Positions 1 through 64,000 of a DNA stretch of 64,000 bases are shown one piece after another. Each line of letters starts with the position of its first letter. Positions within the stretch are counted from its first letter, which is position 1. The position numbers were made by a program, and so were the translations under genes. The stretch is from assembly GCA_049296775.1 (NCBI GenBank), contig JBAQTB010000001.1:31491-95490 (forward strand), read 5' to 3'. Source of the DNA: Patescibacteria group bacterium. Lineage in GTDB: Bacteria > Patescibacteriota > Patescibacteriia > UBA9934. The notes beneath the pieces are model-generated. The model was not told where the DNA came from and searched no databases. It worked only from the letters and a program-made list of their open reading frames with translations.

Positions 1-341
1 AAGGCCTGATCCACACCAGACAACGGCCAAGCATCGGCACTATTCTCAACCATCACACTATAAACCTGAGGCAGATCTTCTAGAGCAGAATCTAAAAACT
101 CACCCGTCAAAGGGTGCCTGAGAGTAGCATCCACTACAACCGGAGAGTCGCTACCTCCCGGGCTATCAATGTCGTATTTAGCTGGCTTGAGTAAAAAGGC
201 CGCCACAACCACCAACATCACAATCACCGCCGCAAATACAGCTGAAATGATCATCAAATTATCTTTCTTCTTCAGCTCTGTCCACACCGTCTGCTGAACC
301 TTGGTCAACCACGTTTTAATCGCCGTAACAGACTTATTCAT
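1..341 (-). CDS. Hypothetical membrane-anchored protein, partial. Its N-terminus is in the window and its C-terminus lies beyond the left edge.
   Basis: ATG at 341 on the minus strand with no in-frame stop before position 1. Translation begins MNKSVTAIKTWLTK... followed by a hydrophobic segment (ISAVFAAVIVMLVVVAAFLL). A TATACT -10-like hexamer lies about 12 nt upstream. Confidence 0.45.
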   Translation of the reverse strand, partial: MNKSVTAIKTWLTKVQQTVWTELKKKDNLMIISAVFAAVIVMLVVVAAFLLKPAKYDIDSPGGSDSPVVVDATLRHPLTGEFLDSALEDLPQVYSVMVENSADAWPLSGVDQA

Positions 342-369
342 AGATAGATGCAGTATAGCGTAATTGAAA

Positions 370-400
370 ACGACCAAGCCTTAGCTTGGTCGTTTCTTAA
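370..400. terminator. Intrinsic terminator hairpin downstream of rplY, U-rich on both strands.
   Basis: aaaacgaccaagc-ctta-gcttggtcgtttc gives a 10 bp stem flanked by an A-run and a T-run. Confidence 0.55.
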
Positions 401-411
401 GCTAAGTGAAG

Positions 412-1125
412 TTACTCTTTCTTAGCGGCGTCACCCTCAGCAGCTTCTTCCTTCTTCTCGGTCAAAACTTCAACCTTGGAAACGTCAGCGTCAACAGCAG
501 AATCAAGAGCGGCCATTTCTTCCTCAGAACGTGGCGGCTGAACAGAAGCCACAGCCTGTTCAAGATCAGACTTAATTTCGATGCCCTCTGGAATCACTAG
601 ATCCTTAACACGAATGATATCCTCAAAAGTCGCTAACTTGCTAACATCAACCTCGATTTCATGCACCAAAGCATCAGGCAATGACATAACTTCCAACTCT
701 TCCAAAGTCTGAAGTAAAGTACCGCCCAATTCCTTAACGGCAGGAGCGAGACCAACCAACTTGAATGGAATCTTGGCCTCAATCTTACGCTTAGGATCAA
801 CGCGACGGAAATCGGCGTGAGTAATGAAGTCAGTCAAAGGATCGCGCTGAATTTCAGAAATTAGCACAGGGTGATTAACACCCTCGATCTCAAGATCAAC
901 GACAGTACTTTCACCAGCTTGAGAGTAAACTTTAACAAAAGCATTACGATCAAGTTCGATCATTTTTGGCTCAGTTTCAAAGCCGTACATAACGGCAGGA
1001 ACCTTACCTTCTGCACGCAAGGCGATAGTCTTACGACCTCGGATCTCGCGGGTTTTGGCCTCAATTCGAGCATGCTGCATATCGGCCGGTATTCTGCTAG
1101 ATTTTATGATGGTTGTCAAGTTCAA
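412..1125 (-). CDS. rplY: 50S ribosomal protein L25, general stress protein Ctc-type long form.
   Basis: 237 aa. The N-terminal half carries L25/Ctc 5S-rRNA-binding motifs (KVPAVMYG, VKVYSQAGESTVVDLEIEG), and the C-terminus is an acidic extension typical of Ctc-form L25. Confidence 0.85.
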   Translation of the reverse strand: MNLTTIIKSSRIPADMQHARIEAKTREIRGRKTIALRAEGKVPAVMYGFETEPKMIELDRNAFVKVYSQAGESTVVDLEIEGVNHPVLISEIQRDPLTDFITHADFRRVDPKRKIEAKIPFKLVGLAPAVKELGGTLLQTLEELEVMSLPDALVHEIEVDVSKLATFEDIIRVKDLVIPEGIEIKSDLEQAVASVQPPRSEEEMAALDSAVDADVSKVEVLTEKKEEAAEGDAAKKE

Positions 1126-1455
1126 CTACTTTCTGAGCTCAACATGTGCGCGCAAAACTTCATCTAAACTGATTTTTTGCGCCTTTTCAAAGCGAATCGC
1201 TTCATCAGCATCACAATCAGTCAATAGCCCGACACAGGCCACCCGACCGGCCCGTCTATCCACAGCAAAGAGCATAGAGCGCAGACACTGCTCGCAAGCA
1301 GCGTGAGTCACCTCCCCCTCTTGGCGCTTACCCACCGGGCTGATCAGATGCTCAGCGTAGGCGGTGGCGCAAAAAGGGCAACGAGCCAAAGGCTCAGGTA
1401 AGCGTGAATGTTTGGCATCAGACATAAGTGCAATTAGGTAGCTATTTTGACTCAA
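1126..1455 (-). CDS. Hypothetical small zinc-ribbon protein.
   Basis: 109 aa ORF with CPFC...CEQC (CxxC-x(~25)-CxxC). Its stop overlaps the rplY start, and its start overlaps the stop of the SEDS gene, suggesting translational coupling. No recognisable family. Confidence 0.45.
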   Translation of the reverse strand: MSQNSYLIALMSDAKHSRLPEPLARCPFCATAYAEHLISPVGKRQEGEVTHAACEQCLRSMLFAVDRRAGRVACVGLLTDCDADEAIRFEKAQKISLDEVLRAHVELRK

Positions 1456-2548
1456 GTCTATCTACAGAAGTAATCCTGCTGGCCACGCTCTCAGCTACGC
1501 CTAGCATAGCCAACATCATAATCAATGAGCTGCCACCATAACTTACAAAGGGTAAAGTCACGCCAGTCGCCGGCATAATGGCTAAATTCACACCTACATG
1601 AATAAAGGTCTGAACACAATATACAGCAAAGATCCCTATCAAGAGATAAGCCGCAAAAGCATCCCGGGTCACCCTGACATTACTGAGTATACGTACAAAT
1701 AACAAGACAAAAGCGCCAAGCACCACAGCCACGCCCACAAAACCAAGTTCTTCCGCAATCACGGCAAAGATGAAATCTGTCTGACTTTCCGGCAAGAAAC
1801 GGAGTTGACTCTGGCTACCCGCCCCCAAACCCCTACCAATCAAGCCCCCAGCTCCAATAGCAATCTTAGCTTGAGCAACATTATAGCCAGTCGCCAGAGG
1901 ATCAGAGGCAGGATTAATAAACGTACGAATGCGCTCCAACTGATAGTCCCGCAGTTGTCCGGAAGCTAAGATGCCACCAACTAACAAGGCCACGCTCACT
2001 ACCATGACGGCGATCTGTTGCCAGCGAATGCCTGCGAAAAAAATCATAACTATCCAAACACCCACCAGAATAACTGCTCCGCCCAAGTCTGGCTGCCACA
2101 AAATCAAGCCAACCGGCAAAACTAGGCGTAAGCCACTTTGGATTAACTCGCGCCAACCAAAACGCTCCCTAGCGTTATCACTAAAATAACGTGCCAACTC
2201 CAAAGCTAAAGCAAACTTCATCAATTCGACTGGCTGAAAAGAAAAACCGGCCAGAATAAACCAGCCCGTTGTACCGTTTAAGGTTTGACCAAAGAGCAAA
2301 ACAGCCACTAACAGCAAAACTGAAAAGGCGTAGAACAAACGGCTATAAGCCCTGTACAACTGATAGTTAACATTGGATGCCGCCACAAACAAAACTAACC
2401 CAATGCCAAGCGCGATCAATTGCTTGCGCACAAACACGAATTCATCCGCGCCATGAGACAACTCCACCGAAGTAATGGTCGCAATCCCAAAAGCAAACAG
2501 CCCAAAAGCCGCCAAGATCATGAACCAATCAAAACGTCTAACATTCAC
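1442..2548 (-). CDS. SEDS-family peptidoglycan glycosyltransferase (FtsW/RodA/SpoVE).
   Basis: 368 aa polytopic membrane protein with the family motifs GGLIGRGLGAGSQSQLRFLPESQTDFIFAVIAEELGFVG and LPFVSYGGSS. Confidence 0.85.
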   Translation of the reverse strand: MNVRRFDWFMILAAFGLFAFGIATITSVELSHGADEFVFVRKQLIALGIGLVLFVAASNVNYQLYRAYSRLFYAFSVLLLVAVLLFGQTLNGTTGWFILAGFSFQPVELMKFALALELARYFSDNARERFGWRELIQSGLRLVLPVGLILWQPDLGGAVILVGVWIVMIFFAGIRWQQIAVMVVSVALLVGGILASGQLRDYQLERIRTFINPASDPLATGYNVAQAKIAIGAGGLIGRGLGAGSQSQLRFLPESQTDFIFAVIAEELGFVGVAVVLGAFVLLFVRILSNVRVTRDAFAAYLLIGIFAVYCVQTFIHVGVNLAIMPATGVTLPFVSYGGSSLIMMLAMLGVAESVASRITSVDRLESK

Positions 2549-2555
2549 AGCCTAC

Positions 2556-3518
2556 TTATCTTCGCACATCTTGCCCTATTTCGTCATCTGGGTTCATGTA
2601 AACGCTCTGATCAAAATACGGAATGAGTGGCTCGACACTCAAAGTTCCGCTAGGGGGCACCGCACCAAACCACCTCAAATCCAACACGCGAGTCTCCCCA
2701 GCTCCAAACTCTGGTACAGCTACTTTAGTTAAAGACACCACTGTGGCGCCACGCATCAGTTTGACTAAAAATTCCGGAGACCAGTAAGCGTATGCGGTAC
2801 GATTGGTTAAAGTGACCTGCGAATGGCCGAGCAGCTCATCCCCAACCAATAGGTCCTTAGCGTAAGTCGCCTGATCAACGGTGATATTGGATCGTGACTG
2901 TAAAAATTGCTCCGTGTTTGAGATTATATGTTTATCCACACGGTGCCAGACTTGATTGGTCATGATTAGGCGCAGGCTCCCGGGACGCTGTTCGAAACTA
3001 ACATTTATAGCTGCCAGCAGCCTCTGTTCATTGGGATTCAAGAAACCCGTATAAGTCTCAGTCACCCCACCTTCATAGCCAAAAGCGTAATCAAAAGTGA
3101 CGTACCAATCATCATTTGAATTAGTGACCGGTACGAACACGTCATATTTACCAGGCACCACCGACACTGACCTCACGTCCTGAATATCTAAACCCGTTGG
3201 CGCCAAGCGGGTCACTCCAGCGTGACTAGAGTTAAGATTAGCAAAAATTCCGGCCGTTAATCTGGCATCAGAAAAAGATCCTGACACGATATACATGATC
3301 ACGCCGCCAATAAAAACCAGGAGCAACAAAATATCGACACCGGCCAAAAACCACAGCGCACCCAACTCTAACCTAGGGCGAGCATTCACCATGGCAACGT
3401 CCCGACGGTATCGGCTATCAATCGCCTTATACTCGCCGGAAAGCTTGGTTGGTATTTTTTGTGGCTCCCCCTTCACCATAACTATGTACATTTTATCACA
3501 TTCAGGACTGTACTCCAC
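2556..3518 (-). CDS. Hypothetical membrane-anchored protein with one N-terminal TM segment.
   Basis: 320 aa ORF with a TM helix (LGALWFLAGVDILLLLVFIGGVIMYIV) and no recognisable catalytic motif. Divergent from gyrB. Confidence 0.45.
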   Translation of the reverse strand: MEYSPECDKMYIVMVKGEPQKIPTKLSGEYKAIDSRYRRDVAMVNARPRLELGALWFLAGVDILLLLVFIGGVIMYIVSGSFSDARLTAGIFANLNSSHAGVTRLAPTGLDIQDVRSVSVVPGKYDVFVPVTNSNDDWYVTFDYAFGYEGGVTETYTGFLNPNEQRLLAAINVSFEQRPGSLRLIMTNQVWHRVDKHIISNTEQFLQSRSNITVDQATYAKDLLVGDELLGHSQVTLTNRTAYAYWSPEFLVKLMRGATVVSLTKVAVPEFGAGETRVLDLRWFGAVPPSGTLSVEPLIPYFDQSVYMNPDDEIGQDVRR

Positions 3519-3552
3519 CGTGAGGCCATGGTAAGCTGTTTGCGATAATTGA

Positions 3553-5589
<2,037 letters not shown>

Positions 5590-5602
5590 ACTGTGACGCA
5601 CT

Positions 5603-5632
5603 TAAAACCGGCTCCGAGCCGGTTTTAAGTTT
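5603..5632 (+). terminator. gyrB intrinsic terminator.
   Basis: aaaaccggctc-cga-gagccggtttt followed by aagttt. Confidence 0.6.
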
Positions 5633-5646
5633 GCTAACAGAGGCCC

Positions 5647-5675
5647 TTGCAAACGTGCAGACTTTCTGCTATATT
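5647..5675 (+). promoter_or_regulatory. Sigma70-type promoter for secE-nusG.
   Basis: TTGCAA, a 17 nt spacer, then TATATT, about 40 nt upstream of the secE ATG. Confidence 0.5.
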
Positions 5676-5716
5676 CATCTGCGTAACGGCCCGAAAGGGC
5701 TTTTTAAAATACTGCT

Positions 5717-5932
5717 ATGTTGGGACGTATCATCAATAACCCTGCTATTCGTTACTTTTTAGAGGCTCGGGAAGAGCTACGCAAGGTCACCTGGCCGCAG
5801 CGTCGTGAGGTCATGATCTACTCCAGCCTAGTTATCGCTTTTTCAGTTGTCACCGCCGCTTATTTTGGCCTGCTAGATTGGCTATTCACACTCGGACTTG
5901 AAAAACTCGTAACCCTCACCAATAACATTTAA
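5717..5932 (+). CDS. secE: Preprotein translocase subunit SecE.
   Basis: 71 aa with a single C-terminal TM helix. The REVMIYSSLVIAFSVVTAAYFGLLDW segment matches SecE. It sits directly upstream of nusG, the conserved synteny. Confidence 0.8.
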   Translation: MLGRIINNPAIRYFLEAREELRKVTWPQRREVMIYSSLVIAFSVVTAAYFGLLDWLFTLGLEKLVTLTNNI

Positions 5933-5968
5933 CGTACGAACGGGTCATAGACCCGTCCCTACATATTT

Positions 5969-6514
5969 ATGGCAAAACAAACCGCCAATTACGGTAGGAG
6001 ATGGTACGCCATCCACACCTACTCAGGCTACGAGGAAAATGTATACGATAGTTTGATGCAGCGTATTGAGACCATGGACATGGAAGAGAAAATCTTCACC
6101 GTCATGGTGCCAAAAGAAAAGAAGATTAAAATCAAGAACGGCCAACGCAAGGTAGTTGAGGAAAAGATTTTCCCGGGCTACGTATTAGTGGAAATGATCG
6201 TGACTGACGATTCTTGGTATGTTGTACGCAACACACCTAACGTAACTGGATTTATTGGTACCGGTAACGCCCCTACCCCAATTCCACAAGAAGAGATCGA
6301 CGCCTTGATTAAGCGCGTAGGTGTCAACGAACCAGAGTTCAAGATCGACGTATCTAAAAATGACACAGTTTCCATTACCGATGGTCCGTTCAAAGGCCAG
6401 CAAGGCAAGGTTGATGATGTCGACATGGCCCGTGGCAAGATCAAAGTCATGGTCTCCATGTTCGGCCGCGAAACCCCTCTCGAACTCGACTTCCTCCAGA
6501 TCAAGAAAGTTTAA
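5969..6514 (+). CDS. nusG: Transcription termination/antitermination factor NusG.
   Basis: 181 aa. An NGN domain (WYAIHTYSGYEENV... IFPGYVLVEM) and a KOW domain (GQQGKVDDVD..KIKVMVSMFGRETPLELDF). Confidence 0.9.
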   Translation: MAKQTANYGRRWYAIHTYSGYEENVYDSLMQRIETMDMEEKIFTVMVPKEKKIKIKNGQRKVVEEKIFPGYVLVEMIVTDDSWYVVRNTPNVTGFIGTGNAPTPIPQEEIDALIKRVGVNEPEFKIDVSKNDTVSITDGPFKGQQGKVDDVDMARGKIKVMVSMFGRETPLELDFLQIKKV

Positions 6515-6520
6515 GCACAA

Positions 6521-6556
6521 AAATACAGCTCGAAAGGGCTGTATTTTGTTTTCATG
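6521..6556 (+). terminator. Intrinsic terminator after nusG (GAAA-tetraloop hairpin).
   Basis: atacagctc-gaaa-gggctgtat followed by tttgtttt. Confidence 0.65.
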
Positions 6557-6622
6557 AAATTAATTTTTATACCATCGGTGAACACTTGCTGCGTAGCTAC
6601 GTGAGTGCTAACATCGGCCCAT

Positions 6623-7291
6623 ATGAAATATAAAATCTTTACAGTGTTAGCGGCGACTATGCTCTTGGTCGGCGCCGGATGTGCGAATGACGTCGTAGAT
6701 AGCAATCTAGTACCCCAAGAAACTCCAATGACACAAAAAGATGAGCCGGCTTTTAATACTGGAGTAACCGAAACAGAAGAGCCCGTAGCCACTGGCGAAA
6801 TTGGATTTGATGTTACACCTCCGCAATCATGGGGTGAGTTTTCTGTGGTGCTGTATAAACGTACATTTTTATCAAATCCAGAAATTGGAGAAGACTGGGA
6901 GTACCAAGGATCCTTCAGCGAGCAACCGTCCGTGTACTATCGAGCCGCTGTTCCTGAGCACGTGATCGCTAGATCAGGCTATCCTGGAGATGTTCTTGGG
7001 TACAAGTCTGAAAACGATAATTATTACGTTAATATTGGCGGGAAGAATTGGGAGAAAGTCCCAACTTCTTTGACTACTCAAGAAGTAGCTCTAAAGAATG
7101 GGACAGCCCTACTGATTCAAGGCCCTCAGACTTCCGATGGCCCAAGTCCATTTCCTAATCAACCGGGTCAATTAGTTGCATATATCAATACCCCAAATGG
7201 CCCCCTCCCTGGCGGTGTCTTTATAGCTGATGCCGCAAGCGGCGTGACCATAGATGAGATGATCACGATGCTGTCCAATATCTCAATCTAA
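6623..7291 (+). CDS. Hypothetical lipoprotein inserted between nusG and rplK.
   Basis: Signal peptide with a lipobox (MKYKIFTVLAATMLLVGAGC). The ORF opens at 6605, but the MKYKIF start at 6623 is more plausible. No catalytic motifs. Confidence 0.55.
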   Translation: MKYKIFTVLAATMLLVGAGCANDVVDSNLVPQETPMTQKDEPAFNTGVTETEEPVATGEIGFDVTPPQSWGEFSVVLYKRTFLSNPEIGEDWEYQGSFSEQPSVYYRAAVPEHVIARSGYPGDVLGYKSENDNYYVNIGGKNWEKVPTSLTTQEVALKNGTALLIQGPQTSDGPSPFPNQPGQLVAYINTPNGPLPGGVFIADAASGVTIDEMITMLSNISI

Positions 7292-7317
7292 ACAACATTC
7301 GCCGTTATTTGCTAATG

Positions 7318-7350
7318 AATACAGCCCAAAACGGGCTGTATTTTGTTTTG
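7318..7350 (+). terminator. Intrinsic terminator after the lipoprotein gene, a near-duplicate of the nusG terminator.
   Basis: aatacagccc-aaaac-gggctgtatt followed by ttgttttg. It shares the 3' half gggctgtattttgtttt with the 6521..6556 terminator. Confidence 0.65.
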
Positions 7351-7362
7351 ACCCTGAAAACA

Positions 7363-7392
7363 TTGACATTTCTGCCCAAGATTGGCATACTT
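7363..7392 (+). promoter_or_regulatory. Putative promoter for rplK, followed by a ~130 nt structured leader.
   Basis: TTGACA at 7363, a 17-18 nt spacer, then CATACT/ATACTT. The leader 7393..7521 contains GC hairpins and could be an r-protein (L1) autoregulatory site. Speculative. Confidence 0.35.
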
Positions 7393-7521
7393 TGGCCACT
7401 TTCTCCTCCGCTAAAGTTACGGTGGGAAAGCCCCTAACGAAGTCCCCTAGGACGAAGTGGGGCTAAATCACGACGTGGTCGCTCGGGCACATACCCGTGA
7501 ATCCACTATAAACAAGATCGT

Positions 7522-7947
7522 ATGGCGAAAAAAATCAAGGCGATCATCAAAGTGCAGGCCATTGGTGGCGCGGCTACTCCAGCACCTCCACTTGGTCCAG
7601 TGCTTGGTCAGCAAGGCGTTAACATTCAGCAGTTCGTGCAGGAGTTCAACGCCGCCACTCAAGATCGTCGCGGTGAACTAGTCCCAGCCGTACTGACTAT
7701 TTTCGAAGATCGCTCTTTCTCCTTCATTCTAAAAACCGCTCCGGCTTCAGAAATGATCAAGAAGATGCTAAAACTCGAACGTGGTTCCGGCAAACCGTTA
7801 ACTGAAAAAGTTGGTAAGCTCACCAAGGCTCAATTGCGTGAGATCGCAGAAAAGAAGATGCCTGACCTGAATACTACTGACGTAGAAAAGGCCATGAAGA
7901 TCATCGCTGGTTCTGCCAGACAGATGGGCGTAGATGTAGAAGCGTAA
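7522..7947 (+). CDS. rplK: 50S ribosomal protein L11.
   Basis: 141 aa with the canonical L11 sequence MAKKIKAIIKVQAIGGAATPAPPLGPVLGQQGVNIQQF. Confidence 0.95.
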   Translation: MAKKIKAIIKVQAIGGAATPAPPLGPVLGQQGVNIQQFVQEFNAATQDRRGELVPAVLTIFEDRSFSFILKTAPASEMIKKMLKLERGSGKPLTEKVGKLTKAQLREIAEKKMPDLNTTDVEKAMKIIAGSARQMGVDVEA

Positions 7948-7985
7948 GGAAAGTGGTAAGCTATAGGTAATCACTAACTTAATCA

Positions 7986-8396
7986 GTGTCTATGGCCAAA
8001 GGTAGTACGTTCATCATAAAATTGTACTTTGCAGTCATTTCTGCAGTCACAATTATTACGCTCATGTACGGCTTGATCGACTTTGTATCCCTGGGTCTTA
8101 AGACTTACGTCTTCAAAGCTGCAGATGTACCAAGTTATCTACAAACCTGCGGAGACACCGACTACTACAACGCCTACTACGGCAAGCCAGTTGCCCCAGA
8201 CAGCGTTGTACCAGCGACCACCGCCGAACAGGCCAAGGCCGACTGTGAACGCAATCGTGCTGATACCCTAGAGAATTACGACAACCAAAAAGCTAATGAC
8301 GCGGTGCGAGATTTCGCACTCGTCCTAGTCTCACTCCCACTCTTCTTAATCCACTTCCGCTTTGTTTACAGAGATTGGAAAGAGGATAGAGGCTAG
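7986..8396 (+). CDS. Hypothetical two-TM membrane protein inserted between rplK and rplA.
   Basis: 136 aa with TM helices near both termini and a Cys-containing hydrophilic loop. No family recognised. Confidence 0.45.
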   Translation: MSMAKGSTFIIKLYFAVISAVTIITLMYGLIDFVSLGLKTYVFKAADVPSYLQTCGDTDYYNAYYGKPVAPDSVVPATTAEQAKADCERNRADTLENYDNQKANDAVRDFALVLVSLPLFLIHFRFVYRDWKEDRG

Positions 8397-8409
8397 ACCC
8401 CCACCTCCC

Positions 8410-8431
8410 CCTGACCCCCTCCTTACGAAGG
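8410..8431. repeat. Perfect C/G-rich hairpin upstream of rplA.
   Basis: ccccctcctt-acg-aaggagggg, a 9 bp stem with a 3 nt loop and no flanking U-tract. It resembles the hairpin inside the phosphohexomutase gene at 37320..37339. Confidence 0.5.
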
Positions 8432-8504
8432 AGGGGAAGCGAGCGAAGTAAAAAAACTTAACCAAACGTGGGAGCTCGAATGAGCGTTATTACCACATAC
8501 TTAT

Positions 8505-9200
8505 ATGACAAACAGCAAACGCTTCGTTGAACTCAAGAACAAGATCGATAAAAACAAGGTGCACTCAGTTACAGAGGCGATTACTGCTCTCAAAGCTAGT
8601 GCCACAGCTAAGTTTGATGAAACCGTTGAACTCCACTTCAATTTAGGGATTGATCCTAAGCAAGGAGATCAGCAGATTCGTGGCACGTTGACCTTGCCAC
8701 ACGGTACTGGCAAGACCAAGCGTGTTATCGCCTTCGTAGATGCGGCTAACGTAGACGCTGCCAAGGCTGCTGGCGCCGATCTGATTGGTGACGAAGCCAC
8801 CATTGAAGCGATCGCCAAGACCGGTAAGATTGATTTCGATGTTGCTGTAGCTATGCCAAACATGATGGCTAAGCTTGCTAAGGCCGCTAAGGTTCTTGGA
8901 CCTCGCGGACTCATGCCTAACCCTAAGACCGATACCGTTGGACCAAACATCACTAAAATGATCGAGGAACAAAAGGCCGGTAAGTTGTCTTTCAAGAACG
9001 ATGCCACCGCCAACGTTCACATGATCGTCGGTAAAGCATCTTTCGATGCCAAGAAACTGGAAGAGAATGTCGATATGGCCGTTGAAGCCATTCGCAAAAT
9101 CAAGCCAGCGACTTCTAAGGGTATTTACATCAAGTCCTGTGTCCTGACCTCAACCATGGGGCCAGGCATTCTACTCAGCACCGGTGCTGCCGTAGTCTAA
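8505..9200 (+). CDS. rplA: 50S ribosomal protein L1.
   Basis: 231 aa. The L1 family motifs KFDETVELHFNLGIDPK and IRGTLTLPHGTGK. Confidence 0.95.
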   Translation: MTNSKRFVELKNKIDKNKVHSVTEAITALKASATAKFDETVELHFNLGIDPKQGDQQIRGTLTLPHGTGKTKRVIAFVDAANVDAAKAAGADLIGDEATIEAIAKTGKIDFDVAVAMPNMMAKLAKAAKVLGPRGLMPNPKTDTVGPNITKMIEEQKAGKLSFKNDATANVHMIVGKASFDAKKLEENVDMAVEAIRKIKPATSKGIYIKSCVLTSTMGPGILLSTGAAVV

Positions 9201-9211
9201 ATTCCGCCTAC

Positions 9212-9248
9212 ATAAAACATCGCCAACCTGGCGATGTTTTGTATTTTT
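9212..9248 (+). terminator. rplA intrinsic terminator.
   Basis: acatcgcc-aacct-ggcgatgt followed by tttgtattttt. Confidence 0.65.
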
Positions 9249-9315
9249 GCATAAAAATTGCTATCCACATCTAGCCCTTATGCGATTTCATGGGAATTGC
9301 TAAGGTGACAGCAAT

Positions 9316-9894
9316 ATGAATGATACCTTTGGACCTGGATCAAATCAGGAAAGACGCCTTATCAACGACCATGATCGGCTAAAAGCCACGGTGGACAGCC
9401 TCAAAACCTTAGGCATGAAAATTGTGCTGACTCAAGGAGTTTACGACTTGATCCATGAAGGTCATGCGGCCTACTTAGAAAAAGCTCGGTCTTTTGGCGA
9501 TATTCTCATAGTCGCCGTGGATTCAGATGCGCTGACAAAAATCCGCAAAGGCCCTAAACGCCCGATTGTCCCGGAGGCGGAACGCGTCAACATGCTATTA
9601 CACTTACGACACGTGGATATCGTCACCGTCAAACAAGCTGAGCACGGCCTGGGTGATGTCATTGAGCTCGTCAAACCCGATGTCATGGTGTTCTCCTCCT
9701 CAACTACCGATGTTCTACCGGAAGAAGCCAAGTCTTATCAACAACATTGTGGTCGCATAGAAATCTTGCCGCCACAAGGCACCACGTCTACCACCGCGAG
9801 AGTTAGAAATTTGACCATTGAGGGTGCTGAGACATTGGCCAAAGAAGTCAGTGAACTAATTACCAAATTCCTCGATCAAATCAAAACGAGCTAA
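9316..9894 (+). CDS. Cytidylyltransferase-like (HxGH) nucleotidyltransferase.
   Basis: 192 aa. VLTQGVYDLIHEGHAAYLEKAR matches the (T/H)xGH nucleotidyltransferase signature of the HldE domain II, TagD and NMNAT superfamily. The substrate cannot be assigned. Confidence 0.65.
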   Translation: MNDTFGPGSNQERRLINDHDRLKATVDSLKTLGMKIVLTQGVYDLIHEGHAAYLEKARSFGDILIVAVDSDALTKIRKGPKRPIVPEAERVNMLLHLRHVDIVTVKQAEHGLGDVIELVKPDVMVFSSSTTDVLPEEAKSYQQHCGRIEILPPQGTTSTTARVRNLTIEGAETLAKEVSELITKFLDQIKTS

Positions 9895-9895
9895 T

Positions 9896-10720
9896 ATGCT
9901 CATCGCCTTTATTCCGGTACTCCACACAGGCTATCTTGAGTTATTCAAACAGCATCCTGAAGAGCTCGGTATCTTGGGCCTCGACGTTATTGCCGATTAC
10001 ACCGCACTCACCCGTGATCTACGTGTCATAGATCCACAAGTACTCAAACAAGCTATTGAAGGCCTACGAATTTTCCCGCGGATACGTGTCTTGTCAAAAG
10101 CAGACTTAGCTACTCTTGGAACCAACTCGACTAACATCATCATGCCTGATGACGATGTTTCACGTGAGCTGTCGAAGAGATATTTTGGCGATAAAGCTAC
10201 TTTTACTCAAGCCGCGATCCGTTACCGTTGGGATAAAACAGCTGTCACCAAGGAAAATACCGTAACTCCAGATCGCACCGTCTCCGGTAGCGCAGTTGAC
10301 CGCGAGCTCATGCAACTAGCTCGGGCAGAAGGTGAAAAGAGTCAGGATTGGTGGCGACAAGTGGGGGCTGCCATCCTCAAGGATGGTCAAGTCTTAGCCC
10401 AGGGACATAATCATCATCTACCTAGCGATTTCCACTTAGGAGTCAATGGCGATCCGCGGTCTAACTTCAACGCCGGCGAACGCATAGACCTCTCAACAGC
10501 CATTCATGCCGAGGCCAGTCTGATTGCCAACGCCGCCAAACTCGGCACACCGCTGAACGGAGCCACCATCTACGTGTCTACTTTTCCCTGCCCTAACTGC
10601 GCTCGCTTAATTGCAGAGGCCGGCATCAGCAAAGTCTATTACCAAAAAGGCTATTCCCTCCTGGACGCCGAAGAGATTTTCAAAAGCTACCAGATTGAAA
10701 TTATCTTAGTGCAAGACTAA
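9896..10720 (+). CDS. dCMP/cytidine deaminase-domain protein with an N-terminal degenerate nucleotidyltransferase-like domain.
   Basis: 274 aa. The C-terminus has the zinc-deaminase motifs AIHAEASLIANAA and STFPCPNCARLIAEAGI (HAE...PCxxC), as in dCMP deaminase/ComEB. The N-terminus has FIPVLHTGYLELF, an H-T-G-Y in place of HxGH. Its start ATG abuts the stop of the upstream gene. Confidence 0.7.
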   Translation: MLIAFIPVLHTGYLELFKQHPEELGILGLDVIADYTALTRDLRVIDPQVLKQAIEGLRIFPRIRVLSKADLATLGTNSTNIIMPDDDVSRELSKRYFGDKATFTQAAIRYRWDKTAVTKENTVTPDRTVSGSAVDRELMQLARAEGEKSQDWWRQVGAAILKDGQVLAQGHNHHLPSDFHLGVNGDPRSNFNAGERIDLSTAIHAEASLIANAAKLGTPLNGATIYVSTFPCPNCARLIAEAGISKVYYQKGYSLLDAEEIFKSYQIEIILVQD

Positions 10721-11166
10721 CCGATACGACTACACAACCCGCGCTCAGCGTCATAATCTGGTGCGTCTGGATCGGATTGAATGATATGCGCGTGCAGATG
10801 AGAAACTGAACCTCCGGTAAAATGTGTATCTCCAAATCTAAGCATGAGAGTACCGCCAGGAATCTGGCGCCGCTCTGTCTCTTCTGCCAGAATGGTCTGT
10901 AGCTCGCCCCAAGCCTGAGCTGACAGCTCAGTCACGTGCTCAATGTGAGTGCTGTGAATTAACAAAATATGGTGCTTGGACGGCTGGTAAGGGTACATGT
11001 TATCCGTGACCGACCAGTGTCCATATGTCCGGATGGGTCGCTTGTGAAAATTCAAAAGCTGCTCAGGGCAAAAAGGACAAACCGCCTGACCCGCAATCTC
11101 CTTAATGACCTGAGCATAAACGCCACGATTGGCGTTATTTTGGTTAACGAGTCCAGCCATACCCAA
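10717..11166 (-). CDS. HIT-family (HINT-like) nucleotide hydrolase.
   Basis: 149 aa with the histidine triad HLHAHII near the C-terminus and an N-terminal CPFC motif as in HINT proteins. Its stop overlaps thyA by 4 nt, and its C-terminus overlaps the convergent deaminase gene. Confidence 0.8.
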   Translation of the reverse strand: MGMAGLVNQNNANRGVYAQVIKEIAGQAVCPFCPEQLLNFHKRPIRTYGHWSVTDNMYPYQPSKHHILLIHSTHIEHVTELSAQAWGELQTILAEETERRQIPGGTLMLRFGDTHFTGGSVSHLHAHIIQSDPDAPDYDAERGLCSRIG

Positions 11167-11168
11167 GA

Positions 11169-12062
11169 CTACACCGGCGTAGGAATTGACATAGCCTCAT
11201 GCGCTACGTAATCGCTAAGCGTGAAATGCTCCGGTCTAAAATCGAAGATATCCATGATGTCTGGCTTGAGAGACATGGTTGGAAAAGGTTTAGGTTCACG
11301 TGCTAGCAGCTCCTCCACCTTGGCATATTGAGATTCGTAAATATGTGCATCAGACAGCGTGTAAACCAACTCTTTAGGCGTATAGCCCATGATTTGAGCC
11401 ACCATCATGGTAAAGGCGGCATACTGAATCATGTTAAAAACTACGCCAACCGGCACATCGCCGCTACGCTGGAAGTGGTGCACGGACAGCTCTTTGGTTT
11501 CTGGATTGGCGATGATGTGCAAATAACCATGACAAGGCGCCACAACCACCTTGCGTGGCGGTAAACCAGAATGCTGAATGGTGTACTGAGGAATCCAAGG
11601 AGAAATGATATGAGTCCGCAAATTAGGTCGCTCTTTGAGCTGCTTAATCACGTGCTCAATTTGGTTAAACGGCGTACCTTCAGCGGTAGGGAAAGCCGCC
11701 CAAGCTGGACCATATGAACCGGGCCCTAGATCGCCTTCTGGCAAGCCAAAAATGTCACAACGCTCTTTAGTTACCCACTTCTTCCACCACCCGCAACCAT
11801 ACGCCTGCATCTGCTCCAGAGTTTGCGCGCCGTGCAAAAAGGCAAAGTGCTCACCTAACGCACCTAACATAAATCTCCCAGACAGATCACGTTCTGTAAT
11901 CATGGGGAAACCGTTCTTAAACGCAAAACGCATCTGATGCCCCAAAACCATCTTGGACTTCTCCCCCTGAATGGGATGCATCTCAGTCCCCTCAGTCATG
12001 ATACGTGTCAATAAATCATGGTACTGACGATCTGGAGTGCGCTCGGCGTAAGGTTTCATCAT
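11169..12062 (-). CDS. thyA: Thymidylate synthase (ThyA family), a divergent form.
   Basis: 297 aa. It has LGHQMRF, DLGPGSYGPAW, the catalytic APCH cysteine, FQRSGD, VFNMIQY (Asn conserved, so dUMP specificity) and DAHIYESQ. Relative to E. coli ThyA it carries a short insertion (SPWIPQYTIQHSGLPPRKVVV) before the catalytic Cys. Confidence 0.8.
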   Translation of the reverse strand: MMKPYAERTPDRQYHDLLTRIMTEGTEMHPIQGEKSKMVLGHQMRFAFKNGFPMITERDLSGRFMLGALGEHFAFLHGAQTLEQMQAYGCGWWKKWVTKERCDIFGLPEGDLGPGSYGPAWAAFPTAEGTPFNQIEHVIKQLKERPNLRTHIISPWIPQYTIQHSGLPPRKVVVAPCHGYLHIIANPETKELSVHHFQRSGDVPVGVVFNMIQYAAFTMMVAQIMGYTPKELVYTLSDAHIYESQYAKVEELLAREPKPFPTMSLKPDIMDIFDFRPEHFTLSDYVAHEAMSIPTPV

Positions 12063-12559
12063 ACTAAGTAATGAAGAAGGAGCGTGTGTGAATTAAGTTG
12101 TTTCACCGACTGAAAGCGTAGTGCTACCCTAGCAAACCCTTGCGCTAACGGCACTCCCCCGCCAAACAAAATCGGCTCAAGTGTCAAGAAAACTTCTGTC
12201 ACCAAGCCCGCCGCCAAAAATTGACCGTAAATAGACGCTCCCCCAGCCACCGCCAAGTCTGTCACGCCTTCAGACTCTAACTTAGCAACCAACTCATGCG
12301 GTTCTAAGTTACTAAATTCGACCCCTGGCATCGGCTTTTCTTTACTAGGATCTTTAGTTAAAACAAGTAAACGCCGGCCCTTTAAAGCGCGGTTAAAGGT
12401 CGAAAAAGTCTTCCTGCCCATCACTACCACGCCAATCTCTTTGGTTTTATCAATAAAAAATTGCTTGTCTTCCTTACTGGTCCAATCCATGGAGGATTGA
12501 TCAACATGTTCAGCGATTTTTCCGTCCGCTGAAATAGCCGCAATCAAAGTAACTTTCAT
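12059..12559 (-). CDS. folA: Dihydrofolate reductase.
   Basis: The six-frame ORF runs to 12685, but the DHFR fold begins at MKVTLIAAISADGKIA (ATG at 12559). It has VVVMGRKTF and LLVLT, and its stop overlaps the thyA start (ATGA), the classic thyA-folA pairing. Confidence 0.75.
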   Translation of the reverse strand: MKVTLIAAISADGKIAEHVDQSSMDWTSKEDKQFFIDKTKEIGVVVMGRKTFSTFNRALKGRRLLVLTKDPSKEKPMPGVEFSNLEPHELVAKLESEGVTDLAVAGGASIYGQFLAAGLVTEVFLTLEPILFGGGVPLAQGFARVALRFQSVKQLNSHTLLLHYLV

Positions 12560-12762
12560 AATGACTGGGCTAAGAAATGCAAAGCTACTAAGAAAAAGTG
12601 AGGCGTGACGGGCAAGCATGGAGCCCATCACACCCCACCATTCCTCGAATCCGCCCACACGATTGCGATACCTCGACTGTGCCATTGCCCACGCTCATGG
12701 TCAACGTCAGAGTGTGGATAGCCAAGATGAATTTTATCAGATTAAAGATTACAGTGGCGAAT

Positions 12763-13188
12763 ATGCAAATTTCATTTCGTCGGCTATCTCCCGACACTCT
12801 AGTACCCGAGTATAAAACTCCTGGTGCCTGCGCCTTTGACGTTGCTGTGATCGAAGAAGTGACCCTAGAGCCCGGTGAGCGTCAACTCCTCTCAACCGGT
12901 TTGGTAGTCACTGTACCCAAAGGCTATGCGTTACTCCTCATGTCGCGCTCCAGTAATGCTAAAAAAGGCTTGCGCCTCTCAAATAGTGTTGGCTTGATTG
13001 ATCAAGATTACTGTGGCCCAACCGATGAACTGAAATGCTCAATCCATAATTTTGGACAAACAGCCTACACGATCACTAAAGGCGAACGGCTCGCCCAAGC
13101 CCTCATTGTGCCCATTGTAATGGGTGATTTTATAGAAACACATGAGGTCAAGGCGGGAGACAGGGGCGGTTTTGGCACAACTGGCTAG
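12763..13188 (+). CDS. dut: dUTP diphosphatase.
   Basis: dUTPase motifs AGACAFDVAV, LLSTGLVV, RSSNAKKGL, GLIDQDYCG and the C-terminal RGGFGTTG. The ORF opens at 12598, but MQISFRRLSPDT at 12763 matches the family N-terminus. Confidence 0.8.
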   Translation: MQISFRRLSPDTLVPEYKTPGACAFDVAVIEEVTLEPGERQLLSTGLVVTVPKGYALLLMSRSSNAKKGLRLSNSVGLIDQDYCGPTDELKCSIHNFGQTAYTITKGERLAQALIVPIVMGDFIETHEVKAGDRGGFGTTG

Positions 13189-13212
13189 TTTGTTTGCTAT
13201 ACTTTAAGGCAT

Positions 13213-14070
13213 ATGGCTTCACTTATCAGCATCGGACAAATCCTTGATCAAAGCTTGGAACACGGTAAAAAATATTCTAAAGAACTCTTAGCGATTCTGC
13301 TCTGGATAGTCATTGCGGCTATTCCCTCAATTATTAGTCGACTCATTGCTCCAAGTGACGCCACAGACAGATTGAATACCGGTGACTGGATCTCGTTTGG
13401 TTTATCCTTGAGCGGGTTAATTATTACCGGCGTTGTGAGCGTGTGGGCCTATGCGGTCTTTATCTTGGCCGTAGATAGTCAGATGGCTAAGAGAAAAACA
13501 GATTTAAAAGCGTTGTACCAACACGGCTGGAAGATCTTCTGGAAATACCTAGCCCTGACCATCTCATTAGTAGGTGTAGTAATTGCCGCTGCGCTACCAG
13601 CGATCCTAGGAGTAGTGATAACTATTCTGGGTAGCACCGACAATGCTCCAGGCTTCCTGGCGGCCATTGGAGTACCGCTGCTCTTAATTGGATGTCCGAT
13701 CTCCATTTTCCTCATCATGAAATACGTAGTGCTCTTTGCTTTTGCGCCGTATCTTATGGTGCTAGAGAAAAAGTCACTCACGAATTCGTTTAAAGAGAGT
13801 GCTAAATTGGTCAAAGGACGCTGGTTAGCCGTGGCTATGAGGTTTATAGTGCCTAAGCTCGTCTTTTTCTTGGTCATGTACCTCATCACCGCTGTGGTGA
13901 CTATGGCTCTCAGCCTGCTCCTCGGCACAACGGCGACCATGTCTGGATTACTGACCTTGATTGTTTACGCTTTTAGTTTGCTGATCTCAGTCTTCCTGTC
14001 TATTGTCACCACGCCCCTCATCATTACCACCGACTACTTGCTGTATGACAGTCTCAAAAAAACCCGCTAA
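13213..14070 (+). CDS. Hypothetical polytopic membrane protein (tandem paralogue A).
   Basis: 285 aa with at least 6 TM helices. FKESAKLVKGRWLAVAMRFIV aligns with FKTSYALVKGQFWAILFRLVM in the next gene. Confidence 0.5.
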   Translation: MASLISIGQILDQSLEHGKKYSKELLAILLWIVIAAIPSIISRLIAPSDATDRLNTGDWISFGLSLSGLIITGVVSVWAYAVFILAVDSQMAKRKTDLKALYQHGWKIFWKYLALTISLVGVVIAAALPAILGVVITILGSTDNAPGFLAAIGVPLLLIGCPISIFLIMKYVVLFAFAPYLMVLEKKSLTNSFKESAKLVKGRWLAVAMRFIVPKLVFFLVMYLITAVVTMALSLLLGTTATMSGLLTLIVYAFSLLISVFLSIVTTPLIITTDYLLYDSLKKTR

Positions 14071-14857
14071 GCATCCGGTGGTCAGCACAGCTAAGTCACA
14101 GAGCGCCCAAAAATTACCGGGCGTTCTTTTCTTGATTAAAGACGCGACCGTTGTCACTTTCAAACTCAAAACTGTCATCTTGGGCTATGTGGCCTGGCTC
14201 CTAATACCCATTGGCCTCTTGCTAATTGCCCAAAATATCCCGGCACCGTATACAGAGTATTTGATTACCTTTGCCAATACCTTAACCCTCATCTTGAGCC
14301 TCTGGGTGACAGCCGCCATCACGCTATACGTAGCCGTAATCGTGAGCCATGACGCTGATGCCGACATTAACTTCACAGCGCTTGGCAACAGAGCTTGGGA
14401 AAAAGTCCTTAACCTGTTTGTCATTCAAGTACTCACGGTTATCGCTGTGGTCTGCGGCTTAATTCTCTTTGTCATTCCGGGCATAGTGCTCTGGGTCTGG
14501 ACGATCTTTGCGGTACAGGAGTCAATTCTAAGCGCCGCGTCTATCAAAGAAAATTTCAAAACTAGCTACGCCTTAGTGAAGGGTCAGTTTTGGGCGATCC
14601 TGTTCAGACTAGTCATGGCTAACCTCATCTTTACCTGTGTCATAGGCTTAGCGCTCGGTACGCTCATGAATCTGGGCCATTATGACCCGGGATTACTCAG
14701 TCTAGATGAATTCGCAGCTTGGCCAATCTGGTTAAGCATCGGTTTTGGCCTGATTATTTTACCCGTGTTGCCTGTAGCCCTCATCTTCCAACTCCTCCTT
14801 TACTTTGCGGTCAAAAAGTCGTACCCTGAGGTGGAAGTTAATCGCTCACACCCCTAG
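14045..14857 (+). CDS. Hypothetical polytopic membrane protein (tandem paralogue B).
   Basis: A paralogue of 13213..14070. The start is ambiguous: ATG 14045 overlaps the upstream gene by 26 nt, and GTG at about 14078 is an alternative. Confidence 0.45.
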   Translation: MTVSKKPAKHPVVSTAKSQSAQKLPGVLFLIKDATVVTFKLKTVILGYVAWLLIPIGLLLIAQNIPAPYTEYLITFANTLTLILSLWVTAAITLYVAVIVSHDADADINFTALGNRAWEKVLNLFVIQVLTVIAVVCGLILFVIPGIVLWVWTIFAVQESILSAASIKENFKTSYALVKGQFWAILFRLVMANLIFTCVIGLALGTLMNLGHYDPGLLSLDEFAAWPIWLSIGFGLIILPVLPVALIFQLLLYFAVKKSYPEVEVNRSHP

Positions 14858-14880
14858 CCGTGGCCTCTAGCCACCGTTCT

Positions 14881-16392
14881 ATGCGCCTCCAACCTGTCAT
14901 TGGACTTGAGACTCATGTCCAGCTGAAAACCAAAACTAAAATGTTCTGCGGCTGTTCAGCACATTCTGAACATCTCCCGCCCAACACCAATGTTTGCCCG
15001 GTGTGCATGGGGCATCCCGGCACCCTCCCCCTACCCAATCAGCAGGCCGTACATTGGGCTGTACTTTTAGGTCTAGCGTTGAATGGCCAAATCACGCCCC
15101 ACTCAAAATTCGATAGAAAAAATTACTTCTATCCGGATTTGCCCAAGGCTTATCAGATCTCTCAATTCGACCTCCCAATCATGACCGAGGGCGAGGTTGA
15201 GTTAGATGACATTCCCGGCGAGGCTCCCAAGACAATCAGACTTGAACGCATGCACCTAGAGGAGGATGCAGCTAAAAATATCCACGGCGCCGACGGCAAA
15301 ACTTACGTAGATTTCAACCGTGGTGGCACCCCACTTTGTGAAATTGTGACGGCTCCGGTTTTTGAGAATGCCGCTCAAGCCAAAGCTTACGTGCAGGAAT
15401 TGCGTTTGCTTGTACGCATGCTGGGCATTAGTGACGGCGATCTAGAGAGAGGCCACATGCGCTGCGACGTGAATATCTCCTTACGTGAGGTCGATGACAA
15501 AGGTATGCCGCTGTCACCGGTTCTGTCACCAAAAACTGAGATCAAAAACATCAACTCTTTCAGAGCTATAGAAAGAGCTATCGCTTACGAGGTCAAGCGA
15601 CAAACAGAGCTCTGGGAAGCCGGCAATCCACCAGACAAAACCTTCACCCGCGGCTGGAATGACACTAAGCAAATCACAGAAGAACAGCGCGCTAAAGAAG
15701 ATTCGGCCGATTATAGATACTTCCCGGATCCAGATATCCCACCGCTTGAGTTAGCTTCAATAGCTAAAGACCTCAAGCCCCGCATGCCAGAGCTACCCAC
15801 AGCCAAACGCCACCGCCTGAAGCAGGAATACGGTTTCAAAACAGAAGATATTCGGATGATCATGGAAGATCCGGCGCTAGCTGACTTTGCTGAAAGAGCT
15901 TTAAGTGAGCTAGGTGCGTGGATCATTGCCAAACCAGAAATCACCGCCGACCAAATGCCAGAAGCACGCCAGAAACTGACCAAGACTTTCTCCGGCTGGT
16001 TACTGACCAAACTCATGGGCCTCCTAGAAGAGCGCAAGAGCGACATCCGGACCATGAAATTAAGTCCAGAAAATTTCGCTGAATTCGTGTCACTCATTGC
16101 TGATAATAAACTCACCGGCCCGAAAGGACTCGAAGTCCTTGGAAAAATGCTCGATGACGGCAGCGATCCAAGTCACGTCATGGAAGAGCTAGGCGCAACC
16201 CGCATGGATGACATGAGCGCCCTTGAAGCTATCGTAAAGACTGTTATACAAGAGAACCCCAAAGAAGCCGACCGGTATAAAGCTGGTGATACCAAGTTGA
16301 TCCAATTCTTTGTAGGCCAGGTCATGAAAGCCTCCAAAGGCAACGCTGATCCGAGCAATACCTCACAAGCTATCAAGAACATTTTGGGATAA
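14881..16392 (+). CDS. gatB: Asp-tRNA(Asn)/Glu-tRNA(Gln) amidotransferase subunit B.
   Basis: VIGLETHVQLKTKTKMFCGC, PVCMGHPGTLP and the GatB/YqeY C-terminal domain. The ORF opens at 14860, and the family N-terminus suggests the MRLQPVIGLE start at 14881. Confidence 0.9.
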   Translation: MRLQPVIGLETHVQLKTKTKMFCGCSAHSEHLPPNTNVCPVCMGHPGTLPLPNQQAVHWAVLLGLALNGQITPHSKFDRKNYFYPDLPKAYQISQFDLPIMTEGEVELDDIPGEAPKTIRLERMHLEEDAAKNIHGADGKTYVDFNRGGTPLCEIVTAPVFENAAQAKAYVQELRLLVRMLGISDGDLERGHMRCDVNISLREVDDKGMPLSPVLSPKTEIKNINSFRAIERAIAYEVKRQTELWEAGNPPDKTFTRGWNDTKQITEEQRAKEDSADYRYFPDPDIPPLELASIAKDLKPRMPELPTAKRHRLKQEYGFKTEDIRMIMEDPALADFAERALSELGAWIIAKPEITADQMPEARQKLTKTFSGWLLTKLMGLLEERKSDIRTMKLSPENFAEFVSLIADNKLTGPKGLEVLGKMLDDGSDPSHVMEELGATRMDDMSALEAIVKTVIQENPKEADRYKAGDTKLIQFFVGQVMKASKGNADPSNTSQAIKNILG

Positions 16393-16423
16393 AAAAACTG
16401 AGGCTTAGGCCTCAGTTTTTTTA
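16391..16423. terminator. Bidirectional intrinsic terminator shared by gatB (+) and miaA (-).
   Basis: aaaaaaa-ctgaggc-ttag-gcctcag-ttttttt. Confidence 0.75.
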
Positions 16424-17359
16424 TTGCAGAAACTTTTGAGCAACTTCCACAGCGCTCTTAGCGTCGCGGACCCAAATGATCCGATCGTCGCGCTTGAACC
16501 AGGTCTCTTGGCGTTTGGCGTAATGATGACTATCAAATTTGATACGTGTCACGGCGTCGCGGAGTTTGGTTTTGCCATCTAAGAACTCGCAAATTTGGCG
16601 ATAACCAATGCCGGTCATAGCCGTGGCGTTAGTACCGTACTTGTTCCGAAGCTCACGCACTTCATCGACCAGGCCGCCGGCGATCATGCCGTCAACACGC
16701 TCGTCGATACGGGCATAGAGGACTTCACGCTCAATCTCGATCCCAAGCTGTAAAGCATCGTACCGTGGGGCGTCGAACTTCTGGGTCTCAGCCAGGGTCT
16801 TACCAGTAGCTCGTAAAATCTCGATAGCACGCTCTAAGCGACGACGATTATCTTCATCGATCGTGGCAGCTGTGTCCGGATCACGCTCGGCGATCTCCGT
16901 CATAAGCTCGGCGTTCGAGAGCGTCGCCAGCTCAACGCGCAAGGTGTCATCTGGAGGCACGGCCGTAAAATTCGGTCTGTCGATCACAGCGCGTATATAC
17001 AGACCGGTACCGCCAACCAAAATTGGCACATGACCACGCTCTAAAATCTCGGCTATTTTAATGTCAGCATACGCCTGGAACTCGGCCACACTGAAAGTCT
17101 TATCGGGATCAGTAATGTCTAGCCCCCAGTGAGGGATGCCTTCCACCATCAGCGGCTTCTCCCCCGCCATCTGCTTAAGGTCTCCGCCCAAAATACGTTC
17201 GCCGACTGGCTTGGCGGTACCAATATCTAAACCCCGGTAAATAGTTCTAGAGTCAGCAGCAATAACTTCACCCTCAAAAGCACGAGCCAAAGCTAAACCA
17301 ATGTCAGTTTTACCTGAAGCCGTAGGGCCGACCACTGCAAGAATTTTGGGTAAAGGCAT
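16421..17359 (-). CDS. miaA: tRNA dimethylallyltransferase.
   Basis: 312 aa with the P-loop ILAVVGPTASGKTDIGLALA, DSRTIYRGLDIGTAKP and GGTGLY. Confidence 0.9.
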   Translation of the reverse strand: MPLPKILAVVGPTASGKTDIGLALARAFEGEVIAADSRTIYRGLDIGTAKPVGERILGGDLKQMAGEKPLMVEGIPHWGLDITDPDKTFSVAEFQAYADIKIAEILERGHVPILVGGTGLYIRAVIDRPNFTAVPPDDTLRVELATLSNAELMTEIAERDPDTAATIDEDNRRRLERAIEILRATGKTLAETQKFDAPRYDALQLGIEIEREVLYARIDERVDGMIAGGLVDEVRELRNKYGTNATAMTGIGYRQICEFLDGKTKLRDAVTRIKFDSHHYAKRQETWFKRDDRIIWVRDAKSAVEVAQKFLQ

Positions 17360-17409
17360 AAGTAGCCACTAGTTTGCCCGGAATTTGTTAAAGCTGCAAC
17401 TTGGAAGAT

Positions 17410-17451
17410 TGTAAAAAAGATGAGAGCGGGGGCCCGGATGGGCCCCCGCTC
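17410..17451 (-). terminator. Strong GC hairpin terminator after the hypothetical gene 17501..18265.
   Basis: gagcgggggccc-ggat-gggcccccgctc, a 12 bp perfect stem, followed on the minus strand by UCAUCUUUUUUAC. Confidence 0.7.
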
Positions 17452-17500
17452 GCGCGGTCACCGGTAACCGGGGCCCCAGTCTGGGACCCCAAGTAACCTG

Positions 17501-18265
17501 CTAATCATTTTTCACCAGTCGCAGCACGCCCGGTTGGCGCGGCTGCGTAACTGGCAGTGGCGGAATATTCCGCTCCGGAATGTCGTCGTCTTCTTCGAGC
17601 TTCCCCAGACATGAGTCTGGAAAATACTCGATTCTTTTACCGCTCGCTGACAGCGAGCGCTTGAACTTAGGCCGTTGCTCGAGTTCCAAACGTACGTACT
17701 CTTGGGCGGCAATGTAAGCCGTCCAGATCAGGTTGAAAAACTCGACCATCACCCCCAATTGATACGTGGAGTGCATGGCCCGCTTTTCAAATTTATCGCG
17801 GAAGTCACCGCGCGCCAGCCTGTAAGAGACCTCGTATTCCGGCCTCGCAAGATGCTCCTGCTGCCAGGCGTGTAACTTTTCCGGCTCAAGAAGCCGGATC
17901 AGCCTCTCCGCGCGATACGCGATTACTTCTGGCAGATCCATGATCGGCCCAGAGCAAAAGGGCAGAAAGCGCTCCTTGATCCAGAGACACATCTCACCCC
18001 AGAATTCCGGAGAGAAATCGGCGTCATCGTCAACCGCGCGCACGTAATTCTGGATCACTCCAGCCAAACGCGGTAGATGAGCACGCCGCGTGCCTCCCCC
18101 TTTTGGGAGCTGTACCAGGATACCTGGCGACACGAAGCATCTGTGAACGCAGTCAAGGATGTCATCCCGCCTGCACTGAGGTGCAGTGTACGGCATGTCG
18201 GAATGAACCAAAAACAGATTGAATCGTTGAGTCAAAGAACACCTCCAGTTAGCTGAAGCTAGCAA
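17501..18265 (-). CDS. Hypothetical protein.
   Basis: 254 aa, soluble, rich in Cys and Trp, with no recognisable motifs. Divergent from the three-gene block to its right. Confidence 0.45.
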   Translation of the reverse strand: MLASANWRCSLTQRFNLFLVHSDMPYTAPQCRRDDILDCVHRCFVSPGILVQLPKGGGTRRAHLPRLAGVIQNYVRAVDDDADFSPEFWGEMCLWIKERFLPFCSGPIMDLPEVIAYRAERLIRLLEPEKLHAWQQEHLARPEYEVSYRLARGDFRDKFEKRAMHSTYQLGVMVEFFNLIWTAYIAAQEYVRLELEQRPKFKRSLSASGKRIEYFPDSCLGKLEEDDDIPERNIPPLPVTQPRQPGVLRLVKND

Positions 18266-18333
18266 AAAAATCGACTTTTGTCAATCTGTCCACCCTAAGG
18301 TGCGGTATACTGTGATGAATAATTGCAGGCTCT

Positions 18334-19611
18334 ATGGTGGAACAAGCGGCGCGTAATCGAGCTGAAGTGGGTCGAAAATCCCCAGAAACTCAGCCAAAGG
18401 CTCGTGAAGTGTTAAAATTCAATGGATCCAAGCCAACTCTAGAAGCCCACCCTGTAACCCCGGAAACACCCGATTACGGCTTAGACCAGGTCACTTACAC
18501 AGCTGGCCAAGAGGTCAAGCTTATGGATGAAGCCGGTCGAACGACAGACTACACCGTAGTCTCCGCCAATCCGGATGATGGCGACGTGTTTCTACAAAAA
18601 ACTGGGGATACCACCGTCGCCCCCTCTCTGGAAATCAGACATAGGCTAGAGTTAGCACTAGAAGAAGCTGTACATCCCATCGCCGCTCAAGCCGACCAAT
18701 TGTGGCCCAAACTTTTGGCTAAATATACAAACTTGTCAGGATTCCAAGGGAACGATGAGAATTTCATCAGCAAGGTCACCGGCGGCAAAGGTAAGATTCT
18801 ATATCTGACCGGTTTAGAAGTTCTCAAAGACCATCCCAACTTTCAGAGTACTAATGATCAAGATCTACTCGAACGTGTCTTAGACAAAAACCTCAAACAG
18901 TACGCCGTTGAACACGCTAAATCAAAGGTTGAAGATAGGCATCCAGTCATTACTGCGGAACATCAAATCAGCAACTACGCCCTAAACTGCAAAATTCAAG
19001 CTGACTTAAGATGCACAGATGAAGAGCTGAAAGCGTCAGAAAAAATGCAAGAGTTAATTGAAGTAGAGATCACAACTGCCCTATCCAATGATCCACCGCT
19101 GCTCGAAATAGATGAGAATGACGACTGGGATAAAACCGAAGCAAAGCCTAATGCTCCAGAAAAATATCGGCCAATCGATGAACCTTATGGAGTTACATTA
19201 AGCCGAGCCAGAGAAACTTGGGCAGAAATGGGTCAACAGGCAGAAACTTATCAGAGACTAGTGCAAACGGAAGACCTTAGCTTAGATAAGCTGCAGGATA
19301 TTTATAGAGCTTTGAGCAAGTCGCTAGCAGAGGCCAAGGCTAGCTCTAGGCTCTTAAATGCTAAGCGCTTAGAATTGAGGGTGGACAAAGATGGCGCTCA
19401 GATCTCACTAGCCGAGCTCGATAAATGGGAGCAAATAGTCGCCAATCTCAAAAATCAAAACTTGGGAGTTGCAGATAAAACAATTAAAACACCCAAACTG
19501 GTAGGTCCGGTTGGATTCAATATATCGACACCGACGTCCGCGCCAGAGATAAAACCACCAAGTAAGGTCGCTAAGGTTCTAGATAAAATCAGTGAATGGT
19601 TCCGGATCTAA
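18334..19611 (+). CDS. Hypothetical hydrophilic protein.
   Basis: 425 aa with no signal peptide or TM segment, acidic and helix-prone. No family recognised. Confidence 0.5.
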   Translation: MVEQAARNRAEVGRKSPETQPKAREVLKFNGSKPTLEAHPVTPETPDYGLDQVTYTAGQEVKLMDEAGRTTDYTVVSANPDDGDVFLQKTGDTTVAPSLEIRHRLELALEEAVHPIAAQADQLWPKLLAKYTNLSGFQGNDENFISKVTGGKGKILYLTGLEVLKDHPNFQSTNDQDLLERVLDKNLKQYAVEHAKSKVEDRHPVITAEHQISNYALNCKIQADLRCTDEELKASEKMQELIEVEITTALSNDPPLLEIDENDDWDKTEAKPNAPEKYRPIDEPYGVTLSRARETWAEMGQQAETYQRLVQTEDLSLDKLQDIYRALSKSLAEAKASSRLLNAKRLELRVDKDGAQISLAELDKWEQIVANLKNQNLGVADKTIKTPKLVGPVGFNISTPTSAPEIKPPSKVAKVLDKISEWFRI

Positions 19612-19646
19612 AGTGTCCCCACGCTAGAGAAATATACGCTAAAAAA

Positions 19647-19656
19647 TTGCTATAAT
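19647..19656 (+). promoter_or_regulatory. Extended -10 promoter element upstream of 19685.
   Basis: TTGCTATAAT (TG-n-TATAAT), 28 nt upstream of the ATG. Confidence 0.35.
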
Positions 19657-19684
19657 TAGAGCAATCTTATTCTTTGATTTTGCT

Positions 19685-21211
19685 ATGAGTCATTACTATT
19701 ACATTCGTGGTGAAGGCGGCCCACGGCCAAGCGGCGATATATTTCCTAAACCAAAAAAATCTAAAATTGATGAGGCGGACCACGCCAATATATTGGCACT
19801 CACCGAACAGGCGGCCTTTGAAGCTGAAGAAGCGATGCCAAAAAGACGGAGCAAGGCCGTGGAATTGACAGCTCTGCAAAATCCTGAAGAACTCAACAAA
19901 TTAGCTAATCCTGAGCCAGCTTCTTTTAATGAGGCCAATCCTCTAGACCGGAATTTACCGGAAAAAATCAACAACACTCTTGATGTTGCTGAGATTCCTC
20001 AACGTGAACTCATCAAGTCTGCTGAAAAAGCCGAGAAATCGACCGATAGCTGGTTCACCAGTCTGGCTAAACATTCACAAAGCATAGCTAGCGGCGCTGG
20101 CACGTTATTGAGCAAGGCTTTTGCTGGTAGAAGCAATCCTGAATTTGCACCGCGTAGCATAATGAAAGACGCCGCCGAAGGTGCTAAAGAAGTCTTTGTA
20201 GATGCCCCTCTAGACATGCTCGTCGGCACCAAGGGCCCAAGTCTAGCCAGACTCCTCGGGGAAAATCTATCCGTGTACGATCTAGCAAGAGCTAGCAAGG
20301 CCGCCGTGATTGATGTAGCTAGTGGCGTCAGTAAGTACGCCAAAGAAGCGGTACGCGGCGATAAATATCACAGATTACCAGAAGAAGACTTTACGCCTGA
20401 AGGCCAGACCATCCCGGCAGCCGTTGATTTCATGAAGGATTTGAAAGAAGCGTTGGGTGGCGGTGAAACTAAAGGTATGCTAAGCGAAATTGCAGACAGA
20501 AAAGAGGATGCTGTGACCATGACCAAATATATCTTAGGTGGCGGCTTCTTCAAGGAAGTTTATACTGGCGTGAGTGACAAGATTACCGGAAAGCAGCGCA
20601 AAGCAGTTGAGGCGTTGTTTCAAGATGCAAATATCAATGGAGACAAGGCCAAACTCCGATCAAGATTAGACACCTCACCCCATGGCAAAAAATCTGCCCA
20701 TAATCCTGAACTAAGAGCCGTAGAGATCGCCATGAACAGATTAACTGAATTTGATAACGCGAATATCGACAGCCGTATTCACGCCGGACAGATCAGTGCG
20801 GATACGTTGCGCTACACTAGCGAAACGCTCAAGACCGCCAGTGAAGACGAGATCTTCTGGGGCAGAATGGTTAACGACGCGTTGCAGGTTGGTTCGCAAA
20901 GACTGGAGACTGCAGCTTCAGAAACTGAGGATATCGCCAATATCGCCGCTCAAGCTGAAGCTACAAAACAAGAAGCCATTTTAAGATCAAGAGAGAAATT
21001 CATTAAACTCATAGATGCAGCCGAACGCCAATATCAACGCAACAACGAAGTGCTAACAAAAAATAAACTAACCAAAGGTACCAGGGAAGCCATGGCACAG
21101 AACATGGATAAACTAGACGACCTCATGAATAAGTACGCTGCAGCCGTGACCGCTTTAGATGACCTATCCAAGTTTAAACCTACTGCTAAACGTTTAGCTA
21201 AGGCCGCCTAA
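19685..21211 (+). CDS. Hypothetical hydrophilic, helix-rich protein.
   Basis: 508 aa, rich in Lys, Glu and Ala, with no TM segment or signal peptide and no recognisable motifs. Confidence 0.5.
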   Translation: MSHYYYIRGEGGPRPSGDIFPKPKKSKIDEADHANILALTEQAAFEAEEAMPKRRSKAVELTALQNPEELNKLANPEPASFNEANPLDRNLPEKINNTLDVAEIPQRELIKSAEKAEKSTDSWFTSLAKHSQSIASGAGTLLSKAFAGRSNPEFAPRSIMKDAAEGAKEVFVDAPLDMLVGTKGPSLARLLGENLSVYDLARASKAAVIDVASGVSKYAKEAVRGDKYHRLPEEDFTPEGQTIPAAVDFMKDLKEALGGGETKGMLSEIADRKEDAVTMTKYILGGGFFKEVYTGVSDKITGKQRKAVEALFQDANINGDKAKLRSRLDTSPHGKKSAHNPELRAVEIAMNRLTEFDNANIDSRIHAGQISADTLRYTSETLKTASEDEIFWGRMVNDALQVGSQRLETAASETEDIANIAAQAEATKQEAILRSREKFIKLIDAAERQYQRNNEVLTKNKLTKGTREAMAQNMDKLDDLMNKYAAAVTALDDLSKFKPTAKRLAKAA

Positions 21212-21216
21212 AATCT

Positions 21217-21585
21217 ATGTCTTCACCTGCCGAACTCATCAACATTATCGCCGCCTCCCCGCTCTCAGAAACCACCAAGGATTTTTTTACCAAAAAGGTA
21301 GAAGCGCATGGAGCTACGCCAGAGATAGTTGATGCCCTACGTGAGCTTATCCGAGCGGTCAAAGGTCAAACTGCCCAAGCCCTCGGTAGCGGCTTACCCA
21401 AAACTGATAGTCAGCTCATAGCGGCTACCAAAGTCATGCAATCAGAGATTAAAGCTGCTACGGATACGTACGCCAGCACCATGCAGAAGCTAGAGGAACA
21501 CTCCGCTAGACTAGCTGCGGACATTCAAGAAGATCTAAAACATATAGAAAAACTCGTGGTCGATTCTGCCACGGCTGAAGCGTAA
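21217..21585 (+). CDS. Hypothetical small helical protein.
   Basis: 122 aa, starting 6 nt after the previous stop, so likely co-transcribed. Confidence 0.45.
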   Translation: MSSPAELINIIAASPLSETTKDFFTKKVEAHGATPEIVDALRELIRAVKGQTAQALGSGLPKTDSQLIAATKVMQSEIKAATDTYASTMQKLEEHSARLAADIQEDLKHIEKLVVDSATAEA

Positions 21586-21589
21586 ACAC

Positions 21590-21628
21590 AAAAACACGTA
21601 GGCTTAAAACCTACGTGTTTTGTATTCA
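21590..21628. terminator. Bidirectional terminator between the hypothetical block (+) and thrS (-).
   Basis: aaaa-acacgtagg-cttaaaa-cctacgtgt-tttgtatt. Confidence 0.7.
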
Positions 21629-21630
21629 AG

Positions 21631-23391
21631 TTACTTAATGGTTCCTGCCGCTACGGCCGCAGCAATCAGCTCTGATTGAGCAATCTCTAGTGCTGCTTCT
21701 TGACCGAAGACCTTGATCTGACACGGCTCACCGGCGACTTCTTTCTCTCCGAGTACAATGGTCCAAGGAATTTTTTCAATGGCTGCATTGCGAATTTTCT
21801 TGCCGACCTTTTCACTCGACTCATCTAGCTGAACCCGCAAACCAGCCCCATCCAACTTAGCTCTCAAGTCCGCAGCGAAAGACGCAAACTCATCTGACAC
21901 CGTCACTAACCTAATTTGTTCAGGTGCTAACCACATTGGGAATGCGCCAGCGTAATGTTCAATCATCACCGCCATAAAGCGCTCCAGTGAGCCCAGGATA
22001 GCGCGGTGAATCATAACCGGACGTTTCTTCAAGTTATCAGAATCCACGTACTCAAGCTCAAAGCGCTCTGGCAAATTGAAGTCCAACTGAATTGTCGCTA
22101 ACTGCCACTCTCTGCCAATGGCGTCCTTGGCGATAAAGTCGATCTTAGGTCCATAAAATGCTGCCTCCCCCACTCCCATCTCATAAGTCTGGCCTAGCTC
22201 ATCTAATAACTCTTTCAGCATGCCAACAGAAGTCTCCCAAACCTCAGCACCACCCAAATAAGCTTCTGGTTTAGCTGGATCATTGACAGATAGGCGCAGC
22301 CGCAAAGGCATGTCAAAGGCTTGGTAGAACCGGGTGATGATGTCGTAAATGGCGAGAGACTCAGCTTTGACCTGATCTAACCGGCAAAAAACGTGGGCGT
22401 CGTCTTGGGTAATGGAACGGACACGTGACAACCCCTGGAGCTGACCAGTATTTTCATCACGATACACGGTGGTCACTTCACTAAAGCGCAGTGGCAGATC
22501 GCGATAACTACGCACACGAGAAGCGTAAATCTGAGTGTGGTGCGGACAATTCATGGGCTTCAACACAAAGGTCTCTTCAGACTTTTTGCTGGAAACATGA
22601 AAAATATCATCCGCGAATTTGTCCCAGTGGCCGCTAGTCTTGTATAGATCACTTTTAGCCATGTGCGGAATGGTCACACGTGTGTAACCGTAAGGCTTCA
22701 TGAGTGACCACACAAAATTAACTAGCTGCTCACGCAAAATCGTGCCCTTGGGAGTAAACAGCGGCAAACCTGGACCAACGAGTGGAGAAAAAGTGAATAA
22801 GTCGAGCTCAACTCCGAGCTTACGGTGATCCCGGCGCTTAGCCTCTTCTTGCATAACCAAATACGCATCGAGCTCTGCCTTGGTTACGAAAGCTACGCCG
22901 TAAATACGGGTGAGCTGAGCATTCTTTTCATCGCCACGCCAATAGGCACCAGCGAGTTTGGTGAGCTTAAAAGCTTCTGAGTCGATGTCCTTAGGATTTT
23001 CGATGTGACCGCCACGACAGAGGTCCAGGTAATTTCCAGATTTGTAGAAAGTCAGATTCTGACCATCTTTAGCAAACTCATCAATGAGCTCAGTCTTATA
23101 AGGATTACCAGCGAACTCTTGCCTAGCTTCATCCGCCGTCACATCAATTCGCTCAAAACTCTTCCAAGTCGTCAAAATCTTGCGCATGCGTTTCTCAATC
23201 TTAGGAAGCTCAGTCTCCGAAATCGGAGTGGAGAACTCGAAATCGTAATAAAAACCATCTTCAATGGCCGGACCGATCGTTCGCTTAGCATCTGGGTACA
23301 TCTCGAGCACGGCAGCAGCGAGCAAATGGGCTAACGAGTGGCGATAATGTTCGAGTTCTTGAGAGTTCATAGGTATTGGATCCTGACGCAA
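21631..23391 (-). CDS. thrS: Threonine--tRNA ligase, lacking the N-terminal TGS/N1 domains.
   Basis: The editing-domain HxxxH motif (HYRHSLAHLLA), class II aaRS motifs (FRDE, the GLxR region) and the anticodon-binding C-terminus. The start is TTG at 23391 or ATG at 23370. Confidence 0.9.
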   Translation of the reverse strand: MRQDPIPMNSQELEHYRHSLAHLLAAAVLEMYPDAKRTIGPAIEDGFYYDFEFSTPISETELPKIEKRMRKILTTWKSFERIDVTADEARQEFAGNPYKTELIDEFAKDGQNLTFYKSGNYLDLCRGGHIENPKDIDSEAFKLTKLAGAYWRGDEKNAQLTRIYGVAFVTKAELDAYLVMQEEAKRRDHRKLGVELDLFTFSPLVGPGLPLFTPKGTILREQLVNFVWSLMKPYGYTRVTIPHMAKSDLYKTSGHWDKFADDIFHVSSKKSEETFVLKPMNCPHHTQIYASRVRSYRDLPLRFSEVTTVYRDENTGQLQGLSRVRSITQDDAHVFCRLDQVKAESLAIYDIITRFYQAFDMPLRLRLSVNDPAKPEAYLGGAEVWETSVGMLKELLDELGQTYEMGVGEAAFYGPKIDFIAKDAIGREWQLATIQLDFNLPERFELEYVDSDNLKKRPVMIHRAILGSLERFMAVMIEHYAGAFPMWLAPEQIRLVTVSDEFASFAADLRAKLDGAGLRVQLDESSEKVGKKIRNAAIEKIPWTIVLGEKEVAGEPCQIKVFGQEAALEIAQSELIAAAVAAGTIK

Positions 23392-23394
23392 GGA

Positions 23395-23620
23395 AGGATC
23401 TAGTAATTAGAGTTAAACAAAAACCGACCAAGGCCCTAAACGGACGCTGGTCGGGGTCAAGCTTTAGCTCGACGGTTCCACCCGAATTCCTCGCTCTGTC
23501 ATAGACGGGTCACGGCCGAGTTTCTTGCGATTCTTGCCGACCTCGACCCATCTCTACAGCTCGGGGCGCTTTTATGAATTGTCTTTCGCTCCTGGGTTAG
23601 TAGCCCAATCACTGCGAATA
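23395..23620 (-). promoter_or_regulatory. T-box riboswitch-like leader of thrS (minus strand).
   Basis: On the minus strand GAAUUCGGGUGGAACCGUCG matches the T-box consensus AAUUAGGGUGGNACCGCG. A terminator hairpin follows (CCGACCA...UGGUCGG + UUUUUGUUU, plus 23414..23454). A candidate specifier region is GGGCUACUAACCC, with ACU (Thr) followed by A. Confidence 0.55.
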
Positions 23621-23625
23621 TAGTG

Positions 23626-23654
23626 ATTATAGCGACAGGCTCAGGCCCGGTCAA
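23626..23654 (-). promoter_or_regulatory. Sigma70 promoter driving the thrS leader.
   Basis: On the minus strand: TTGACC, a 17 nt spacer, then TATAAT. Confidence 0.6.
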
Positions 23655-23673
23655 TAGGTGACGGAGACGGTAA

Positions 23674-24867
23674 TTATTCCTTGGGCTCTTCAATGATGAT
23701 CTTAATGTGATCTTGCAAGGTAGGCACGCGCTTCAGCCAGAAAGGCGTAAAAGACACGGACACGTCTTGAATGGCCTCTGAAGCCCGGAGTAAGGTCAAG
23801 ACCTCATGAGGTGCCCTACCCACAAATCTGTCTTTATTTAAGGTTGGAGCATCTTCAGCCAAAATCGAAAGTCCGTCTAGATATACAGTAATCACAGCTT
23901 CCCCATTGGCAGCATCAAGCGCGCTAACTTCCGTACGCATGGTTTGATCATTCACTAAAGACACACGGAAACCGTCTGGAATCTGTTCAGACAAAAGCTT
24001 TTCAGCATAATGCTTAACTTCCAACCTAGGGTAATACACGGCAGTGATCTTCTGCTTTAAGGTCAAAGTAAATGAACCCACTTCAGCACCAACGGCGGAG
24101 TCAGTCGTCTCCGCAACGGTTACGATCTCATAAGATTCGCCGTCTAACTTGGCCCTATCTACACCGGCACTTAATGTCTGTTGGGCCTCAGATAAAATTT
24201 CATCTGACAAGGTCTGAACAGCTGTATCAATATCCGCCTCAGTTAAAACCCGAACATATTGCACGCCGCCAGTCATGGCCGCGACACTCACGCCATAAAT
24301 CTGAGTTTGCTGTGTGGCATTCAAACCAGGAATAGTAAATTTAGAGGCACCAATTTCGCCACCCTTACCGGCGACATCTGCCTTTACAAATACCTCCACC
24401 TGACCATTAGCTGGCACGGTGGCAAGATTCTGCAAACGGTACAAAATCCCTTCTTGAGAAATCAAACGCGTCGTAGCCACGAGCGGTTGATCTTTAGCTG
24501 ATTCGTTAATCAAAGTCACGTAACCACTCGCCTTATTTTCTACCGGACTGGCGCCTTCTGACGGCAAAGTAAAGACGCGACTCTTGGAAAGTTCCGTAGC
24601 AGTCACCAGACCGGCCACCTGGCCTTCAGCAATTGGCTCCGCAATCACATCAATATCCGCTTCAACGTCGATAACCTTAGGATCGGCGACGATTTTAATT
24701 GTAGCTCTAGAGACAGACAGGTACAGGACGCAGAGCAGCAGTAAAAAAGTAATTACCACGAAAGCCACGGCAATATGTTGGTACATACGCAGTGAACGTG
24801 ACAATGGCTTCCTCCCTGCCCCGGCGCGCTCAACACGCTTTGGTGCATTTTTAACCATAGATATCAA
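23674..24867 (-). CDS. Hypothetical membrane-anchored protein (N-terminal TM, large extracytoplasmic domain).
   Basis: 397 aa with a TTG start and one TM helix (IAVAFVVITFLLLLCVLYLSV). The rest is beta-rich and Thr/Val-rich. It lies between dnaE and thrS. Confidence 0.5.
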   Translation of the reverse strand: MISMVKNAPKRVERAGAGRKPLSRSLRMYQHIAVAFVVITFLLLLCVLYLSVSRATIKIVADPKVIDVEADIDVIAEPIAEGQVAGLVTATELSKSRVFTLPSEGASPVENKASGYVTLINESAKDQPLVATTRLISQEGILYRLQNLATVPANGQVEVFVKADVAGKGGEIGASKFTIPGLNATQQTQIYGVSVAAMTGGVQYVRVLTEADIDTAVQTLSDEILSEAQQTLSAGVDRAKLDGESYEIVTVAETTDSAVGAEVGSFTLTLKQKITAVYYPRLEVKHYAEKLLSEQIPDGFRVSLVNDQTMRTEVSALDAANGEAVITVYLDGLSILAEDAPTLNKDRFVGRAPHEVLTLLRASEAIQDVSVSFTPFWLKRVPTLQDHIKIIIEEPKE

Positions 24868-24905
24868 GATTATAGCACGACCTTTTCTTGACTCTGGATT
24901 TGTGA

Positions 24906-27900
24906 CTAATATTTTACATTCGACTCACCGACTACGGCTGCAATTTTGCTAATGGTTTCACGAGTAGCTAACACGCTGTATTCGGTAGCGATCTTCTTGT
25001 CTTCTCCCCCAGAATTCACGACTAAATACACCCTCGTCGCTCCTGGCGAAGTCTTGAGCACATCACGCAAACGCATAATCATGTCATTGCCCGGCTTTTC
25101 CGGCACCACGATATTCAACCCTTCAGCTTTTTTCACGGAATTCAAAGTTTGCAGTTTGGGCGCGGTATCAACCGTTTGACGTTTGGCGACATCTTCCTGC
25201 CAATCACCAGCAATCAACATGCGGCTCAAGTCTGGAATGTCAGCTTCATTAAAGCTGATTAACGAATCCACCAAGACTGACCATTCTTGTGTATCCGAAT
25301 CCTCTCTAGACCTAGCCGAAACTTTTCCGGTCACAAGCACAAAGGCCTCGGGCAGCAATTTATCTCTAACTTTAATGTAAGTCTTAGGGAAAACTACCAT
25401 CTCAAGCACGCTCGTGGGGTCCTCAATGCGTACAAAGGCCATGGGTTCGTTCTTTTTCTTGGTAAAAATCTGCTTGATATTCGTAATCACCCCGGAAACC
25501 TTAACAATATCGCCATCAATCTTGGTCGGGACGTCTTTCAGGGCCGTGGTGTACTGATTAAACTGCTCATAAAATAGCGAGGTCGGATGTGAAGATACGT
25601 ACAAGCCCAACAACTCCTTCTCCCAAGACAAAAGTACGCTTTGCGAAACTGGTGCGGCTGGCTGCAACTCTAACTTGCGCTTGGCCATGGACTCGGTCAT
25701 CTCAAACAAGGAAGATTGGTTGCGATCTTTCTCTGATTGAGCCTGTTTGTTGTACATGACCAACTGATCGATATTCCCCACCAAAGTCACACGATCACCA
25801 AAACGATCCAAAGCGCCACACTTCACCAGAGCTTCCAAAGTCTTACGGTTAAAGGCATGAGAATTAACCCGCGTCAAAAAGTCAGATAGATCCGTGAAAA
25901 GACCGTTATCCTTACGCTCTTTAACAATGATCTCAGCGATTTCACTCCCGACATTCTTAATGGCCTGCAAACCCCAACGTACGTTATTTGTACCCTTCAC
26001 CACCGCAAAACCTGGAAAAGATTCGTTAATGTCCGGCGGGTAAACGCTCAAACCCATGCGGCGACACTCCTCAACCTCAATAGTAATGCGGTCAATGTTG
26101 CCAGAATCAGAATTCATGAGCGCCGCCATGAAACAGTCCGGATAATAAGCCTTGAGGTAAGCCGTTCTGTAAGCAATAGAGGCGTAACACGCCGCATGCG
26201 ACTTGTTAAAACCGTAAGCGGCAAAATCTTCTAATTTCTGGAAGATTTTATTCGCTAGCTCCTCACGGACACCGTTTTTCATGGCACCTTCAACGAATTT
26301 CGTCTTCATCTTGACCATGAGTTCAGCGATCTTCTTACCCATGGCTTTACGCAAAGAATCAGCTTCACCACCAGTGAAACCTGCAATATCCTTGGAGAGT
26401 TGCATCACCTGCTCTTGGTAAACCGGAATGCCGTAAGTTTCCTTAAAGGCATTCTCCATGAGCGGATGATCGTAAATAACTTTTTCGACGCCGTGCTTGC
26501 GCCGAATGTAGCTATCAATAAACTGCATTGGTCCCGGCCTGTACAGGGACACCATAGCAATAATGTCCTCAAAAGCTGAGGGCTGGAGTTCCTTAATGTA
26601 GCGCTTCATGCCGTCTGATTCCAACTGGAATACACCCGTAGTTTCACCGCGACCAAGGAGCGCGAAGGTTTTAGCATCATCAAGCGGCAGGTGGTCCATA
26701 TCCACCACGTCACCAGTCACCGCTTTGATGATCTCTAAAGCATCTTCAATGATCGTTAAGTTAGATAAGCCCAAGAAGTCCATCTTCACCAAACCAGCCG
26801 CCTCAGAGGCGTTCAATGAGTATTGAGTCACCAGCGCCATGTCTTCATGCTGACCCGCCTGCAAAGGCACCCGTTCAACCAAGGGTCTATCACCAATTAC
26901 GATGCCACACGCGTGTTGCGAGGCGTGTCTCGGGTTGCCCTCAAGCTTAATCGCTAAATCAATCACCCGGCGGGTCATGGGGTTACTCTCATACATGATT
27001 CTGAGATCTGGCGACTCCACAATCGCTTCTTTGAGCGGCGTGTGCCGGCCCTGCACCGGCGGCGGCACATTCTTAGCGATTTGATCCGCTTCCTGATAAG
27101 ACAGACCGAAAACTCTGGCCGCATCACGCACGGCGGCGCGTGGCATCAAAGTTCCAAAAGTGATAATGCCCGCCACCCGATCCGCACCGTACTTCTGAGT
27201 GACGTATTCCAACACCTTGCCGCGACCACGGTCTGCGAAATCAGTATCGATATCTGGAATGGAGACACGGTCAGGGTTTAAGAAACGCTCAAACAACAGA
27301 CCATAACGCAAAGGATCGAGGTCGGTAATATGCAAGACGTAAGCCACAATTGATCCAGCCGCCGAACCACGACCAGGCCCAACCAAAATATTATGTTCCT
27401 TGGCCCAGTTAATGTAATCCTGCACGATCAAGAAATATGAAGAGAAACCCATCTTACAAATGGTGCTGTACTCAAACTCAAAACGTTCCATGACATGAGC
27501 TGGGACAGGATCGCTGTACCGTTCTTTCAAGCCCTCCAAACATAGGTCACGCATGTATTCGTTATCTGTCTTGCCATCTGGCAAAGGGAAATTTGGCAAA
27601 AAGTTTTTACCCAACTCCATTTCAAACTGAATCCGGTCAGCAATACGCCGTGTATTCAGCAACGCCTCTGGTACATCCGCAAAGTACGCCATGATCTCTT
27701 CTGGCGTATCAAAAGACAGGTCAATCTCTTCCGTGCTAGTCCGACGGTATTCTTCCAGCGTACGACCGCGCTGAATACATAACTGCGCCTCATAAGCCTC
27801 GCGATCCTCTGTGTTCAGGTAAAACGCATTCTTAGTGGCGACTAGCGGACAACCAGTTTTTGCAGCCAAGACCTTAAACGCCTCGTTCACCTCAACCTGA

Positions 27901-28454
27901 CGCGGCATGTCAGGGTGATGAATCAATTCCAAAAAGAAATTATCCTGACCAAAGATGTCTTGATACTGACGAATCAAATCCTCGGCCTTAGTCAGGTCAC
28001 CATTCGCAGCCGCCGCCGGCACTTCCCCACTCACTGCACCTGACAAAGCAATCAAGCCTTTAGAGTGAGCTTTTAAAAATTCTTTATCGACCCTAGGTTT
28101 GTAATAAAAACCCTCCAGGAATGCCGCCGTCAAAATTTTAGACAAATTTCTGTAACCCTCCTCAGTTTCTACTAATAAGACTAGACGATACGGCCGGTCA
28201 TCTAACCTGGCGCGCTTGTCTGTCATGCGGTGCTGAGCCACGTAAATATCCGCTCCAATGATTGGCTTGATCTCTGCCTCCTTGCAAGCTTTCCAAAACT
28301 CAACTGCACCGTAAATAGCACCGTTGTCAGTTAGAGCCAAAGCATTCATGCCCAACTCTTTGGCACGCTTAACCAAAGCTTTTGGCTTAGGCAAAGCCTC
28401 CAGCAAAGAATAGTGCGAATGCACGTGAAGATAAACAAAATCCTTGGCATCCAT
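24906..28454 (-). CDS. dnaE: DNA polymerase III alpha subunit.
   Basis: 1182 aa with an N-terminal PHP domain (HVHSHYSLLEALPKP), the polymerase core and a C-terminal OB fold. Confidence 0.95.
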   Translation of the reverse strand: MDAKDFVYLHVHSHYSLLEALPKPKALVKRAKELGMNALALTDNGAIYGAVEFWKACKEAEIKPIIGADIYVAQHRMTDKRARLDDRPYRLVLLVETEEGYRNLSKILTAAFLEGFYYKPRVDKEFLKAHSKGLIALSGAVSGEVPAAAANGDLTKAEDLIRQYQDIFGQDNFFLELIHHPDMPRQVEVNEAFKVLAAKTGCPLVATKNAFYLNTEDREAYEAQLCIQRGRTLEEYRRTSTEEIDLSFDTPEEIMAYFADVPEALLNTRRIADRIQFEMELGKNFLPNFPLPDGKTDNEYMRDLCLEGLKERYSDPVPAHVMERFEFEYSTICKMGFSSYFLIVQDYINWAKEHNILVGPGRGSAAGSIVAYVLHITDLDPLRYGLLFERFLNPDRVSIPDIDTDFADRGRGKVLEYVTQKYGADRVAGIITFGTLMPRAAVRDAARVFGLSYQEADQIAKNVPPPVQGRHTPLKEAIVESPDLRIMYESNPMTRRVIDLAIKLEGNPRHASQHACGIVIGDRPLVERVPLQAGQHEDMALVTQYSLNASEAAGLVKMDFLGLSNLTIIEDALEIIKAVTGDVVDMDHLPLDDAKTFALLGRGETTGVFQLESDGMKRYIKELQPSAFEDIIAMVSLYRPGPMQFIDSYIRRKHGVEKVIYDHPLMENAFKETYGIPVYQEQVMQLSKDIAGFTGGEADSLRKAMGKKIAELMVKMKTKFVEGAMKNGVREELANKIFQKLEDFAAYGFNKSHAACYASIAYRTAYLKAYYPDCFMAALMNSDSGNIDRITIEVEECRRMGLSVYPPDINESFPGFAVVKGTNNVRWGLQAIKNVGSEIAEIIVKERKDNGLFTDLSDFLTRVNSHAFNRKTLEALVKCGALDRFGDRVTLVGNIDQLVMYNKQAQSEKDRNQSSLFEMTESMAKRKLELQPAAPVSQSVLLSWEKELLGLYVSSHPTSLFYEQFNQYTTALKDVPTKIDGDIVKVSGVITNIKQIFTKKKNEPMAFVRIEDPTSVLEMVVFPKTYIKVRDKLLPEAFVLVTGKVSARSREDSDTQEWSVLVDSLISFNEADIPDLSRMLIAGDWQEDVAKRQTVDTAPKLQTLNSVKKAEGLNIVVPEKPGNDMIMRLRDVLKTSPGATRVYLVVNSGGEDKKIATEYSVLATRETISKIAAVVGESNVKY

Positions 28455-28609
28455 AGACGATTAATCTAGATCAAGATTAACAAAAATACGCCCTAAAAGC
28501 GAGAGCGACAGTCCCCATGATTTGCACAGGAAATTTAGGTGAGATTGACCAAATAACACACATGCTGCTAAAAATACTGTAGGTAGTCAGGACCGCTCAC
28601 CCCCTAATC

Positions 28610-29467
28610 TTGGAGCTGGCCATGAGCAAGCCGCCCCCGTTTAATCTCTACGCTCCAACCTCCTGCAACCTCGATCCGTCCCTGGCTCGTCATTTGCAGG
28701 TAGCACGCGCCTCCCAAGTTGCCAGCCAAGCCTTTGACTGGCAAGCCTTGATCATCAAACTACAGTGTAGCGTGCGACCAGTGCTAAAAACAGCCAGCTG
28801 GCTGTTGCTAGCAAGCATCATCCTCACCGCTGAAGTCACGCTGTCAACGGCGCTCACAGCCGGTTCAATCTACGGACTAGTCGCCTTCATGTGCCTGCTG
28901 GCTGGTTGGGATGAGCATCCGAAGACACTAGTCTTCAAGCAGGCCAGTCAAAGCATGTTGGCGACCATCGTACAACCCCTCGCGTCTGGAATACAGCTCT
29001 TCAACATTGCCACCTACAAGTTCAAAGCGCCGCCCGTGATGGTGACGACACTCTCCGGTACCTCGAGATTGAAGACTGACTCCATTTGGACCGATGAAGT
29101 CTGCCAGGACCCACGGTTTGGTGAATACCTACTACTCCTTGAGTTCATGCAGGCCTGGAGTGATTTGGCGAGTACGCTTAATCGCCTCATCATGAGCGCG
29201 GAGGATCAAGTACTACCCGGCGTGGTCGCTAAGTTTATCCTTGACCATCGGGCGACACTCGAACTGAAAGAGTTGCAGTTGAGAAGTTTCATCAAACACT
29301 GCACTGCGCTCGCTACGCTCGGTGAACCTGGCGCCGTGGCACCAGAGACTCATCAGCCGCTCTTTGGTCAGGCCGAGGCCGTGCACAAACACCTGGCCAG
29401 CCTCAGGCGCATCAACTCTGAAGCTCAGAGTTTACTCGCCGACATGGTGCGAAATGGCAAATACTGA
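28610..29467 (+). CDS. Hypothetical protein in a GC-rich island.
   Basis: 285 aa with a central hydrophobic stretch and no recognisable motifs. Local GC is about 58 % against a background near 49 %. Confidence 0.45.
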   Translation: MELAMSKPPPFNLYAPTSCNLDPSLARHLQVARASQVASQAFDWQALIIKLQCSVRPVLKTASWLLLASIILTAEVTLSTALTAGSIYGLVAFMCLLAGWDEHPKTLVFKQASQSMLATIVQPLASGIQLFNIATYKFKAPPVMVTTLSGTSRLKTDSIWTDEVCQDPRFGEYLLLLEFMQAWSDLASTLNRLIMSAEDQVLPGVVAKFILDHRATLELKELQLRSFIKHCTALATLGEPGAVAPETHQPLFGQAEAVHKHLASLRRINSEAQSLLADMVRNGKY

Positions 29468-29493
29468 TCAGGCGCCCACCGGCGTCCTACCCT

Positions 29494-29530
29494 GCAACGC
29501 ATACACTTGTGCTTGCAGGGTTTTTCTTAC
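29494..29530 (+). terminator. Intrinsic terminator after 28610..29467.
   Basis: ccctgcaa-(15 nt loop)-ttgcaggg followed by tttttctt. Confidence 0.5.
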
Positions 29531-29650
29531 TCAAATTACAATTTGCACTTTCAGTCCCCAAGTTGCATTGACTGATAACACAACAAGCGCCTAAGCTGAA
29601 TTACTGCTACTTGCTATCCTCCGATAGTAACTGGGCAGGCCGAGGTCACC

Positions 29651-30046
29651 ATGCTCAACCTGCTACTGGTCTTTAGTGCCATGGCACAAGAGACGGACAT
29701 CGCCGCCGTACCCGCACCGGATGAGTTGCGCTGTCAGCTCATCATCACGAGGGACTTCCTGGCGCTTCAGCGCCAGCTAGAGCTGCAAGTCATCGAGCAA
29801 TTGATGCTCGCCGACCCGCTCAATCGCCGGCAACGCAAAGCCGTCAAAGCGGGATTGGAAACGGCCATAGCTAGCGTGGCCCACACTGATCAGCAAAGCA
29901 CTACCGTCATCGGGCGCCTGGCAGCCCTAGAAACGGAGTTCTACCTAGCTAACCCGAGCCTGGAACTGAGGCCACTCTCGCTCCATGTCTGCATCAACGC
30001 AATTCCGTCGGACGAGCCCCAGGGTCTCGTTCTTGATAGAAGCTGA
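29651..30046 (+). CDS. Hypothetical protein in the GC-rich island.
   Basis: 131 aa, roughly 60 % GC with GC-rich codons. No motifs recognised. Confidence 0.4.
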   Translation: MLNLLLVFSAMAQETDIAAVPAPDELRCQLIITRDFLALQRQLELQVIEQLMLADPLNRRQRKAVKAGLETAIASVAHTDQQSTTVIGRLAALETEFYLANPSLELRPLSLHVCINAIPSDEPQGLVLDRS

Positions 30047-30163
30047 AAGTGCAGCACATAGCTCAGCCCCGCCACCAACACCTCGTGTTGCGTCTCGCGG
30101 GGCTATTTTAATCAGAAAACTCCCGCCGTCGCCGTATGCGACTACGCGGGAGCCAAGAGCTCA

Positions 30164-31189
30164 TTACAGCCAGGTCGAAATCTTGCCGGCGCGCTTAAGA
30201 GCATTATTCAGATCAAGTCTAGCCGTATGCACGGCCTGACCAATCGTCCCCGTCTTTGGATACAGTAACCCACGGGAGGAGTTAACTGTGATCCCGAACC
30301 CATGAATGTCGGCCGCTAAAACCGCGCTGTCAGAGCCACTACCTTGCACTCCGTAACCAGGCACCAAGAACCAGGTCTGCGGCATCAACTGACGCGCGAT
30401 GACCGACTCTTCGGAAGTGGCGCCGACCACTGCCCCCAGGTTAGACCAGCCACAAGCCCCTAGGGCGGACTGACCCAACTTCTCAATCTCGATTGCGACG
30501 TGTTGCCAATGCGGGCGCGTGCCATGGTCCAAAATCCATTCAAACGCACTCGGTAACGGTTTGCCGCCCCTGTGCAGATCAGTCCTGTTCAGATCCTTCA
30601 GCACCGCCTCTCGATCGAGGACAGGCAACTGCTCAAACGCAGAAACCGGCTTGAAGCTAGTCCGGCACACCGCGAAAGCCGCCTTGTTGTTGGCCTGCAA
30701 TTGCGCCATAAACGGCTCAAGACAAGATTGTCCAATGGACGGGTTGATCGTCAAGGCGTCGTACACAGACTGAGCTCCGAGGTACGCCTGAGCGTAGGCC
30801 TGGGCGCTATCGCCGCCGTCACTACACTTAGCATCCAAGATCACAATCAGCCCTTGCTTCCTGGCGTAATGCGCAACATCTTCAAGTGCCGCAAAACCCC
30901 ACGGGCCGTGCTTGCCCCAAAAGGCCCACTGGAGCTTGCACCAAACCACCTCATCACCCGCCTCATCGATGGCGCGTTTACAGAAGTCACGACAGATCTT
31001 AGCCAGACCCTCGCGATCCTCAAACGGGTAGTCATCGTCAGGTACGATCTTGACCCCGTAATATTTGAAGAACTCAGGCGCTGCCTGCGCAATCATCGCC
31101 GTCTGAGGATCCAGACCCAAGCATAAAATACTTTGGCGCGCTGCAACCCCCATGCACGATCGGTCAGTAAACTTAGCATCGCTCTCCAT
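30164..31189 (-). CDS. pyrF: Orotidine-5'-phosphate decarboxylase, type 2 family (orphan).
   Basis: 341 aa. The type-2 ODCase motifs ILCLGLDP, CKLQWAFW (KxQxAFF), DAKCSD (the DxKxxD catalytic triad, with Arg replaced by Cys), AVVGATS and FLVPGYGVQGSG. GC is about 57 %. It has its own hairpin terminator at 30112..30150 on the minus strand. Confidence 0.65.
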   Translation of the reverse strand: MESDAKFTDRSCMGVAARQSILCLGLDPQTAMIAQAAPEFFKYYGVKIVPDDDYPFEDREGLAKICRDFCKRAIDEAGDEVVWCKLQWAFWGKHGPWGFAALEDVAHYARKQGLIVILDAKCSDGGDSAQAYAQAYLGAQSVYDALTINPSIGQSCLEPFMAQLQANNKAAFAVCRTSFKPVSAFEQLPVLDREAVLKDLNRTDLHRGGKPLPSAFEWILDHGTRPHWQHVAIEIEKLGQSALGACGWSNLGAVVGATSEESVIARQLMPQTWFLVPGYGVQGSGSDSAVLAADIHGFGITVNSSRGLLYPKTGTIGQAVHTARLDLNNALKRAGKISTWL

Positions 31190-31276
31190 CTGCCCTCCTG
31201 AAGTTGAACCTAACGCCGCAAAACTATAGTCAAAAATAAAATAAGCTGCAACTAGTGCGGCTTATTTTGCTAGGGT

Positions 31277-31549
31277 TTAATTATTACGATCTCTGGAGCG
31301 CATGGCCTCCATGATTTTGCGCACACCGTCAGCGATGCTACTAACCATGGTGATATTGCCATCAAATTTACGCTTCATGCTCATAATCGCATCCTCTAGG
31401 GCGACGACTTTGAGTTTGATCTCATCGACCAGCCCATACACGTGCTTCAATAAGCTCGCGGCTTGATACATGAGCAGACACAAAAATGACGTAAACCACA
31501 CAGCGCAAAGCGCCAGGACGATAAAGAGAACATCTTGAGTAGCTACCAT
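31277..31549 (-). CDS. Hypothetical small membrane protein.
   Basis: 90 aa with an N-terminal TM helix (VLFIVLALCAVWFTSFLCLLMY) and a helical C-terminus. Confidence 0.4.
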   Translation of the reverse strand: MVATQDVLFIVLALCAVWFTSFLCLLMYQAASLLKHVYGLVDEIKLKVVALEDAIMSMKRKFDGNITMVSSIADGVRKIMEAMRSRDRNN

Positions 31550-31565
31550 ATGACCTCAGTATACC

Positions 31566-33956
31566 TTAACTCCGCAAAACGGCACCAAACTTACCGGTCA
31601 AAGTATGCCCAATGGTTAACATAATCTCTTCGACCTCCTCGCTCGTCAAAGTGCGCTCCGGTGAGGCGAAAGTCATGGACAACGTCACACTCTTCTTGCC
31701 CTCTTCAACGCCCTTGCCTCGATAAATATCAACCAACTGCACAGCACGTACTAAAATGTTTTGCGATTTAATCACGCTCTCTAGATCAACAAACTGCGTT
31801 CTGTCAGACACGACACAAGACAGATCTCGCGTCACAATTGGGAACTCTGAAACGGGTGTATAGGCTAAAGTCTGACGCAAATGTGGCAACAAGCGCTCAA
31901 GGTCTAAGTCCAGTACAAACACCGGACGAATGATGCCAAAGGCGCGCTGATAAGCATCCGCCACCTGACCGATACTGCCAACTACGACATTCACACCATC
32001 AAGCATGGCGCTCACAGTCACACTACGAACCGGATGCCAGTGCGAATCAGCAACTTCACCGGCCACCTGGACTGTCATGCCAGTCTTACGCGCAAACAGC
32101 TCCAACACTCCGCGCAACTGACGATACGCTAACTCAGGCTCGTCGCAACCATATTCCGCGACCACCAAACGGAAAGTCTCACTCGGCAAACCACTAGCTT
32201 GAGGCAGATGCACGCGTGCAACTTCAAACACCTTGGCCGCTGGCATGTTCGCCTGGTTACGTTCGATATCGCGCAACAAACTCGGCAACAAACTCGGACG
32301 CAAATGCGACAGATCTTCAGCTAACGGATTATGGAGCTTAACAGCATCCAAAGGTGACAAGCCAAATTTTTCCAGCGACTTAACGTCAATGAACGAATAA
32401 CCGAAAAATTCCGTATACCCAACACTCGCTAAGAAGTTTTTCGTCCACGCTTCCCACACCAAACCAGCGTCATCCGCCAAAGTTGGTGGTGGAGCACTCG
32501 GTAAAGTCAACGGCAACATGTGGTAACCGTACATTCTAGCCACCTCCTCAGTTAAATCAACCTCTGCTTCAAGATCATGCTCACGCCAGTACGGCACGGT
32601 AGCCACCGTGCGGGCACCAACTTGGCTTAAAGCAAAACCTAAGCGTGTCAAAATGGCACAAATCTCAGCATCCGCAATCTCGACACCAATTCTGGCACGG
32701 ATACGCTTAAATAAAACTGGGAAAGTTTTAACTTTAGACGTTTTCGCCTCAATATCTGTTATTCCTACCAGCTCTCCCCCAGCTAAGTCTTTCACCAACT
32801 CTAGGGCGCGAGCTAACGCCAGCGGCAAAGCTTGCGTAGACAAGCCCTTTTCAAAGAGCAACTGCGAATCAGAATACAAATTAAGTTCTCGCGCCGTTCT
32901 CCGAATAGACACAGCCTCAAAAGTGGCGGCTTCAAAAATTACTGTCGTTGTAGCAGTAGTAGTGCCGGAGTCTAGACCACCCATCACGCCAGCCACCGCC
33001 AACACGCACTCCGTATCAGCGATCACTAATTGCTTAGTGGATAAGGTGTAATCCTTGCCGTCTAAAGCTAAGAATTTTTCTCCCTTCTTAGCCAACCTAA
33101 CCGTGATACCGGTCTTGATTTGATCAGCGTCAAAAGCATGCAGTGGCTGACCGTACTCATGCAGCACGTAATTAGTGATATCGACAATGTTGTTGATTGG
33201 TCTGTGGCCAGCCTCCAACAAACGCTTCTGTAGCCACCAAGGTGATGGACCAACAGTGACATTTTTAACCGTAGCCGCTAAGTATCTTGGGCATAATTTC
33301 TGAGCCTCAATCACGACACTCGGTCCAGCCTGACCAACTGGTAACGACAATTCTGGTACCGTAAACTCAGCGTTTAATGACGCCGCAACTTCACGCGCCA
33401 AACCAACCATACCCATACAGTCTGGGCGGTTGGTAGTCACCTCGATATCCAAGATTGCTTCATCTAACGCTAACGCCTTCATTATTGGCGTGCCGGCAGA
33501 GGCCGTGGTAAGAGCTGTTAAATCCCAAATCTCATGCTCGCCCACTGCAACTTTTTCAAAACCAACTTCAGCCGGGGCACAGATCATGCCCACGCTTTTA
33601 ACCCCCCGAATCTCAGTCTCTTGCAATTCCACCAAATCACCCTCACCGTGCCACTTAACTTTAGAGCCCGGCAAGGCGACAAAAACTTTCTGACCAATCT
33701 CGAGATTTGAACCGCCACACACAATCTCAACCACCTTATCACCCACATCCGTCACGGCGATCCGCAATTTATCCGCTTTAGGATGAGCCTTGACCTCCTG
33801 TATTATCCCAACCACCATGCCGGCAAATTTTTCACTGCCTAACTCAATCGCTTCCACAGACATGGAACGCAAACTGAACTCACGCGCCAGATCCTCTGGA
33901 GCTAAATCTGTTTTTACGTAATCTTTCAGCCACGTGTAACTTGCAAGGATATTCAT
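31566..33956 (-). CDS. pheT: Phenylalanine--tRNA ligase beta subunit.
   Basis: 796 aa with an N-terminal tRNA-binding OB domain (MVVGIIQEVKAHPKADKLRIAVTDVG) and the B3/B4, B5 and C-terminal domains. Confidence 0.95.
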   Translation of the reverse strand: MNILASYTWLKDYVKTDLAPEDLAREFSLRSMSVEAIELGSEKFAGMVVGIIQEVKAHPKADKLRIAVTDVGDKVVEIVCGGSNLEIGQKVFVALPGSKVKWHGEGDLVELQETEIRGVKSVGMICAPAEVGFEKVAVGEHEIWDLTALTTASAGTPIMKALALDEAILDIEVTTNRPDCMGMVGLAREVAASLNAEFTVPELSLPVGQAGPSVVIEAQKLCPRYLAATVKNVTVGPSPWWLQKRLLEAGHRPINNIVDITNYVLHEYGQPLHAFDADQIKTGITVRLAKKGEKFLALDGKDYTLSTKQLVIADTECVLAVAGVMGGLDSGTTTATTTVIFEAATFEAVSIRRTARELNLYSDSQLLFEKGLSTQALPLALARALELVKDLAGGELVGITDIEAKTSKVKTFPVLFKRIRARIGVEIADAEICAILTRLGFALSQVGARTVATVPYWREHDLEAEVDLTEEVARMYGYHMLPLTLPSAPPPTLADDAGLVWEAWTKNFLASVGYTEFFGYSFIDVKSLEKFGLSPLDAVKLHNPLAEDLSHLRPSLLPSLLRDIERNQANMPAAKVFEVARVHLPQASGLPSETFRLVVAEYGCDEPELAYRQLRGVLELFARKTGMTVQVAGEVADSHWHPVRSVTVSAMLDGVNVVVGSIGQVADAYQRAFGIIRPVFVLDLDLERLLPHLRQTLAYTPVSEFPIVTRDLSCVVSDRTQFVDLESVIKSQNILVRAVQLVDIYRGKGVEEGKKSVTLSMTFASPERTLTSEEVEEIMLTIGHTLTGKFGAVLRS

Positions 33957-33968
33957 ACAACTACTTAA

Positions 33969-35057
33969 CTAAAACTGCTTCAGGAATCTCAGGTCGTTGC
34001 GATACAAGATGCGAATATCATCAATGTTCACCCCAGCGCGCATCATAGCCGTACGCTCCACGCCCCAGCCAAAGGCAAAGCCGGTGTACGTCTTAGCATC
34101 AACACCCCCAGCTTTAAGGACATTCGGATGGACCATACCGGCACCACCCAACTCCAACCAACCCGCCTTACACAACTTACACTTGGTACGTCCTGTTTTA
34201 GTTTCAGAGGCTGACACAAAACCCGTACCCGCACACACTTCACAAGAAATATCTAACTCAAAACTAGGTTCAGTAAATCTAAAATGATACGGCCGTAAAC
34301 GAGTTTGACGCTCGGGTCCAAAGAAATTCTTAACAAAATAATCGATCACGCCCTTCAGATCCGTAATCGTCACCTGCTTATCTAACATCAAACCATCAAA
34401 TTGGTGAAACATTGGCAAGTGTCTAGCGCTCGCTTGGCGGCGATAACATTTTCCAATGTTAATCATCCTAATTGGCAAGATACCCTTCTGCATTTCACGC
34501 ACCTGAGCATTACTGGTGTGTGGTGTCAACACCACTTTGCCAAACTCCCCGGTCTGTACCTTGTCACCATCAGCCACAAAAAAAGTTTCCCAATCATCCC
34601 GAGCTGGGTGATCCTTGGGCATGTTCAAAGACTCGAAAGCGTAATAATCCCAATCAACATCTGGATGACGTTGGCGATTAAATCCTAATTTAGAAAAGAT
34701 CGCCATGATGTCTGTGATCGCTTGAGAAGTAATATGTGTATGTCCAAGCCCTGGAGCAATGCCCGGCAAAGTCATATCCATCCAAGCTTTCTCAGCATTC
34801 ACAGCTGCAAACGCGCCTTCAATTCTAGCTTGAGCCGCCGCAAACGCACCTTCAATAGTCACTTTGACTTCATTAGCGGTTTGCCCCGCTAAACGTCTAT
34901 CTTCATGAGCTAAAGATGGCAACACTGACATGATCTCAGCTAGCTGGCCTTTTCTGCCCAAAAAAGCGACTCGTCCAGCTTCTAAATCCTCCAAGGTCTC
35001 CGCTACCGCAAAAGCTGCCAGTGCGTCGGTTGCGAGCTGTTTAAGTTGTTCGAGCAT
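33969..35057 (-). CDS. pheS: Phenylalanine--tRNA ligase alpha subunit.
   Basis: 362 aa with class II motifs (FRFTEPSFEL, GWGVERTAMM) and a Cys cluster (CEVCAGTG...CKLC). Confidence 0.95.
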   Translation of the reverse strand: MLEQLKQLATDALAAFAVAETLEDLEAGRVAFLGRKGQLAEIMSVLPSLAHEDRRLAGQTANEVKVTIEGAFAAAQARIEGAFAAVNAEKAWMDMTLPGIAPGLGHTHITSQAITDIMAIFSKLGFNRQRHPDVDWDYYAFESLNMPKDHPARDDWETFFVADGDKVQTGEFGKVVLTPHTSNAQVREMQKGILPIRMINIGKCYRRQASARHLPMFHQFDGLMLDKQVTITDLKGVIDYFVKNFFGPERQTRLRPYHFRFTEPSFELDISCEVCAGTGFVSASETKTGRTKCKLCKAGWLELGGAGMVHPNVLKAGGVDAKTYTGFAFGWGVERTAMMRAGVNIDDIRILYRNDLRFLKQF

Positions 35058-35075
35058 ACAAATAACCGCTAAAGC

Positions 35076-36182
35076 CTAAAACAGATTAACGATATCGCGA
35101 TACGTGACAAATACCACAAGTAGGATCAACAAGGCAAAACCTGTAGCGTGTACCCCTTGCTCAAACGCCTGGCTATTCGGCTTACGGCGGATAGCCTCAA
35201 TGATCAAGAAGAAGATCCGGCCACCGTCCAAAGCCGGGAATGGGAGAATGTTTAACACCGCCAAGTTAACCGACAGCATGGCTGCAAACTGCACCAAGTG
35301 AGCCAGGCCCAAGTCCGCCACCTGACCCGTCAAAACTGCAATGCCAACCGGGCCAGATAACTGAGCCGCGACATTTGAGTCCTTAGTGAAGGCTCCCTTA
35401 ATTAAACCGCCAAAAGCCTCAAAGATCTGAATGGTCATGCCCGCCGTCGTTTCCACGCCCTTGATAGGCGCAAAATACACGGGATACTTCACCTTACCCG
35501 TCTCTACCAGCGCCAAACCAACTCCATCTCGATCAATATCTTTCACGTACGCCGGCACCATTTTCACAGTGCGTTGCTCGCCCTGATGCTCAATCACAAA
35601 TTCAATCGGAGCCCCATCAGCATTAGGTCTTAATGCCTCCCGAGCAGCTTCACCACTCTCAAATGACTCACCGTCGATCATGATGACTTTATCGCCGCTC
35701 ATGACTCCAGCTTGCTCGGCCGGAGAGTCGCCCAACACCTGCACCACATGGATAGCTCGGTCCGAAACAATCGCTCGACCATCCACACCATCCTCAATGA
35801 CAGACGGCAGGCCAAACAAAAAGCCCACGGAGAACAAAACCGCCGCCACGACCAAGTTCATGAAGACACCACCAAACAGAACGGTAAATCTAGCCAAGAA
35901 ACTTTTAGTCGCAAAACTCCCCGGAGCAAAGCGTTGCTCGCCCGTCTCCCCCTGAATCCGCACAAAACCACCTAACGGAATCAGGTTTATAGACCAAACC
36001 GTGCCCTTGCTACTCGTCCAAGAAAATAACCGCGGTGGAAAACCAATCCCAAATTCTTCGACCACCATCCCGGTACGCCGTGCCGCCGCAAAATGTCCCC
36101 ACTCATGGGCTAAAACCAAAACGGACAACAAGACCAAGAACAAAATAATCGTGCCAATCATACAGCCAACAGTGTAACTCAT
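35076..36182 (-). CDS. rseP: Site-2 protease (RseP/M50 family zinc metalloprotease).
   Basis: HEWGHF (HExxH) in the first TM helix, a PDZ domain and an LDGG motif. Confidence 0.85.
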   Translation of the reverse strand: MSYTVGCMIGTIILFLVLLSVLVLAHEWGHFAAARRTGMVVEEFGIGFPPRLFSWTSSKGTVWSINLIPLGGFVRIQGETGEQRFAPGSFATKSFLARFTVLFGGVFMNLVVAAVLFSVGFLFGLPSVIEDGVDGRAIVSDRAIHVVQVLGDSPAEQAGVMSGDKVIMIDGESFESGEAAREALRPNADGAPIEFVIEHQGEQRTVKMVPAYVKDIDRDGVGLALVETGKVKYPVYFAPIKGVETTAGMTIQIFEAFGGLIKGAFTKDSNVAAQLSGPVGIAVLTGQVADLGLAHLVQFAAMLSVNLAVLNILPFPALDGGRIFFLIIEAIRRKPNSQAFEQGVHATGFALLILLVVFVTYRDIVNLF

Positions 36183-36226
36183 CCGGAAGCCAAAGAAAAG
36201 TATGGCCGGGAACAGGATTGAATCCT

Positions 36227-36302
36227 TGGTGGACTCGATCGGAATCGAACCGACATCTTCAAGGTGACGAACCTGCTAGGTTACCATTAACCCCACGAGC
36301 CC
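36227..36302 (-). tRNA. tRNA-Thr(CGU) candidate with a non-canonical anticodon stem.
   Basis: 76 nt with an encoded CCA. It has a canonical acceptor stem (one G-U), a D-arm with G18G19, a GTTCGATTC T-loop and U33. Anticodon loop UUCGUCA gives anticodon CGU. In my reading positions 27-43 and 28-42 are mismatched (G.G, C.U) and position 37 is C. Confidence 0.5.
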
Positions 36303-36463
36303 GCATGTTCCCGGCATAAAAATAAATACAAACTCCGCCAAATAAATGGGGAGTCTATATTTACGTCACCTTGTGTGGGGGTTTAATCCCAGCAGGTTAC
36401 TAACAGTGCATCACGAAGCTAAGAAGTCGTCAAGCGACTATCCACCGATTACTCGCCGCAAAG

Positions 36464-37945
36464 TTACCCAGCAATAATCCTAGCCGCTTCGTCGCGTTTA
36501 TTTTGCATGGTTTGCTCATCAATCGCCTCTAAATTCAAACGCAACACCGGCTCCGTATTGGAGGTGCGGACGTTGAACCAGAAAGTTGGATAAGTTATTA
36601 ACAAACCATCAAGAGTTGATTGTTCGCCATCAGCAAAGTGAGATTTAAGACGAGCTACAGCTCCGAGTTTATCTTCGACTTTGAAATTGATCTCGCCGGA
36701 GTGTGAGTATCTGCGCAAAGGGGCGACGATTTCGGATAACTTCTTGCCTTCACGCGCCATTTCGCCTAACACCACCAGCATGGTGGCGACCGGAGCTTCA
36801 TACACGCCAGCCGGCATACTCATATAGAAGTGTCCAGATGATTCGCCGGCGAACACTGCACCAGACTTGATCATGGCCTCTTTAATAAGCGCATGACCAA
36901 CTCGGGTGACCTGTGGGATTCCGCCCGCCTCACGAATCATATCTTCAGTAATCTTGCCCGGACGAATGTCATAACAAATCGTCGCGCCCGGAAAGCGTCG
37001 CAACATAGCTCTAGCTACCAAACCCCGCACAATGGCCGGGTCTACCACCTCCCCTAGGTCATCTACAAAGAAAATTCTGTCACCATCGCCATCCGTAGTG
37101 ATACCGATATCAGCTCCAAGTTCTTTCACCTTGTGGCAGATGGCTTCTGTGTTTTCAGCTTTGAACGGATCGGCTTCGTGGTTTGGAAAGGTACCGTCAA
37201 AGTCCCAGAACAGGCGAGTGACGTCTGTGCCGACCCCCCTTTCTCCCCCCTGGCCCGTCGCTTCTGCACCCACCCCCCCTATCCCCCCGCCATTTGCTTC
37301 GGTGCTAACCCCCCTTTCTCCCCCCTTATACAAGGGGGGAAGTGAGAATGCGAGGTCAAGGTATTGGGCGCCCATGCCGTTGGCGGAATCAGCCACGATT
37401 TTAAATTGAGGTAAATCTGTAATTTCAGCAAAGGCAATTTCGGCGGCGACCTGCTTGGCGGGAATACCCGGCCAATCAGAGACAGAATGCGGCCGATCCG
37501 GGGCGAGAGAGATGACATCGAAATCATCATTGGCCATGATATCGGCGATGGCTTGGATGCCGGTCTCGCCACTGATTGCGACAGCACGAGCACGCACTAA
37601 TTTGAAACCGTTGTAGGCGGCGGGGTTGTGTGAGGCGGAAACTTGAATACCGCCGTCAGCGTTAACGTGACTGACACCAAAATAAAAACCTGGGGTCGAC
37701 AATAGCCCCATGCGAATGACCTGAGCACCGGCCGCAACCAAACCCTTGACGAGTTCGGCTTCATAAGGAATGGAACTTGGGCGCATGTCATAGCCGACTG
37801 CAATAACCGGCGTCTCCTTGCCGATTTCGCGACGAATAAACGTCGCAAAAGCCCTGCCCAAACCGTAAGCAAATTCAGGCGTGATATCCGTATCCACCAA
37901 CCCGCGAATATCGTAAGTTTTAAAAATGTGACGCGGAATAGTCAT
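36464..37945 (-). CDS. Phosphohexomutase (PGM/PMM family) with an in-frame Gly-rich insertion.
   Basis: Active-site Ser in VSASHNPAAYNGFK, metal loop DGDGDR and the FPNHEADP motif. A 36 aa insertion (PPLYKGGERGVSTEANGGGIGGVGAEATGQGGERGVGT) is encoded by repeat DNA at 37232..37340. Confidence 0.85.
   Translation of the reverse strand: MTIPRHIFKTYDIRGLVDTDITPEFAYGLGRAFATFIRREIGKETPVIAVGYDMRPSSIPYEAELVKGLVAAGAQVIRMGLLSTPGFYFGVSHVNADGGIQVSASHNPAAYNGFKLVRARAVAISGETGIQAIADIMANDDFDVISLAPDRPHSVSDWPGIPAKQVAAEIAFAEITDLPQFKIVADSANGMGAQYLDLAFSLPPLYKGGERGVSTEANGGGIGGVGAEATGQGGERGVGTDVTRLFWDFDGTFPNHEADPFKAENTEAICHKVKELGADIGITTDGDGDRIFFVDDLGEVVDPAIVRGLVARAMLRRFPGATICYDIRPGKITEDMIREAGGIPQVTRVGHALIKEAMIKSGAVFAGESSGHFYMSMPAGVYEAPVATMLVVLGEMAREGKKLSEIVAPLRRYSHSGEINFKVEDKLGAVARLKSHFADGEQSTLDGLLITYPTFWFNVRTSNTEPVLRLNLEAIDEQTMQNKRDEAARIIAG
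37234..37339. repeat. Direct repeat plus C/G hairpin inside the phosphohexomutase CDS.
   Basis: The 18 nt unit cccccctttctcccccct occurs twice, at 37234 and 37309, 75 nt apart and in frame. There is a perfect hairpin cccccctt-atac-aagggggg at 37320..37339. Confidence 0.6.
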
Positions 37946-37948
37946 AAA

Positions 37949-38905
37949 CTAACGCAAAGCATTATGGATTAAAATCTCAAGTAACTCGGAAAAGTCGATA
38001 CCTATAGCCGCAGCCGCCTGAGGCAACAGACTAGTCTCCGTCATGCCTGGCAACGTATTTGTCTCCAACACTATAAAGCCCTTAGAGTCCAAAATAAAGT
38101 CCGTACGTGAATATCCCGCACAACCCAACGCCCTGTGAGCCAACAAAGCCTGATCCTGCAACTGACTAGTACGCCCCGCACTTAATTTAGCCGGAGTAAT
38201 CTCAACGCATGCCCCAACAGTATATTTTGACGTGTAATCAAAAATTTTATCAGATGTCAGAATAATCTCGGTGGGCGGCAAAATGATCGTCTCATCTCCA
38301 CGCTCCAAAACACCGCAAGTAAATTCTCGACCGGCAATAAACTCCTGGAGACACACCTGTCGGTCCCACTTAAACGCCGCCTCCAGGGCCATCGGTAAAG
38401 ACTTAGCCCGCATAACTTTGGAAACGCCCACACTCGAACCGCCTGACACCGGTTTCACAATCACCGGCCACTTAACTTTAGGTAACGATTTTTTAGACTT
38501 CCAATCCTCCAAAGTCACAACCACTGACGTCGGTACACGCAAACCGTGACCCTTTAGCACATGTGCTGACACCATCTTGTCCATAGCCATAGCCGAAGCC
38601 AAGACCCCGGAACCCGTATAGGGTAAATTGATGAGATCTAGCATGGCCTGCAATTTGCCATCCTCGCCGAAAGTGCCGTGCAGCGCCAGCAGAGCGACAT
38701 CGAAATCTTGAAGACGTCTCAGGGCCTCAAGAACCTCCACCTTCTTAGTACTGTCACCAAAACGCCAAAAACCGTCTTGCCCAATTAAAATAGGCTGCAC
38801 AAGATATTTGGCCGGGGATAAATTAGCTAACATCTGTCGCCCAGTTGCTAAGGAAACCTGGTGCTCGGACCCGGGTCCGCCCATGATTACGGCAATTTTC
38901 TTCAT
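37949..38905 (-). CDS. ddl: D-alanine--D-alanine ligase.
   Basis: 318 aa with an ATP-grasp fold. IAVIMGGPGSEHQVSLATG, LHGTFGEDG and ETNTLPGMT. Confidence 0.9.
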   Translation of the reverse strand: MKKIAVIMGGPGSEHQVSLATGRQMLANLSPAKYLVQPILIGQDGFWRFGDSTKKVEVLEALRRLQDFDVALLALHGTFGEDGKLQAMLDLINLPYTGSGVLASAMAMDKMVSAHVLKGHGLRVPTSVVVTLEDWKSKKSLPKVKWPVIVKPVSGGSSVGVSKVMRAKSLPMALEAAFKWDRQVCLQEFIAGREFTCGVLERGDETIILPPTEIILTSDKIFDYTSKYTVGACVEITPAKLSAGRTSQLQDQALLAHRALGCAGYSRTDFILDSKGFIVLETNTLPGMTETSLLPQAAAAIGIDFSELLEILIHNALR

Positions 38906-38993
38906 AGACTAGCCAAAAAAGTGTCTTTATCCTTTGACATCTAGACCGGGAGAACGTACGCTTAGCTTAGCAAAGATTGTAATCTCTGTCTTT

Positions 38994-39551
38994 ATGTCTA
39001 TGATTATCGCCTTAGTAATTATCGGAGTAGTCGTGTTAGGAGTTGTGTGGTTGGTAGTCATGTACAACGGACTGATTAGTGGACGCACACGCGTACAGGA
39101 AGGCCTGTCTGATATTGAGGTGCAATTAAACCGTCGTTATGACCTGATCCCTAACTTAGTCAATACCGTCAAAGGTTACGCTAAGCATGAGGATGATGTC
39201 TTCACCAAAGTCACACAAGCTAGAACTGCCGCTATGTCAGCTAGCACTCCTCATGATCACGCTGTAGCTGAAAATCAGCTCTCTCAAACTTTGAAGTCAT
39301 TGTTTGCGGTGGCTGAGGCTTATCCAGATCTGAAGGCTTCCAATAACTTCGCTCACCTGCAGACTGAGTTGGTAGATACAGAAGACAAGATCCAGGCTGC
39401 TCGCCGCTTTTACAACAGCCAGGTACGTGATTTCAATACCTCTGTACAAACCTTCCCAACTAACTTGATCGCTAACACGCTCGGCTTCAAAGTTTTTGAA
39501 TTCTACGATGCTCCAGAAGCTGCTAACGCCACGCCACAAGTACAGTTCTAG
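38994..39551 (+). CDS. lemA: LemA family protein.
   Basis: N-terminal TM followed by YNGLISGRTRVQEGLSDIEVQLNRRYDLIPNLV, the LemA signature. The ORF opens at 38934, but the family start is at MSMIIAL (38994). Confidence 0.8.
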   Translation: MSMIIALVIIGVVVLGVVWLVVMYNGLISGRTRVQEGLSDIEVQLNRRYDLIPNLVNTVKGYAKHEDDVFTKVTQARTAAMSASTPHDHAVAENQLSQTLKSLFAVAEAYPDLKASNNFAHLQTELVDTEDKIQAARRFYNSQVRDFNTSVQTFPTNLIANTLGFKVFEFYDAPEAANATPQVQF

Positions 39552-39616
39552 TTCAGCACAGGTCGACCAAAACATGTTCGTGACGCTAACGAGCCCCGTT
39601 TGGATATATCTTAAGT

Positions 39617-40510
39617 ATGTACAGTCAAATCACCGCCAACAAGCGTAAGACTTGGTTGTTGATCTTCCTGGTAGTGGCGCTCATCATTGGTATCTCTGCG
39701 ATCTTTGGCTACGCCCAAGGCGTGGATCCAGCCGGAGCGATTATTGTGGGCACCATGATTGCCAGCACCCACGCGTTAATTAGCTATTTCTTTGCGGACA
39801 AAATTGCACTCGCGAGCACTGGTGCTAAAGCTATCAAAAAACAAGACTCGCCTGAGCTGTGGAATTTAGTTGAGAACTTGTGCATCACAAGCGGACAACC
39901 CATCCCCGCGATTTACGTGATTCAAGACGACAGTCCAAACGCCTTTGCCACTGGCCGTGACCCAGAACACGCTTCAATTGCCTTTACCACCGGCATCTTG
40001 CGAATCTTAGACAAGCAAGAGCTCCAAGGCGTCACCGCCCACGAACTGTCTCACATCAAGAATTACGATATCCGCGTCATGACCATTGTGGTGGTGCTAG
40101 TCGGCGCTGTCATGCTGTTGGCTGACATTATGCTCCGCACCATGGTGTTTGGTGGCAAGCGCGAAGACAAAAACGGCGCGGGCCTAATTCTGGCACTGAT
40201 CGGTATTGCACTCGCACTGCTCTCCCCCTTGTTTGCGCAGCTAATTCAGTTGGCCGTGTCTAGAAGTCGAGAATATTTAGCGGATGCGTCCGGTGCGCTC
40301 CTAACCCGTTATCCGGAAGGCTTGGCGAGTGCCTTAGAAAAAATCTCCCAATCAGATCGACCTCTCAAATCGGCGAGCAATGCCACAGCTCACCTCTTCA
40401 TTGCTAATCCGTTTGGAAATCACGCCAAACGCAAAAACTTTGTCTCGTCTTTTCTCTCAACGCACCCACCGGTTGAAGATCGTATCAAAAAACTCCGCGG
40501 CATGGCTTAA
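39617..40510 (+). CDS. htpX: Protease HtpX (M48 family).
   Basis: Four TM helices, HELSHIKNYD (HExxH) and a downstream E in REYLAD. Confidence 0.85.
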   Translation: MYSQITANKRKTWLLIFLVVALIIGISAIFGYAQGVDPAGAIIVGTMIASTHALISYFFADKIALASTGAKAIKKQDSPELWNLVENLCITSGQPIPAIYVIQDDSPNAFATGRDPEHASIAFTTGILRILDKQELQGVTAHELSHIKNYDIRVMTIVVVLVGAVMLLADIMLRTMVFGGKREDKNGAGLILALIGIALALLSPLFAQLIQLAVSRSREYLADASGALLTRYPEGLASALEKISQSDRPLKSASNATAHLFIANPFGNHAKRKNFVSSFLSTHPPVEDRIKKLRGMA

Positions 40511-40513
40511 ACT

Positions 40514-42997
40514 ATGAACGATATTTTGGATAAATTTACCAATCACCTCAAAAGCACGTTAACCCGGGCGTTAGTGTTTGTAGTTGAGACTGGCGGCGAA
40601 ACTATCTCCCCTACCCATTTGCTCTGGTCACTCGGCCTGCAGCGCGGCTCCATTGGGGCTGAGATTCTGACCAAAATTGGCATCACGAATGAAGCCTTGA
40701 ACGAACTTGTAGGCAAAGTAAATGCTACTCCAGCTCAACCCAGCTTAAGCGCTGACAAAATTGCCCCGCTTTTGTCTGAGGAAGCAAAGCAGGCCGTAGA
40801 AAAAGCTATCCTCTCAGCTAGCATGCATGAACACCGCTATGTCGGCACGGAGCATCTACTCTTTGGCTTGCTGCAAACTAAAATTCTGGCCATTGAGGAT
40901 TTTCTAAAAGCGCAAAAACTGAACCAGGATGCGCTCTACGAACAGCTCAATACCGTATTTAAAACGACTTCACGTTTTCCCGATTTCCCTAAAGCCAATG
41001 AAAGCACCAAGCCAAGCACGCAAACTTGCGACGAATGTGGCGAGACGCATGACAAGCATGAACATGCAGATGACAAGAGTGCCTTAGAATTCTTTACGAC
41101 GGAGTTAACCGCACCCGAGCGCGTCAAAAAACTTGACGTGTTAGTTGGGAGAGATCATGAAATTGATCGTTTGGCCGCGGTCTTATCTAGACGCACCAAA
41201 AATAACCCGCTCCTCTTGGGTGATCCCGGCGTAGGTAAAACCGCCATCGTCGAGGGCTTGGCTAAACGAATTGTCAACAAAAATGTACCGCTAGCTCTAC
41301 AGGGCAAGCGTATCTTTGCCCTAGACATGGGCTCACTCATTGCCGGCACCATGTACCGGGGTGATTTTGAAGGTCGCCTGCATGATGTCTTGGATGAAAT
41401 CAAAGACTTGCCGAATGCCATTCTATTCATTGACGAACTCCATACCATCATGGGTGCCGGTGCAACCACAGGATCACTAGATGCCGCCAACCTACTGAAA
41501 CCAGCTCTCGCACGCGGTGAGTTGCGCTGTATTGGCGCCACCACTCATGCTGAGTACAAAAAACATATTGAACTTGACCTAGCTCTAGCACGACGCTTTG
41601 CCCCCATTCCTGTCAAAGAACCTAATGCTCAAGAAACCTTGAAAATTCTCAAAGGTCTACTCCCCAGCTACGAACAACACCACGGTGTGGCTTTTGCTGC
41701 TGGCAGTCTGGACTTAATCGTTGAAATTACCGCCAGACATGTCACCGGCCGACAATTTCCCGATAAAGCTATTGATCTCCTGGACGAAACCGGAGCGGCC
41801 GCGCAAGCCGGTCGCCAAGCCGATCCACTGAAAATTGAAATCGATGCCAAGACAGAAGAACTGACTAAAATCACCCGAGAAAAAGCCGCCTCAGTAGCGA
41901 ATGAACATTTCCCCAGTGCCATTGATCTCAAAATCGCTGAGGATAAACTCCTGAAAGACATTGCTGCTCACAAGATTAAACTCGCCAAGCAAGCTAAATT
42001 AGTCATCGGTCATGAGCTTATCCTGCAGGTTGCCTCTAGGATTACTGGCGTGCCGTTAGATAAGCTATCACTTTCAGACACAGACAAATTAAAAACGCTG
42101 GCAAGTAGATTGGAAAAGCACGTCATCTCTCAGCCACACGCCATTGCCGCCATTACTGACGCAGTACGACGCGCCAAACTTGGGATCTCAAGAGCTGGTA
42201 GGCCGTTAGCGTCTTTCATGTTTGTGGGTCCATCTGGAGTGGGTAAAACTGAACTAGCTAAAGCCGTAGCCAAAGAGGTCTTTGAAGATCCCAAGGCTTT
42301 GATCCGGTTAGACATGAGTGAATTTGCGGAAGGCTATGCTGTTAGCAAATTGATCGGCTCTGCGCCGGGGTACGTGGGCTATCGTGAAGGCGCCAAGCTG
42401 ACTGACGCGGTCAAAAATAAGCCGCATGCCGTCATTCTGTTTGATGAATTTGAAAAAGCTCATCCAGATGTGCACAATTTACTCCTGCAAGTGCTAGATG
42501 ACGGCACTTTAACTGACGCCACCGGACAAAGCGTCAACTTCCGTAACTGCATCATCATCCTAACCACGAACGCGGGTAGAGAGAGATTTGAAAAAGGTGA
42601 GTTGGGTTTTGGCGGATCAAATGCTAGCCAACCAACCGCCACTGACTTAAGACCGCTCCTAGAGGAACACTTCAAACCAGAACTCTTAAACCGGGTCAAT
42701 AAAGTGGTGGTCTTTCAGAGGCTTGGCGCCAACGAGCTGCTGCAGGTCATCAAACAAGACTTGATCGAACTCACCAAACGCTTAAAACAACAGGGCTACT
42801 CTATCAAAACAGATCCGGCAGCCCTCCAAACTCTAGTCAAAGCTTTAAATCCAAAATTTGGAGCTAGAGATGTCCGGCGCGTAGTTGAGGAACAAGTAGA
42901 ACAACCGCTCGCCACTGTCTTGTTAGACAAATTAACTTCAAGCAAGAAAAATTACCGTATCGGCGTAGCAAAAACTGGTACAATCCGCATCAGTTAG
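40514..42997 (+). CDS. clpC: Clp ATPase, ClpC-type (two AAA+ modules, Clp_N repeats, short middle domain).
   Basis: 827 aa. Walker A motifs [15 protein letters not shown] (NBD1) and [15 protein letters not shown] (NBD2), and sensor motifs. A Cys/His-rich linker ([13 protein letters not shown]) follows the N domain. Confidence 0.85.
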
Positions 42998-43000
42998 TTG

Positions 43001-43030
43001 AGAAAAAACGAGCCTCGGGCTCGTTTTTTC
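43001..43030. terminator. Bidirectional-looking terminator after clpC.
   Basis: aaaaaa-cgagcc-tcg-ggctcg-tttttt. Confidence 0.7.
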
Positions 43031-43048
43031 GTGGTACAATTTAGGCGT

Positions 43049-43918
43049 ATGGTAGTTAACTCGGGTGCCACCACACTCAGACTAAGTGACACCAAAGCTA
43101 GACTTGCAGTTGAGAAAAATATCGCCAGACGCGGGCGCGATTTTGAGCAACCAAGATCTAACAATCTCGTCACGCCCGAGCTACCACAAACTCCCCCACC
43201 GCCAACAGGACTAGACCGCACTGAGACCTTCCAGAGAGCTGACCGCCAACGCCGTGTGCAAAACCAGATTGGTCAAAGCGCTGGCATGGACTTAGTCAGG
43301 CGTACTCCAGCCAGTGAAACACAAGAACCTATCGATAAAATTCAGGCCGATTACGCCCAGAAGGAAGCCTCTTTGCTAGCCAGAAACCAAGCCGGACAAG
43401 ATAAACGCTCTGCCCCAGCCAAACGCTCTGAACGTAACCAGATCAAGTCCAAGGGCCTAAATGAGGCCATGGAGGAATTACAAAAAAAGGCGCAAAAAGA
43501 GATCCAATCATTCTTCAGCAATAGCACCGGCGCCGTGGCTGAAGTGGTTGGCACACCGGGTGAAGACGGTGGCTTTTTTGAACTGGCCAGCATGGCCCAA
43601 AATTCCGGACAAGCTGTCAGAACCATCCTCTCACCCGCCCCACCCGAGGCTAAGGATGCCACCAGTATCGCTGCCCTTAAATCTCAGTTCCAAGAATCAA
43701 TCCTAGACGGTATCATTCCGCGTTTTAATCTGCACACCATGAGCGGTATCGAGGGTATGCTCAAAGCGATTGCTCAAATGTTCTTTGTGGGACTAGTTAT
43801 GCTCGTGATTTCCATCGTAGTTCTCATCCAGATCAGTATCTTTGATACAATTTATCAATTAGGCACCAATCCATTTAAACTAATCTTCAACCTCGGGCTC
43901 TCAAAGCTTGGCATGTAA
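43049..43918 (+). CDS. Hypothetical protein with a C-terminal TM anchor, possibly translated from a leaderless mRNA.
   Basis: The ORF opens at TTG 42998 inside the clpC terminator. The realistic start is ATG 43049, 8 nt after an extended -10 (TGGTACAAT at 43032..43040). The C-terminus has a TM helix (MFFVGLVMLVISIVVLIQI). Confidence 0.5.
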   Translation: MVVNSGATTLRLSDTKARLAVEKNIARRGRDFEQPRSNNLVTPELPQTPPPPTGLDRTETFQRADRQRRVQNQIGQSAGMDLVRRTPASETQEPIDKIQADYAQKEASLLARNQAGQDKRSAPAKRSERNQIKSKGLNEAMEELQKKAQKEIQSFFSNSTGAVAEVVGTPGEDGGFFELASMAQNSGQAVRTILSPAPPEAKDATSIAALKSQFQESILDGIIPRFNLHTMSGIEGMLKAIAQMFFVGLVMLVISIVVLIQISIFDTIYQLGTNPFKLIFNLGLSKLGM

Positions 43919-43921
43919 CTT

Positions 43922-45142
43922 ATGACTGAAAGACAACAAATTGCTCTCAAGATCATAGGCTTAATTGCCGTGGCTGGCGTCATGGGCTTGGTTTTGTACT
44001 TCATGATTTTTGGTGGCAAACCTAACGTTATTCCGGATGCTGGCACACCTGAAGTCACAGAAACTCCCGGCGGCCTCCCCACGGCAGACACAGGCACACC
44101 TGGCACTACTCCTGGCGGCCCAACTGAGACGGGCAGCGGTACCCTCCAGCCCTCACCTACTGCTACCGGCGGGCTGACATCGACGACACTCTTAACAACC
44201 GCCAGCGCTTTACAGCCCACCATCACACAAAATGGCACCGTAGCCTACTACGACCCTAAAGACGGCAAATTCTATACCATCAATGCTGATGGCGACGTGG
44301 TCCCGTTGTCACAAGCCACTTTCCCCTACGCACAAAATATCGTGTTCTCTAATGACGCTGGGAGTGCCGTTATTGAATTCCCAGACGGCAGCAACGTGGT
44401 GTATGACTTTAATACCGGCAAGCAAACCACCCTCCCTAGTCACTGGGAAGATTTCGGCTTCAACCAAACTGGTACGGCCATCGCCAGCAAGAGCGTAGGC
44501 ACAGATCCCTCCAACCGGGCTCTAGTCGTCACCGCCACCGATGGCTCCAACACCCAAGTCATTGCACCACTTGGTGCCAATCAAGACCTGGTAGATGTCA
44601 GCTGGTCACCGGACGGCAATACACTCGGCTTTTCTAGAACTGGTTCGGGCGGCAGTGCTTTTGGACAGAATGAAATTTACTTAATCGGGAGTGATGGCGA
44701 AGCATCAGGGTTACTAATTGTGAACGGCTCGAATTTCAAAAATATCTGGGCACCGGACGGCAGAAATTTGCTCTATTCCGTAGCTGATGCCGGAGATGAA
44801 TACCGCAGCAGCCTCTGGTACGCGGATTCACGTGGTGACACCCAAGGCAACACCCGCGTCCGCATTGGCGTGAAAACTAGCGCCAATAAATGCACTTTTG
44901 CCTCAGCGGCACTAGCGTATTGCGCCGTACCCAGAACCATGCCAGCCGGTGGCGGCTCCGCCACTTCACTAGTCACCGCCTATGATGATTTGTATAGCGT
45001 CTCTCTCCCATCCGGAAAAACTAATCTCATTGCTATCCCGGATAAAGATTTACGCATGTATAATCTAACTGTCTCTGGTAACGGGGATGAACTGTATTTC
45101 TCAGACGCCTCCGGTAGACTAAACCTCATCCAGTTGGATTAG
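43922..45142 (+). CDS. Membrane-anchored beta-propeller protein (TolB-like PD40 repeats).
   Basis: N-terminal TM, a Pro/Thr/Gly-rich linker, then repeats of the SWSPDGNTLGFS, WAPDGRNLLYS and DGSNVVYDF type. Confidence 0.6.
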   Translation: MTERQQIALKIIGLIAVAGVMGLVLYFMIFGGKPNVIPDAGTPEVTETPGGLPTADTGTPGTTPGGPTETGSGTLQPSPTATGGLTSTTLLTTASALQPTITQNGTVAYYDPKDGKFYTINADGDVVPLSQATFPYAQNIVFSNDAGSAVIEFPDGSNVVYDFNTGKQTTLPSHWEDFGFNQTGTAIASKSVGTDPSNRALVVTATDGSNTQVIAPLGANQDLVDVSWSPDGNTLGFSRTGSGGSAFGQNEIYLIGSDGEASGLLIVNGSNFKNIWAPDGRNLLYSVADAGDEYRSSLWYADSRGDTQGNTRVRIGVKTSANKCTFASAALAYCAVPRTMPAGGGSATSLVTAYDDLYSVSLPSGKTNLIAIPDKDLRMYNLTVSGNGDELYFSDASGRLNLIQLD

Positions 45143-45144
45143 TT

Positions 45145-45786
45145 ATGCGTTATTTTTGGCACTTCTTATTCTCAGCGACCTTGATTGTAGCTTTTGTAGT
45201 TTTGTTTTTTGTCTTTTCTTTAGGCGCAAAAGACAAAATCAGCTTTACCGATGACGCCACTCTAGACGCACCCACCGTCACCATTGTCGACCCTAGCCTG
45301 GGACCCAAAGATGCGCCCATCACAGTGGTCAACTTTGGCGATTACCAGTGCCAAAACTGTGCTGACCTAGAACAAAGTTTAGTCGCTCTCAGATCTCAGT
45401 ATCCAGAAGCACTTAAGATCGTGTGGAAAGACATGCCTAACACCTCCCAACACAGTGAGGCTCTAAATGCTGCCGTGGCAGCGCAATGTGCTGGCGAACA
45501 AAAGCAATTCTGGGAATATCACACCTTGCTCATGGCTAATCAAGCCAGCCTAGGCGCTGAGCTGTATACTCAGATAGCAGCAGAACTAGACCTAAAGTCT
45601 GGACCGTTCACCCGCTGCCTAGAGAATCAGGCCACTTTGCCACTGGTGCAACGCGGTTTTGAAGAAGGTTTAGCTTTGGGGATTACGGCGACCCCGACCC
45701 TGTTCATTAACCGTGAACGCTACACCGGCGCCATGACCACGAGTGAACTCAAACGTCTTCTAGACGACCTTATCTCCCAACTGTGA
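45145..45786 (+). CDS. DsbA-family thiol:disulfide oxidoreductase (membrane-anchored).
   Basis: N-terminal TM, a thioredoxin fold with CQNC (CxxC) in VVNFGDYQCQNCADLE, and a T-P cis-Pro motif (GITATPTLFIN). Confidence 0.7.
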   Translation: MRYFWHFLFSATLIVAFVVLFFVFSLGAKDKISFTDDATLDAPTVTIVDPSLGPKDAPITVVNFGDYQCQNCADLEQSLVALRSQYPEALKIVWKDMPNTSQHSEALNAAVAAQCAGEQKQFWEYHTLLMANQASLGAELYTQIAAELDLKSGPFTRCLENQATLPLVQRGFEEGLALGITATPTLFINRERYTGAMTTSELKRLLDDLISQL

Positions 45787-47162
45787 AGAAATTTTTCATC
45801 CTACTCTTAACCGCCTTCATCCTAACGCCATCTTTGGCATTTGCTGCCCTTAGAGATGCTGATTTAGATGCTAAATTCGACTCTGGCAACACAGATGAAG
45901 CGGCGGAATTTGAAGCTAACCAAGCACGTTGTCAGGAATATACTTGTAGCTGCACCTGGCCACAGCCAAGCACGGGTTCCGGCGAGGCTAGTCCTGGAGT
46001 GTATAGGGCTGATTTTAGCGATATCCTGACAGAAGACGCCTGCCACTCAGCGTGTACAGAGAAGCTCAGAAATGACGGAGATACGTTTGGACTCACGCAA
46101 ATGACGATCAACTTTGCATGCAACACACTCGGCGCCGCAGGCAGGACTGATGAAAAGCCGCTTAGAGAGAAGATCTTTCCGTCGCTTAACGTGGTTATTC
46201 CTGGAATTGGCTATACCATCTTGAACGACGGGAAAATACAATGGACAAAGGCTTCGATAGAAGGTGATGGCAACAAGGTCACGAGCAATATTTTAGGTGT
46301 ATACATTAAGGCTTGGTACCTATTTTTACTGGGAGCCGCAACTTTGGTAGCTGTAACCATGATGATGATTGGTGGCTTACAATACGCCACCGCTAGAGGT
46401 GACAGCAATCAGGTGAGTGCCGCTAAACAACGCATTAGCAATGCAGTCGTGGGTGTCATTCTTTTACTGCTTGCGTTTAACATTGCCTTCATTGTCAATC
46501 CCGCTACCACCACCTTTGATTCACTCAGTGTAGACTATTTACCGCCTGCGGCAGACTCTAACAGAGTTGCCTTTAACGCCAGTACGGCCGACCAGGGTGC
46601 TTTAACGAAATTTAAAAACGCCACCCCGCCCACGTCAGCTGAATTAGCGGCCGGCGTACAATTCTTCATCACGTCTTACTACGCCCCCGCATACGGTGAA
46701 ACAGGTTTTGGCGGTATTAGTTTTGAATGCAATATCGCCATGCAGTGCGCTTGTCCAACTATATCCGGTAAATCCAGCATTAAATCTTGCTTCAGTGAAA
46801 AACTCAACTACTCCTGGGCACCGTGTAACAACTTCAGCTCAAGCGTACCGTACTGTGACGTAACCACAGCCAGAAGATACGGACTAATCGACACTCCACC
46901 CCAGGCTTACCGCACCGCGGCGGTAGACAATAGCTACATGCCTTTTGGAACGGTGTTCAAAATCTTTGGCGCTCCAGACAGTGCCGCGAATGCCGCCATC
47001 TGGTACGCGGAAGATACTGGGGCAGAAATCAAGGGCAGACGCGTTGATCTATTCATGGGCGTAGGTCAAAGTGCGTACAATCAAGCCATTAAAAACATTG
47101 GTGAAGTAACTCTAAGAACGTGTCCGGATAATGATCCCGAGCAATGCCCTAACACACCGTAA
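45783..47162 (+). CDS. Secreted/membrane protein with a central two-helix hydrophobic hairpin and a C-terminal 3D (MltA/YuiC-like) domain.
   Basis: Signal peptide MKKFFILLLTAFILTPSLAFA. The TM hairpin is AWYLFLLGAATLVAVTMMMIGGLQYA / AVVGVILLLLAFNIAFIV. The C-terminus TAAVDNSYMPFGTVFKI...AEDTGAEIKGRRVDLFMG matches the 3D-domain pattern with three conserved Asp. It overlaps the DsbA gene by 4 nt. Confidence 0.55.
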   Translation: MKKFFILLLTAFILTPSLAFAALRDADLDAKFDSGNTDEAAEFEANQARCQEYTCSCTWPQPSTGSGEASPGVYRADFSDILTEDACHSACTEKLRNDGDTFGLTQMTINFACNTLGAAGRTDEKPLREKIFPSLNVVIPGIGYTILNDGKIQWTKASIEGDGNKVTSNILGVYIKAWYLFLLGAATLVAVTMMMIGGLQYATARGDSNQVSAAKQRISNAVVGVILLLLAFNIAFIVNPATTTFDSLSVDYLPPAADSNRVAFNASTADQGALTKFKNATPPTSAELAAGVQFFITSYYAPAYGETGFGGISFECNIAMQCACPTISGKSSIKSCFSEKLNYSWAPCNNFSSSVPYCDVTTARRYGLIDTPPQAYRTAAVDNSYMPFGTVFKIFGAPDSAANAAIWYAEDTGAEIKGRRVDLFMGVGQSAYNQAIKNIGEVTLRTCPDNDPEQCPNTP

Positions 47163-47221
47163 GCCAGCTACACACAGGCTGGCTTGATTGAGTGTAGTAG
47201 AGAGGATAGATTGAGAGGTGT

Positions 47222-48514
47222 ATGTTTGCTTGTTCTCATTGCGATACCCAATACCCCAAATGGACCGGTCGGTGTACGGAATGTGGTCAATGGGGGAAAA
47301 TCATTGAAGATACTGACGCAGATGCCAGAACCGGCAAAGCTAAGGGCAAAAAAGTCGCTGCGGCTACGGTTTTGCCGCTCAGCACTGCCAGCGCTTTTCA
47401 AACCAAGCACATCCCCACCCAACTGGCAGAATTTGATCGAGTGTTAGGTGGCGGAATTGTGCCTGGATCAGTCACGCTACTGGCTGGCGAGCCCGGCATT
47501 GGAAAATCGACCTTAGTCGCCCAATTAGCCGACTCTTTCTCCAGGAGTGCCGGCAACAAAACCGCCTACTACGCCTCGGGTGAAGAATCTGAAGGTCAAG
47601 TGCGATTAAGATTTGAACGTTTAGGTATTGAACCTAAACTGATTGCTTTTTCTAATACTGTCGATGTCCCAGCCATTTTAGCCGCTGCTCAGCAACTAAA
47701 CCCGAGTGTTGTTATAGTCGACTCCATTCAAACCATGATGACCTCTGAGGCGGATGCTTTCCCAGGTACGCCTACGGCTGTTCGGGCCGCCACCTCCGAG
47801 CTCATTGGCTACGCTAAAACAACCGGCGTGCCGGTACTTATCATTGGACAAGTTACCAAAGAAGGCTCAGTCGCTGGCCCTAAAACTTTAGAGCACCTGG
47901 TAGATACAGTGCTGACACTGGAAGGCGATCCTGAGTCTGCGTATAGATTGCTACGAGCAGCTAAGCACAGATTCGGCAGCACAGAAGAAGTGGGTGTATT
48001 TGAAATGACCGAAAAAGGTTTGATTACAGTGGAAAATCCTTCAGCTCGTTTCCTCAAAGAACGTGTGCCAGGCCCAGGGTCAGTCGTCACTTGCGTCATG
48101 GAAGGTAGCCGGCCTTTCCTGGTTGAGATTCAAGCTCTGGTAGACAAAACCTTCTTCCCAAACCCGGTACGACGCACCTCCGGCTTTGACGCTGGCAGAT
48201 TGCAAATGCTCCTGGCGATTATTAGCAAACGTGCTGGCGTTAAAATTTACGATCAAGACGTGTTCGTGAACGTAGTCGGCGGGATGCGGATCACAGAGCA
48301 TGCCGCCGATTTGGCGGTAGCCGCCGCCGTGATCTCCGCTGCAGAAAACAAGCCCTTGGCGAGTGACGCTGTGGTCATTGGTGAACTAGGTCTAGGCGGC
48401 GAAGTCCGGTCTGTGCCTTTTCTAGAGCGTCGCTTGAAGGAAGCTGAGCGATTAGGGATGAAAACTTTCATTACCCCTAAGGAGGTCAAAATGGTACGTG
48501 AAGTACTTAAATAA
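47222..48514 (+). CDS. radA: DNA repair protein RadA/Sms.
   Basis: A C4 zinc finger (CSHCDTQYPKWTGRCTECGQWG), a RecA-like Walker A (GEPGIGKST), the KNRFG-like motif (AKHRFGSTEE) and a Lon-like C-terminal domain. Confidence 0.95.
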   Translation: MFACSHCDTQYPKWTGRCTECGQWGKIIEDTDADARTGKAKGKKVAAATVLPLSTASAFQTKHIPTQLAEFDRVLGGGIVPGSVTLLAGEPGIGKSTLVAQLADSFSRSAGNKTAYYASGEESEGQVRLRFERLGIEPKLIAFSNTVDVPAILAAAQQLNPSVVIVDSIQTMMTSEADAFPGTPTAVRAATSELIGYAKTTGVPVLIIGQVTKEGSVAGPKTLEHLVDTVLTLEGDPESAYRLLRAAKHRFGSTEEVGVFEMTEKGLITVENPSARFLKERVPGPGSVVTCVMEGSRPFLVEIQALVDKTFFPNPVRRTSGFDAGRLQMLLAIISKRAGVKIYDQDVFVNVVGGMRITEHAADLAVAAAVISAAENKPLASDAVVIGELGLGGEVRSVPFLERRLKEAERLGMKTFITPKEVKMVREVLK

Positions 48515-48815
48515 GACTTATCGTTCCGACGTCGGCGATCCCCTTCCGGGGGAGATACTTTCTTTAGCGTTAAAGAAAGTATCCAAAGAAAGCCGCCGCC
48601 GCTGTTTTCTACCGGGGTGAAATCCGGCATCTTTCGGGCAAACCCGACGCTGACCGATTTTATTCTTCCTAAGTACCAATCTAGTCTTGTGGTATCGGCC
48701 AGCACGGGATTTGCTATTCCTCACTTCTTGCCGGATTTCCACTGGAGTAATCCCGGCAGAAAACAAACGGCGGGATAGCGAAACTGAGTAAGAAGATGCT
48801 TGAATTTAATCCACT

Positions 48816-50891
48816 TTACTCAAAGTGTACTTCTTCAACGTACTTATATAAGCGGTCACGCAACTTTGGATAAACAGCTAAATCAGGACTCTGATCCAAA
48901 ACCTCTTTAGAGAAGTCTTTAGCGAATGACATGAGATCGATATCGTGCATGGTACCGAGCTTGAACTGCTCAAAGCCTGATTGCTCGGTGCCAAAGATGT
49001 TGCCGGGTCCGCGCAACTGCAGATCTTTTTCCGCCAAATCAAAACCATCCTGGCTATTCTCAATAGCCTTAAGGCGCTCCCTAGCCACCTCCCCCAAAAT
49101 GCCAGACGGGTGCAGGAAACAGTAACTCTGATGCTCGCCGCGGCCAACTCGGCCACGCAACTGGTGCAACTGGGCCAAACCAAAACGCTCTGCACCTTCA
49201 ACGTACATGATCGTAGCATTGGGTACGTCCACACCCACTTCAACTACAGTGGTCGAGATCAACATATCCGCCTCACCACTCGCAAAAGCGCGCATGACGT
49301 CATCTTTCTCTTTGGTTTTCATGCGGCCGTGCAACATGGCCACTCTGTAGCCCTTAAATGGCTCTAGCACAAACTCCTTGAAAACTTGAGAGACTGAGTT
49401 AACGCCCAAAGCATCAGATTCCTCAATGAGCGGACAGACCACGAATACTTGGCGACCAGCGGTCATTTCCTGACGCATAGTCTCGTAAATTGGTTCCTCA
49501 CGGCCCAATTCGATGACTTGAGTGTTGATCGGTTTACGGCCGGCTGGATATTCATTCAAAATAGAACGATCAAGATCGCCATACAGCACCAACGCCAAAG
49601 ATCTAGGAATCGGTGTCGCAGTCATGGAGAGCAAATGCGGCATACCGTCCAAGTCACCCTGCTTGTCTTTCAGTGCCTGACGCTGCTTCACACCAAAACG
49701 ATGCTGCTCATCCACCACGATCAAACCCAAACGTTCAAACAACACGTCTTGGGTTAACAGCGTGTGCGTACCCACCACAATCTGCACAGCGTTATTCTTC
49801 AAAGCAGCTAGCAACTGCGCCTTAGTCACTTCTTTATTGCCAACTCGGCGCTTAGTACGGGTGTACAGCGCGATCGTCACACTATCACCAAACAAACGCT
49901 GCAAAGTTTGCGCGTGCTGTTCCGCCAAAATTTCTGTCGGGGCCAACATGGCAGATTGCCAACCATCTCTAGCCGCATTCAGGGCCACAATCGCCGCGAC
50001 CACGGTCTTACCGCTACCTACATCGCCCTCCAATAAGCGGTTCATAGGTTCTGGACGGTTCATATCCTTGATAATCGCCCAGATAGCCTTCTTTTGAGCA
50101 CCGGTCAAAATAAACGGCAATTGACTAATCGCCTGTTTAACCCCAGCTTCATCAAACGGAATTTTAGGGGCCTTCTGTAACTTCAATTCACGTCTGGATT
50201 TAGCGTGTAACAATTGATGCAAGAAAAACTCGTCAAATTTCAACCGACGTAGAGCCTTTTCTTTGGTGTCAGTAGAGGATGGGAAATGCAATTCAGAAAT
50301 TGACTCAGGCAGTGGCACCAACTCAACATCACGCAAAATGTGATCCGGCATCCAATCCTCAACCTCCTTAAGCGCACTCAGTGAAGACTCAGCCACCTTT
50401 CTACGAATCTTCTGTGTCAAAGCCCCGGTCAACTTATAAATCGGCATGATCCGGCCCGTGTCCTTGGTAACCTTGGCCGTACCAATGATTTCGTAAACTG
50501 GGTTAACCAATGACAAGCCGTATTTATCATCGACCTTGCCTGCCAAAGACACCACCTGGCCAGGCTTCAAAACTTTAGTCAAAAACCCTTGGTGAAACCA
50601 CACGGCCTTAATAGCACCCGTGCCATCCTCAATAATCGCCTCAGTCACCATCATGCGCCAAGACTTTTGACTCCGGCGCGTTTCAATGGAAGCAATGGTG
50701 CCCTGCACGGTTACCTTGCTCCCTGGCTTGGCGTCATCAATCGCGACGGCGTGGGATAAATCATCATATCTAAAGGGAAAATCGAACAGAGTGTCGCGTA
50801 AAGTTGTTAAACCCAATCTCCCAAAGTCCTTGGCCTTGCTGGCACCAATGCCCGTCACTGAGCTAATTGTATCTTTTAAATGAGAAGCCAT
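48816..50891 (-). CDS. recG: ATP-dependent DNA helicase RecG.
   Basis: 691 aa with an N-terminal wedge/OB domain, helicase motif I (GDVGSGKTVVAAIV), motif II (VVDEQHRFGV) and a C-terminal RecG domain. Confidence 0.95.
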   Translation of the reverse strand: MASHLKDTISSVTGIGASKAKDFGRLGLTTLRDTLFDFPFRYDDLSHAVAIDDAKPGSKVTVQGTIASIETRRSQKSWRMMVTEAIIEDGTGAIKAVWFHQGFLTKVLKPGQVVSLAGKVDDKYGLSLVNPVYEIIGTAKVTKDTGRIMPIYKLTGALTQKIRRKVAESSLSALKEVEDWMPDHILRDVELVPLPESISELHFPSSTDTKEKALRRLKFDEFFLHQLLHAKSRRELKLQKAPKIPFDEAGVKQAISQLPFILTGAQKKAIWAIIKDMNRPEPMNRLLEGDVGSGKTVVAAIVALNAARDGWQSAMLAPTEILAEQHAQTLQRLFGDSVTIALYTRTKRRVGNKEVTKAQLLAALKNNAVQIVVGTHTLLTQDVLFERLGLIVVDEQHRFGVKQRQALKDKQGDLDGMPHLLSMTATPIPRSLALVLYGDLDRSILNEYPAGRKPINTQVIELGREEPIYETMRQEMTAGRQVFVVCPLIEESDALGVNSVSQVFKEFVLEPFKGYRVAMLHGRMKTKEKDDVMRAFASGEADMLISTTVVEVGVDVPNATIMYVEGAERFGLAQLHQLRGRVGRGEHQSYCFLHPSGILGEVARERLKAIENSQDGFDLAEKDLQLRGPGNIFGTEQSGFEQFKLGTMHDIDLMSFAKDFSKEVLDQSPDLAVYPKLRDRLYKYVEEVHFE

Positions 50892-50936
50892 AGCAAAATT
50901 AAAGCTCGCCAGAGGATAGCATGTTTTGGAAAAAAA

Positions 50937-51425
50937 TCAAGTCCTGTCCGGCTGTTGGCTATACATCAACACTCCCTCCAGTAACGCCGACTTAAATAAG
51001 TCAGGTAAGCGGTGCTTGCTCAAGTCCAACCACCTAAAGCCCGTATGCTCGGCACTAGTCTGAATATTCCCACTTAAATACTTGGCTTCAAAAAAGAGAT
51101 AGAGCACATGAATAGCTGCGCCGTCACCAATGTCAGATTCGGCCCCAATCATGTGCCTGCCAACTGCTACCGGTGCAGGCTTGATCTCCACCTGAATATC
51201 TCCCAACTCTTCCTGAATCTCTCGGCGTAAAATCTCGAGCAGTGGCACAGAAAACTCACCCACATCAATCCGGCCACCAGGCAAGTCAAAATAACCCGCA
51301 AAGGAACCGTCCGTTCTAGCATTCAACGCCAGGACTTCCCCATGCTCATTAGTCACCAACGCCTTCAGAGACACCTGATATCGATCTTTAATATTTGCCA
51401 TAACAAGTTTTTTCCAGGGTACCAC
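50937..51425 (-). CDS. NUDIX hydrolase.
   Basis: 162 aa with the Nudix box GGRIDVGEFSVPLLEILRREIQEELG. Confidence 0.8.
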   Translation of the reverse strand: MVPWKKLVMANIKDRYQVSLKALVTNEHGEVLALNARTDGSFAGYFDLPGGRIDVGEFSVPLLEILRREIQEELGDIQVEIKPAPVAVGRHMIGAESDIGDGAAIHVLYLFFEAKYLSGNIQTSAEHTGFRWLDLSKHRLPDLFKSALLEGVLMYSQQPDRT

Positions 51426-51465
51426 GGTCCGAGCAACAAAAAAACTCCCTAACTAGGAGTTCTTG

Positions 51466-51608
51466 CATTCGACTCACTTCGTCTTCCCAAGTGGTCGAAG
51501 ACCATGAGCGAGCGAAGCTTGATAGCGCGTCCTTCGATGAACTCAGGACATTCGACTCGCTTTGTCCTCTCGCTGGTCGAAGACCATGAGCGAGCGAAGC
51601 GAGTCGAA
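51466..51608. repeat. Two tandem copies of an ~60-80 nt hairpin-forming repeat immediately 3' of tRNA-Ser(UGA).
   Basis: Copy A spans 51466..51520 and copy B about 51529..51608. Their core is cattcgactc.cttcg..ggtcgaagaccatgagcgagcgaagcgagtcgaatg, and copy B abuts the tRNA CCA end. They are homologous (about 85-90 %) to 58009..58089. Confidence 0.6.
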
Positions 51609-51696
51609 TGGCGGAAGGGGCGAGATTCGAACTCGCGGTACCTTTCAGTACGACGGTTTTCAAGACCGTTACCTTAAACCACTCGGTCACCCTTCC
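51609..51696 (-). tRNA. tRNA-Ser(UGA).
   Basis: 88 nt on the minus strand: GGAAGGGTGACCGAGTGGTTTAAGGTAACGGTCTTGAAAACCGT...GGTACCGCGAGTTCGAATCTCGCCCCTTCCGCCA. Anticodon loop CUUGAAA, a long variable arm and an encoded CCA. Confidence 0.85.
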
Positions 51697-51809
51697 AAAT
51701 TTACCGTCAGAGAGCCTCTAACAGTGCGCTCCGCAGTTTAGTAGATATTCGATTTTTTGTCCATGGCCTAGCTGGGGAGCTATAGTGTAACGGAATATCG
51801 ACTAAATCT

Positions 51810-52082
51810 ATGTCGCAACATCCTCCCATTCCCCCACTCCCTAAAGACGCTCCCCAATCCGGAGAGTTGTATCGGCACTATAAAGGTGGAGTTTACGAAG
51901 TAGTGCTACTCGCGATCAATACCGTCGATTCCGCTTGGACGGTGGTGTATAAACCTACTTATCCCAATCCGGGAGCTGATTATTTTACCCGACCTTTAGA
52001 AGAATGGCACGAGGTCGTAAAATACAACGATAAATTGGTGAAAAGGTTTACCAACAACGAAAAGCTGCTATACTATACATAG
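51810..52082 (+). CDS. DUF1653-like small protein.
   Basis: 90 aa. YRHYKGGVYEVV matches the DUF1653 HYKGGxY signature. Confidence 0.55.
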   Translation: MSQHPPIPPLPKDAPQSGELYRHYKGGVYEVVLLAINTVDSAWTVVYKPTYPNPGADYFTRPLEEWHEVVKYNDKLVKRFTNNEKLLYYT

Positions 52083-52119
52083 AAGCTCTGGAAGCTCAGG
52101 TTGATAGGCGGCCTGATTT

Positions 52120-52638
52120 TTGGAGTTTATGTATAGTGGTATGGACAGAGATATCCGTTGTAAGAGCTGCAGTAAACTACTTGCAAAACAATTGGGAGAT
52201 CTTTCTCGTTTAGAAATAAAATGCGTGCGCTGTGGTAGTCTGAACTTTATCCTCGGAGAAAGTCTAGAAAAATTTCCAGGGCAGATTATCGTGGCGGAAT
52301 CGAATGGCAAAATCGTCTACGTCAACAGCTCCATCCTGCGAGCTTGCGGCTATTCAGAAGCGGAAGTTATTGGAAAAACGCCGGCGCTGTGGGGAGGCTT
52401 GATGCCCAAAGAATTTTATACGGAAATGTATCGAATTTTAATCGAAGAAAAAAAGCCGGTCATTGGTGAGGTCATTAATAGACATAAGGATGGTCACCTA
52501 TACCTCGCCAGCCTCAGAATATGCCCCATACTGGATAGTGAGCGTAAAATGAGTTTCTTTCTTGCCACAGAAAATGTTAAAAACCCTAACGTAACCTTAC
52601 CCCACCCAGCCATGGAAAAAATGCCTGTCTCAGATTAG
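52120..52638 (+). CDS. Com-family zinc finger fused to a PAS sensor domain.
   Basis: The N-terminus IRCKSCSKLLAKQ...IEIKCVRCGSLNFIL parallels the phage Mu Com zinc ribbon (IRCKNCNKLLFKA...IEIRCPRCKRHII). Residues about 55-150 carry a PAS-like core (IIVAESNGKIVYVNSSILRACGYSEAEVIGK). Confidence 0.6.
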   Translation: MEFMYSGMDRDIRCKSCSKLLAKQLGDLSRLEIKCVRCGSLNFILGESLEKFPGQIIVAESNGKIVYVNSSILRACGYSEAEVIGKTPALWGGLMPKEFYTEMYRILIEEKKPVIGEVINRHKDGHLYLASLRICPILDSERKMSFFLATENVKNPNVTLPHPAMEKMPVSD

Positions 52639-52716
52639 TTCACGACCAACTCACAATCTTAAAGAGACTCCAGAAGTCCATACACCAGAGGCTCTAGAAG
52701 CCCATATGCAAATCAT

Positions 52717-55700
52717 ATGGGCTTTTCTTGTAACTACTTGCATCGGCTTAAGTTTAAGAAGATCAGCGCGATTGTTTCCATCCTACTACTGAACAGCTTC
52801 TTATTTCCGAGCACTTCCATAGCAGCTGATACCGTCGATGACATGCTGGTTTATAGGGGTGGTGGTGATACCAGCATTCCAGAATATAAGTTACGTGATA
52901 CTGGCGGATTTGAAAGTGAAGGCACGGCTGCAGATGTTACCAGTGCCGTTCAGTACGTAAAAGTCCTGAGTAAGCCCTCATCTGCTGCTACGGAAAAGAT
53001 TCTCTGTACCCAAGACAGTGCCGGCGATTCAAATTGCCAAATCTGGGATGGATCCAATTGGGGGAATTTACTTGAAATCACGGCGGCTAGTGGCAGCAAC
53101 GGCGGCACAGATGTAGTGTATGAAACCGTGAGCGGACGCGCCCTAGTCTGCTACCGGACTACGAGTCCAGACAACCAAACGCCAGCTTGCCGCATCTGGG
53201 CAGATGGCGCCTGGATAGCACCGGCCAGTGCGCTATCAGTTGGCGCCACCATCCAAAACTTAAAACTATACGCCGATCCCAATAGTAATTACGTGGCCAT
53301 GGTGACTAAAGATGGTAGCTCAGACGTCAATGTCCAAATTTGGAATGGTACCAGCTGGGGCAATTTACAAGAAGTCTCCACAGGCTCTACAACCTGCAAC
53401 CGCTGCACCTCTTTTAGTGGTGCTTGGGAAGCATCTTCCAGTGATTTTGTGATTAGTTGGTATGACAATGCTACGGACACCATGCATAGCCGTGAATTTG
53501 ATAAATCGACGCTCTGGGCCAGCCAGGTGACAGATATTATTACCGGCTTGAGTGCCGCAGACAACGTGTGGGTAGAAATGGCGGCTAACCCAACTACTGA
53601 TCAAATCTTGGCCGTAGTATCTGATGACGACGACACCCTAACCGCCAATTACTGGAACGGTTCCAGCTGGGGCACACAAACTGAACTTGCGGCCAACATT
53701 GGTGGCGTGGTGGGTACGAATAATCGATTATTTGACGTGGTGTATGAAGCTGGCGGCGCAGAAGCTGTGGTCACGTACGGCTCAACCTTGTTGACCTTAA
53801 GTTACCGCGTCTGGAATAGTGCCGGTACCAGCTGGGCAGATGCTGAGCTCCTACCTCTCGCGATTGAATTGAAGGATTGGCATATCTTAGTCGCCGACCC
53901 CAATTCTGATGCGATCATGTTAACCACGGTAGGCACGGTCAACGATGTCGATACTCTAGAATGGGATGGTGACGCTTGGGATGCAGGCTGGACATCTCAC
54001 GAACTCGCTGGGAGTGACCAATATGAAACCGCATCCTTCGCCTATGATTACGAAGATGAGACTAGCAATACACCACCGACGATCTCATTCAATAGTGCCG
54101 CACAAAAAACTGATGGATCCGGCTTGGTAGATATTTCCATTGAGGTCGATGATGCCGATCTAGATGACACTCAAGTAAAAATCGAATACGAGACTGACGG
54201 AGATGGCGCGTGCAACGGCCCGTGGGCAGCGGCCACGTTGGCAGGCCCAGCCACGGCTGATTTTACAGATGGCGGTGGCGTTCCAAACGTGGATAACGGC
54301 CAAACGTATCAAGTGGGTCCCGGCGTCAATACGCGAATCATCACGACTAGCGGCTCGAATACCGTGACTTTTGATTGGCAATCCACCACCGATGTGCCAA
54401 CTGGCAACGGTACGCACTGCTTACGCGCCACATCTAATGATGACGCGGCTGACGCCACCACACCCGACACCATCACTCTTACTTTAGATAACGTTGATCC
54501 AACCGGCTTAGCTAATTGGACGAGCTTTGGTGCAGCTGCGACTACGCAACATTTGAATTGGACCTCAGCCGCTGACACAAATTTTGATCATTATGAAGTC
54601 TGGTACGGCACCAGTCAAAGCGATGTACAGAATCGTACCGGTGCAGCCGTAGAATTTGATGATGACGATTACCTCGCCCTAAATACCGCCTCCACTCATC
54701 ACACTCACATTATCGACCTGACCCCAGATACATCTTACTATTACAAAATTTGGGCAGTGGATACATTTGGAAATGAGCAAACAGTCGCAGATTTAAACTC
54801 TGCCACTGATCCTACCGGTAACTCAGTGCCAAATTCCACAACTCCAACTTCAATCTCGCAGGCTACAGACGGTTCAGGTTTGGTGACATTTACCACCACG
54901 ATTTACGATGTCGATCTAGAAGGGGTAGAAATGCGCATGCGTTTTTCTCCAGATGGCGGCACAACTTTTTATAACGGACAGATTGATTCTGCTACCCCTA
55001 ATTATGGCGATCTCTCCATTGACGTAAATGATTTCCAGATTGGACACACGAATTTGATTGATATCACAGAAGAAGGACCTCATCCTGTTAGTCTAGAAAT
55101 CGTCTGGGATTCAAAGTCTGCCAGCAACCAAAACGGCGGACTAGATAACACAGCCACCGACGTGATCATCCGAGTCACGCCCCGTGACGCCGGCGGAGAA
55201 ATCGGTTTAGATGATGACAGTTTAGCATTTGCTCTGGATAACGCCGGACCCGCCCTGGCAGAAGTCACACCCGTGCCCACCGGTACCACTGACACCACTC
55301 CAAGTTATACGTTTTCCGCTGATGAAGGTGGCGATATTACCTACGGCGGCTCCTGCGCTAGCGCTACCACCACCGCCACGACAGGCAACAATACGATTAC
55401 TTTCAACGCCTTAGCCCAAGGAACATATAGCAACTGTGCAATCACAGTAACTGACGATTTTGCTAATGACACTACGCTAAATGTCACCGCTTTTACAGTC
55501 GACACGACTGCGCCAACCGGTTTAACTGCCCTATCCGCCGGCGCATCTGCGCCAACGACTCAAGCACTGATTTGGTCAGCCGTAACTGAAACTAATTTCA
55601 ACCATTATGAAATTTGGTTTGGGACCAACCAAACCCATGTCCAAAACAGAACCGGTACGGCCACAGAGTGGGATAACAGTGATGACGCTACTCTAGCCAC

Positions 55701-57702
55701 ACGAACCACCACAGGCACGACGATAACAGGCCTAAGTCCAGGTACCACTTACTATTACAAAATTTGGGCGGTAGATATTGCCGGACAAGAAGAAACCGTG
55801 GCCGACATGTCACAATCGACCGTGGCCAATGCCGAACCAACTGGAGTTTTTGTGAGTGCAGAACAGGTTTTTGATGGCGGACAAACGATTGAAGTCTCCA
55901 TCATCGTCGATGATGCTGATGATGAAGATCTGCGAGCAAAAATCGAATATGAAACAGATCTAGACGGCGCCTGTGATGGCCCCTGGGACCCCGCCACCCT
56001 AGCTGGAACAGTTACAGCCACCACAGATGACAGTGGCGGCCCACCAGACATTAGCAACGGCAATGCTTATCAACTTGGCTCCACGGCCACAACGCGGATT
56101 ATTACCTCTGCTGGGAGCAATACAGTTAATTTTGAGTGGGACGTGGTAGCTGACGATGTCAGCGCCAATGGTGAAACTGCTTGTCTACGATTGACAGCTA
56201 ACGACGATACTGATGATCAAACCACCCCAGACACCATCACCTTCACCGTCGATATCACAGAACCAACCATCACGGCTGGCAATATCGTCATGGACATCAC
56301 CACTGACACTGGCACGGCCGACATTGCCGGAGTAGCTGACGTGGTCCTCATCACCTGGGACAACTCGGCCGCAGGCGATAATAATAGCGATGCAGAGACA
56401 GTCGTGGCTGATCTGTCTGAATTAGGCAATGGTGATAGCGCGACTATGTTTGATGATGGGACCAATGGCGATGCTACCGCCGGGGATGATGTTTACTCGT
56501 TGGAATACACCATTGTAGAAGGTGCTATCGACGTCTCAGATGCGGACGTACATATTACAGTCACGGATGATGACAACAATGAAAATACCATTAGCAGCGC
56601 CGGAACCTTGGTAGTTGACTCAGAAAGTCCAACTGCCCCAGGCTCGTTAAGCCTAACCTCCAACGGGGTGGTGGCGATTACTTTTGGTACCCCATCACCA
56701 AGCAGCGATTTTGCCGCGTATAAAATTCATTACCGTACGAGTGGCCAAGTCGTCACTCTCGACGACAACGAAATCTCTAGCTCATCTCTAGACGAGGTCG
56801 ACTATGATGGTAATGACGGCCTTGATGTCACCGGCATCGCCAATGGCAACTACAGATTCAACATTTGGGTCTTTGATGACGCCGGCAATTTCGCCAAAGC
56901 CAGTGAAAGTGCAGTCACCGTTGCAACCGCAATCAATTTAGGTGCTGGCAACAGTGGAGGCAGCCTGAGACCTGGTCGAAGGCAGGTTCAAAAACTCGAT
57001 GCAGCACCAGAACAGTCCCCCATGTTACTACCCGACACAGCCCTACCCTGCTCAACCTGTGTCTCAGATGATCCTGCGCTGTTAGAACGTAAAATTCTCG
57101 TCATTGAAAGAGAGAAAGCCCTCGTTGAGGAAGTAGACGAATCACTCATCGAGCGCTTAGTTGGTAGAATCTTGCTGCAAGTTGAAGAGCGTGGTGAGGC
57201 TTGGTACGTAGAGCCGACCACCAAACGACGATATTACTTAAGAGACGGCTCTGACGCGTATAACGTACTGGGTAGCTCCGGACTAGGTATTACAAATGAA
57301 AATTTAGATAAAATCCCAGTTGGGATAGAGACTCGGTTCCAGATCCAAGATAGTGATGAAGATGGCCTAGATGATCGTCTAGAAGCAGGCCTACACACAG
57401 ACAATCAGAGCACTGACAGCGACAGTGACGGTGTCTCTGACATCGACGAGATCCTACTAGGCACGGATCCACTCGGCGCTGGCATAAAAAATCATGATTA
57501 CGACTTAATAGATCAACTCAAGGGTCGCATAGTGTTACAGGTCGAGCAGCGTGGTGAGGCGTGGTATATCAATCCCAATGACGGTAAACGCTATTACATG
57601 GCCGACGGTGACCTAGCCTACCAAATCATGCGCTTCCTGGCCCTCGGCATCACCAACCAAGACCTCCGCAAAATCCCCGTCCAAGACCTGGAGGGGTTGT
57701 AG
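52717..57702 (+). CDS. Giant secreted surface protein with FN3 domains, internal ~380 aa module duplication, EF-hand/dockerin-like Ca-binding loops and two C-terminal ~65 aa 'GEAWY' repeats.
   Basis: 1661 aa with a signal peptide (KKISAIVSILLLNSFLFPSTSIAAD). FN3 signatures appear twice (NFDHYEVWYG...YYYKIWAVD, NFNHYEIWFG...YYYKIWAVD). A duplicated module begins KIEYETDGDGACNGPW / KIEYETDLDGACDGPW. Ca-binding loops are DSDEDGLDDRLE and DSDSDGVSDIDE. The C-terminal repeats read GRILLQVEERGEAWYVEP..RRYYLRDGSDAY and GRIVLQVEQRGEAWYINP..KRYYMADGDLAY. Confidence 0.8.
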   Translation: MGFSCNYLHRLKFKKISAIVSILLLNSFLFPSTSIAADTVDDMLVYRGGGDTSIPEYKLRDTGGFESEGTAADVTSAVQYVKVLSKPSSAATEKILCTQDSAGDSNCQIWDGSNWGNLLEITAASGSNGGTDVVYETVSGRALVCYRTTSPDNQTPACRIWADGAWIAPASALSVGATIQNLKLYADPNSNYVAMVTKDGSSDVNVQIWNGTSWGNLQEVSTGSTTCNRCTSFSGAWEASSSDFVISWYDNATDTMHSREFDKSTLWASQVTDIITGLSAADNVWVEMAANPTTDQILAVVSDDDDTLTANYWNGSSWGTQTELAANIGGVVGTNNRLFDVVYEAGGAEAVVTYGSTLLTLSYRVWNSAGTSWADAELLPLAIELKDWHILVADPNSDAIMLTTVGTVNDVDTLEWDGDAWDAGWTSHELAGSDQYETASFAYDYEDETSNTPPTISFNSAAQKTDGSGLVDISIEVDDADLDDTQVKIEYETDGDGACNGPWAAATLAGPATADFTDGGGVPNVDNGQTYQVGPGVNTRIITTSGSNTVTFDWQSTTDVPTGNGTHCLRATSNDDAADATTPDTITLTLDNVDPTGLANWTSFGAAATTQHLNWTSAADTNFDHYEVWYGTSQSDVQNRTGAAVEFDDDDYLALNTASTHHTHIIDLTPDTSYYYKIWAVDTFGNEQTVADLNSATDPTGNSVPNSTTPTSISQATDGSGLVTFTTTIYDVDLEGVEMRMRFSPDGGTTFYNGQIDSATPNYGDLSIDVNDFQIGHTNLIDITEEGPHPVSLEIVWDSKSASNQNGGLDNTATDVIIRVTPRDAGGEIGLDDDSLAFALDNAGPALAEVTPVPTGTTDTTPSYTFSADEGGDITYGGSCASATTTATTGNNTITFNALAQGTYSNCAITVTDDFANDTTLNVTAFTVDTTAPTGLTALSAGASAPTTQALIWSAVTETNFNHYEIWFGTNQTHVQNRTGTATEWDNSDDATLATRTTTGTTITGLSPGTTYYYKIWAVDIAGQEETVADMSQSTVANAEPTGVFVSAEQVFDGGQTIEVSIIVDDADDEDLRAKIEYETDLDGACDGPWDPATLAGTVTATTDDSGGPPDISNGNAYQLGSTATTRIITSAGSNTVNFEWDVVADDVSANGETACLRLTANDDTDDQTTPDTITFTVDITEPTITAGNIVMDITTDTGTADIAGVADVVLITWDNSAAGDNNSDAETVVADLSELGNGDSATMFDDGTNGDATAGDDVYSLEYTIVEGAIDVSDADVHITVTDDDNNENTISSAGTLVVDSESPTAPGSLSLTSNGVVAITFGTPSPSSDFAAYKIHYRTSGQVVTLDDNEISSSSLDEVDYDGNDGLDVTGIANGNYRFNIWVFDDAGNFAKASESAVTVATAINLGAGNSGGSLRPGRRQVQKLDAAPEQSPMLLPDTALPCSTCVSDDPALLERKILVIEREKALVEEVDESLIERLVGRILLQVEERGEAWYVEPTTKRRYYLRDGSDAYNVLGSSGLGITNENLDKIPVGIETRFQIQDSDEDGLDDRLEAGLHTDNQSTDSDSDGVSDIDEILLGTDPLGAGIKNHDYDLIDQLKGRIVLQVEQRGEAWYINPNDGKRYYMADGDLAYQIMRFLALGITNQDLRKIPVQDLEGL

Positions 57703-57710
57703 CAGACACC

Positions 57711-57738
57711 AAAACAACCCCGCGTGGGGTTGTTTTAG
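57711..57738. terminator. Bidirectional terminator between the giant gene (+) and the GIY-YIG gene (-).
   Basis: aaaacaa-cccc-gcgt-gggg-ttgtttta. Confidence 0.7.
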
Positions 57739-58002
57739 CTAGAGCTTCTTCCAGATACCGTTGATAAGATTTTCTTTCTTGTAACGCGACCAACCTTTGA
57801 GTTGTCTTTCTCGTTTTCTAGCCGAAAGCATGGAATCGTACGTTTCTTGATAGACGAGTTTTACTGGGCGGCGATCATTAGTCCAATCTGCACCTGCGCC
57901 GGCATTGTGTCGGTCAACTCTCGCAATAAGATCATTCGTGGAACCAACATAATAGCTCCCGTCACGACATTCTAAAATATACAAAAAGTATTGCGCACTC
58001 AT
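57739..58002 (-). CDS. GIY-YIG nuclease superfamily small protein (UPF0213/YhbQ-like).
   Basis: The ORF opens at 58125 across the tRNA, but the GIY-YIG fold begins at MSAQYFLYILECRDGSYYVGSTNDLIARVDRHN (ATG at 58002), giving 87 aa. It continues ...VYQETYDSMLSARKRERQLKGWSRYKK. Confidence 0.75.
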   Translation of the reverse strand: MSAQYFLYILECRDGSYYVGSTNDLIARVDRHNAGAGADWTNDRRPVKLVYQETYDSMLSARKRERQLKGWSRYKKENLINGIWKKL

Positions 58003-58008
58003 GTATCT

Positions 58009-58089
58009 GTCCTTCGATTGACTCAGGACATTCGACTCGCTTCGCCTTCCCAAGTGGTCGGAGACCATGAGCGAGCGAAGCGAGTCGAA
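58009..58089. repeat. Third copy of the tRNA-Ser trailer repeat, between tRNA-Ser(GCU) and the GIY-YIG gene.
   Basis: gtccttcgattgactcaggacattcgactcgcttcgccttcccaagtggtcggagaccatgagcgagcgaagcgagtcgaatg. A 15 bp perfect inverted repeat (TTCGACTCGCTTCGC / GCGAAGCGAGTCGAA) flanks a 29 nt loop. It abuts the tRNA CCA end. Confidence 0.6.
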
Positions 58090-58179
58090 TGGCGGAGAGG
58101 AGAGGATTCGAACCTCCGGAACCATTGCTGGTTCACAGGTTTAGCAAACCTGCGCCTTAAGCCGCTCGGCCACCTCTCC
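58090..58179 (-). tRNA. tRNA-Ser(GCU).
   Basis: 90 nt on the minus strand: GGAGAGGTGGCCGAGCGGCTTAAGGCGCAGGTTTGCTAAACCTGT...GGTTCCGGAGGTTCGAATCCTCTCCTCTCCGCCA. Anticodon loop UUGCUAA, a long variable arm and an encoded CCA. Confidence 0.85.
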
Positions 58180-58212
58180 GGATTGCTTGGAAACTAAAAC
58201 ACCCAATCAAGC

Positions 58213-58794
58213 TTGCCCAAGGGTACATTAAAAGCCGAATTGTTTCAAGCCTACCGTGGTATACTTTTCAATGATATGGAGTCACCAAAATCAGACATAA
58301 AGGCCTTTGAGGACGGCATCGACGTTGGCCGGGTACTTTTAGCCTGGGAAGCTTGGGAATTTGAACCCACGGAAAGGTCGACTAGATGGTATGTCATTGC
58401 GGCAACCTTAGGGCTAGGTATGCTAGTTTACGCTTTGCTATCTGCCAACTTTGTGTTTGCTCTCATTATTGTGATGTTTGCGGTCATCATGCTCATGCGT
58501 GACTTACGTAAACCGGCCAGAGTTCAAGTGGCTATAACGACTGACGGCGTGGTCTTTAAGAACGAATTCTTTCCGTTTGCGGATATCAAGGATTTCTCGA
58601 TTATTTACGAGCCCCCAGCGATCAAAAATCTGTACCTAGGCTTCAATGGCAAACTCACACCCATGATGTCCATTCCGCTTGAGGATGCCGACCCAATTCA
58701 GGTCAGAGAGGAGCTCTTGCCGTTTATCTTTGAAAACCTAGATAGAGATGCGGAGAGTTTGACAGATACCCTGTCTAGAGTGTATAAGTTGTAG
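58213..58794 (+). CDS. Hypothetical membrane protein.
   Basis: 193 aa with two central TM helices (WYVIAATLGLGMLVYALLSANFVFALIIVMFAVIML). The start is uncertain, and MESPKSDIK is an alternative. Confidence 0.45.
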   Translation: MPKGTLKAELFQAYRGILFNDMESPKSDIKAFEDGIDVGRVLLAWEAWEFEPTERSTRWYVIAATLGLGMLVYALLSANFVFALIIVMFAVIMLMRDLRKPARVQVAITTDGVVFKNEFFPFADIKDFSIIYEPPAIKNLYLGFNGKLTPMMSIPLEDADPIQVREELLPFIFENLDRDAESLTDTLSRVYKL

Positions 58795-58817
58795 ACGTAA
58801 ATTATCCAGGCAGACCT

Positions 58818-58894
58818 GCGGGCGTAGCTCAGCTGGATAGAGCATCAGCTTGCGGAGCTGAGGGTCGGGGGTTCGAATCCCTCCGCTCGCACCA
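58818..58894 (+). tRNA. tRNA-Arg(GCG).
   Basis: GCGGGCGTAGCTCAGCTGGATAGAGCATCAGCTTGCGGAGCTGAGGGTCGGGGGTTCGAATCCCTCCGCTCGCACCA. A canonical cloverleaf with anticodon loop UUGCGGA, anticodon GCG and an encoded CCA. Confidence 0.8.
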
Positions 58895-58925
58895 AAAAAT
58901 CCTCTCTTTGGAGAGGATTTTTTAA
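58895..58925. terminator. Bidirectional terminator after tRNA-Arg (+) and znuB (-).
   Basis: aaaaaa-tcctctc-tttg-gagagga-tttttt. Confidence 0.7.
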
Positions 58926-58938
58926 TTGCTCATCACAA

Positions 58939-59742
58939 CTAACCGCGCCTAAAGACACTCAAACTAATAGCACCAAAAATCCCAATCGCCACTAACACAA
59001 TCGCTCCCCCAGCTGCAATGTCGTAAGTATATGAAAGTAATAAACCAGTCACCACTGACACTAAGGAAATAATCACAGCTACAACGCTGGTAGCCTTAAA
59101 GCTCAAGCCTAAACGCATCGCCGCTAGCACAGGAATCACCATCAGCGCCCCCATCAGTAGTACTCCCACCACACGCATCCCCACCGCCACGGTCATGGCC
59201 GTCATGAGGGCCAAGGCGGTGTTCAAAACAGCCACCTTGAGACCCTGGGCCTTGGCGACCTCTTCATCAAAAGCGAGTAGAAAAAATTCTTTAAAGAATA
59301 AAATGCACAAACCCAGCACCACACCCACAACCGCAGCAATCAACCACAAGTCGTGAACGCTGACGGTAGTGATGCCACCAAAGAGGTATTGGAGTACACC
59401 AGCATTAAATTTGTTAACCGCGCTCATGCCCACCACTGCAAACGCTAAACTACCTGACAAGATTAGCGCCAAAAGCGAATCACCAGAGAACCAACCAAGC
59501 GTACGTAATTTCTCAATAAACAAGGCTGCGATGACTGCAGTGACACCAGCAGCTAACAAAGGGTCGATACCTAGCAAAAAGCCCAAGGCTACACCGGCCA
59601 AGGAGGCGTGTGCCAACGTATCTGCAATCAAAGCCTGACGCCTAACCGTCAGGAACATACCGAGCAATGGTGCCACAGCCCCAATGAGCAGACCAGCCAC
59701 CAAGGCGCGGCGCATGAAATCGAAATCGAGAAAATCTAACAT
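58939..59742 (-). CDS. znuB: Metal ABC transporter permease (ABC-3/ZnuB family).
   Basis: 267 aa with 8 TM helices. The N-terminus MLDFLDFDFMRRALVAGLLIG and the IADTLAHASLAGVALGF segment are typical of ZnuB/MntB/TroCD permeases. Confidence 0.85.
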   Translation of the reverse strand: MLDFLDFDFMRRALVAGLLIGAVAPLLGMFLTVRRQALIADTLAHASLAGVALGFLLGIDPLLAAGVTAVIAALFIEKLRTLGWFSGDSLLALILSGSLAFAVVGMSAVNKFNAGVLQYLFGGITTVSVHDLWLIAAVVGVVLGLCILFFKEFFLLAFDEEVAKAQGLKVAVLNTALALMTAMTVAVGMRVVGVLLMGALMVIPVLAAMRLGLSFKATSVVAVIISLVSVVTGLLLSYTYDIAAGGAIVLVAIGIFGAISLSVFRRG

Positions 59743-59743
59743 A

Positions 59744-60889
59744 CTAGTGATGATGAGCTAAACGTTTGGTAGGCGTAGCAGAGGCAGGACGAGCCAACGA
59801 GCCAAAAACTGCGGCCGCGAAAGCAGTGGCAATAGGCACAGCTAGCATTAAGGCGGTACCACCGACTAAAGCCCGCAGCACCTCTTCCACGATATTTTCA
59901 TTATTCAAGATAATCCAGAGCGGTGGATGCTCTGGCAAGGCAAAGAGCAGAAAGAGTGGAAAAGAGGCGCCAGCGTACGCCAACACCAACGTATTCACCA
60001 AGGCGGCAATATGGTCCCTACCCACCGAAATCCCCCGCTTATACAACTCCATGGCCCCTAGGCTAGTGTTGGCGCGGCTAATCTCATCCACGGCCGCCAC
60101 CTGAGCGGTAGTCACGTCATCCAAGACACCAAGAGAGCCCAGGATAATGCCACCAAGCAATAAGCCACGGAGATCAAGAGTAGGCAAATAACTCAGCTGT
60201 AAAAATACCGCTTCTTCTGTACCTGTACCGGCTAAACTCGCAAAACCTACCGCCAATAAAGCTAGAGCAAAGGCAGCCACCAGCGCCACCAGGGTAGCTA
60301 CGAGTGCTACGTAGGAGCGCCTGTTGAAACCGTGTGCCAGCAAAATCGACGTCACGGCAATAGCGCATGAACCAATGAAAGAGATCAGGATCGGGCTATC
60401 CCCGGCAATAATGCGTGGCACCACAAATAGCATCAAAATCAACAAGCTCACAGATAATCCGAGCAGTGACCCAGCGCCACGCATGCGGCCAAAGGCAATG
60501 GCGGTCAAGGCAAAGATCACTACGTAAATCAGGATTGTCGGCAAACGATAACTATCTAAGATGTAATAATTCGAACCTCTCGCATCAATGACCTCCGCCA
60601 TGACCACGCGGCTGCCTTTAGCCAGTCTCTGATCCCGGTAACTGGCGGAAGAAAAAGTGTAAGTCACCGTTATGGCTTGCCCCTCATCTTCTCCAGATAA
60701 AATTTCAACCAAAACTACCTGACTCGCATCATCAAACGGAGCGGCCGAGCCAGGATGATCTTCCATGACTTCAATCACCTTGCCACGCGCGTACTCCTGA
60801 CTATCAATTGGCTCGTCCTGAGCTAAGGCTAACGGTGCCCAACCAAAACCTGCTACCAGCAACAACAGCCCTAACAAAAAATGACGCAT
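59744..60889 (-). CDS. YibE/F-family membrane protein embedded in the zinc-uptake operon.
   Basis: 381 aa with a signal/TM segment, a soluble N-domain, then a polytopic YibE/F-like core (LGLSVSLLILMLFVVPRIIAGDSPILISFIGSCAIAV...). The C-terminus ends with HHH. Confidence 0.65.
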   Translation of the reverse strand: MRHFLLGLLLLVAGFGWAPLALAQDEPIDSQEYARGKVIEVMEDHPGSAAPFDDASQVVLVEILSGEDEGQAITVTYTFSSASYRDQRLAKGSRVVMAEVIDARGSNYYILDSYRLPTILIYVVIFALTAIAFGRMRGAGSLLGLSVSLLILMLFVVPRIIAGDSPILISFIGSCAIAVTSILLAHGFNRRSYVALVATLVALVAAFALALLAVGFASLAGTGTEEAVFLQLSYLPTLDLRGLLLGGIILGSLGVLDDVTTAQVAAVDEISRANTSLGAMELYKRGISVGRDHIAALVNTLVLAYAGASFPLFLLFALPEHPPLWIILNNENIVEEVLRALVGGTALMLAVPIATAFAAAVFGSLARPASATPTKRLAHHH

Positions 60890-60892
60890 ACG

Positions 60893-61648
60893 CTAATGCT
60901 GATGTAAAATCTTAGCTTTTTTACCGTAAGTCTTATCCATAGCACCGGTCTCCATGACCTCCTCCGTGGGACCGTGGCAAACCAAATGCTTATTCAAGCA
61001 CAGGACAGTATCGACCTCATGCGTCACAATATCCAAATCATGCGACACGATCACAATCGTCAGACCTTGGTCATGCAATTTTCTCAAAAACGCGTAAAAG
61101 GATTCTTGGCTAGGTGCATCCACGGCGGCTGTGGGTTCATCTAGCATGAGCAAGGTTGGATCACCAGCTAAAGCTCTGGCGATCATGACGCGCTGACGCT
61201 CACCGCCTGACAAGGTACCAATTCTGCGGTAAGCCAAATGAGCTACATCCGCTGTTTTCATGGCACGTTTAACCGCAGCTTTATCCGCCTTGGAACGCAT
61301 GGATAAAAACCCACGCATGGCCGTTCGGCCACTCAAAACTACTTCTTCGACCGTAGCTGGAAATAGTCTATCTTCTGCCGCAGCACGCTGCGGTACGTAC
61401 CCAATTCTCGCTCTTGATTCTGAATATTTAACCGGATCACCCAACAAAATCACCTCGCCCTGCTCAGGCTTAAGTAAGCCCAACATGATTTTTAACAACG
61501 TCGTCTTGCCTCCCCCATTTGGCCCAACTATCCCCACGTAATCCCCAGCCTTGAGATCGAAAGATACGTTGTCTAAGATAAGATTCTTAGCATACGCAAA
61601 GGTAACCCCTTGCACACTCATGACTGAGGTCTTAGCTTTTACCGACAT
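60893..61648 (-). CDS. znuC: Metal ABC transporter ATP-binding protein.
   Basis: Walker A GPNGGGKTTLLK, the ABC signature LSGGERQR and Walker B LLMLDEP. Confidence 0.9.
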   Translation of the reverse strand: MSVKAKTSVMSVQGVTFAYAKNLILDNVSFDLKAGDYVGIVGPNGGGKTTLLKIMLGLLKPEQGEVILLGDPVKYSESRARIGYVPQRAAAEDRLFPATVEEVVLSGRTAMRGFLSMRSKADKAAVKRAMKTADVAHLAYRRIGTLSGGERQRVMIARALAGDPTLLMLDEPTAAVDAPSQESFYAFLRKLHDQGLTIVIVSHDLDIVTHEVDTVLCLNKHLVCHGPTEEVMETGAMDKTYGKKAKILHQH

Positions 61649-62610
61649 AACATAGCGGCACTTAAGGCCTCCAAATTGGTACGCATAACTGAGAGATAGT
61701 CCTCAGAGTTAGCTAATTCTTCCTCAGTCAACCCTTCTAGCGGATTCAAGACAGCTGTCTCAGCCCCGATCTCTTTAGCTAAAGTCTGAGCCAACTCTGG
61801 GCTAACTAAAGTCTCAAAGAAAATCGTCTTGACACCCAAGCTTCTAGCCGTACGCGCTAAGGCAGTTAAATCTTTCACAGACGGCTCGGCGTCCGGTGAC
61901 ATGCCTGCAATCGAGTGCAGATTGAAGTTGTAACGTCGACTCAAATATCCAAAGGCATCATGCGCTGCAATAATATCATTAAGCTGACATTGAGCTAAGG
62001 CGGCGGTATATTCATCAGCTAAATCCATGAGCTTCAGTGTATACGCCTCAGCGTTAGCGGCATAAATTTGAGCACGGACCGGATCTGCACTAGTGAGTGT
62101 GCTCCGAATTCCTTCAATTGCCTGTTGCATGAGTACCGGATCCAACCAAATATGCGGATCGATATTGCCGTGCTCATGTTCATGATCATCTGCCACTACT
62201 TCAACCTCCCCACCTGACAGTTCATAAAATGGCACCACCGTCTCAATGCCTAAAGTGAGTCCGCCGGCTGCCATGACATCTGGAGCCAGATCCTCAGCCC
62301 AAGCGTCTAAACCCCCACCCAAATACACCAGCACATCCGCCTGCAGCAAATCCGTCACGTCACGGGGTGTGGGTTCATAATCATGCGGCTCAGCACCAGG
62401 CGGAATCAGGTTAGCCACATACACGTACTCACCGCCCACCTGACGAATCAACTCTTCTAACGGATATAAGGTGGTGACTACAAACAAGCGATTTTCCCGC
62501 GGCACAGATTTGGTATCTGGTGCTCCGAGCCAAATGACCACGCCCAAGATACCTAAAAAGAAAATGACGGAGATCAAGCTAACGACATGAGTTTTCATAC
62601 GGTTTGACAC
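61639..62610 (-). CDS. znuA: Metal (Zn/Mn) ABC transporter substrate-binding protein (TroA/ZnuA family).
   Basis: N-terminal TM/signal segment, a cluster-9 SBP fold and a His/Asp/Glu-rich loop (DDHEHEHGNIDPHIWLDP) typical of ZnuA. Confidence 0.85.
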   Translation of the reverse strand: MSNRMKTHVVSLISVIFFLGILGVVIWLGAPDTKSVPRENRLFVVTTLYPLEELIRQVGGEYVYVANLIPPGAEPHDYEPTPRDVTDLLQADVLVYLGGGLDAWAEDLAPDVMAAGGLTLGIETVVPFYELSGGEVEVVADDHEHEHGNIDPHIWLDPVLMQQAIEGIRSTLTSADPVRAQIYAANAEAYTLKLMDLADEYTAALAQCQLNDIIAAHDAFGYLSRRYNFNLHSIAGMSPDAEPSVKDLTALARTARSLGVKTIFFETLVSPELAQTLAKEIGAETAVLNPLEGLTEEELANSEDYLSVMRTNLEALSAAMLCR

Positions 62611-63029
62611 TGACTACACAGTCCAAAAAATTCTAAGGTGTGACGAGTAACTTGAAAATTGTGCTGACTCGCTACAAGCTCATCCAATTCATGCACCGTC
62701 TCGTCAATAGCGACGTCGGTAATCTTGTGGCACTGCAAGCACACGGCGTGATGATGGTGATCTAATTGCGACCACTCGTACCTGAGCTTAGTGTCAGACA
62801 AGACTACGGCGTGGATGAGTTTCTGTTTAGTGAGAAAGTCGATCTCGCGGTAAAGCGTCGCGCGGTGTACGGCCACTTCCCGATCTTTCAAGTACACGTT
62901 CAGCTCCTCAAGCGTTAAGGGTTGGTGCTTGGTAGAAAAAATCTCTAGCAAGGCGGCACGTAATTTAGTGATCTTGAAACCGGCCGTCTGCAGTTTGAAG
63001 ATTAAGGGACTGGGCTGCGTATGAGACAT
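62595..63029 (-). CDS. zur: Fur-family metalloregulator, probably the zinc uptake regulator Zur.
   Basis: 144 aa with a winged-helix N-terminus, HHHHAVCLQCHKI and the C-terminal CSQC. It is the first gene of the znu operon. Confidence 0.8.
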   Translation of the reverse strand: MSHTQPSPLIFKLQTAGFKITKLRAALLEIFSTKHQPLTLEELNVYLKDREVAVHRATLYREIDFLTKQKLIHAVVLSDTKLRYEWSQLDHHHHAVCLQCHKITDVAIDETVHELDELVASQHNFQVTRHTLEFFGLCSQCQTV

Positions 63030-63037
63030 ATACTCAA

Positions 63038-63066
63038 AGTATAACGCGACAGTGTCGCATTTGCAA
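63038..63066 (-). promoter_or_regulatory. Promoter of the zur-znu operon with a palindromic operator in the spacer, and probably a leaderless mRNA.
   Basis: On the minus strand: TTGCAA, a 17 nt spacer containing the palindrome GCGACACTGTCGC, then TATACT, with 8 nt between the -10 and the ATG. Confidence 0.5.
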
Positions 63067-63073
63067 GTATACC

Positions 63074-63718
63074 CTATCCTTCGGCTAAAGTTAGGGCAAA
63101 AACCTGCGTCCCGGCCTGTTGCTCTAAAATTCCTTTTGCCGCCCCTAGAGTGGCGCCGGTCGTCCAGACGTCATCCACTAATAAAATCTTGGCCGGTACT
63201 GGTGTTCCAGCTTTCAAACGAAACGGGCTTTGCGCCATAGCTAGCCTGCGCTCGTCATAGCCCAGATCAGCTTGATGTCCAGCTCGGTGAGTCCGCTCCA
63301 AGCCTTCACACACCGGCAGGTTAAGTTCCCCAGCCAACCAGTCGGCTAACAAACGTGATTGATTGAACCCACGTTCACGTAATCTCTTGGGACTAAGCGG
63401 CAACGGCATAATCGCCTCCACACCCAAAGCTGAGAGTTGTGATTTGAAAGGTGCCAACTGCAAACTAGCCTCGGCTTTCAAAAGCTCAAAAGCTGATTGG
63501 TCATACGTGTATTTCCAGGTACAAATCAGCTGTCTCACCAGCGGATTAGCGTACGCGAATAAGGAGATGTGGTCACTGGCAGGGGCCGGCGGCTCATGTT
63601 CCCACGCAGCCAAACAAGTCTGACACAGCAAAGCGCCCTCAGTCTGACAGTTAACGCAAAAACGCGGGAAGACCGCGTTTAAGCACCAAGTTAGCAATTT
63701 ACTTCCAGGTAAGGCCAT
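63074..63718 (-). CDS. comF: ComF family protein (competence-associated phosphoribosyltransferase-like).
   Basis: An N-terminal double zinc ribbon (CVNCQTEGALLCQTC) and a C-terminal PRTase motif ILLVDDVWTTGATL. Confidence 0.8.
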   Translation of the reverse strand: MALPGSKLLTWCLNAVFPRFCVNCQTEGALLCQTCLAAWEHEPPAPASDHISLFAYANPLVRQLICTWKYTYDQSAFELLKAEASLQLAPFKSQLSALGVEAIMPLPLSPKRLRERGFNQSRLLADWLAGELNLPVCEGLERTHRAGHQADLGYDERRLAMAQSPFRLKAGTPVPAKILLVDDVWTTGATLGAAKGILEQQAGTQVFALTLAEG

Positions 63719-64000
63719 TGATCAACCAATCTTCCCCCGACTTAACCAAGTTCACCTCTGCGTCCTGGTAACGCACGGACACGTTCCCCGGGCTGCCTAC
63801 CGCCTCCTGACGCTGCGTGGTGATGAGTAGTGTAGCGTCAGTCTCAGTCACAGACTCAGTCTTAACGCCGATCACAATGGTAGAAATGCCCGTATAACCA
63901 GAGGCCTCGTCTAACTGACGACGGTAACCAGCCACCAAGGTTTGCAAAGTACTCTGATAGGCCGGAGTCGCCAACAGCATCACGTCATCCACGTTCTCAA
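63699..64000 (-). CDS. Hypothetical protein, partial. It extends beyond the right edge, and its C-terminus overlaps the comF start.
   Basis: Open frame on the minus strand to the window edge. The visible C-terminal 97 aa are Thr/Val/Gln-rich with no recognisable motif. Confidence 0.35.
   Translation of the reverse strand, partial: ENVDDVMLLATPAYQSTLQTLVAGYRRQLDEASGYTGISTIVIGVKTESVTETDATLLITTQRQEAVGSPGNVSVRYQDAEVNLVKSGEDWLINGLTWK

Follow-up and report, generated by a model that had tools for sequence, protein, structure and literature searches.

Genes at the locus and their conservation

The window, a 64,000-nucleotide stretch from a Patescibacteria (CPR) MAG, carries at positions 9316-13188 a nucleotidyltransferase gene (NT) and a deaminase fusion gene (FUS), followed by the convergent operon folA-thyA-hit and a divergent dut gene. 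Profile searches upheld the positions and identities that a preliminary description had assigned to all six genes. The features are as follows.

9212..9242, + strand: terminator-like hairpin after rplA, a 14-bp stem and then a T run
9316..9894, + strand: NT, 192 aa; PF01467 at 56 bits, rfaE_dom_II at E 1e-30
9896..10291, + strand: FUS N-domain (residues 1-132), a degenerate cytidylyltransferase fold with HxGY
10292..10720, + strand: FUS C-domain, a zinc dCMP-type deaminase; PF00383 over residues 135-250
10717..11160/11166, - strand: HIT, 147 aa if counted from the ATG; barely over the cut-offs of PF11969 (24.2 bits) and PF01230 (22.2 bits)
11169..12062, - strand: ThyA, 297 aa; PF00303 at 220 bits
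12059..12559, - strand: DHFR, 166 aa, MKVTL start; PF01872 at 77.6 bits, PF00186 at 59 bits
12560..12762, no strand: folA/dut divergent intergenic region, with a single minus-strand promoter-like site
12763..13188, + strand: dut, dUTPase, 141 aa, MQISF start; NF001862 at 109.4 bits (cut-off 103)

The hairpin sets the NT-FUS unit apart from the ribosomal-protein genes. The NT stop, described as abutting the FUS start, lies one base from it (TAA at 9892-9894, ATG at 9896). The ATGA overlaps reported for the opposing operon hold for folA and thyA (12059-12062) but not for thyA and hit, which are separated by 2 nt if hit begins at a TTG, or by 8 nt if it begins at the ATG at 11160; the latter is favoured because homologues are 147 aa long. 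Homologue lengths also agree with the DHFR and dUTPase starts given above. The stop codons of FUS and HIT overlap at 10717-10720, and as the two operons converge, co-transcription is impossible, which counts against the functional reading favoured below. An Rfam search of the folA/dut intergenic region returned no family.

The block is a thymidylate-supply island across Patescibacteria, a group of ultra-small bacteria. The neighbourhood, whose conservation the preliminary description had left to be checked, is complete (NT and FUS facing HIT and ThyA) in 72 of 80 FUS-anchored genomes, and most of the loci without the full four-gene set are contig ends; 79/80 have NT directly upstream of FUS, 76/80 a convergent HIT and 75/80 a ThyA gene. 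Among HIT-anchored metagenome loci the block is kept in about 52/54, with FUS in 52/54, NT in 42/46, and ThyA directly upstream of HIT in 52/54 by script and 54/54 after inspection, and it is seen in both NT-anchored loci (2/2). This four-gene core is retained while DHFR, dut and rplA relocate or disappear in relatives, and it is kept amid different flanks, with GNAT-HAD-Sua5 upstream in two loci (L039, L055) and rplKA on the opposite side in another (L073). Dcd joins the block in L085, and SHMT and FolD in L003 and L084; DHFR and ThyA form a single ORF, with DHFR N-terminal, in at least 11 related loci; and one 469-aa protein found in 2-3 samples (P0164) unites NT, N-domain and deaminase. Conserved linkage and this one fusion together argue that NT and HIT probably belong to the pathway; as a single protein, P0164 is thin support for the pairing of NT with FUS.

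Alternatively, NT (for example an envelope sugar- or alcohol-phosphate nucleotidyltransferase or a cofactor adenylyltransferase) and HIT (in nucleotide house-cleaning) could be unrelated housekeeping proteins held adjacent by inherited synteny, with the N-domain a relic or purely regulatory. The entire rplK-proximal region is syntenic, rplK lying upstream in 46 loci, and these compact genomes may thus have inherited some of the linkage without selection for it; packing is tight, with overlapping FUS and HIT stops and few neutral breakpoints, and the closest matches of NT are heptose-1-P and glycerol-3-P enzymes. However, the core stays together where DHFR, dut and rplA do not and persists amid changing flanks, an NT-FUS fusion exists, HIT directly follows ThyA in all 54 informative HIT-anchored loci, and the N-domain is no relic because nine of its residues are invariant. 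We consider this explanation unlikely, if deserving of serious consideration.

Thymidylate synthesis by ThyA and DHFR

Real dTMP synthesis by the island ThyA, which the preliminary description had preferred to hydroxymethylation, is well supported at the level of sequence. The protein is 34% identical to that of E. coli and scores 175 bits against the thymidylate synthase model TIGR03284 (cut-off 108); no catalytic residue is missing; Cys146 and Asn177 are invariant, as are E58, W80, W83, Y94 and H147 among 75 relatives. The peculiarities already remarked upon, WKKW for WDEW and an insertion before the catalytic Cys, are family-wide, with 19-21 residues from W133 to C146 versus 12 in E. coli (a 7-9-residue insert). 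Two of the four dUMP-phosphate arginines are absent (R21->I in 63/75, R127->T in 73/75), and Arg21 is kept in just two ThyA, both of which stand beside the most divergent HITs. Such peculiarities count for less than might appear, because the VAAP-clade TS of Vibrio parahaemolyticus retains activity with Arg127' naturally replaced, and mutagenesis indicates that the position is non-essential (PMC6005164).

Divergence of this kind (low identity, insert, WKKW, loss of two phosphate arginines) might instead mark a dUMP hydroxymethylase or other pyrimidine-modifying enzyme, making the island a source of a modified DNA base, and retention of Asn177 would be expected of dUMP hydroxymethylases also. 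Hydroxymethylases do not oxidise folate, whereas DHFR overlaps or is fused with ThyA in many relatives, an arrangement of which the only sensible reading is that dihydrofolate must be produced. The invariant catalytic residues and the TIGR03284 score likewise oppose hydroxymethylation, and kinase, glycosyltransferase and other hypermodification genes are absent nearby. A modified base is very improbable. Of the earlier interpretation, thymidylate synthesis and a nucleotidyltransferase-like N-domain stand, but the suggested variant salvage or modification route stays a conjecture, and no observation suggests a modified base.

Less probable still is an anti-phage role for FUS as a dCTP deaminase, or a disguised riboflavin-synthesis RibD made up of deaminase and 'DHFR', with NT as FAD synthetase. 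FUS does score 82 bits against NF041025 (anti-phage dCTP deaminase) and 94 bits against PADLOC dCTPase, and the RibD_C score of the 'DHFR' exceeds its DHFR_1 score. Yet only the deaminase core (residues 194-264) matches, far under the cut-off of 400, and a kinase-like N-domain is missing from FUS; relatives carry the reductase fused to ThyA; and the block is universal and adjoins core genes. Searches for defence-system, riboflavin or hypermodification signatures came back empty.

Nucleotidyltransferase, fused deaminase and HIT protein

Judged by its motifs, NT is a nucleotidyltransferase of the HldC/HldE-domain-II/TagD class with its catalytic site intact. Two motifs, HxGH (IHEGH) at residues 47-50 and TTSTTARVRNL in the C-terminal part, are at least 95% conserved among 79 relatives. 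Among PDB entries it matches HldC 5x9q best (E 2.7e-17), its rfaE_dom_II score of 106 bits lies under the cut-off of 181.5, and no heptose or teichoic-acid genes lie near it. The nearest characterised relatives use sugar phosphates rather than nucleotides as acceptors, a point against the reading that we favour below. The preliminary description had allowed that NT or the N-domain might be a known split housekeeping enzyme; profile searches match none, with RibD at 21 bits (cut-off 156) and PPAT and FAD-synthetase models far under their cut-offs.

FUS (274 aa) joins an N-domain without a Pfam match to a zinc dCMP deaminase. A profile search with residues 1-132 returned no family even at E<=10, but fold analysis bears out the earlier view that this domain is nucleotidyltransferase-like, as does a remote alignment with the NT family in which the HxGH positions are correctly matched. 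Its second HxGH histidine is gone (giving HxGY), and so is the C-terminal NTP-clamping motif; P7, H10, G12, Y13, R40, D41, R43, R111 and R127 are invariant, four of them arginines; and the domain is seen only fused to this deaminase. The deaminase has the motifs HAE (204-206) and PCPNC (231-235) and an invariant, clade-specific GDPRSNF insert, and where other dCMP deaminases have the allosteric G(Y/W)N(A/G) (PMC12088426) it shows the altered form [S/A/G][H/Y/F/W]N[R/H/K]. HIT, encoded by the last gene of its operon, contains HLHAH, CPFC and His74; its family shows HxHx[H/Q/N] and invariant C30, C33, H74, H123 and H125, and the family profile gave weak matches only, to Hint, aprataxin and Fhit. 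This poor fit to any characterised branch also counts against the reading favoured below.

A more radical proposal would give every unexplained part a job: NT would link dCMP or dUMP to an NMP (or use a dCTP donor), forming a 5'-5' pyrophosphate-linked deoxypyrimidine whose handle the N-domain grips during C-to-U conversion by the deaminase, ThyA would methylate the tagged dU, and HIT would free dTMP by cleaving away the handle. To our knowledge, every reaction of the NT family is a condensation of an NTP and a phosphate monoester, and FMN, NMN and phosphopantetheine are precedents as acceptors. H10, R40, R43 and R111 of the N-domain occupy phosphate-binding positions of cytidylyltransferases, and P0164 fuses the relevant domains; across 75 relatives ThyA has lost two dUMP-phosphate arginines and carries its insert by the R126/R127 loop; HIT weakly resembles DcpS and aprataxin, which cleave 5'-5' linkages; and the sole Arg21-keeping ThyA adjoin the most divergent HITs. 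Against this, we know of no precedent in nucleotide metabolism, the island Dut yields free dUMP, and such a route would burden a minimal genome. The active Vibrio TS without the non-essential Arg127 also uses free dUMP (PMC6005164). We regard the proposal as improbable.

The explanation that we favour, with about even confidence, is that the dTMP cycle is ordinary and its accessory proteins are specific to the lineage, with an N-domain that binds nucleotide or docks NT. Dut and the deaminase are positioned to supply dUMP, which ThyA would methylate while DHFR regenerates tetrahydrofolate. The N-domain may have arisen by duplication of the upstream NT gene, and might now bind nucleotide, dock, or both. 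Cytidylyltransferases dimerise, and ECT has an active and a second domain in tandem; by analogy, the N-domain would most likely pair with NT, tying NT to the deaminase and replacing control by the altered effector site. NT might then write, and HIT erase, an NMP-phosphoanhydride on a pyrimidine-nucleotide-related phosphate ester, a cycle that could condition the pool feeding deaminase and ThyA. The end product would be ordinary dTMP, with no modified base.

Relation to known systems

A literature search found no account of this gene block, and its components resemble known systems to differing degrees. NT shares HxGH, the (R)xVD interface motif and the C-terminal TT.T motif with HldC, HldE domain II, TagD, CCT and ECT (PF01467), but falls under every NCBIfam equivalog cut-off, and the FUS N-domain has the cytidylyltransferase fold without detectable sequence membership of PF01467. 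Relative to DCTD-type deaminases (T4 Cd 1vq2, S-TIM5 4p9c, S. mutans 2hvv), FUS adds this 130-residue N-terminal domain and the GDPRSNF insert, and its effector motif is changed. Vertebrate CDADC1, whose substrate is dCTP, likewise combines a DCTD-like deaminase with an extra inactive domain and has apparently replaced canonical allosteric control, although its extra domain is a dead deaminase and not a nucleotidyltransferase fold (PMC12088426). Anti-phage dCTP deaminases (NF041025, PADLOC dCTPase) share the deaminase core with FUS, which differs in its sub-cut-off score, its housekeeping context and its want of a kinase-like N-domain.

Protists and plants possess bifunctional DHFR-TS, and several island relatives also encode DHFR and ThyA as one ORF, whereas the window genes are separate and overlapping and the island DHFR part is of the RibD_C-like type. 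The VAAP-clade Vibrio TS shares the loss of Arg127', but the island ThyA is also without Arg21 and further has the pre-Cys146 insert and WKKW for WDEW (PMC6005164). Compared with the canonical dTMP cycle (dCMP deaminase, ThyA, FolA, Dut), the island has the same four families and catalytic residues, with folA and thyA translationally coupled. T4-like phages (cd, td, frd) and many bacteria have genes of this cycle in clusters; the block described here is specific to Patescibacteria, and adds to the canonical cycle three obligatory extras, namely an NT predicted to be active, a degenerate NT-fold deaminase domain and a HIT gene after thyA.

A phylum-wide thymidylate island

The enzymes of dTMP synthesis lie in a phylum-wide island that joins standard enzymes to three conserved partners: a nucleotidyltransferase (NT), the nucleotidyltransferase-like N-terminal domain of a deaminase fusion protein (FUS) and a HIT protein. 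Its features, in window coordinates, are as follows.

9212-9242: terminator with a 14-bp stem, between rplA and NT
9316-9894, plus strand: NT, 192 aa, PF01467
9896-10720, plus strand: FUS, 274 aa, of which residues 135-250 match PF00383
10717-11160, minus strand: HIT, PF01230 / PF11969
11169-12062, minus strand: ThyA, PF00303 and TIGR03284
12059-12559, minus strand: DHFR, PF00186 and PF01872
12763-13188, plus strand: dut, NF001862

Read from the sequence, a single base separates the NT stop codon from the FUS start codon. The preliminary description placed ATGA overlaps throughout folA-thyA-hit; one is indeed common to the end of folA and the start of thyA, whereas thyA and hit are spaced 2-8 nt apart without overlap. 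FUS and HIT converge with overlapping stop codons (10717-10720), so that the 3' ends of both transcription units must overlap as well. The dut product passes the dUTPase equivalog NF001862 (109.4 bits, cut-off 103), and no riboswitch was found by Rfam in the whole window, island included. A Patescibacteria MAG has already yielded a protein identical to FUS.

Conservation of the neighbourhood among relatives, proposed as a check in the preliminary description, is extensive. Across 80 species-level genomes anchored on FUS (FUS identity 40-69%), NT immediately precedes FUS in 79, a convergent HIT follows in 76 and 75 have ThyA; the full set of four core genes occurs in 72, and the misses fall mostly at contig ends. 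Metagenome loci anchored on HIT give the same picture, with ThyA directly upstream in 52 of 54 by script (on inspection, L086 and L090, which the script missed, have it there too), FUS convergent in 52 of 54 and NT present in 42 of 46, as do both of the loci anchored on NT. This core is kept while DHFR and dut switch position or strand and rplA is frequently missing; in two loci (L039, L055), NT-FUS is retained behind GNAT-HAD-Sua5 and thyA-hit is displaced. Part of the conservation nonetheless reflects the general synteny of compact genomes, as 46 loci (flanks of L004-L083) have rplK (L11) on the upstream side of the island. The rplA gene (L1) follows rplK in only 17 loci, and L1 is not beside L11 in many genomes. 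The possibility that NT and HIT are unrelated neighbours, retained by such synteny, is on balance unlikely, but it deserves serious weight.

Some relatives elaborate on the island. SHMT and FolD are added in L003 and L084, and in L085 a CYTH-domain protein and a dCTP deaminase (Dcd), encoded on the NT strand, immediately precede NT (the pair spanning 2460-3994 of that locus); with Dcd as well as FUS, the L085 island holds both deaminase routes to dUMP. One relative, found in 2-3 samples (contigs in ERZ1426824 and ERZ1426813), encodes NT, the FUS N-terminal domain and the deaminase as a single 469-aa polypeptide (P0164). P0164 is neighboured by a DHFR_1 protein of 315 aa, after which comes ThyA, and no separate HIT gene is called; possibly this DHFR_1 protein is itself a fusion of HIT and DHFR.

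Outside the island, the window encodes CPR housekeeping proteins (MiaA, ThrRS, DnaE, PheST, Ddl, ClpB). Between dut and gatB lie two adjacent, overlapping genes for multi-pass membrane proteins (13213-14857, plus strand; 285 and 284 aa), whose homologues have weak DUF7544 and DUF7847 matches and, in the closest relatives, sit downstream of the island as well. Another product, of 341 aa, belongs to the OMP decarboxylase/HUMPS family (30164-31189, minus strand; PF00215, E 2e-16); the lineage is usually described as lacking de novo pyrimidine synthesis. Several ORFs of 254-508 aa have no Pfam match (in 17501-21211, 23674-24867, 28610-29467, 42998-43918 and 52717-57702), and an ORF of 1661 aa is also present among these regions.

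The nucleotidyltransferase, the deaminase fusion and the HIT protein

The NT product belongs to PF01467 (56.4 bits, cut-off 21), and both its HxGH motif (IHEGH) and its C-terminal phosphate-binding motif (TTSTTARVRNL) are intact and at least 95% conserved among 79 relatives. Among NCBIfam models it comes nearest to HldE domain II (TIGR02199; 106.2 bits, cut-off 181.5), and among solved proteins to HldC (5x9q, E 2.7e-17). Assignment as a heptose-1-phosphate adenylyltransferase is supported neither by the sub-threshold TIGR02199 score nor by heptose-pathway neighbours: no GmhA, GmhB or kinase gene was found within 6 kb on either side at any locus inspected.

Residues 1-132 of FUS (the N-domain) have no Pfam match at E<=10 and no PDB sequence match in a profile search, and the family they define is absent from Pfam. 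The fold is nevertheless that of a cytidylyltransferase-like nucleotidyltransferase, and profile-profile alignment by hhalign to the NT family, though weak (E 0.011, probability 4%), is in the correct register, placing VLHTGY on LIHEGH and R40-D-x-R43 on the RKGPxRP segment. The N-domain keeps H10-x-G12-Y13, with tyrosine at the second HxGH histidine in 76 of 81 sequences, and R40, D41, R43, R111 and R127 are invariant. Together, register and retained residues vindicate the earlier suggestion of a nucleotidyltransferase-like domain fused to the deaminase. The RTxGISTT-type motif is lost, R111-W112 alone being left at the C-terminal motif position. These features suggest a catalytically degenerate yet constrained paralogue of NT that probably binds nucleotide. 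When 1.84 billion representatives were searched with its profile (563 clusters), the N-domain was found only in fusion with this deaminase, in proteins that are essentially all of about 275-300 aa; shorter matches are fragments. No FUS relatives were found in IMG/VR, and matches in BFVD were weak cytidylyltransferase ones only.

The zinc domain of FUS (PF00383, 70 bits) retains invariant H204, E206, P231, C232 and C235 (HxE, PCxxC), carries an invariant GDPRSNF insert, and has a fold nearer to dCMP deaminases than to RibD, TadA or CDA, while scoring 58.6 bits against the ComEB equivalog TIGR02571 (cut-off 219). In dCMP deaminases, the effector site for dCTP/dTTP carries the motif G(Y/W)N(A/G) (PMC12088426). 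The corresponding FUS motif departs from this canonical form, reading [S23/A22/G19][H47/Y22/F8/W4]N[R31/H18/K18] across relatives. That the cluster instead houses a defence deaminase or riboflavin enzymes is hardly credible. FUS does align with the anti-phage dCTP deaminase model NF041025, whose full length includes an N-terminal kinase-like domain, but through the deaminase core alone (82 bits, cut-off 400), and PADLOC and PHROGs returned no defence or phage-specific assignment. A RibD/RibL reading is opposed by low scores to TIGR00326 (21.1 bits for FUS and 20.7 for DHFR, cut-off 156) and by the fusion of DHFR to ThyA in related loci.

The HIT protein matches Pfam marginally (PF01230, 22.2 bits, cut-off 21.5; PF11969, 24.2 bits, cut-off 24), and has a histidine triad of the form HxHxHxx, which reads HLHAH in the window. 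C30-P-F-C33, H74, H123 and H125 never vary among 71 relatives, unlike the third triad position (H31/Q21/N18). The family profile matches PDB entries weakly, the best being Hint-like (E 4e-4), followed by aprataxin (0.0085), Fhit (0.05) and Ap4A phosphorylase (0.38); on sequence, the family seems to form a clade of its own. A further HIT-like ORF, with weak similarity to the window HIT (25-70 bits), occurs in L003 (4738-5283), L019, L064, L068, L074, L133 and L136, often just upstream of NT or beyond ThyA, and is absent from the window.

We propose, with moderate confidence, that the N-domain is a duplicated nucleotide-binding or NT-docking module, and that NT and HIT make and cleave an NMP-phosphoanhydride. 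A duplicate of NT would have become the N-domain, which may bind nucleotide, dock the active NT, or both, taking the place of the altered canonical effector site. NT would then form, and HIT cleave, an NMP-phosphoanhydride tied to the pyrimidine deoxynucleotide pool. Another conceivable role, considered for the 64 kb of genome that the analysis covered, is that NT and a phosphorylase-type HIT might stand in for thymidylate kinase.

Thymidylate synthase with an incomplete phosphate clamp

ThyA passes both PF00303 (220 bits, cut-off 24.3) and TIGR03284 (175.3 bits, cut-off 108.35). Aligned with E. coli and solved thymidylate synthases (TSs) and 75 relatives, and in E. coli numbering, the window protein keeps E58, W80, W83, Y94, C146, H147, Q165, R166, S167, D169, N177, H207 and Y209, catalytic and specificity residues that are invariant or present in 72-75 of the 75 relatives, as R126 is invariant or nearly so. 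Retention of N177 and C146 had been noted previously, as had the insertion before the catalytic cysteine and the altered WDEW segment. Both deviations are real and common to the whole clade, down to 39% identity: W133 to C146 spans 19-21 residues (12 in E. coli), and WDEW is replaced by W[K/S/D][R/K]W. Also notable, as two of its four arginines (R21, R126', R127', R166) are gone, is the incomplete dUMP-phosphate clamp. R126 and R166 are kept, R21 (I31 in the window protein) is isoleucine in 63 of the 75 relatives and arginine in only two, and R127 is threonine in 73 and arginine in none. The only two island ThyA proteins with Arg21 (L061, L078) are paired with the most divergent HIT proteins (39 and 55 bits); as a pairing seen only twice, this could be coincidence.

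In another reading, NT would tag the 5'-phosphate of a deoxypyrimidine nucleotide with an NMP, the deaminase (via its NT-like domain) and a ThyA whose phosphate pocket has opened would act on the tagged substrate, and HIT would finally take the tag off. Such a route is attractive because it gives every part a role, but it is without precedent and we consider it improbable. It is further weakened by an active Vibrio TS that has a natural glycine at R127'; mutagenesis cited in the same work found this residue non-essential (PMC6005164). The ThyA deviation is thus no proof of a different substrate, and we have downgraded the loss of R21 and R127 from a strong hint of a phosphate-modified one.

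DHFR matches PF00186 (59 bits, cut-off 25) and PF01872 (77.6 bits, cut-off 24.1), and scores 40 bits against the type-3 DHFR equivalog (cut-off 168). At least 11 related loci encode DHFR and ThyA as one ORF of about 470 aa, with DHFR N-terminal (L009-L014, L020, L085, at 5956-7380, L090, L101, L102 and L123), a bifunctional architecture best known from protists and plants. These fusions, with the ATGA coupling in the window, point to DHF-producing thymidylate synthesis, which is the only comfortable reading of the predicted role of ThyA. They also reinforce, along with the conserved catalytic residues, the earlier preference for genuine thymidylate synthesis over a hydroxymethylase; a ThyA engaged in hydroxymethylation or base modification, for which its deviations might be invoked, is accordingly very improbable.

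Significance for deoxynucleotide metabolism

Our literature searches found no publication describing the block. Knowing what NT, HIT and the NT-like domain do would close a gap in the picture of how these epibionts keep DNA precursors in balance, assign a function to a domain family absent from Pfam, and could expose new regulation of dCMP deaminases or new nucleotide channelling. If the partners are unrelated neighbours, then the finding shrinks to a well-annotated dTMP operon; if a tagged substrate is truly used, then core deoxynucleotide metabolism would gain its first carrier-tagged route. Few pathways are as well understood, or as often targeted by drugs, as thymidylate synthesis, and yet, in a very large radiation of minimal bacterial genomes, it is accompanied by three conserved proteins that lack a textbook role, and is served by a ThyA without two residues long treated as invariant.

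Follow-up and report, generated by a model that had tools for sequence, protein, structure and literature searches.

The window examined here is a 64,000-nt stretch of a Patescibacteria metagenome-assembled genome in which four genes (A to D), all deposited as 'hypothetical protein', occupy the interval between miaA and thrS (Table 1). The four open reading frames (ORFs) and the two bounding terminators given in a preliminary description of this DNA were all recovered; the spacer between C and D is 5 nt (21212-21216) and not 6 nt as had been given there. The same description placed the block among strictly housekeeping genes. The flanking genes gatB, miaA, thrS and dnaE are indeed of this kind, but the setting is not strictly housekeeping because several further unannotated genes lie nearby. 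Local GC content is uneven, being 0.54 across A and 0.44 across the B/C junction versus ~0.49 in the window.

Table 1. Coordinates of the genes and signals of the island within the window
Feature	Position	Strand	Remarks
Intrinsic terminator of A	17414..17451	-	12-bp stem with 11 G-C pairs (17424-17451), then T-run
Gene A	17501..18235	-	Accessory orphan; ~244 aa from TTG at 18235
Shine-Dalgarno of A, GGAGGTG	18240..18246	-	Invariant in all relatives
Promoter of A	18256..18284	-	TTGACA, 17 nt, TGcTAGCTT; consensus -35 and extended -10; kept in relatives
Conserved element 5' of B	18278..18311	+	TTGTCA, 22 nt, TGnGGTATACT
Gene B	18334..19611	+	Accessory orphan; 425 aa
Extended -10 of C-D, TGCTATAAT	19648..19656	+	Reads TGCTATACT in every relative
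Gene C	19685..21211	+	Core orphan; 508 aa
Gene D	21217..21585	+	Core orphan; 122 aa
Bidirectional terminator	21591..21621	.	14-bp stem with A-run and T-run flanks; between convergent D and thrS

Genes and transcription signals

The start of gene A depends on the method used, with 231 aa predicted by gene callers and 188 aa by PGAP. An ORF of 254 aa, as first reported, does exist (17501..18265), but this is merely the longest possible frame; another possible start is the ATG at 18196. A Shine-Dalgarno (SD) sequence at 18246..18240 and the TTG that follows it, both kept in relatives, support a protein of 244 aa. Such an SD is unusual in this genome, which is nearly SD-free. The characterization of A as Cys/Trp-rich is weak (7 Cys and 5 Trp in 254 aa), with no Cys being invariant among relatives. 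In lineage L002, a long antisense ORF overlaps A. All four proteins had been described as acidic or Lys/Glu-rich, which suits B, C and D (pI 5.1-6.1) but not A, a Leu/Arg-rich protein with a pI of 6.5-7.0. Neither a signal peptide nor a transmembrane (TM) segment was seen in A-D, as previously noted; for TM segments, the top 19-residue Kyte-Doolittle mean was at most 1.27, compared with 3.07 for a neighbouring membrane protein.

The island consists of three transcription units, A, B and C-D, each with its own conserved promoter, and the terminator of A insulates it from miaA. The conserved element upstream of B, whose TTGTCA has bases in common with the -35 of A, is probably the promoter of B, with a non-canonical spacing. 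The extended -10 reported upstream of the 508-aa gene was confirmed, and the same motif recurs upstream of three further genes of the window. Lineages differ hardly at all in the context of this promoter, AAAAATTGCTATACT, or in the leader motif TTTGATTTT. In general, promoters are conserved better than coding DNA: those in the A-B and B-C intergenic regions are almost invariant, whereas the coding DNA is saturated.

Gene content, divergence and allele replacement in related lineages

At least 12 related lineages known from metagenomes have an orthologous island, again flanked by miaA and thrS. Both conservation and synteny are present in these related genomes, and the suggestion that the genes are lineage-specific is borne out: they are real and clade-restricted. 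Gene content varies. L022 has only C and D (lacking A and B), L025/L026 have A, C and D (lacking B), the window has A, B, C and D, and L002, L008, L014 and L015 have U, A, B, C, D and E, where U and E are two further orphan genes absent from the window. Wherever these genes are present, they follow one another in the same order and with the same orientation (U, A, B, C, D, E). Only C-D is invariant, whereas A, B, U and E are accessory and have their own promoters; when loci were located via the neighbouring x394 gene and not via the island itself, C-D was present wherever the contig extends that far. The idea of one four-gene system does not survive this comparison, considering the three separate promoters and the absence of B, or of A and B, from some relatives.

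Between lineages, the flanking enzymes are 79-99 % identical, A, B and C 19-44 %, and D 47-75 %; island genes diverge 3-5 times further than flanking genes. A is the least conserved gene of the island (19-30 % between lineages) and D the most conserved; in every lineage D starts 3-8 nt past C, and when L005 and L017 are compared, conservation is highest over the last 400 nt of C and the whole of D. In close pairs, dN/dS was ~0.3 for A and 0.02-0.14 for B, C and D, and with values this low there is nothing to suggest positive selection on whole genes. The island genes are real and under purifying selection. That they are spurious ORFs is scarcely credible, and for B, C and D already refuted: frames, lengths and motifs are kept across lineages although synonymous sites are saturated, close pairs have dN/dS values well below 1, and promoters and an SD are conserved. 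What might be cited in favour of spurious ORFs concerns A, which lies in a GC-rich stretch, faces the antisense ORF in L002 and has a start called differently by three methods.

Other unannotated genes nearby are likewise fast-diverging (31-49 %), and therefore rapid change alone is diagnostic of nothing. One explanation is that A, B and C-D are unrelated orphans without joint function in a permissive slot, where gain, loss and fast drift are tolerated. The three separate promoters, the variable gene content, the fast divergence of other orphans in the window and the absence of any relationship among the six families U, A, B, C, D and E in profile-profile comparison agree with it. We consider it rather unlikely, given that gene order and orientation are kept, that the divergent A/B promoter region is shared and almost invariant and that the coupling of C and D is universal.

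The flanks and B of L002 and L008 are 92-99 % identical, whereas the segment from codon ~35 of C through D into E is 57-80 % identical, and dS reaches 2.2-2.9 in C and D versus 0.13-0.20 in the flanks. The divergence spans about 2 kb, its breakpoints fall within conserved segments, and both allele combinations recur in independent assemblies. At least one clean recombinational allele replacement has occurred over C-D, in one near-identical strain pair. In addition, L005 and L015 have D proteins that are 95 % identical, yet the identity of their B and C is very low. Divergence this extreme, together with the allele replacement, hints at a role in interaction or conflict.

Database searches and predicted structures

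No significant family was found for A-D in Pfam, NCBIfam, PHROGs or PADLOC, nothing was retrieved among PDB sequences or from phage and plasmid records (IMG/VR, INPHARED and PLSDB), and no library gave an enzymatic or nucleotide-binding domain. This extends to curated libraries and solved structures what had been noticed at first, that the proteins carry no recognisable motif; homology to housekeeping families was not found either. The best PHROGs E-value was no better than 0.002. PADLOC gave no match for A, B or C; for D it gave a single one, at E 2.7e-4, which is confined to the coiled-coil tail of ZorA (positions 304-403 of the 545 in the model) and does not include the MotA/ExbB membrane domain. 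For C, an exhaustive HMMER scan over 1.84 billion representative proteins yielded eight relatives, all clade-internal. The island genes have no detectable homologues outside the clade, and their novelty lies in how distant they are from known sequences and folds rather than in any mechanism shown to be new.

Two further explanations bear on these searches. The presence of orphan genes, variable content and locally uneven GC could mean that the island was left behind by a prophage or another mobile element, but this is very improbable, as there is no PHROGs match and no relative in IMG/VR, INPHARED or PLSDB, no integrase, tRNA in the block or flanking repeats, and the chromosomal position is identical in all lineages. 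Alternatively, the genes might encode housekeeping proteins, for instance factors for division, replication loading or chromosome organisation, that have diverged so extremely as to lie past search reach. C-D is a core gene pair of the clade, located among informational genes behind a strong conserved promoter, and D combines a small N-terminal domain with a long coiled coil, a layout that we take to be reminiscent of small division proteins. Nevertheless, such an origin seems improbable: profile searches of Pfam and PDB were empty, the HMMER scan found only the clade-internal relatives of C, and conservation is 79-99 % for housekeeping proteins in these genomes but 19-57 % here.

The island could be a conflict or recognition module directed at an evolving antagonist or partner (phage, host bacterium or competitor), in which frequency-dependent selection keeps divergent alleles; examples would be non-classically exported host-interaction factors or a domain-less defence/anti-defence pair. 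Such a module would be in line with the low identity of A, B and C between well-conserved flanks, with the sharply bounded C-D divergence of L002/L008 and the recurrence of both allele combinations, and with the variable accessory gene content. For cultured Saccharibacteria, a relation between phenotypic (host-range) differences and highly variable core genes has been discussed (PMC9040727), which also favours it. On the other hand, the proteins show neither a signal peptide nor a TM segment, the genes called in the annotated stretch (~window 9.7-51.5 kb) include no secretion ATPase, no phage or plasmid relatives were found and the low dN/dS gives no whole-gene sign of positive selection. A defence role in particular finds no support, since there is no PADLOC match past the coiled-coil tail and no enzymatic domain, and C-D, found at the same site in all lineages, does not have the patchy distribution of defence islands. 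On balance, we regard a conflict or recognition module as unlikely.

C is homologous over its full length in all lineages, with 449-718 aa in relatives. It carries an N-terminal motif, MSHVYHxNPExGGP, and conserved islands, ESWF (aa 121-124), PSLARLLGENLSVYDL (aa 185-200) and YILGGGFFKEVYTGVSDK (aa 282-299), together with linkers of variable length and low model confidence. Its AlphaFold model, built from 9 sequences, is all-helical with a pLDDT of 46, and only aa 389-496, long C-terminal helices with a strong heptad at 464-496, reach 65-82. Because this model is poor, an apparently disordered linker may just be one that was not modelled. The model of D (pLDDT 78.6) has short helices at 4-12, 18-31 and 35-57 and a 57-residue heptad helix at 65-121, and the protein ends in A(K/T)AEA. 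Hydrophobic occupancy of the heptad a/d positions is 78 % vs 8 % in C 464-496 and 56 % vs 15 % in helix 4 of D. C and D are thus predicted by the models to be all-helical with heptad helices.

The best-conserved core of B (aa 45-120) comprises, as judged by eye, a beta-rich-looking segment and then a helix, followed by a helical middle and a Pro-rich linker. Behind this linker is a C-terminal amphipathic helix (aa 409-425, PSKVAKVLDKISEWFRI) kept in all B proteins, the last 15 residues of which have the maximal hydrophobic moment of the protein (muH 0.68). Adaptors of the FtsA/MinD type are tethered by a terminal amphipathic helix that follows a flexible linker and binds membrane, and the same may hold for B.

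Proposed role and comparison with known systems

Within the ultra-small Patescibacteria, a small group carries this clade-restricted, fast-evolving set of orphan genes, always in the same chromosomal slot (miaA | island | thrS). Any function assigned to it is a reasoned guess, because there are no known matches, evolution is far faster than in the neighbours and only C-D is always present. Of the roles considered, a structural or adaptor one agrees best with an all-helical heptad architecture. Here, we tentatively propose, as a possibility somewhat short of an even chance, that C-D is a non-enzymatic, all-alpha coiled-coil hetero-oligomer acting as a scaffold or adaptor. The C-terminal heptad helices of C would pair with the 57-residue heptad helix of D, and the short conserved motifs of C, spaced by variable low-confidence linkers, would serve as docking sites for partners. 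Where present, B may be an adaptor that its C-terminal amphipathic helix tethers either to a partner protein or to the membrane. The scaffold itself is a guess, and the allele replacement and the low B/C identity at 95 % identity of D, being more typical of conflict or recognition loci than of housekeeping scaffolds, count against it.

A bolder and quite doubtful version is that C-D, with the optional tether B, forms the core of an undescribed clade-specific intracellular coiled-coil apparatus (e.g. an attachment or polarity hub), or a domain-less conflict pair, in episymbiotic Patescibacteria, whose surfaces would be deeply divergent alleles kept by recombination and frequency-dependent selection.

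About half of the genes of Patescibacteria lack annotation and, to our knowledge, the basis of host-cell attachment and dependence in these bacteria is largely unknown. The locus offers a compact and well-delimited test case: a clade-core pair that diverges several times faster than its neighbours, with conserved promoters, accessory partners that come and go and, at least once, a clean exchange of alleles between strains that are otherwise nearly identical. Should the pair prove to have a structural or interaction function, the lineage-specific cell biology of these uncultured bacteria would become more accessible; if it is low-constraint filler, it would calibrate the drift rate of such orphan genes.

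Several known systems were compared with the island. With regard to WXG100/LXG-Lap, no Pfam WXG100 or LXG family was matched at E <=1 by any of the four proteins, and D has no WXG motif because it has no tryptophan, its hairpin loop being LGSGLPKTD. No FtsK/SpoIIIE-type ATPase (EssC/EccC) of type VII secretion occurs among the genes called in ~window 9.7-51.5 kb. The structural match to WXG100/Esx helical hairpins is no better than that to thousands of other hairpins, and C is homologous over its whole length in all lineages, unlike LXG-Lap proteins with swappable toxin ends. For ESCRT-III/PspA/Vipp1 and BAR-domain scaffolds, there were no profile matches to Snf7, PspA or BAR families; structural scores against ESCRT-III/Snf7 and BAR proteins were not significant or not specific, with Foldseek values for BAR-domain proteins of E 0.06-1 and TM 0.19-0.25 on the pLDDT 46 model of C. 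A diversity-generating retroelement was rejected: there is no direct repeat >26 nt in 16400-23400, the divergence extends over ~2 kb, and no reverse transcriptase is among the genes called around the locus.

The specificity loci comQXP and agrBDC are hypervariable core loci with sharp recombination breakpoints. Like them, the island shows a divergent segment over adjacent genes, with conserved sequence on either side, in otherwise near-identical strains; unlike them, it has no kinase, peptide precursor or membrane protein, and the pattern concerns one strain pair only.

PopZ/DivIVA-type polar hubs and the HMW1-3/P65 proteins of the Mycoplasma terminal organelle are lineage-specific scaffolds with acidic, disordered or coiled-coil proteins. 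No sequence or fold relationship connects them to the island proteins, and recombinational allele replacement has not been described for them. The island proteins would share the cytoplasmic localisation of these scaffolds and may oligomerise as well. Both groups are hydrophilic, acidic and helical or of low complexity, have short conserved terminal motifs flanking variable linkers, lack an enzymatic domain, and are restricted to one lineage and fast-diverging, in genome-reduced, surface-attached bacteria.

Gene content of the slot between miaA and thrS

Four unannotated genes, here designated A, B, C and D, have gatB and miaA to their left; thrS, x394 (encoding a 394-aa membrane protein) and dnaE follow to their right. 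The four ORFs and the two bounding terminators noted in a preliminary description of this DNA were both recovered (see table); C and D are indeed close together, although the measured gap is 5 nt and not 6 nt. No noteworthy repeats were detected in the block region. GC content across the block is uneven, being 0.54 at 17001-18000 (gene A) and 0.44 at 19001-20000 (B/C junction), with ~0.49 for the window. Identical block sequences were found in the NCBI MAG 'Patescibacteria group bacterium', where they carry locus tags WAZ14_00280 to _00295 and are each annotated 'hypothetical protein', and also in the Logan assembly of SRR28012402.

Features of the block and of its surroundings in the window
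Feature	Position	Strand	Description
A	17501..18265	-	254 aa, six-frame ORF list
B	18334..19611	+	425 aa, six-frame ORF list
C	19685..21211	+	508 aa, six-frame ORF list
D	21217..21585	+	122 aa, six-frame ORF list
Hairpin terminator	17424-17451	-	12 bp, 11 GC, with T-run
Hairpin	21591-21621		14 bp, between convergent D and thrS
Promoter of A	18284..18256	-	TTGACA, 17 nt, TGcTAGCTT
Extended -10	19648-19656		TGCTATAAT, ahead of C
TGCTATAMT	13195-13203		immediately before a gene
TGCTATAMT	24869-24877	-	immediately before x394
TGCTATAMT	52066-52074		immediately before a gene
x394	23674-24858	-	orphan, no Pfam match
DUF7847 protein	13213-14070
270-aa membrane protein	14045-14857
281-aa protein	28622-29467
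131-aa protein	29651-30046
1661-aa ORF	52717-57702	+	Ig-like domains of the fibronectin-III and purple-acid-phosphatase-N types; a probable giant surface protein

In contigs with relatives of B, C or D, the gene order is miaA(-), U(+) where present, A(-), B(+), C(+), D(+), E(+) where present, thrS(-), x394 and dnaE. When HMMs were iterated over every ORF in these loci, six families emerged (U, A, B, C, D and E), only A-D of which occur in the window; paralogy among them was rejected, the six being mutually unrelated. Gene content of the slot varies: only C (449 aa) and D lie between miaA and thrS in L022, B is missing from L025/L026 (which have A, C and D), U and E are additionally present in L002, L008, L014 and L015, and a 65-aa gene follows D on its 3' side in L005. 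C and D are adjacent in every case, 3-8 nt apart. Since this pair is always adjacent while the other genes come and go, C-D is considered the core, with A, B, U and E as accessory genes. In a block-independent check, a metagenome search started from x394 returned 4 loci, and C-D was present in all three whose contig extends far enough.

Thus, the proposal of a single four-gene system is contradicted by the variable content, whereas that of lineage-specific, undescribed genes is supported: the genes are real, the core pair is restricted to one clade and the slot is conserved. In close pairs, dN/dS was 0.02-0.14 for B, C and D and ~0.3 for A, and it is barely credible that these are spurious ORFs. 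Bacteria of this kind often carry orphan genes. It is possible, if on the unlikely side, that the block consists of unrelated orphans sharing a permissive slot.

Searches for known relatives

No significant match was obtained for the four proteins in Pfam, NCBIfam, PHROGs or PADLOC, nor in Pfam for 17 C homologues, relatives of U, E and A, and isolated D N-terminal domains. Profiles of all four families gave only coiled-coil noise against PDB sequences. In an exhaustive phmmer scan covering 1.84 billion cluster representatives, C had 8 relatives, which were all of one kind and came from within the clade; a word-indexed search with C had returned no sequence, C itself included. D has 22 other clusters (46-60 % identity) and B has 1. 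Across 185,579 species-representative genomes, relatives of D occurred in only 4 loci. No description of this locus was found in the literature. The four families count as new insofar as they lie beyond everything searchable in this analysis; this newness concerns the families themselves, and any role is a predicted one. That they are housekeeping factors diverged past recognition appears improbable.

A mobile-element origin was rejected, because tblastn searches with C against phage and plasmid records and with B against phage records, as well as IMG/VR pattern scans using C and D profiles, were all empty and the region has no notable repeats; a mobile-element remnant is thus highly improbable. 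The possibility of a diversity-generating retroelement (DGR) target was also rejected, again with no notable repeats in the region.

One distant locus deserves mention. In the Parcubacteria locus L013 (6232-10029), three small proteins resembling D (99, 136 and 133 aa) are interleaved with two very acidic large orphans (364 and 472 aa). One of the three matched D directly (E 4.4e-7) and the other two were reached only via profile iteration. For the large acidic proteins, comparison with B and C gave no significant similarity. This arrangement may be a distant version of C-D. Upstream of the set lie genes for a class A penicillin-binding protein and for a c-di-AMP receptor, and the end of the 364-aa protein (...LDQLRGLTP) is reminiscent of the LDNLTP end of long C proteins.

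Divergence and allele replacement

Between lineages, amino-acid identity is 79-99 % for miaA, thrS and x394 and 86-92 % for gatB and dnaE, and only 19-30 % for A, 26-42 % for B, 23-44 % for C and 53-75 % for D (47-49 % against the L022 and L025 copies). x394 itself is an orphan whose place is always between thrS and dnaE; with 79-98 % conservation in relatives it is, unlike the block, a slowly evolving clade-specific gene. The surroundings had been described as strictly housekeeping, which does not hold, as several fast-diverging unannotated genes are close by: among relatives, the 270-aa membrane protein shows 42-49 % identity, the DUF7847 protein 48 % and the 131-aa protein 31 %, and the 281-aa protein has no match. 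Hence fast divergence is a general trait of lineage-specific genes in these genomes; the block is at the extreme end of that range, and rapid change is not unique to its four genes. For cultured Saccharibacteria, one study reported a handful of core genes whose identity between strains is unusually low, and discussed them in relation to phenotypic differences (PMC9040727).

Sharp changes of identity along the locus were observed. L005 and L015/L016 share 95 % identity in D and 94 % in thrS, but only ~40 % in B and C. Nucleotide identity between L002 and L008 is 92-99 % over thrS, x394, B and all promoters, and falls to 57-80 % in three stretches: inside U, over the 5' third of A, and along a tract that begins near codon 35 of C, spans D and reaches the first part of E. 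In this last tract dS is 2.2-2.9, as compared with 0.13-0.20 in the flanks; judged from these sequence comparisons, it is a recombinational import of a divergent allele rather than a local relaxation. Assembly chimerism was rejected as the source of the mosaic, because each allele combination was seen again in independently assembled sequences (across the junctions, L003 and L004 match L002 at 100 % identity and L009 matches L008 at 99.98 %). Highly variable, too, is the intergenic region between thrS and x394 (L002 8773-9083), with 33-54 % identity and many gaps between L002 and L008, strains that are otherwise 95-99 % identical. Such allele exchange is what a conflict or recognition module might display, a reading that we regard as rather unlikely.

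Expression signals, protein anatomy and possible function

Among relatives, the intergenic DNA of the block is more conserved than its coding DNA. The extended -10 previously noticed before C is present, C being preceded by the invariant AAAAATTGCTATACT and the leader motif TTTGATTTT; upstream of B, TTTTGTCAAT ... TGnGGTATACT is invariant. TGNTATAMT is apparently the usual promoter form of this genome, since four of its five copies in the window are closely upstream of genes. The copy ahead of x394 ends only ~10 nt from the start codon, so that its leader may be very short or missing. Shine-Dalgarno sequences are nearly lacking in this genome, with GGAG, GAGG or AGGA upstream of just 4 out of 38 confident window genes. 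Their lack ahead of B, C and D is thus usual, and the strong one preceding A (GGAGGTG, followed by a TTG start) is an exception. Most start codons have T at position -1.

The proteins are helical, hydrophilic and non-enzymatic. In agreement with the reported absence of transmembrane segments, the highest 19-residue Kyte-Doolittle mean is at most 1.27 in A-D versus 3.07 in x394, which has one hydrophobic segment. All four had been called acidic or Lys/Glu-rich; this is true of B, C and D, which are acidic (pI 5.1-6.1), but A is near neutral and Leu/Arg-rich. A was also described as Cys/Trp-rich, although the enrichment is slight (~2x average) and none of its Cys residues is kept in all relatives. 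Overall, conservation of A is poor, apart from a few aromatic and acidic positions that are retained.

C (449 to 718 aa) carries the motif MSHVYHxNPExGGP in its N-terminal part. Its linkers vary in length, its conserved islands are ESW(Y/F), PSLLxxLGExLSIYDL and YVLGGGFxxEVYSGVKDK, and its C-terminal coiled coil is duplicated in longer forms. Its AlphaFold model (pLDDT 46, from 9 sequences) is all-helical, reaching pLDDT 65-82 only at aa 389-496, and Foldseek with this model returned non-significant BAR-like bundles. An actin-like reading of YVLGGGF and DLGRGY was rejected owing to their wrong order, the all-helical prediction and the absence of DLGRGY from the window protein. B is best conserved at aa 45-120, where by eye a small beta-rich domain seems to precede a helix; a middle part that is helical, a Pro-rich linker and a conserved amphipathic helix, PSRxAxxLDKITxWF, with the top hydrophobic moment in B, complete the protein.

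The universal coupling of C and D, the heptad helices on both and the joint conservation of the C 3' end with D suggest that the two proteins could assemble into a coiled-coil hetero-oligomer. We tentatively favour a reading, still short of an even chance, in which this complex would serve as a scaffold or adaptor to which B might be tethered through its terminal helix. The scaffold and conflict readings are partly compatible, the former concerning what the proteins are and the latter why they change. An invariant, fast-evolving C-D pair with conserved promoters and allele swapping offers a well-defined target.

With regard to known systems, none of the hallmarks checked for type VII substrates, PADLOC defence systems, prophages and DGR targets was found in the block. 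Any fold resemblance to ESCRT-III/PspA or BAR domains is non-specific. Closest in style may be lineage-specific acidic or coiled-coil hubs (PopZ/DivIVA type, and the terminal-organelle proteins of Mycoplasma) and, by analogy, hypervariable specificity loci with sharp recombination breakpoints.

Follow-up and report, generated by a model that had tools for sequence, protein, structure and literature searches.

The leader of thrS, the threonyl-tRNA synthetase (ThrRS) gene on the minus strand of the 64-kb stretch of Patescibacteria DNA analysed here (hereafter the window), is very probably, with a likelihood of roughly 85% as judged from sequence, a T-box of minimal architecture which would sense tRNA-Thr and act by transcription attenuation. 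In the order of transcription, the leader (minus strand, 23415-23654) comprises a promoter, a K-turn with a short specifier hairpin, a linker, Stem III, a conserved AA, an antiterminator and a terminator (Table 1). These elements, the mutual exclusivity of the two alternative structures, their conservation and covariation as well as the homology to leaders recognised by the Rfam family RF00230 were computed here, and the original prediction of a T-box leader with a promoter of its own is supported by folding, by covarying homologous leaders and by transitive Rfam matches.

Table 1. Features of the thrS leader and the adjoining gene; coordinates are positions in the window.
Feature	Position	Strand	Description
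Sigma-70-type promoter	23626..23654	-	-35 TTGACC 23654-23649, 17-nt spacer, -10 TATAAT 23631-23626; 11 of 12 matches
Ultrashort Stem I	23585..23618	-	34 nt; C-stem UUCGC/GCGAA, K-turn, 5-bp helix UUGGG/CCCAG, 7-nt terminal loop
Specifier loop CU-ACU-AA	23597..23603	-	Thr codon ACU 23601-23599, then purine A; Y-U-NNN-A-A format
Single-stranded linker AAGACAAUUCAUAAAAGCG	23567..23584	-	ends in purine string RRRxG = AAGCG, 23571-23567
Stem III	23489..23566	-	expanded, 78 nt; followed by conserved AA at 23488-23487
Antiterminator	23451..23485	-	A1 UCGGG 23485-23481; bulge; A2 23473-23456; A1' CCCGA 23455-23451
Intrinsic terminator	23415..23454	-	hairpin 23454-23424 and U-tract UUUUUGUUU at 23423-23415
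Small hairpin GAUCCU-UCCUUGCGUC-AGGAUC	23379..23400	-	between terminator and start codon; holds AGGA 10 nt before AUG
thrS, putative regulated gene	21631..23370	-	579-aa ThrRS without N-terminal TGS domain

Promoter and regulated gene

The near-perfect promoter that had been proposed upstream of thrS is present, and it is the sole promoter-like site found by a promoter scan within 23000-24200, an interval in which about one chance site is expected at the threshold used. Given this chance expectation, support for the promoter comes from its near-perfect match and from five relatives (L161-L165) that likewise have a promoter here, TTGACC or TTGACA being followed after 17 nt by TATAGT or TATCAT, at an equal distance from the sequence AUUCGC. 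Transcription of thrS probably starts near 23619-23621, 3-5 nt ahead of Stem I.

The encoded ThrRS consists only of the tRNA_SAD domain, the class II core and the anticodon-binding domain, in agreement with the domain truncation noted in the original prediction. The ATG at 23370 serves as start codon, in line with homologs of 578-582 aa, and the intergenic region 5' of thrS measures 303 nt, which corrects the 280 nt first given for the untranslated region. The suspected CPR-like lineage is borne out by the ThrRS sequence, for which NCBI lists an identical protein from a Patescibacteria group MAG; relatives with 67-75% ThrRS identity carry the name Candidatus Uhrbacteria. The small hairpin between terminator and start codon was found in L163 and is missing from L161, L162 and L164; as it occurs in a single copy in the window, its interpretation as a dispersed repeat was rejected.

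Stem I and the specifier loop

The 5'-most structure of the leader has at its base a K-turn, as assessed at the sequence level, with the form CGC-AGU-GA / GA-GCG, with AGU as the 3-nt bulge and with GA 23610-23609 and GA 23591-23590 forming tandem G.A pairs, and in a sequence-level comparison it fits the Rfam consensus gC-gaUGAa-agGG...CCcu-gGA-Gc for the base of Stem I. Of the Stem I cells in six members of the clade, 96.7% are paired; both double changes are those of the window sequence, and the K-turn bulge varies (AGU, GAC, AUU, UGU, AGC) around invariant GA pairs.

The hairpin carried by this K-turn, UUGGG-CUACUAA-CCCAG, has its loop 227 nt upstream of the AUG and displays ACU followed by A, as had been proposed for a specifier, in a loop whose format resembles that of an anticodon loop; the codon matches the gene downstream, and its register relative to the K-turn GA is that of the RF00230 consensus and of a relative with a long Stem I (L167). 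The loop format NN-ACN-AA is shared with 16 other thrS leaders from CPR, and ACN occupies loop positions 3-5 in 17 of 17 terminal-loop hairpins from several CPR classes, far above the chance rate for hairpins of this type of 0.043 per 330 nt. With respect to covariation, 92% of the specifier helix is paired (a value somewhat favoured by the selection of hairpins described below) as compared to 54% after shuffling, and none of 500 shuffles reached the observed score, while the hairpin taken alone is thermodynamically ordinary (z = -0.45). Where the window has ACU, all close relatives have ACC, so that the wobble pairing in the window is the weaker one.

A short Stem I thus displays the specifier in its terminal loop and not, as envisaged originally, in an internal loop of a Stem I with AG bulge and distal loop. 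No element homologous to the tRNA-elbow platform (AG bulge and distal loop) could be found in the 34 nt of Stem I, and this arrangement, a terminal-loop specifier without elbow platform, is of the ultrashort type.

A hairpin resembling an anticodon arm in the leader of a thrS gene also recalls the thrS operator of E. coli, which contains anticodon-arm-like hairpins, mimics the anticodon of tRNA-Thr and is occupied by the ThrRS protein at the ribosome-binding site. Protein-mediated autoregulation in this style, with ThrRS binding to a tRNA-like hairpin in its own leader, would agree with the identity of the gene and with the 5-bp stem and 7-nt loop. However, it is highly improbable for the present leader, as the loop shows the codon ACU within CUACUAA and not a Thr anticodon (NGU), as over 200 nt separate the hairpin from the start codon downstream, placing it away from the ribosome-binding site, and as the UGGAACC bulge and the antiterminator/terminator pair of a T-box discriminator would be left unexplained.

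Linker and Stem III

Stem I is followed by the linker, for which L162, L164 and L165 share the conserved form GACAAUYYAUAAAAG(N)G and whose counterpart in L164, AAAAAGAG, was aligned by RF00230 to the linker/RRRxG region of the model. Neither Stem II nor the S-turn nor the IIA/B pseudoknot is present, just 14-20 unpaired nt leading from Stem I to Stem III. The flanks of the latter correspond to the arrangement 5'-RRRxG-Stem III-AA-3', the purine string of which has been defined previously (PMC7583486), and the AA is found in at least 90% of 21 leaders.

When folded, the sequence between these flanks gives a single long hairpin (-34.8 kcal/mol, z = -3.2), and since the relatives carry at this position hairpins of 13-56 nt with unrelated sequence, it corresponds to Stem III, a variable element, and to neither Stem I nor Stem II. 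Were the leader a conventional T-box with a long Stem I, this 78-nt hairpin would itself be Stem I and the 5' hairpin would be unrelated, with AGAGA at 23556-23552 serving as AG bulge and ACA at 23499-23497, followed by G, as specifier on the 3' side; the unusual stability of the hairpin would also be in line with such an assignment. It is, however, hardly tenable: besides being contradicted by the unrelated hairpins of the closest relatives, which contain neither AGAGA nor ACA, it conflicts with the flanks AAGCG and AA, which mark the position of Stem III, it leaves no other candidate for Stem III, and RF00230 finds no Stem I there.

Antiterminator and terminator

The T-box core sequence GGGUGGAACCG at 23483-23473 is the sole exact match in the window on both strands; the core match originally claimed therefore stands, whereas its distance, given as about 150 nt downstream of the promoter, is about 140 nt from the -10 box. 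The antiterminator is composed of A1, a 7-nt bulge (UGGAACC, 23480-23474) that starts with UGGN, and A2, in which GUCGAGC and GCUUGAC form 7 bp closed by UAAA, and it has a fold energy of -12.7 to -14.5 kcal/mol. Across 21 thrS leaders, A1 and A2 are 94.7% paired, a percentage somewhat favoured by the partly pairing-based choice of register, versus 73.7% after shuffling (0 of 500 shuffles), and a structural scan requiring the bulge, A1, A2 and a U-run together returned only the thrS site in the 64-kb window. A second T-box candidate at 59854-59864 (CGGUGGUACCG, one mismatch) was rejected because of its position within an open reading frame for a membrane protein of 381 aa.

A conserved G.U pair closing A2 is reported to be the element that chiefly senses the aminoacyl group by steric means (PMC7583486). 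Here, A2 is closed by the pair G23473-C23456 and not by G.U; within the clade the closing pair is G-C, U-A or C-G, and among 19 distinct leaders it is GC in nine, GU in seven and another pair in three.

The intrinsic terminator predicted ahead of the start codon is likewise present, with a hairpin of the form CCGACCAG.GUCC-GUUUA-GGGC.UUGGUCGG (-20.0 kcal/mol, z = -3.96) and a U-tract ending 45 nt ahead of the start codon. It is retained among the leaders, compensatory changes affecting both of its paired segments (CCGACCAG/UUGGUCGG versus CCCGACGUUGCC/GGCGGCGUCGGG, and GUCC/GGGC versus GUCU/AGAC). Due to the internal mismatches in its stem, this terminator was not picked up by a consensus terminator scan. 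Its 5' arm takes up CCGA (23454-23451) and hence four of the five bases of A1', so that terminator and antiterminator exclude each other; the mutually exclusive helices for which the original prediction had called can accordingly be formed around a shared CCGA.

A terminator with an alternative upstream pairing would also be expected if thrS were controlled by ribosome-mediated attenuation via a Thr-rich leader peptide, and an open reading frame of 64 aa does overlap the region. Yet the chance of this is negligible, as such a mode of control is contradicted by the absence of a run of Thr codons from every frame of the leader, and no match to the Rfam family Thr_leader was found in the window.

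Rfam searches and related leaders

At its gathering score (93 bits) RF00230 gave no match in the whole window, and on 23300-23750 it gave none even at E <= 10. A local match confined to the antiterminator reached 10.3 bits (E = 2) and is not significant, with model positions 184-216 aligning exactly on the antiterminator. By the terms of the original prediction the lack of a significant match would formally refute a T-box; it is ascribed here to the dependence of the model on a long Stem I, Stem I being truncated in the thrS leader and Stem III being 78 nt long.

The link to RF00230 comes from relatives. Five of them (L161-L165), with ThrRS identities of 80-89%, share this leader: every element is kept and the helices covary, and among these leaders there is free variation in Stem III (13-78 nt) and in the spacing to the start codon. 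The discriminator half of one of these leaders, L164, is matched by RF00230 with 20.6 bits (E = 0.0027), the best of 4227 families. A further relative with 75% ThrRS identity (L167, GCA_016209325.1) combines a full-length Stem I with the same discriminator sequence, AAUUCGGGUGGAACCGUC, and is aligned by RF00230 from end to end (31.4 bits, E = 0.0013), Stem II and the IIA/B elements being deleted in the alignment.

For the comparisons among leaders a whole-leader covariance model was dropped, since MAFFT failed to align the variable Stem III correctly and placed A1' one column apart in different sub-clades, and in-register alignments of the separate modules were used. As the hairpins and the A1' register in these alignments were partly picked by pairing, the percentages of paired positions are somewhat favoured, which was addressed by controls with slid registers and by the background rate of hairpins.

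In relatives with 69-77% ThrRS identity (L001, L081/L168, L166, L169 and L170) the leader has been lost altogether, and it must therefore be dispensable in the lineage. In combination with the missing elbow platform, Stem II and G.U sensor, this would also be compatible with a decayed T-box, the truncated Stem I of which no longer binds tRNA, leaving a constitutive attenuator or an element under other control (by a protein or by NTP levels). However, compensatory changes preserve the short Stem I, and a Thr codon followed by AA is retained in 17 of 17 loops, yet Stem III and the spacers diverge completely. A relic would not be expected to keep ACN in an invariant loop register, and decay is accordingly a rather unlikely explanation.

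Comparison with known systems

With the conventional transcriptional T-boxes of class I as represented by RF00230, the thrS leader has in common the K-turn at the base of Stem I, a specifier with following purine that matches the synthetase gene, the linker, the RRRxG-Stem III-AA arrangement, and an antiterminator with the 7-nt bulge UGGNACC that overlaps with a terminator; as in the glyQS T-box, Stem II and IIA/B are absent. It differs from them by its Stem I of only 34 nt, which has no specifier internal loop, no S-turn and no platform of AG bulge and distal loop, and in which the specifier resides in the terminal loop, by the G-C pair closing A2, by escaping detection with RF00230, and by its host, which belongs to the Patescibacteria and not to the Firmicutes. 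In general, transcriptional T-boxes require a long Stem I with an elbow platform, and at least one of the elbow platform and the Stem II S-turn/pseudoknot is treated as necessary (PMC7583486).

The closest long-Stem-I counterparts are the thrS T-boxes of Candidatus Uhrbacteria (L167) and of Chloroflexi (L058, L064, L066), which precede the same gene and have the same UGGA bulge. The likeness of L167 extends to a nearly identical discriminator, to the K-turn flanks UCGC-NNN-GA ... G-GA-GCGAA and to the codon register. In contrast to the leader in the window, all four have a full Stem I with an AGAGA bulge, a distal loop and an internal-loop specifier, and leaders of this type obtain RF00230 scores of 27-60 bits.

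An ultrashort Stem I as such is not without precedent, the ileS T-boxes of Actinobacteria reportedly having been recognised as an ultrashort class in work of Sherwood, Grundy and Henkin from 2015. These T-boxes display the specifier in the terminal loop and lack an elbow platform (PMC7583486; bioRxiv 10.1101/2023.02.28.530422); they are translational (sequestrator/antisequestrator), known only for ileS and tRNA-Ile, and in need of the S-turn of Stem II as well as the IIA/B pseudoknot (bioRxiv 10.1101/2023.02.28.530422). The thrS leader shares with them the short helical Stem I, the terminal-loop specifier and the missing platform, but it possesses a terminator with a U-tract instead of a translational sequestrator, the Thr codon ACU upstream of thrS instead of an ileS/tRNA-Ile pairing, and a linker of 14-20 nt in place of Stem II, and it comes from a different phylum.

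Proposed mechanism and tRNA partner

Transcription would begin at the consensus promoter, and the first 34 nt would fold into the K-turn and the 5-bp helix, with the 7-nt loop displaying ACU and then A. This loop may pair in a loop-loop interaction with the anticodon of tRNA-Thr, most likely that of the GGU isoacceptor through a G34.U wobble, whereupon K-turn and linker would steer the discriminator (AAGCG, Stem III, AA and antiterminator) to the acceptor end. If the tRNA is uncharged, its 3' UCCA would then be bound by the UGGA of the bulge, which would stabilise the antiterminator (about -14 kcal/mol) relative to the stronger terminator (about -20 kcal/mol) and allow read-through into thrS. 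A charged tRNA would fail to hold the antiterminator, so that the terminator would form and transcription would stop at UUUUUGUUU.

For this scheme we infer binding of the tRNA, sensing of its charge and a route to affinity that makes do without elbow platform and Stem II. On the sequence data, the odds lean slightly towards a mode of action in which two contacts, i.e. the specifier hairpin and an NCCA-binding discriminator, connected by K-turn and short linker, would suffice for co-transcriptional sensing of the charge without elbow platform, Stem II and G.U sensor.

With regard to the tRNA, the window contains a single tRNA-Thr (36227-36302, minus strand), which has the anticodon CGU and the discriminator base A73, while the UGGA of the bulge predicts U73; the discrepancy pointed out originally is thus real. 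Since this tRNA-Thr(CGU) also mismatches the ACU specifier, it is not the expected effector, and the discrepancy need not count against the T-box. As 64% of the Thr codons in the window are ACU or ACC, the GGU isoacceptor should be the main tRNA-Thr; its gene does not lie within the window, and scanning of 60 loci from CPR and nearest relatives yielded no tRNA-Thr.

Implications

A thrS leader that pairs an ultrashort Stem I with an intrinsic terminator and lacks Stem II is undescribed in the literature searched, in which no paper linking T-boxes with CPR was found either. If functional, the leader type would represent the smallest natural T-box layout, the stretch from Stem I to A1' spanning about 110 nt in L164. 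If two contacts do suffice, the requirement of transcriptional T-boxes for a long Stem I would not be general, and CPR would harbour a class of T-boxes invisible to current annotation; this raises the mechanistic question of how tRNA is captured fast enough during transcription by two contacts only.

T-boxes appear, from their sequences, to be common 5' of thrS in Patescibacteria MAGs labelled Uhrbacteria, Kerfeldbacteria, Falkowbacteria, Parcubacteria and Saccharibacteria. As RF00230 reports none of these thrS T-boxes at its gathering score, regulatory RNA in the reduced genomes of Patescibacteria is under-annotated, and a compact tRNA-responsive switch of this kind could serve as a part for gene control in these bacteria.

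Architecture of the thrS leader

The leader lies within a 303-nt intergenic region on the minus strand, bounded by the end of a 397-aa ORF (stop codon at 23674) and the ATG of thrS (23370), and the encoded threonyl-tRNA synthetase (ThrRS) consists of tRNA_SAD, class II core and anticodon-binding domains but lacks a TGS domain, in line with the original prediction of a domain-truncated gene. The protein is 100% identical to an NCBI protein from a "Patescibacteria group bacterium" MAG, its named relatives at 67-75% identity are Candidatus Uhrbacteria, and a comparison with the species-level collection likewise places its closest named genomes in the candidate phyla radiation (CPR). The adjoining ORF (23674-24867, minus strand) has no Pfam match, is syntenic in four of the related thrS loci (L161-L163 and L165), and is itself preceded by dnaE (24906-28454).

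The consensus promoter proposed for this leader was recovered as the only promoter-like site that a promoter scan detects in 23000-24200. The T-box core, GGGUGGAACCG (23483-23473), is exact and unique on both strands of the 64 kb, and a structural scan found the combination of a UGGNACC bulge, A1, A2 and a downstream U-run at the thrS site alone. A look-alike core, CGGUGGUACCG (59854-59864, minus strand), was rejected as a chance occurrence inside a 381-aa membrane-protein ORF (59744-60889).

Features of the thrS leader in window coordinates
Feature	Position	Strand	Sequence or basis
Promoter	23654-23626	minus	TTGACC-17-TATAAT, 11/12 matches
Stem I	23618-23585	minus	UUCGC-AGU-GA-UUGGG-[CUACUAA]-CCCAG-GA-GCGAA
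Specifier in terminal loop	23601-23599	minus	ACU, then AA
Single-stranded linker, 3' end	23571-23567	minus	AAGCG
78-nt hairpin (Stem III)	23566-23489	minus	fold -34.8 kcal/mol, z = -3.2
AA after 78-nt hairpin	23488-23487	minus	sequence
Antiterminator A1 and A2		minus	A1 UCGGG, A2 GUCGAGC-UAAA-GCUUGAC; fold -12.7 to -14.5 kcal/mol
Antiterminator bulge	23480-23474	minus	UGGAACC, 7 nt; sequence and fold
A1'	23455-23451	minus	CCCGA; sequence and fold
Terminator hairpin	23454-23424	minus	-20.0 kcal/mol, z = -3.96; followed by UUUUUGUUU

The base of Stem I, the specifier-bearing 5' domain, is a K-turn made up of a C-stem, a 3-nt bulge and tandem G.A pairs, which fits the consensus gC-gaUGAa-agGG ... 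CCcu-gGA-Gc of the Rfam T-box model RF00230. The hairpin loop presenting ACU followed by A is present as predicted, but instead of lying in an internal loop of a Stem I with a distal loop, the codon sits in the 7-nt terminal loop of a 5-bp helix directly above the K-turn, and there is no elbow platform. From the linker end to the antiterminator, the leader matches the published definition of a T-box discriminator, 5'-RRRxG-Stem III-AA-3' plus A1/bulge/A2 (PMC7583486). An intrinsic terminator precedes thrS as anticipated, and since its 5' arm takes CCGA of A1', antiterminator and terminator exclude each other.

Between terminator and start codon there is a further hairpin, GAUCCU-UCCUUGCGUC-AGGAUC (23379-23400, minus strand), unique in the window, which L163 (1170-1191) shares but L161, L162 and L164 lack. 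In this hairpin the AGGA located 10 nt ahead of the AUG is base-paired to UCCU, which might mask a ribosome-binding site.

Covariance model searches and close relatives

According to the original prediction, the lack of a significant RF00230 hit would refute a T-box, and the leader indeed gives none: the window has no match at the gathering score (93 bits in the Rfam copy used), nor has 23300-23750 alone even at E <= 10. Rejecting the T-box on this ground would nevertheless be wrong, as the discriminator itself is present, and the model fails because the long Stem I is missing and Stem III measures 78 nt. When the 3' half of the leader was searched, model positions 184-216 aligned to 23487-23452, which is exactly the antiterminator, but at only 10.3 bits (E = 2).

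The leader is shared by L161-L165 (ThrRS identity 89, 87, 86, 82 and 80%, respectively), with the same promoter-to-AUUCGC distance, a linker of the form GACAAUYYAUAAAAG(N)G, and conservation of the AA, the UGGAACC bulge and a covarying terminator. In the K-turn of this clade the GA pairs are invariant while the bulge varies (AGU, GAC, AUU, UGU, AGC); the specifier helix is UCGGA/UCCGG in the relatives versus UUGGG/CCCAG in the window, i.e., two compensatory changes, and 96.7% of the cells in the Stem I helix comparison are paired. The loop reads CU-ACC-AA or CC-ACC-AA in the relatives, with ACU in the window. Between RRRxG and AA the leaders carry hairpins of unrelated sequence, the shortest with 13 nt in L164 and the longest with 78 nt in the window; this element thus represents the variable Stem III, so that the relatives' leaders contradict a reading of the 78-nt hairpin as Stem I and also rule it out as Stem II.

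A link to T-boxes recognised by Rfam is provided by L167, a Candidatus Uhrbacteria locus (75% ThrRS identity), which agrees with the window in its K-turn flanks and codon-to-K-turn distance and has nearly the same discriminator (AAUUCGGGUGGAACCGUC), but whose Stem I is full-length, with AGAGA bulge and distal loop, and holds ACC in an internal loop. The RF00230 alignment of L167 runs from end to end (31.4 bits, E = 0.0013), with Stem II and IIA/B deleted, while the same search finds nothing in L161-L165. For the discriminator half of L164, with its 13-nt Stem III, RF00230 ranks first among 4227 families (20.6 bits, E = 0.0027), the 5'-truncated alignment spanning linker, Stem III, AA, A1, bulge, A2 and A1'.

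L164 also has a second T-box-like core, GGGGUGGAACCGC, at ~50-75 at the contig end, which precedes the thrS T-box by ~210 nt and may be either coding sequence or a tandem element. The leader is missing from L001, L081/L168, L166, L169 and L170, relatives whose ThrRS is 69-77% identical, and its presence is therefore patchy within the lineage; in L001 (2900-3000) only ~70 nt are kept, AAUGGUACCGUAUGGAGUAC plus terminator, possibly a remnant.

A wider class of thrS leaders

Genome and metagenome scans yielded 161 thrS upstream regions, 24 of which contain the T-box core, invariably with a UGGA bulge. In 13 of these 24 the core is accompanied by a hairpin whose 7-nt loop reads NN-ACN-AA; the background rate of such hairpins is 0.043 per 330 nt. 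The source MAGs are labelled Kerfeldbacteria, Parcubacteria, Falkowbacteria, Saccharibacteria and others. In 17 leaders the helix under the specifier loop is 92% paired (54% in shuffles), with double changes in all six pairs and a covariation of 1.02 compared to 0.27 in shuffles, of which 0/500 reach 1.02; in 21 leaders, A1 and A2 are 94.7% paired (73.7% in shuffles) with a covariation of 0.70 versus 0.29 (0/500 shuffles reach 0.70). Because pairing entered into the choice of hairpins and A1' register, the percent-paired figures are favoured, but slid-register controls for the specifier helix (covariation 0.04-0.21) and the background rate show that the signal is real. A decayed T-box is unlikely in view of this covariation and of the invariant register of the Thr codon.

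A second thrS T-box layout is found in the CPR loci L006, L007, L099, L105, L108 and L085. There, the specifier hairpin with its terminal loop and one or two additional hairpins ahead of Stem III lie inside a helix CAGAGAUU/AAUCUG, and the G.U at the A2 base is retained in most cases.

Proposed mechanism and tRNA partner

With -20 kcal/mol for the terminator and -14 kcal/mol for the less stable antiterminator, termination would be the default state. Uncharged tRNA-Thr would make two contacts, its anticodon pairing with ACU of the specifier loop and its 3' UCCA with UGGA of the bulge, which would hold the antiterminator and permit read-through into thrS. The specifier loop has the layout of an anticodon loop, Y-U-NNN-A-A. 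These features do not agree with a ThrRS operator of the E. coli type, as the loop, at a distance of 227 nt from the start codon, displays a codon rather than an anticodon. Leader-peptide attenuation is excluded.

Since ACU and ACC make up 64% of the Thr codons in the long ORFs of the window, tRNA-Thr(GGU) is the likely effector and would read ACU by G.U wobble; from its sequence, the UGGA bulge predicts U73 in this tRNA. The sole tRNA-Thr of the window (anticodon CGU) has discriminator A73, as noted before, but mismatches both specifier and bulge; it is thus not the expected effector, and its A73 is no argument against the model. None of 60 loci scanned contains a tRNA-Thr gene. The tRNA-Thr(CGU) (36227-36302, minus strand; CCA encoded) is atypical, scoring 41.7 bits against the tRNA model, with an anticodon stem of either three standard pairs and a 7-nt loop UUCGUCA (C37) or four pairs and an 8-nt loop.

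Departures from known T-boxes

Transcriptional T-boxes generally need the elbow platform, Stem II is essential where Stem I is truncated, and the G.U pair closing A2 is the main steric sensor (PMC7583486). The window leader, in contrast, has neither elbow platform nor Stem II, and its A2 is closed by G-C (U-A or C-G in clade members). The ultrashort Stem I class has been described as translational and restricted to ileS (bioRxiv 10.1101/2023.02.28.530422), whereas the present leader has a transcription terminator and precedes thrS. G-C-rich codon pairing has been put forward to explain how glyQS manages without Stem II (PMC7583486), and by analogy the fairly G-C-rich ACC:GGU pairing might compensate for the missing contacts. 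A long Stem III may do so as well: lengthening that of an engineered ileS T-box by 11 bp raised tRNA affinity ~6-fold, and within the clade the longest Stem III coincides with the weaker ACU codon of the window.

While the T-box mechanism itself is known, no literature linking it with Patescibacteria, candidate phyla radiation, Saccharibacteria or Parcubacteria was found in a search that covered the smaller part of the subscription papers, so that an earlier description is possible; riboswitches are brought up in a perspective on Patescibacteria from 2024, but solely as a possible future tool. Within the same limits, the papers searched contain no description of the combination predicted here from sequence, i.e., an ultrashort Stem I and a transcription terminator on thrS, without Stem II, in a CPR host. 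In TBDB, the class II model was applied to Actinobacteria alone and everything else was left to RF00230, which at the gathering score matched 0 of 19 loci tested. In E-value mode this model gives 27-60 bits on Chloroflexi thrS leaders with a full Stem I and 31-36 bits on CPR ones; set against a gathering score of 93 bits, such values mean that T-boxes outside the Firmicutes go largely unreported at the curated threshold.

Follow-up and report, generated by a model that had tools for sequence, protein, structure and literature searches.

Type-2 orotidine-5'-phosphate (OMP) decarboxylases (ODCases), which are grouped in TIGR02127 (pyrF_sub2) and include the enzymes of Anaerococcus prevotii (3R89), Leishmania donovani (3QW3), Streptomyces avermitilis (3V75) and Plasmodium falciparum, share a TIM-barrel fold together with a GLDP aspartate, a KxQ lysine and the motifs DxKxxD, PGxGxQG and NSSR, with DIG/A-S/N-T after the second catalytic aspartate. 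A two-step unit leading from orotate to UMP is known from pyrF-pyrE operons and from fused UMP synthases (NF004034, bifunctional ODCase/OPRTase; Leishmania UMP synthase, 3QW4). In freshwater CPR classes complete UMP synthesis has been seen in Microgenomatia only (PMC9166423), and no description of pyrF/pyrE modules in CPR was found in the literature searched. With respect to base composition, classical genomic islands combine a sharp-bordered compositional deviation and orphan cargo absent from close relatives with an integrase, a tRNA target and direct repeats. GC-biased gene conversion is reportedly another source of local deviation, acting in recombining bacterial genes.

Here we looked at a window of 64,000 nucleotides, by which we mean the whole stretch of DNA analysed, from a Patescibacteria (CPR) MAG in which a gene for a type-2 ODCase (pyrF; 30164..31189, minus strand) lies between pheT and dnaE. 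In agreement with the initial annotation of a convergent type-2 ODCase, the predicted protein of 341 aa, the start of which is backed by an N-terminal F7 and D9 conserved in relatives, matches PF00215 (2.2e-16) and scores 170.7 bits against TIGR02127 where the equivalog cutoff is 110.6 (profile positions 8-252 of 261). A Foldseek search of the PDB with an AF2 model built on a 20-sequence alignment (pLDDT 88.9, pTM 0.87) returned type-2 ODCases for all of the top 39 matches with E-values down to 8e-19, and target-normalised TM scores were 0.83-0.89 for the top-ranked bacterial, Toxoplasma and Leishmania chains and 0.53-0.86 for the rest. The protein therefore shares the TIM-barrel fold, and it carries the GLDP aspartate, the KxQ lysine and the DxKxxD, PGxGxQG and NSSR motifs. 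The nearest ODCases of solved structure are 24-26 % identical to it, those of Plasmodium 17-20 % and the canonical bacterial type-2 enzymes about 35 %. Residues D27, K85, D119, K121 and D124, which we take to have the catalytic roles familiar from ODCase structures, show no change across alignments that include canonical as well as subfamily sequences, and P277, G278, G280, Q282, S304, S305 and R306 of the PGxGxQG and NSSR motifs are conserved. Unlike the described enzymes, the window protein and some of its relatives have a 33-aa insert after strand 6.

A second difference concerns the active site, where the canonical D-I-G/A-S/N-T loop after the catalytic aspartate is absent and the window protein reads D-G-G-D-S. 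This marks a subfamily whose hallmarks are a DxKxxDGGD[T/S] active-site loop for the canonical DIG[S]T and a conserved C-terminal tail (LNxALKRAGK followed by an aromatic residue) that the described type-2 enzymes lack. DGGD[T/S/E] together with the tail was found in 20 of the best 120 homologues, a further 73 subfamily loci were collected from metagenomes with loop variants of the form DGG[D/E][T/S], and the named hosts are two, Patescibacteria and Candidatus Nomurabacteria. A scan of genome contigs returned mostly canonical pyrF, with L013 the sole DGGD-type locus and the other 79 loci reading DI(G/A/S)xT except for DVPDT in one, and its canonical loci served as our control set. We know of no characterised precedent for the isoleucine to glycine change in the DIG loop among studied ODCases. 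A phage or viral origin of the ODCase was rejected as IMG/VR contains no relative of the subfamily.

The initial annotation had noted the DxKxxD motif, which is present as DAKCSD(GGDS), and had taken the cysteine in place of a conserved arginine as a possible sign of shifted function. This position is R/K/C/S/A within the subfamily, with serine also occurring in canonical CPR pyrF, and the catalytic Lys-Asp-Lys-Asp set as well as the phosphate-binding Gln and Arg are all kept. As the residue here varies, the change alone does not imply a new function; the real oddity of the sequence is the subfamily-wide DGGD[T/S] for DIG[S]T. The window gene is most likely an ordinary pyrF.

The ODCase gene and two plus strand orphan genes beside it form a compositionally distinct patch, as had been proposed. 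The GC profile of the window climbs near 28,550 and drops again near 31,200, and of all 2.6-kb intervals in the 64 kb the one beginning at 28,601 has the highest GC. Counted per gene, the three genes at 28.6-31.2 kb have a GC of 0.55-0.58 and a GC3 of 0.64-0.69 (0.551 and 0.643 for the ORF at 28610-29467, 0.583 and 0.689, the highest in the window, for that at 29651-30046, 0.562 and 0.640 for the ODCase), so that the earlier figure of 57-60 % GC was right in direction and slightly high, 55-58 % being correct. They are the top three genes of the window in both GC and GC3 (z = 3.0-4.5), the remaining 51 genes having a GC of 0.487 +/- 0.021 (max 0.546) and a GC3 of 0.507 +/- 0.045 (max 0.627), and no core gene in the window shows a similar GC; the flanking dnaE and pheT stand at 0.479 and 0.492. 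GGAG-type ribosome-binding sites precede the ATG of all three genes by 4-8 nt and each has, as first described, its own terminator of a hairpin followed by a U-run. That of the ODCase (30118..30154, minus strand; GCUCCCGCG...CGGCGGGAGU, then UUUCUG) is convergent with the terminator of orphan 2 and aligns with the terminator 3' of the ODCase in the related loci L002 and L008.

The borders of the GC-rich segment are sharp and coincide with gene ends. On the dnaE side, alignment and folding define a conserved leader upstream of dnaE (28455..28545, minus strand) that can be aligned to the spacer between ODCase and dnaE in L002, L008 and L094 (CTGTGCAAATCATGGGGAC ... TTTTTGTTA) and folds into two hairpins with a U-run after the second, the homology stopping near 28,545. 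On the pheT side lies the terminator of the pheST/90-aa operon (31238..31268, minus strand; inverted repeat I5), a hairpin plus UUUUAUUUUU with a fold z of -3.2, and beyond it the gene for a conserved 90-aa membrane-anchored protein (31277..31549, minus strand) which at a GC of 0.465 is not GC-rich, has a TM segment at its N-terminus and is 69-78 % identical in L002, L008, L009 and L094. Unlike a classical island the segment has no integrase, no tRNA and no border repeats other than short chance repeats, the nearest tRNA lying at position 36.2 kb, and no mobility domain was found among the called window genes. An Rfam scan gave no family in the region apart from a single sub-threshold match to DnaX, and four tRNAs were all that it returned for the window as a whole.

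The initial annotation had suggested horizontal acquisition of the segment. The distinct composition is borne out and both orphans are absent from the closest relatives (L002, L008, L094), but a recent import of the ODCase is not supported. The arrangement pheT, 90-aa gene, ODCase, dnaE is common to at least five related genomes (syntenic ODCases at L002-L004, L008, L009 and L094/L098), their flanking proteins are 69-90 % identical to those of the window and the 4-fold sites of pheT are near saturation (p 0.67-0.71). Between the window and the L002 clade the divergence of the ODCase (dN 0.27) is roughly congruent with that of pheT (dN 0.25), and the ODCase ORF is intact in every relative. The locus nonetheless shows several signs of exchange. 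The ODCase of L094 is only 45-50 % identical to the others, yet its pheT is 79.5 % identical to that of L002 as compared with 69 % for the window pheT, an apparent conflict between the two genes as judged from pairwise identities and a rough NJ tree. L008 has the 33-aa insert and L002 does not, though their pheT proteins are 93.6 % identical, small ORFs on both sides of the ODCase vary among relatives, and the dS of the ODCase is below that of pheT.

Elsewhere in the subfamily pyrF is commonly accompanied by pyrE. In 39 of the 53 subfamily loci with enough sequence (74 %) pyrE is the next gene downstream, in the same orientation, and in 4 more it is found upstream; the succession of the two genes, an orotate-to-UMP module, supports an ordinary function. 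TIGR01367 OPRTase is matched by 33 of 37 PyrE partners and only 18 of the 37 reach Pfam Pribosyltran; BLAST and HMM comparisons assigned L093_269 and L006_229, which have no Pfam match, to the PyrE cluster. Compared with the fused UMP synthases, pyrF and pyrE are here separate genes, many of the partners are divergent and the rest of the pathway is not nearby, with no pyrB/C/D or carAB among the 25 commonest neighbour families. About a quarter of the subfamily loci are 'solo' within 8 kb, some with pyrE one or two genes off. The ODCase of the window does stand alone as originally reported, pyrB/C/D/E and carAB being absent from all 64 kb, and unlike in pyrF-pyrE operons no PyrE-type gene or remnant was found in the window or in about 20 kb of its relatives. 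In a rough NJ tree the loci without an adjacent pyrE (the window clade, L010, L005 and L094) form a basal group within the subfamily.

The GC excess of the ODCase is likewise seen across many genomes, which distinguishes it from the deviation of a classical island. Mean GC3 excess over the host is +0.184 in one set of 9 subfamily loci and +0.101 in another of 46, compared with +0.005 +/- 0.058 for 68 canonical pyrF loci (Mann-Whitney p = 4e-6, for loci that are not phylogenetically independent), and overall the gene family exceeds its hosts by a mean of 8-11 GC points (10-18 at third codon positions).

Taken together we favour, with moderate confidence, a reading in which this is an old syntenic locus of Patescibacteria with a working pyrF at its core, where a raised GC has long characterised the gene family and what immediately surrounds it and is not a mark of recent transfer. 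The window pyrF would convert OMP to UMP and CO2. In most genomes the subfamily would act as a two-gene pyrF-pyrE unit taking orotate and PRPP to UMP, placed among housekeeping genes with the earlier pyr genes not nearby, and in the window lineage pyrF would remain alone between the pheST/90-aa operon and dnaE. Its OMP would presumably be supplied by a PyrE whose gene lies in another part of the genome, which the solo quarter of subfamily loci makes plausible. Two lineage-restricted genes, one for a predicted small protein of the membrane and one for a possibly secreted protein, appear to occupy the 1.56 kb that separate the dnaE leader from the pyrF terminator. As to the GC excess, the most likely cause we infer is that the locus is prone to recombination, with GC-biased conversion or alleles exchanged repeatedly, as it resembles cases of GC-biased gene conversion in its local GC3 excess that includes neighbours, its signs of allele exchange and its indel polymorphism; this likeness bears on a proposed cause only.

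An account that we consider possible, and would not expect to hold, is that a pyrF-pyrE cassette spread repeatedly from an unsampled GC-rich donor and was then ameliorated, with no process acting in place. It would explain why the module sits in many different housekeeping contexts, why the excesses of pyrF and pyrE are correlated (r = 0.86) and why L094 carries an allele incongruent with its flanks, and a GC3 offset ranging from -0.07 to +0.38 is expected of transfers differing in age. However the offset is nearly always positive, ODCase GC3 follows host GC (r = 0.62), and the offset is kept where the copies are syntenic and synonymous sites in the flanks are saturated. The donor background was also not found, since host background GC3 reaches about 0.65 at most and ODCase GC3 up to 0.82-0.88, and the cassette has neither mobility genes nor viral copies.

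It is unlikely in our view that the window protein is a lone ODCase-fold protein that lost its PyrE partner and now drifts under relaxed constraint or uses another substrate, for example another 5'-phosphorylated ribonucleotide. The grouping of the loci without an adjacent pyrE at the base of the tree is consistent with this, and these proteins deviate from the subfamily consensus at 7-14 of 84 well-conserved columns (median 3), the window ODCase at 14, including E92G, R122C and T128S which are unique to it. Its omega of 0.15-0.24 is about five times that of pheT (0.03-0.04), which together with the 14 departures makes a relaxed or altered function possible. Such values are nevertheless well under 1 and indicate purifying selection on an ORF found intact throughout the relatives, the protein has lost none of the catalytic or phosphate-binding residues, the gene retains its own ribosome-binding site and terminator, and the protein scores 60 bits over the pyrF equivalog cutoff. 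Solo loci, some with pyrE a gene or two off, also make up about a quarter of the subfamily as a whole.

More speculative, and in our estimation quite improbable, is an extension in which the DGGD-type pyrF(-pyrE) would be an orotate-salvage module of Patescibacteria that is distinct and has not been described before. Some process still at work, for instance biased conversion linked to recombination or the repeated replacement of alleles at hot spots, would keep its GC well above the GC of all hosts, and the basal clade without pyrE, the window included, would have a shifted role or substrate. Recent acquisition of the whole 2.7-kb block, pyrF and both orphans, from a GC-richer donor would account for the raised GC and GC3 common to the three genes, the sharp borders at gene ends, the lack of the orphans in L002, L008 and L094 and the similar set of a GC-rich ODCase with two GC-rich neighbours, one related to orphan 1, in L010, but we regard it as very unlikely since for pyrF it is contradicted by the slot shared with at least five relatives at saturated synonymous divergence, the ODCase roughly tracks pheT between the window and the L002 clade, integrase, tRNA, border repeat and viral relatives are all absent and none of the hosts sampled matches the richest ODCase copies in background GC.

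For the window itself the message of the favoured reading is modest, in that the 'island' would not be a recent import and its gene most likely is an ordinary pyrF. Patescibacteria are tiny symbiotic bacteria thought to depend on their hosts for a supply of nucleotides. With a compact pyrF-pyrE unit and no upstream part of the pathway, many of them would be producing UMP from orotate that they scavenge, and this metabolic dependency is concrete and can be tested. ODCase is a very well-studied enzyme in which the loop isoleucine is otherwise near-universal, and the glycine found here offers enzymologists a natural variant of the active-site loop. A lasting family-wide GC excess, reaching 38 GC3 points at single loci, calls for caution in composition-based island finding and may provide a handle on recombination or biased conversion in organisms not yet grown alone.

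The two orphans were described initially as ORFs without recognisable motifs and are true orphans, neither having a Pfam or NCBIfam family. Orphan 1 (28622..29467, plus strand) encodes 281 aa from ATG 28622, the probable start and the one called by NCBI, a product of 285 aa from TTG 28610 being less likely. It is predicted to form a two-helix membrane hairpin (residues ~54-96) followed by a C-terminal helical domain; its single-sequence AF2 model (pLDDT 46) was not usable and no fold search was therefore made. Among 5.8e9 proteins it matched itself only, and P0123, the sole non-self match of an exhaustive search (1.84e9), was rejected as a repeat-driven artefact, being a protein of 4807 aa with acidic tandem repeats and 9 weak stretches of similarity. 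A weak relative, L010_224, with 39 % identity over 49 aa and a similar two-TM layout, is one of the two GC-rich neighbours of the GC-rich ODCase of L010, a distant relative of the window lineage, and this pair was the only conserved non-PyrE partner that all-against-all BLAST and phmmer found near the first-collected loci. The intrinsic terminator of orphan 1 (29489..29529, plus strand) consists of a hairpin CCCUGCAAC...GUUGCAGGG, then UUUUUCUU, with a 66-nt fold of -30 kcal/mol (z -5.7). Orphan 2 (29651..30046, plus strand; 131 aa, GAGG 6 nt before the ATG) likewise found only itself among the 5.8e9 proteins and begins with a stretch (MLNLLLVFSAMA) that by eye is hydrophobic, lies below the hydropathy threshold used for the window genes and could be a signal peptide. 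Its terminator (30065..30110, plus strand) has the stem GCCCCGC...GCGGGGC, then UAUUUU (-25.7 kcal/mol, z -5.2). A decayed pyrE beneath the orphans was discounted after HMMs of 41 partner PyrE proteins and tblastn found nothing at 28455-30200 in any frame, stops included. Nor are the orphans antisense shadows of a minus strand gene, the frames of that strand containing 24-44 stops with a longest open stretch of 72 codons. At L005 it is the called 318-aa gene that is itself a shadow, of a HAD-like hydrolase.

The minus strand ORF at 30164-31189 is, judged by sequence and predicted structure, a type-2 OMP decarboxylase (ODCase, PyrF) of 341 aa. It scores 170.7 bits against TIGR02127 pyrF_sub2 (cutoff 110.6) and the best 39 PDB matches to its AlphaFold model (pLDDT 88.9, from an alignment with 20 relatives) are all type-2 ODCases. 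The alignment retains the first-strand Asp D27, K85, D119-x-K121-x-x-D124, PGYGxQG (Q282) and NSSR (R306), while the active-site loop reads DAKCSDGGDS compared with DAKRGDIGST in canonical type-2 enzymes. A DxKxxDGG[D/E][T/S] loop and an LNxALKRAGK tail are common to all 20 closest homologue clusters, referred to here as DGGD-type. A metagenome scan added 73 further loci of this subfamily; in a one-genome-per-species scan canonical sequences accounted for 79 of the 80 loci retrieved, the sole DGGD-type locus belonging to a Candidatus Nomurabacteria MAG, and no viral relatives of the subfamily were found. The window gene is a pyrF of an undescribed subfamily, situated at an old locus, and the wider pattern of DGGD loop, pyrF-pyrE mini-module and persistent GC excess is worth following.

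In relatives the shared order is rseP, pheS, pheT, a 90-aa gene, the ODCase and dnaE. The ODCase occupies this slot in loci L002-L004 (protein P0004), L008 (P0002), L009 (P0003) and L094/L098 (P0009). The proteins encoded on either side share 69 % (PheT) to 90 % (DnaE) identity with those of the window, and pheT is close to saturated at its 4-fold sites (p = 0.67-0.71). The pyrF locus is therefore old, and the horizontal acquisition suggested in the initial annotation, read as a recent island, is not supported as regards pyrF.

The GC-rich patch itself is real. Against 49.1 % for the whole window, the sliding profile stays at 0.54-0.59 between ~28,550 and 31,200, and the two orphan genes (orphan 1, 28610-29467, +, GC 0.551, GC3 0.643; orphan 2, 29651-30046, +, GC 0.583, GC3 0.689) and pyrF (GC 0.562, GC3 0.640) are richer than any other of the 54 window genes (z = 3.0-4.5), the remaining 51 averaging GC 0.487 +/- 0.021 and GC3 0.507 +/- 0.045. 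Each of the three is preceded by a GGAG-type ribosome-binding site and has a hairpin with a U-run behind it at its 3' end. The next GC outlier, a 254-aa ORF at 17501-18265 (-) with GC 0.546, GC3 0.627 and no Pfam family on record, shows that the GC heterogeneity of the window is carried by orphan genes rather than core genes.

The ODCase is also GC-rich in every relative compared: GC is 0.663 in L002 (GC3 0.84) and 0.660 in L005, both with flanks of ~0.52, 0.648 in L008, 0.624 in L009, 0.650 in L094 (GC3 0.85, flanks ~0.50), 0.508 in L013 (flanks ~0.39), 0.534 in L091 (~0.42) and 0.573 in L093 (~0.40). Measured against the other ORFs of its own locus, the mean GC3 excess of DGGD-type ODCases was +0.184 in 9 loci and +0.101 in 46 further loci, the ODCase being the richest gene in about half, compared with +0.005 +/- 0.058 for canonical pyrF at 68 control loci (Mann-Whitney p = 4e-6, the DGGD-type loci being non-independent samples). 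The offset is common to pyrF and pyrE (r = 0.86). In L005, from another Patescibacteria-like genome, the ODCase forms a different GC-rich pair with a 290-aa HAD-type hydrolase (DWDGT motif, 2634-3506, -, GC 0.65), which is as rich as the ODCase; the 318-aa plus strand gene called there is its antisense shadow.

Several features suggest that exchange has occurred at the locus. The ODCase allele of L094 shares 45-50 % identity with the others, although the PheT of L094 resembles that of L002 more closely than the window PheT does; small ORFs on both sides of the ODCase vary among genomes, and dS of the ODCase is below that of pheT. A further sign is a 33-aa insert after strand 6 (residues ~190-223, two short helices, pLDDT 61-79), which is carried by the ODCases of the window, L008, P0005 and L010 and missing from L002 and L009 (P0002, P0005 and P0006 against P0003 and P0004, plus the window ODCase). 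L002 and L008 differ in the insert though they are sister genomes with PheT 93.6 % identical, which implies repeated loss or intragenic recombination. We therefore favour a locus that would recombine often, with GC-biased conversion or allele replacement keeping its GC high. That the gene spread repeatedly from a GC-rich lineage outside the sample we regard as a possible, less likely alternative. A one-off import of a GC-rich locus would account for the offset less well, as sequence from one ancient transfer would be expected to have ameliorated, given the saturated flanks, and no GC-rich donor pool is visible among sampled hosts, whose background GC3 reaches at most ~0.65 against 0.82-0.88 in the richest ODCase copies. 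That the window ODCase has an altered or decaying function is unlikely: among the 84 columns with conservation of 85 % or more it deviates from the subfamily consensus at 14 (11-12 in its clade, subfamily median 3), and omega among L002, L008 and L009 is 0.15-0.24 compared with 0.03-0.04 for pheT, but this looser constraint still amounts to clear purifying selection, and the catalytic residues are all retained. Nor is the suggestion supported that the Arg to Cys change in DAKCSD marks a functional shift, since the position is R in 91 % of the subfamily and K, C, S or A in the rest.

That the DGGD-type enzymes are real PyrF acting with PyrE on orotate is best supported by their linkage to pyrE. 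Of the 53 subfamily loci in which the downstream sequence is long enough, 39 have a 190-270-aa partner as the next same-strand gene, and in 4 more the partner lies upstream of the ODCase; 33 of 37 partners match the TIGR01367 orotate phosphoribosyltransferase, and HMMs built from them detect, at 1e-45 to 1e-52, pyrE of ordinary pyr operons in Firmicutes. The pairs are surrounded by FtsZ, tRNA synthetases, GyrB, MetK and similar, with no earlier pyr genes among the 25 commonest neighbour families. The window clade, L010, L005 and L094 have no partner within their sequence covered and cluster basally in a rough NJ tree. The reported lack of other de novo pyrimidine genes near pyrF extends to the 64-kb window, which contains no pyrB, pyrC, pyrD, pyrE or carAB and, in a six-frame search, no PyrE-type ORF.

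Many PyrE partners are strongly divergent (L093:5381-6190, L006:1121-1810, L171:9048-9782 and similar), 18 of 37 reaching Pfam Pribosyltran; with a PRPP loop such as LLQIEELVTTFDSG and the motif CxxC...PK at the C-terminus, they may represent a separate subgroup of OPRTases. At several loci a 182-186-aa protein (KIGVFGSAGG..., LOG-like by eye) lies between or beside pyrE and pyrF, upstream of the ODCase in L140, L150, L151 and L159-L161, and L091:12608-13402 matches Pfam LDcluster4 and Lysine_decarbox (LOG-type). Other recurrent neighbours are Peptidase_S51, TspO and metallo-beta-lactamase genes.

The two orphans proved to lack a recognisable family, as first described, and to be lineage-restricted: neither has a family match, and among 5.8 billion proteins each found only itself, the sole other match to orphan 1 in an exhaustive HMMER pass being a repeat-driven artefact. 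Orphan 1 contains a predicted membrane hairpin of two helices, and the N-terminus of orphan 2, hydrophobic by eye though under the hydropathy threshold, could be a signal peptide. A conserved candidate dnaE leader of 80 nt, at 28,460-28,540 in the window, comes immediately after the ODCase terminator in L002 and L008, so the orphans occupy 1.56 kb missing from those genomes. In L010 (PheT 58 % identical to that of the window) two GC-rich ORFs come after a GC-rich ODCase, and one resembles orphan 1 (39 % identity over 49 residues, common two-TM layout). Orphan 1 may thus be a long-standing gene of the locus that evolves fast, and not a new arrival. Gain and loss of small ORFs in the pheT-dnaE interval is indicated a second time by a 157-aa zinc-ribbon and membrane ORF which, in one relative only (L094:5367-5840, L098:5437-5907), is inserted between the ODCase and the 89-aa gene.

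The 80-nt element 5' of dnaE (28455-28545, -; CTGTGCAAATCATGGGGAC ... CTCGC..GGGCG TATTTTTGTTA) is also present in L002 (10940-11070), L008 and L094, and is kept in these four genomes despite saturated synonymous sites in the coding flanks. It folds as two hairpins, the second terminator-like, has no Rfam match and may be a dnaE leader or attenuator.

Elsewhere the window carries housekeeping genes (gyrB, nusG, L11, L1, gatB, miaA, thrS, dnaE, pheST, rseP, glmM, ddl, clpB, recG and a Znu transporter). A pyrimidine deoxynucleotide cluster at 9316-13188 (a cytidylyltransferase-like gene, dCMP deaminase of 274 aa, a 149-aa protein of no assigned function, thyA, folA and dUTPase/dCTP deaminase; the part from dCMP deaminase onward at 9.9-13.2 kb) means that the organism can process UMP-derived nucleotides, with no de novo pyr gene but pyrF in the window. 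The stretch 52120-57702 encodes a 172-aa protein that combines a Com-type zinc ribbon with a PAS domain and, next after it, a 1661-aa protein bearing fibronectin-III and purple-acid-phosphatase N-terminal domains; this is characteristic of the large surface proteins of CPR bacteria and has no relation to the pyrF finding.
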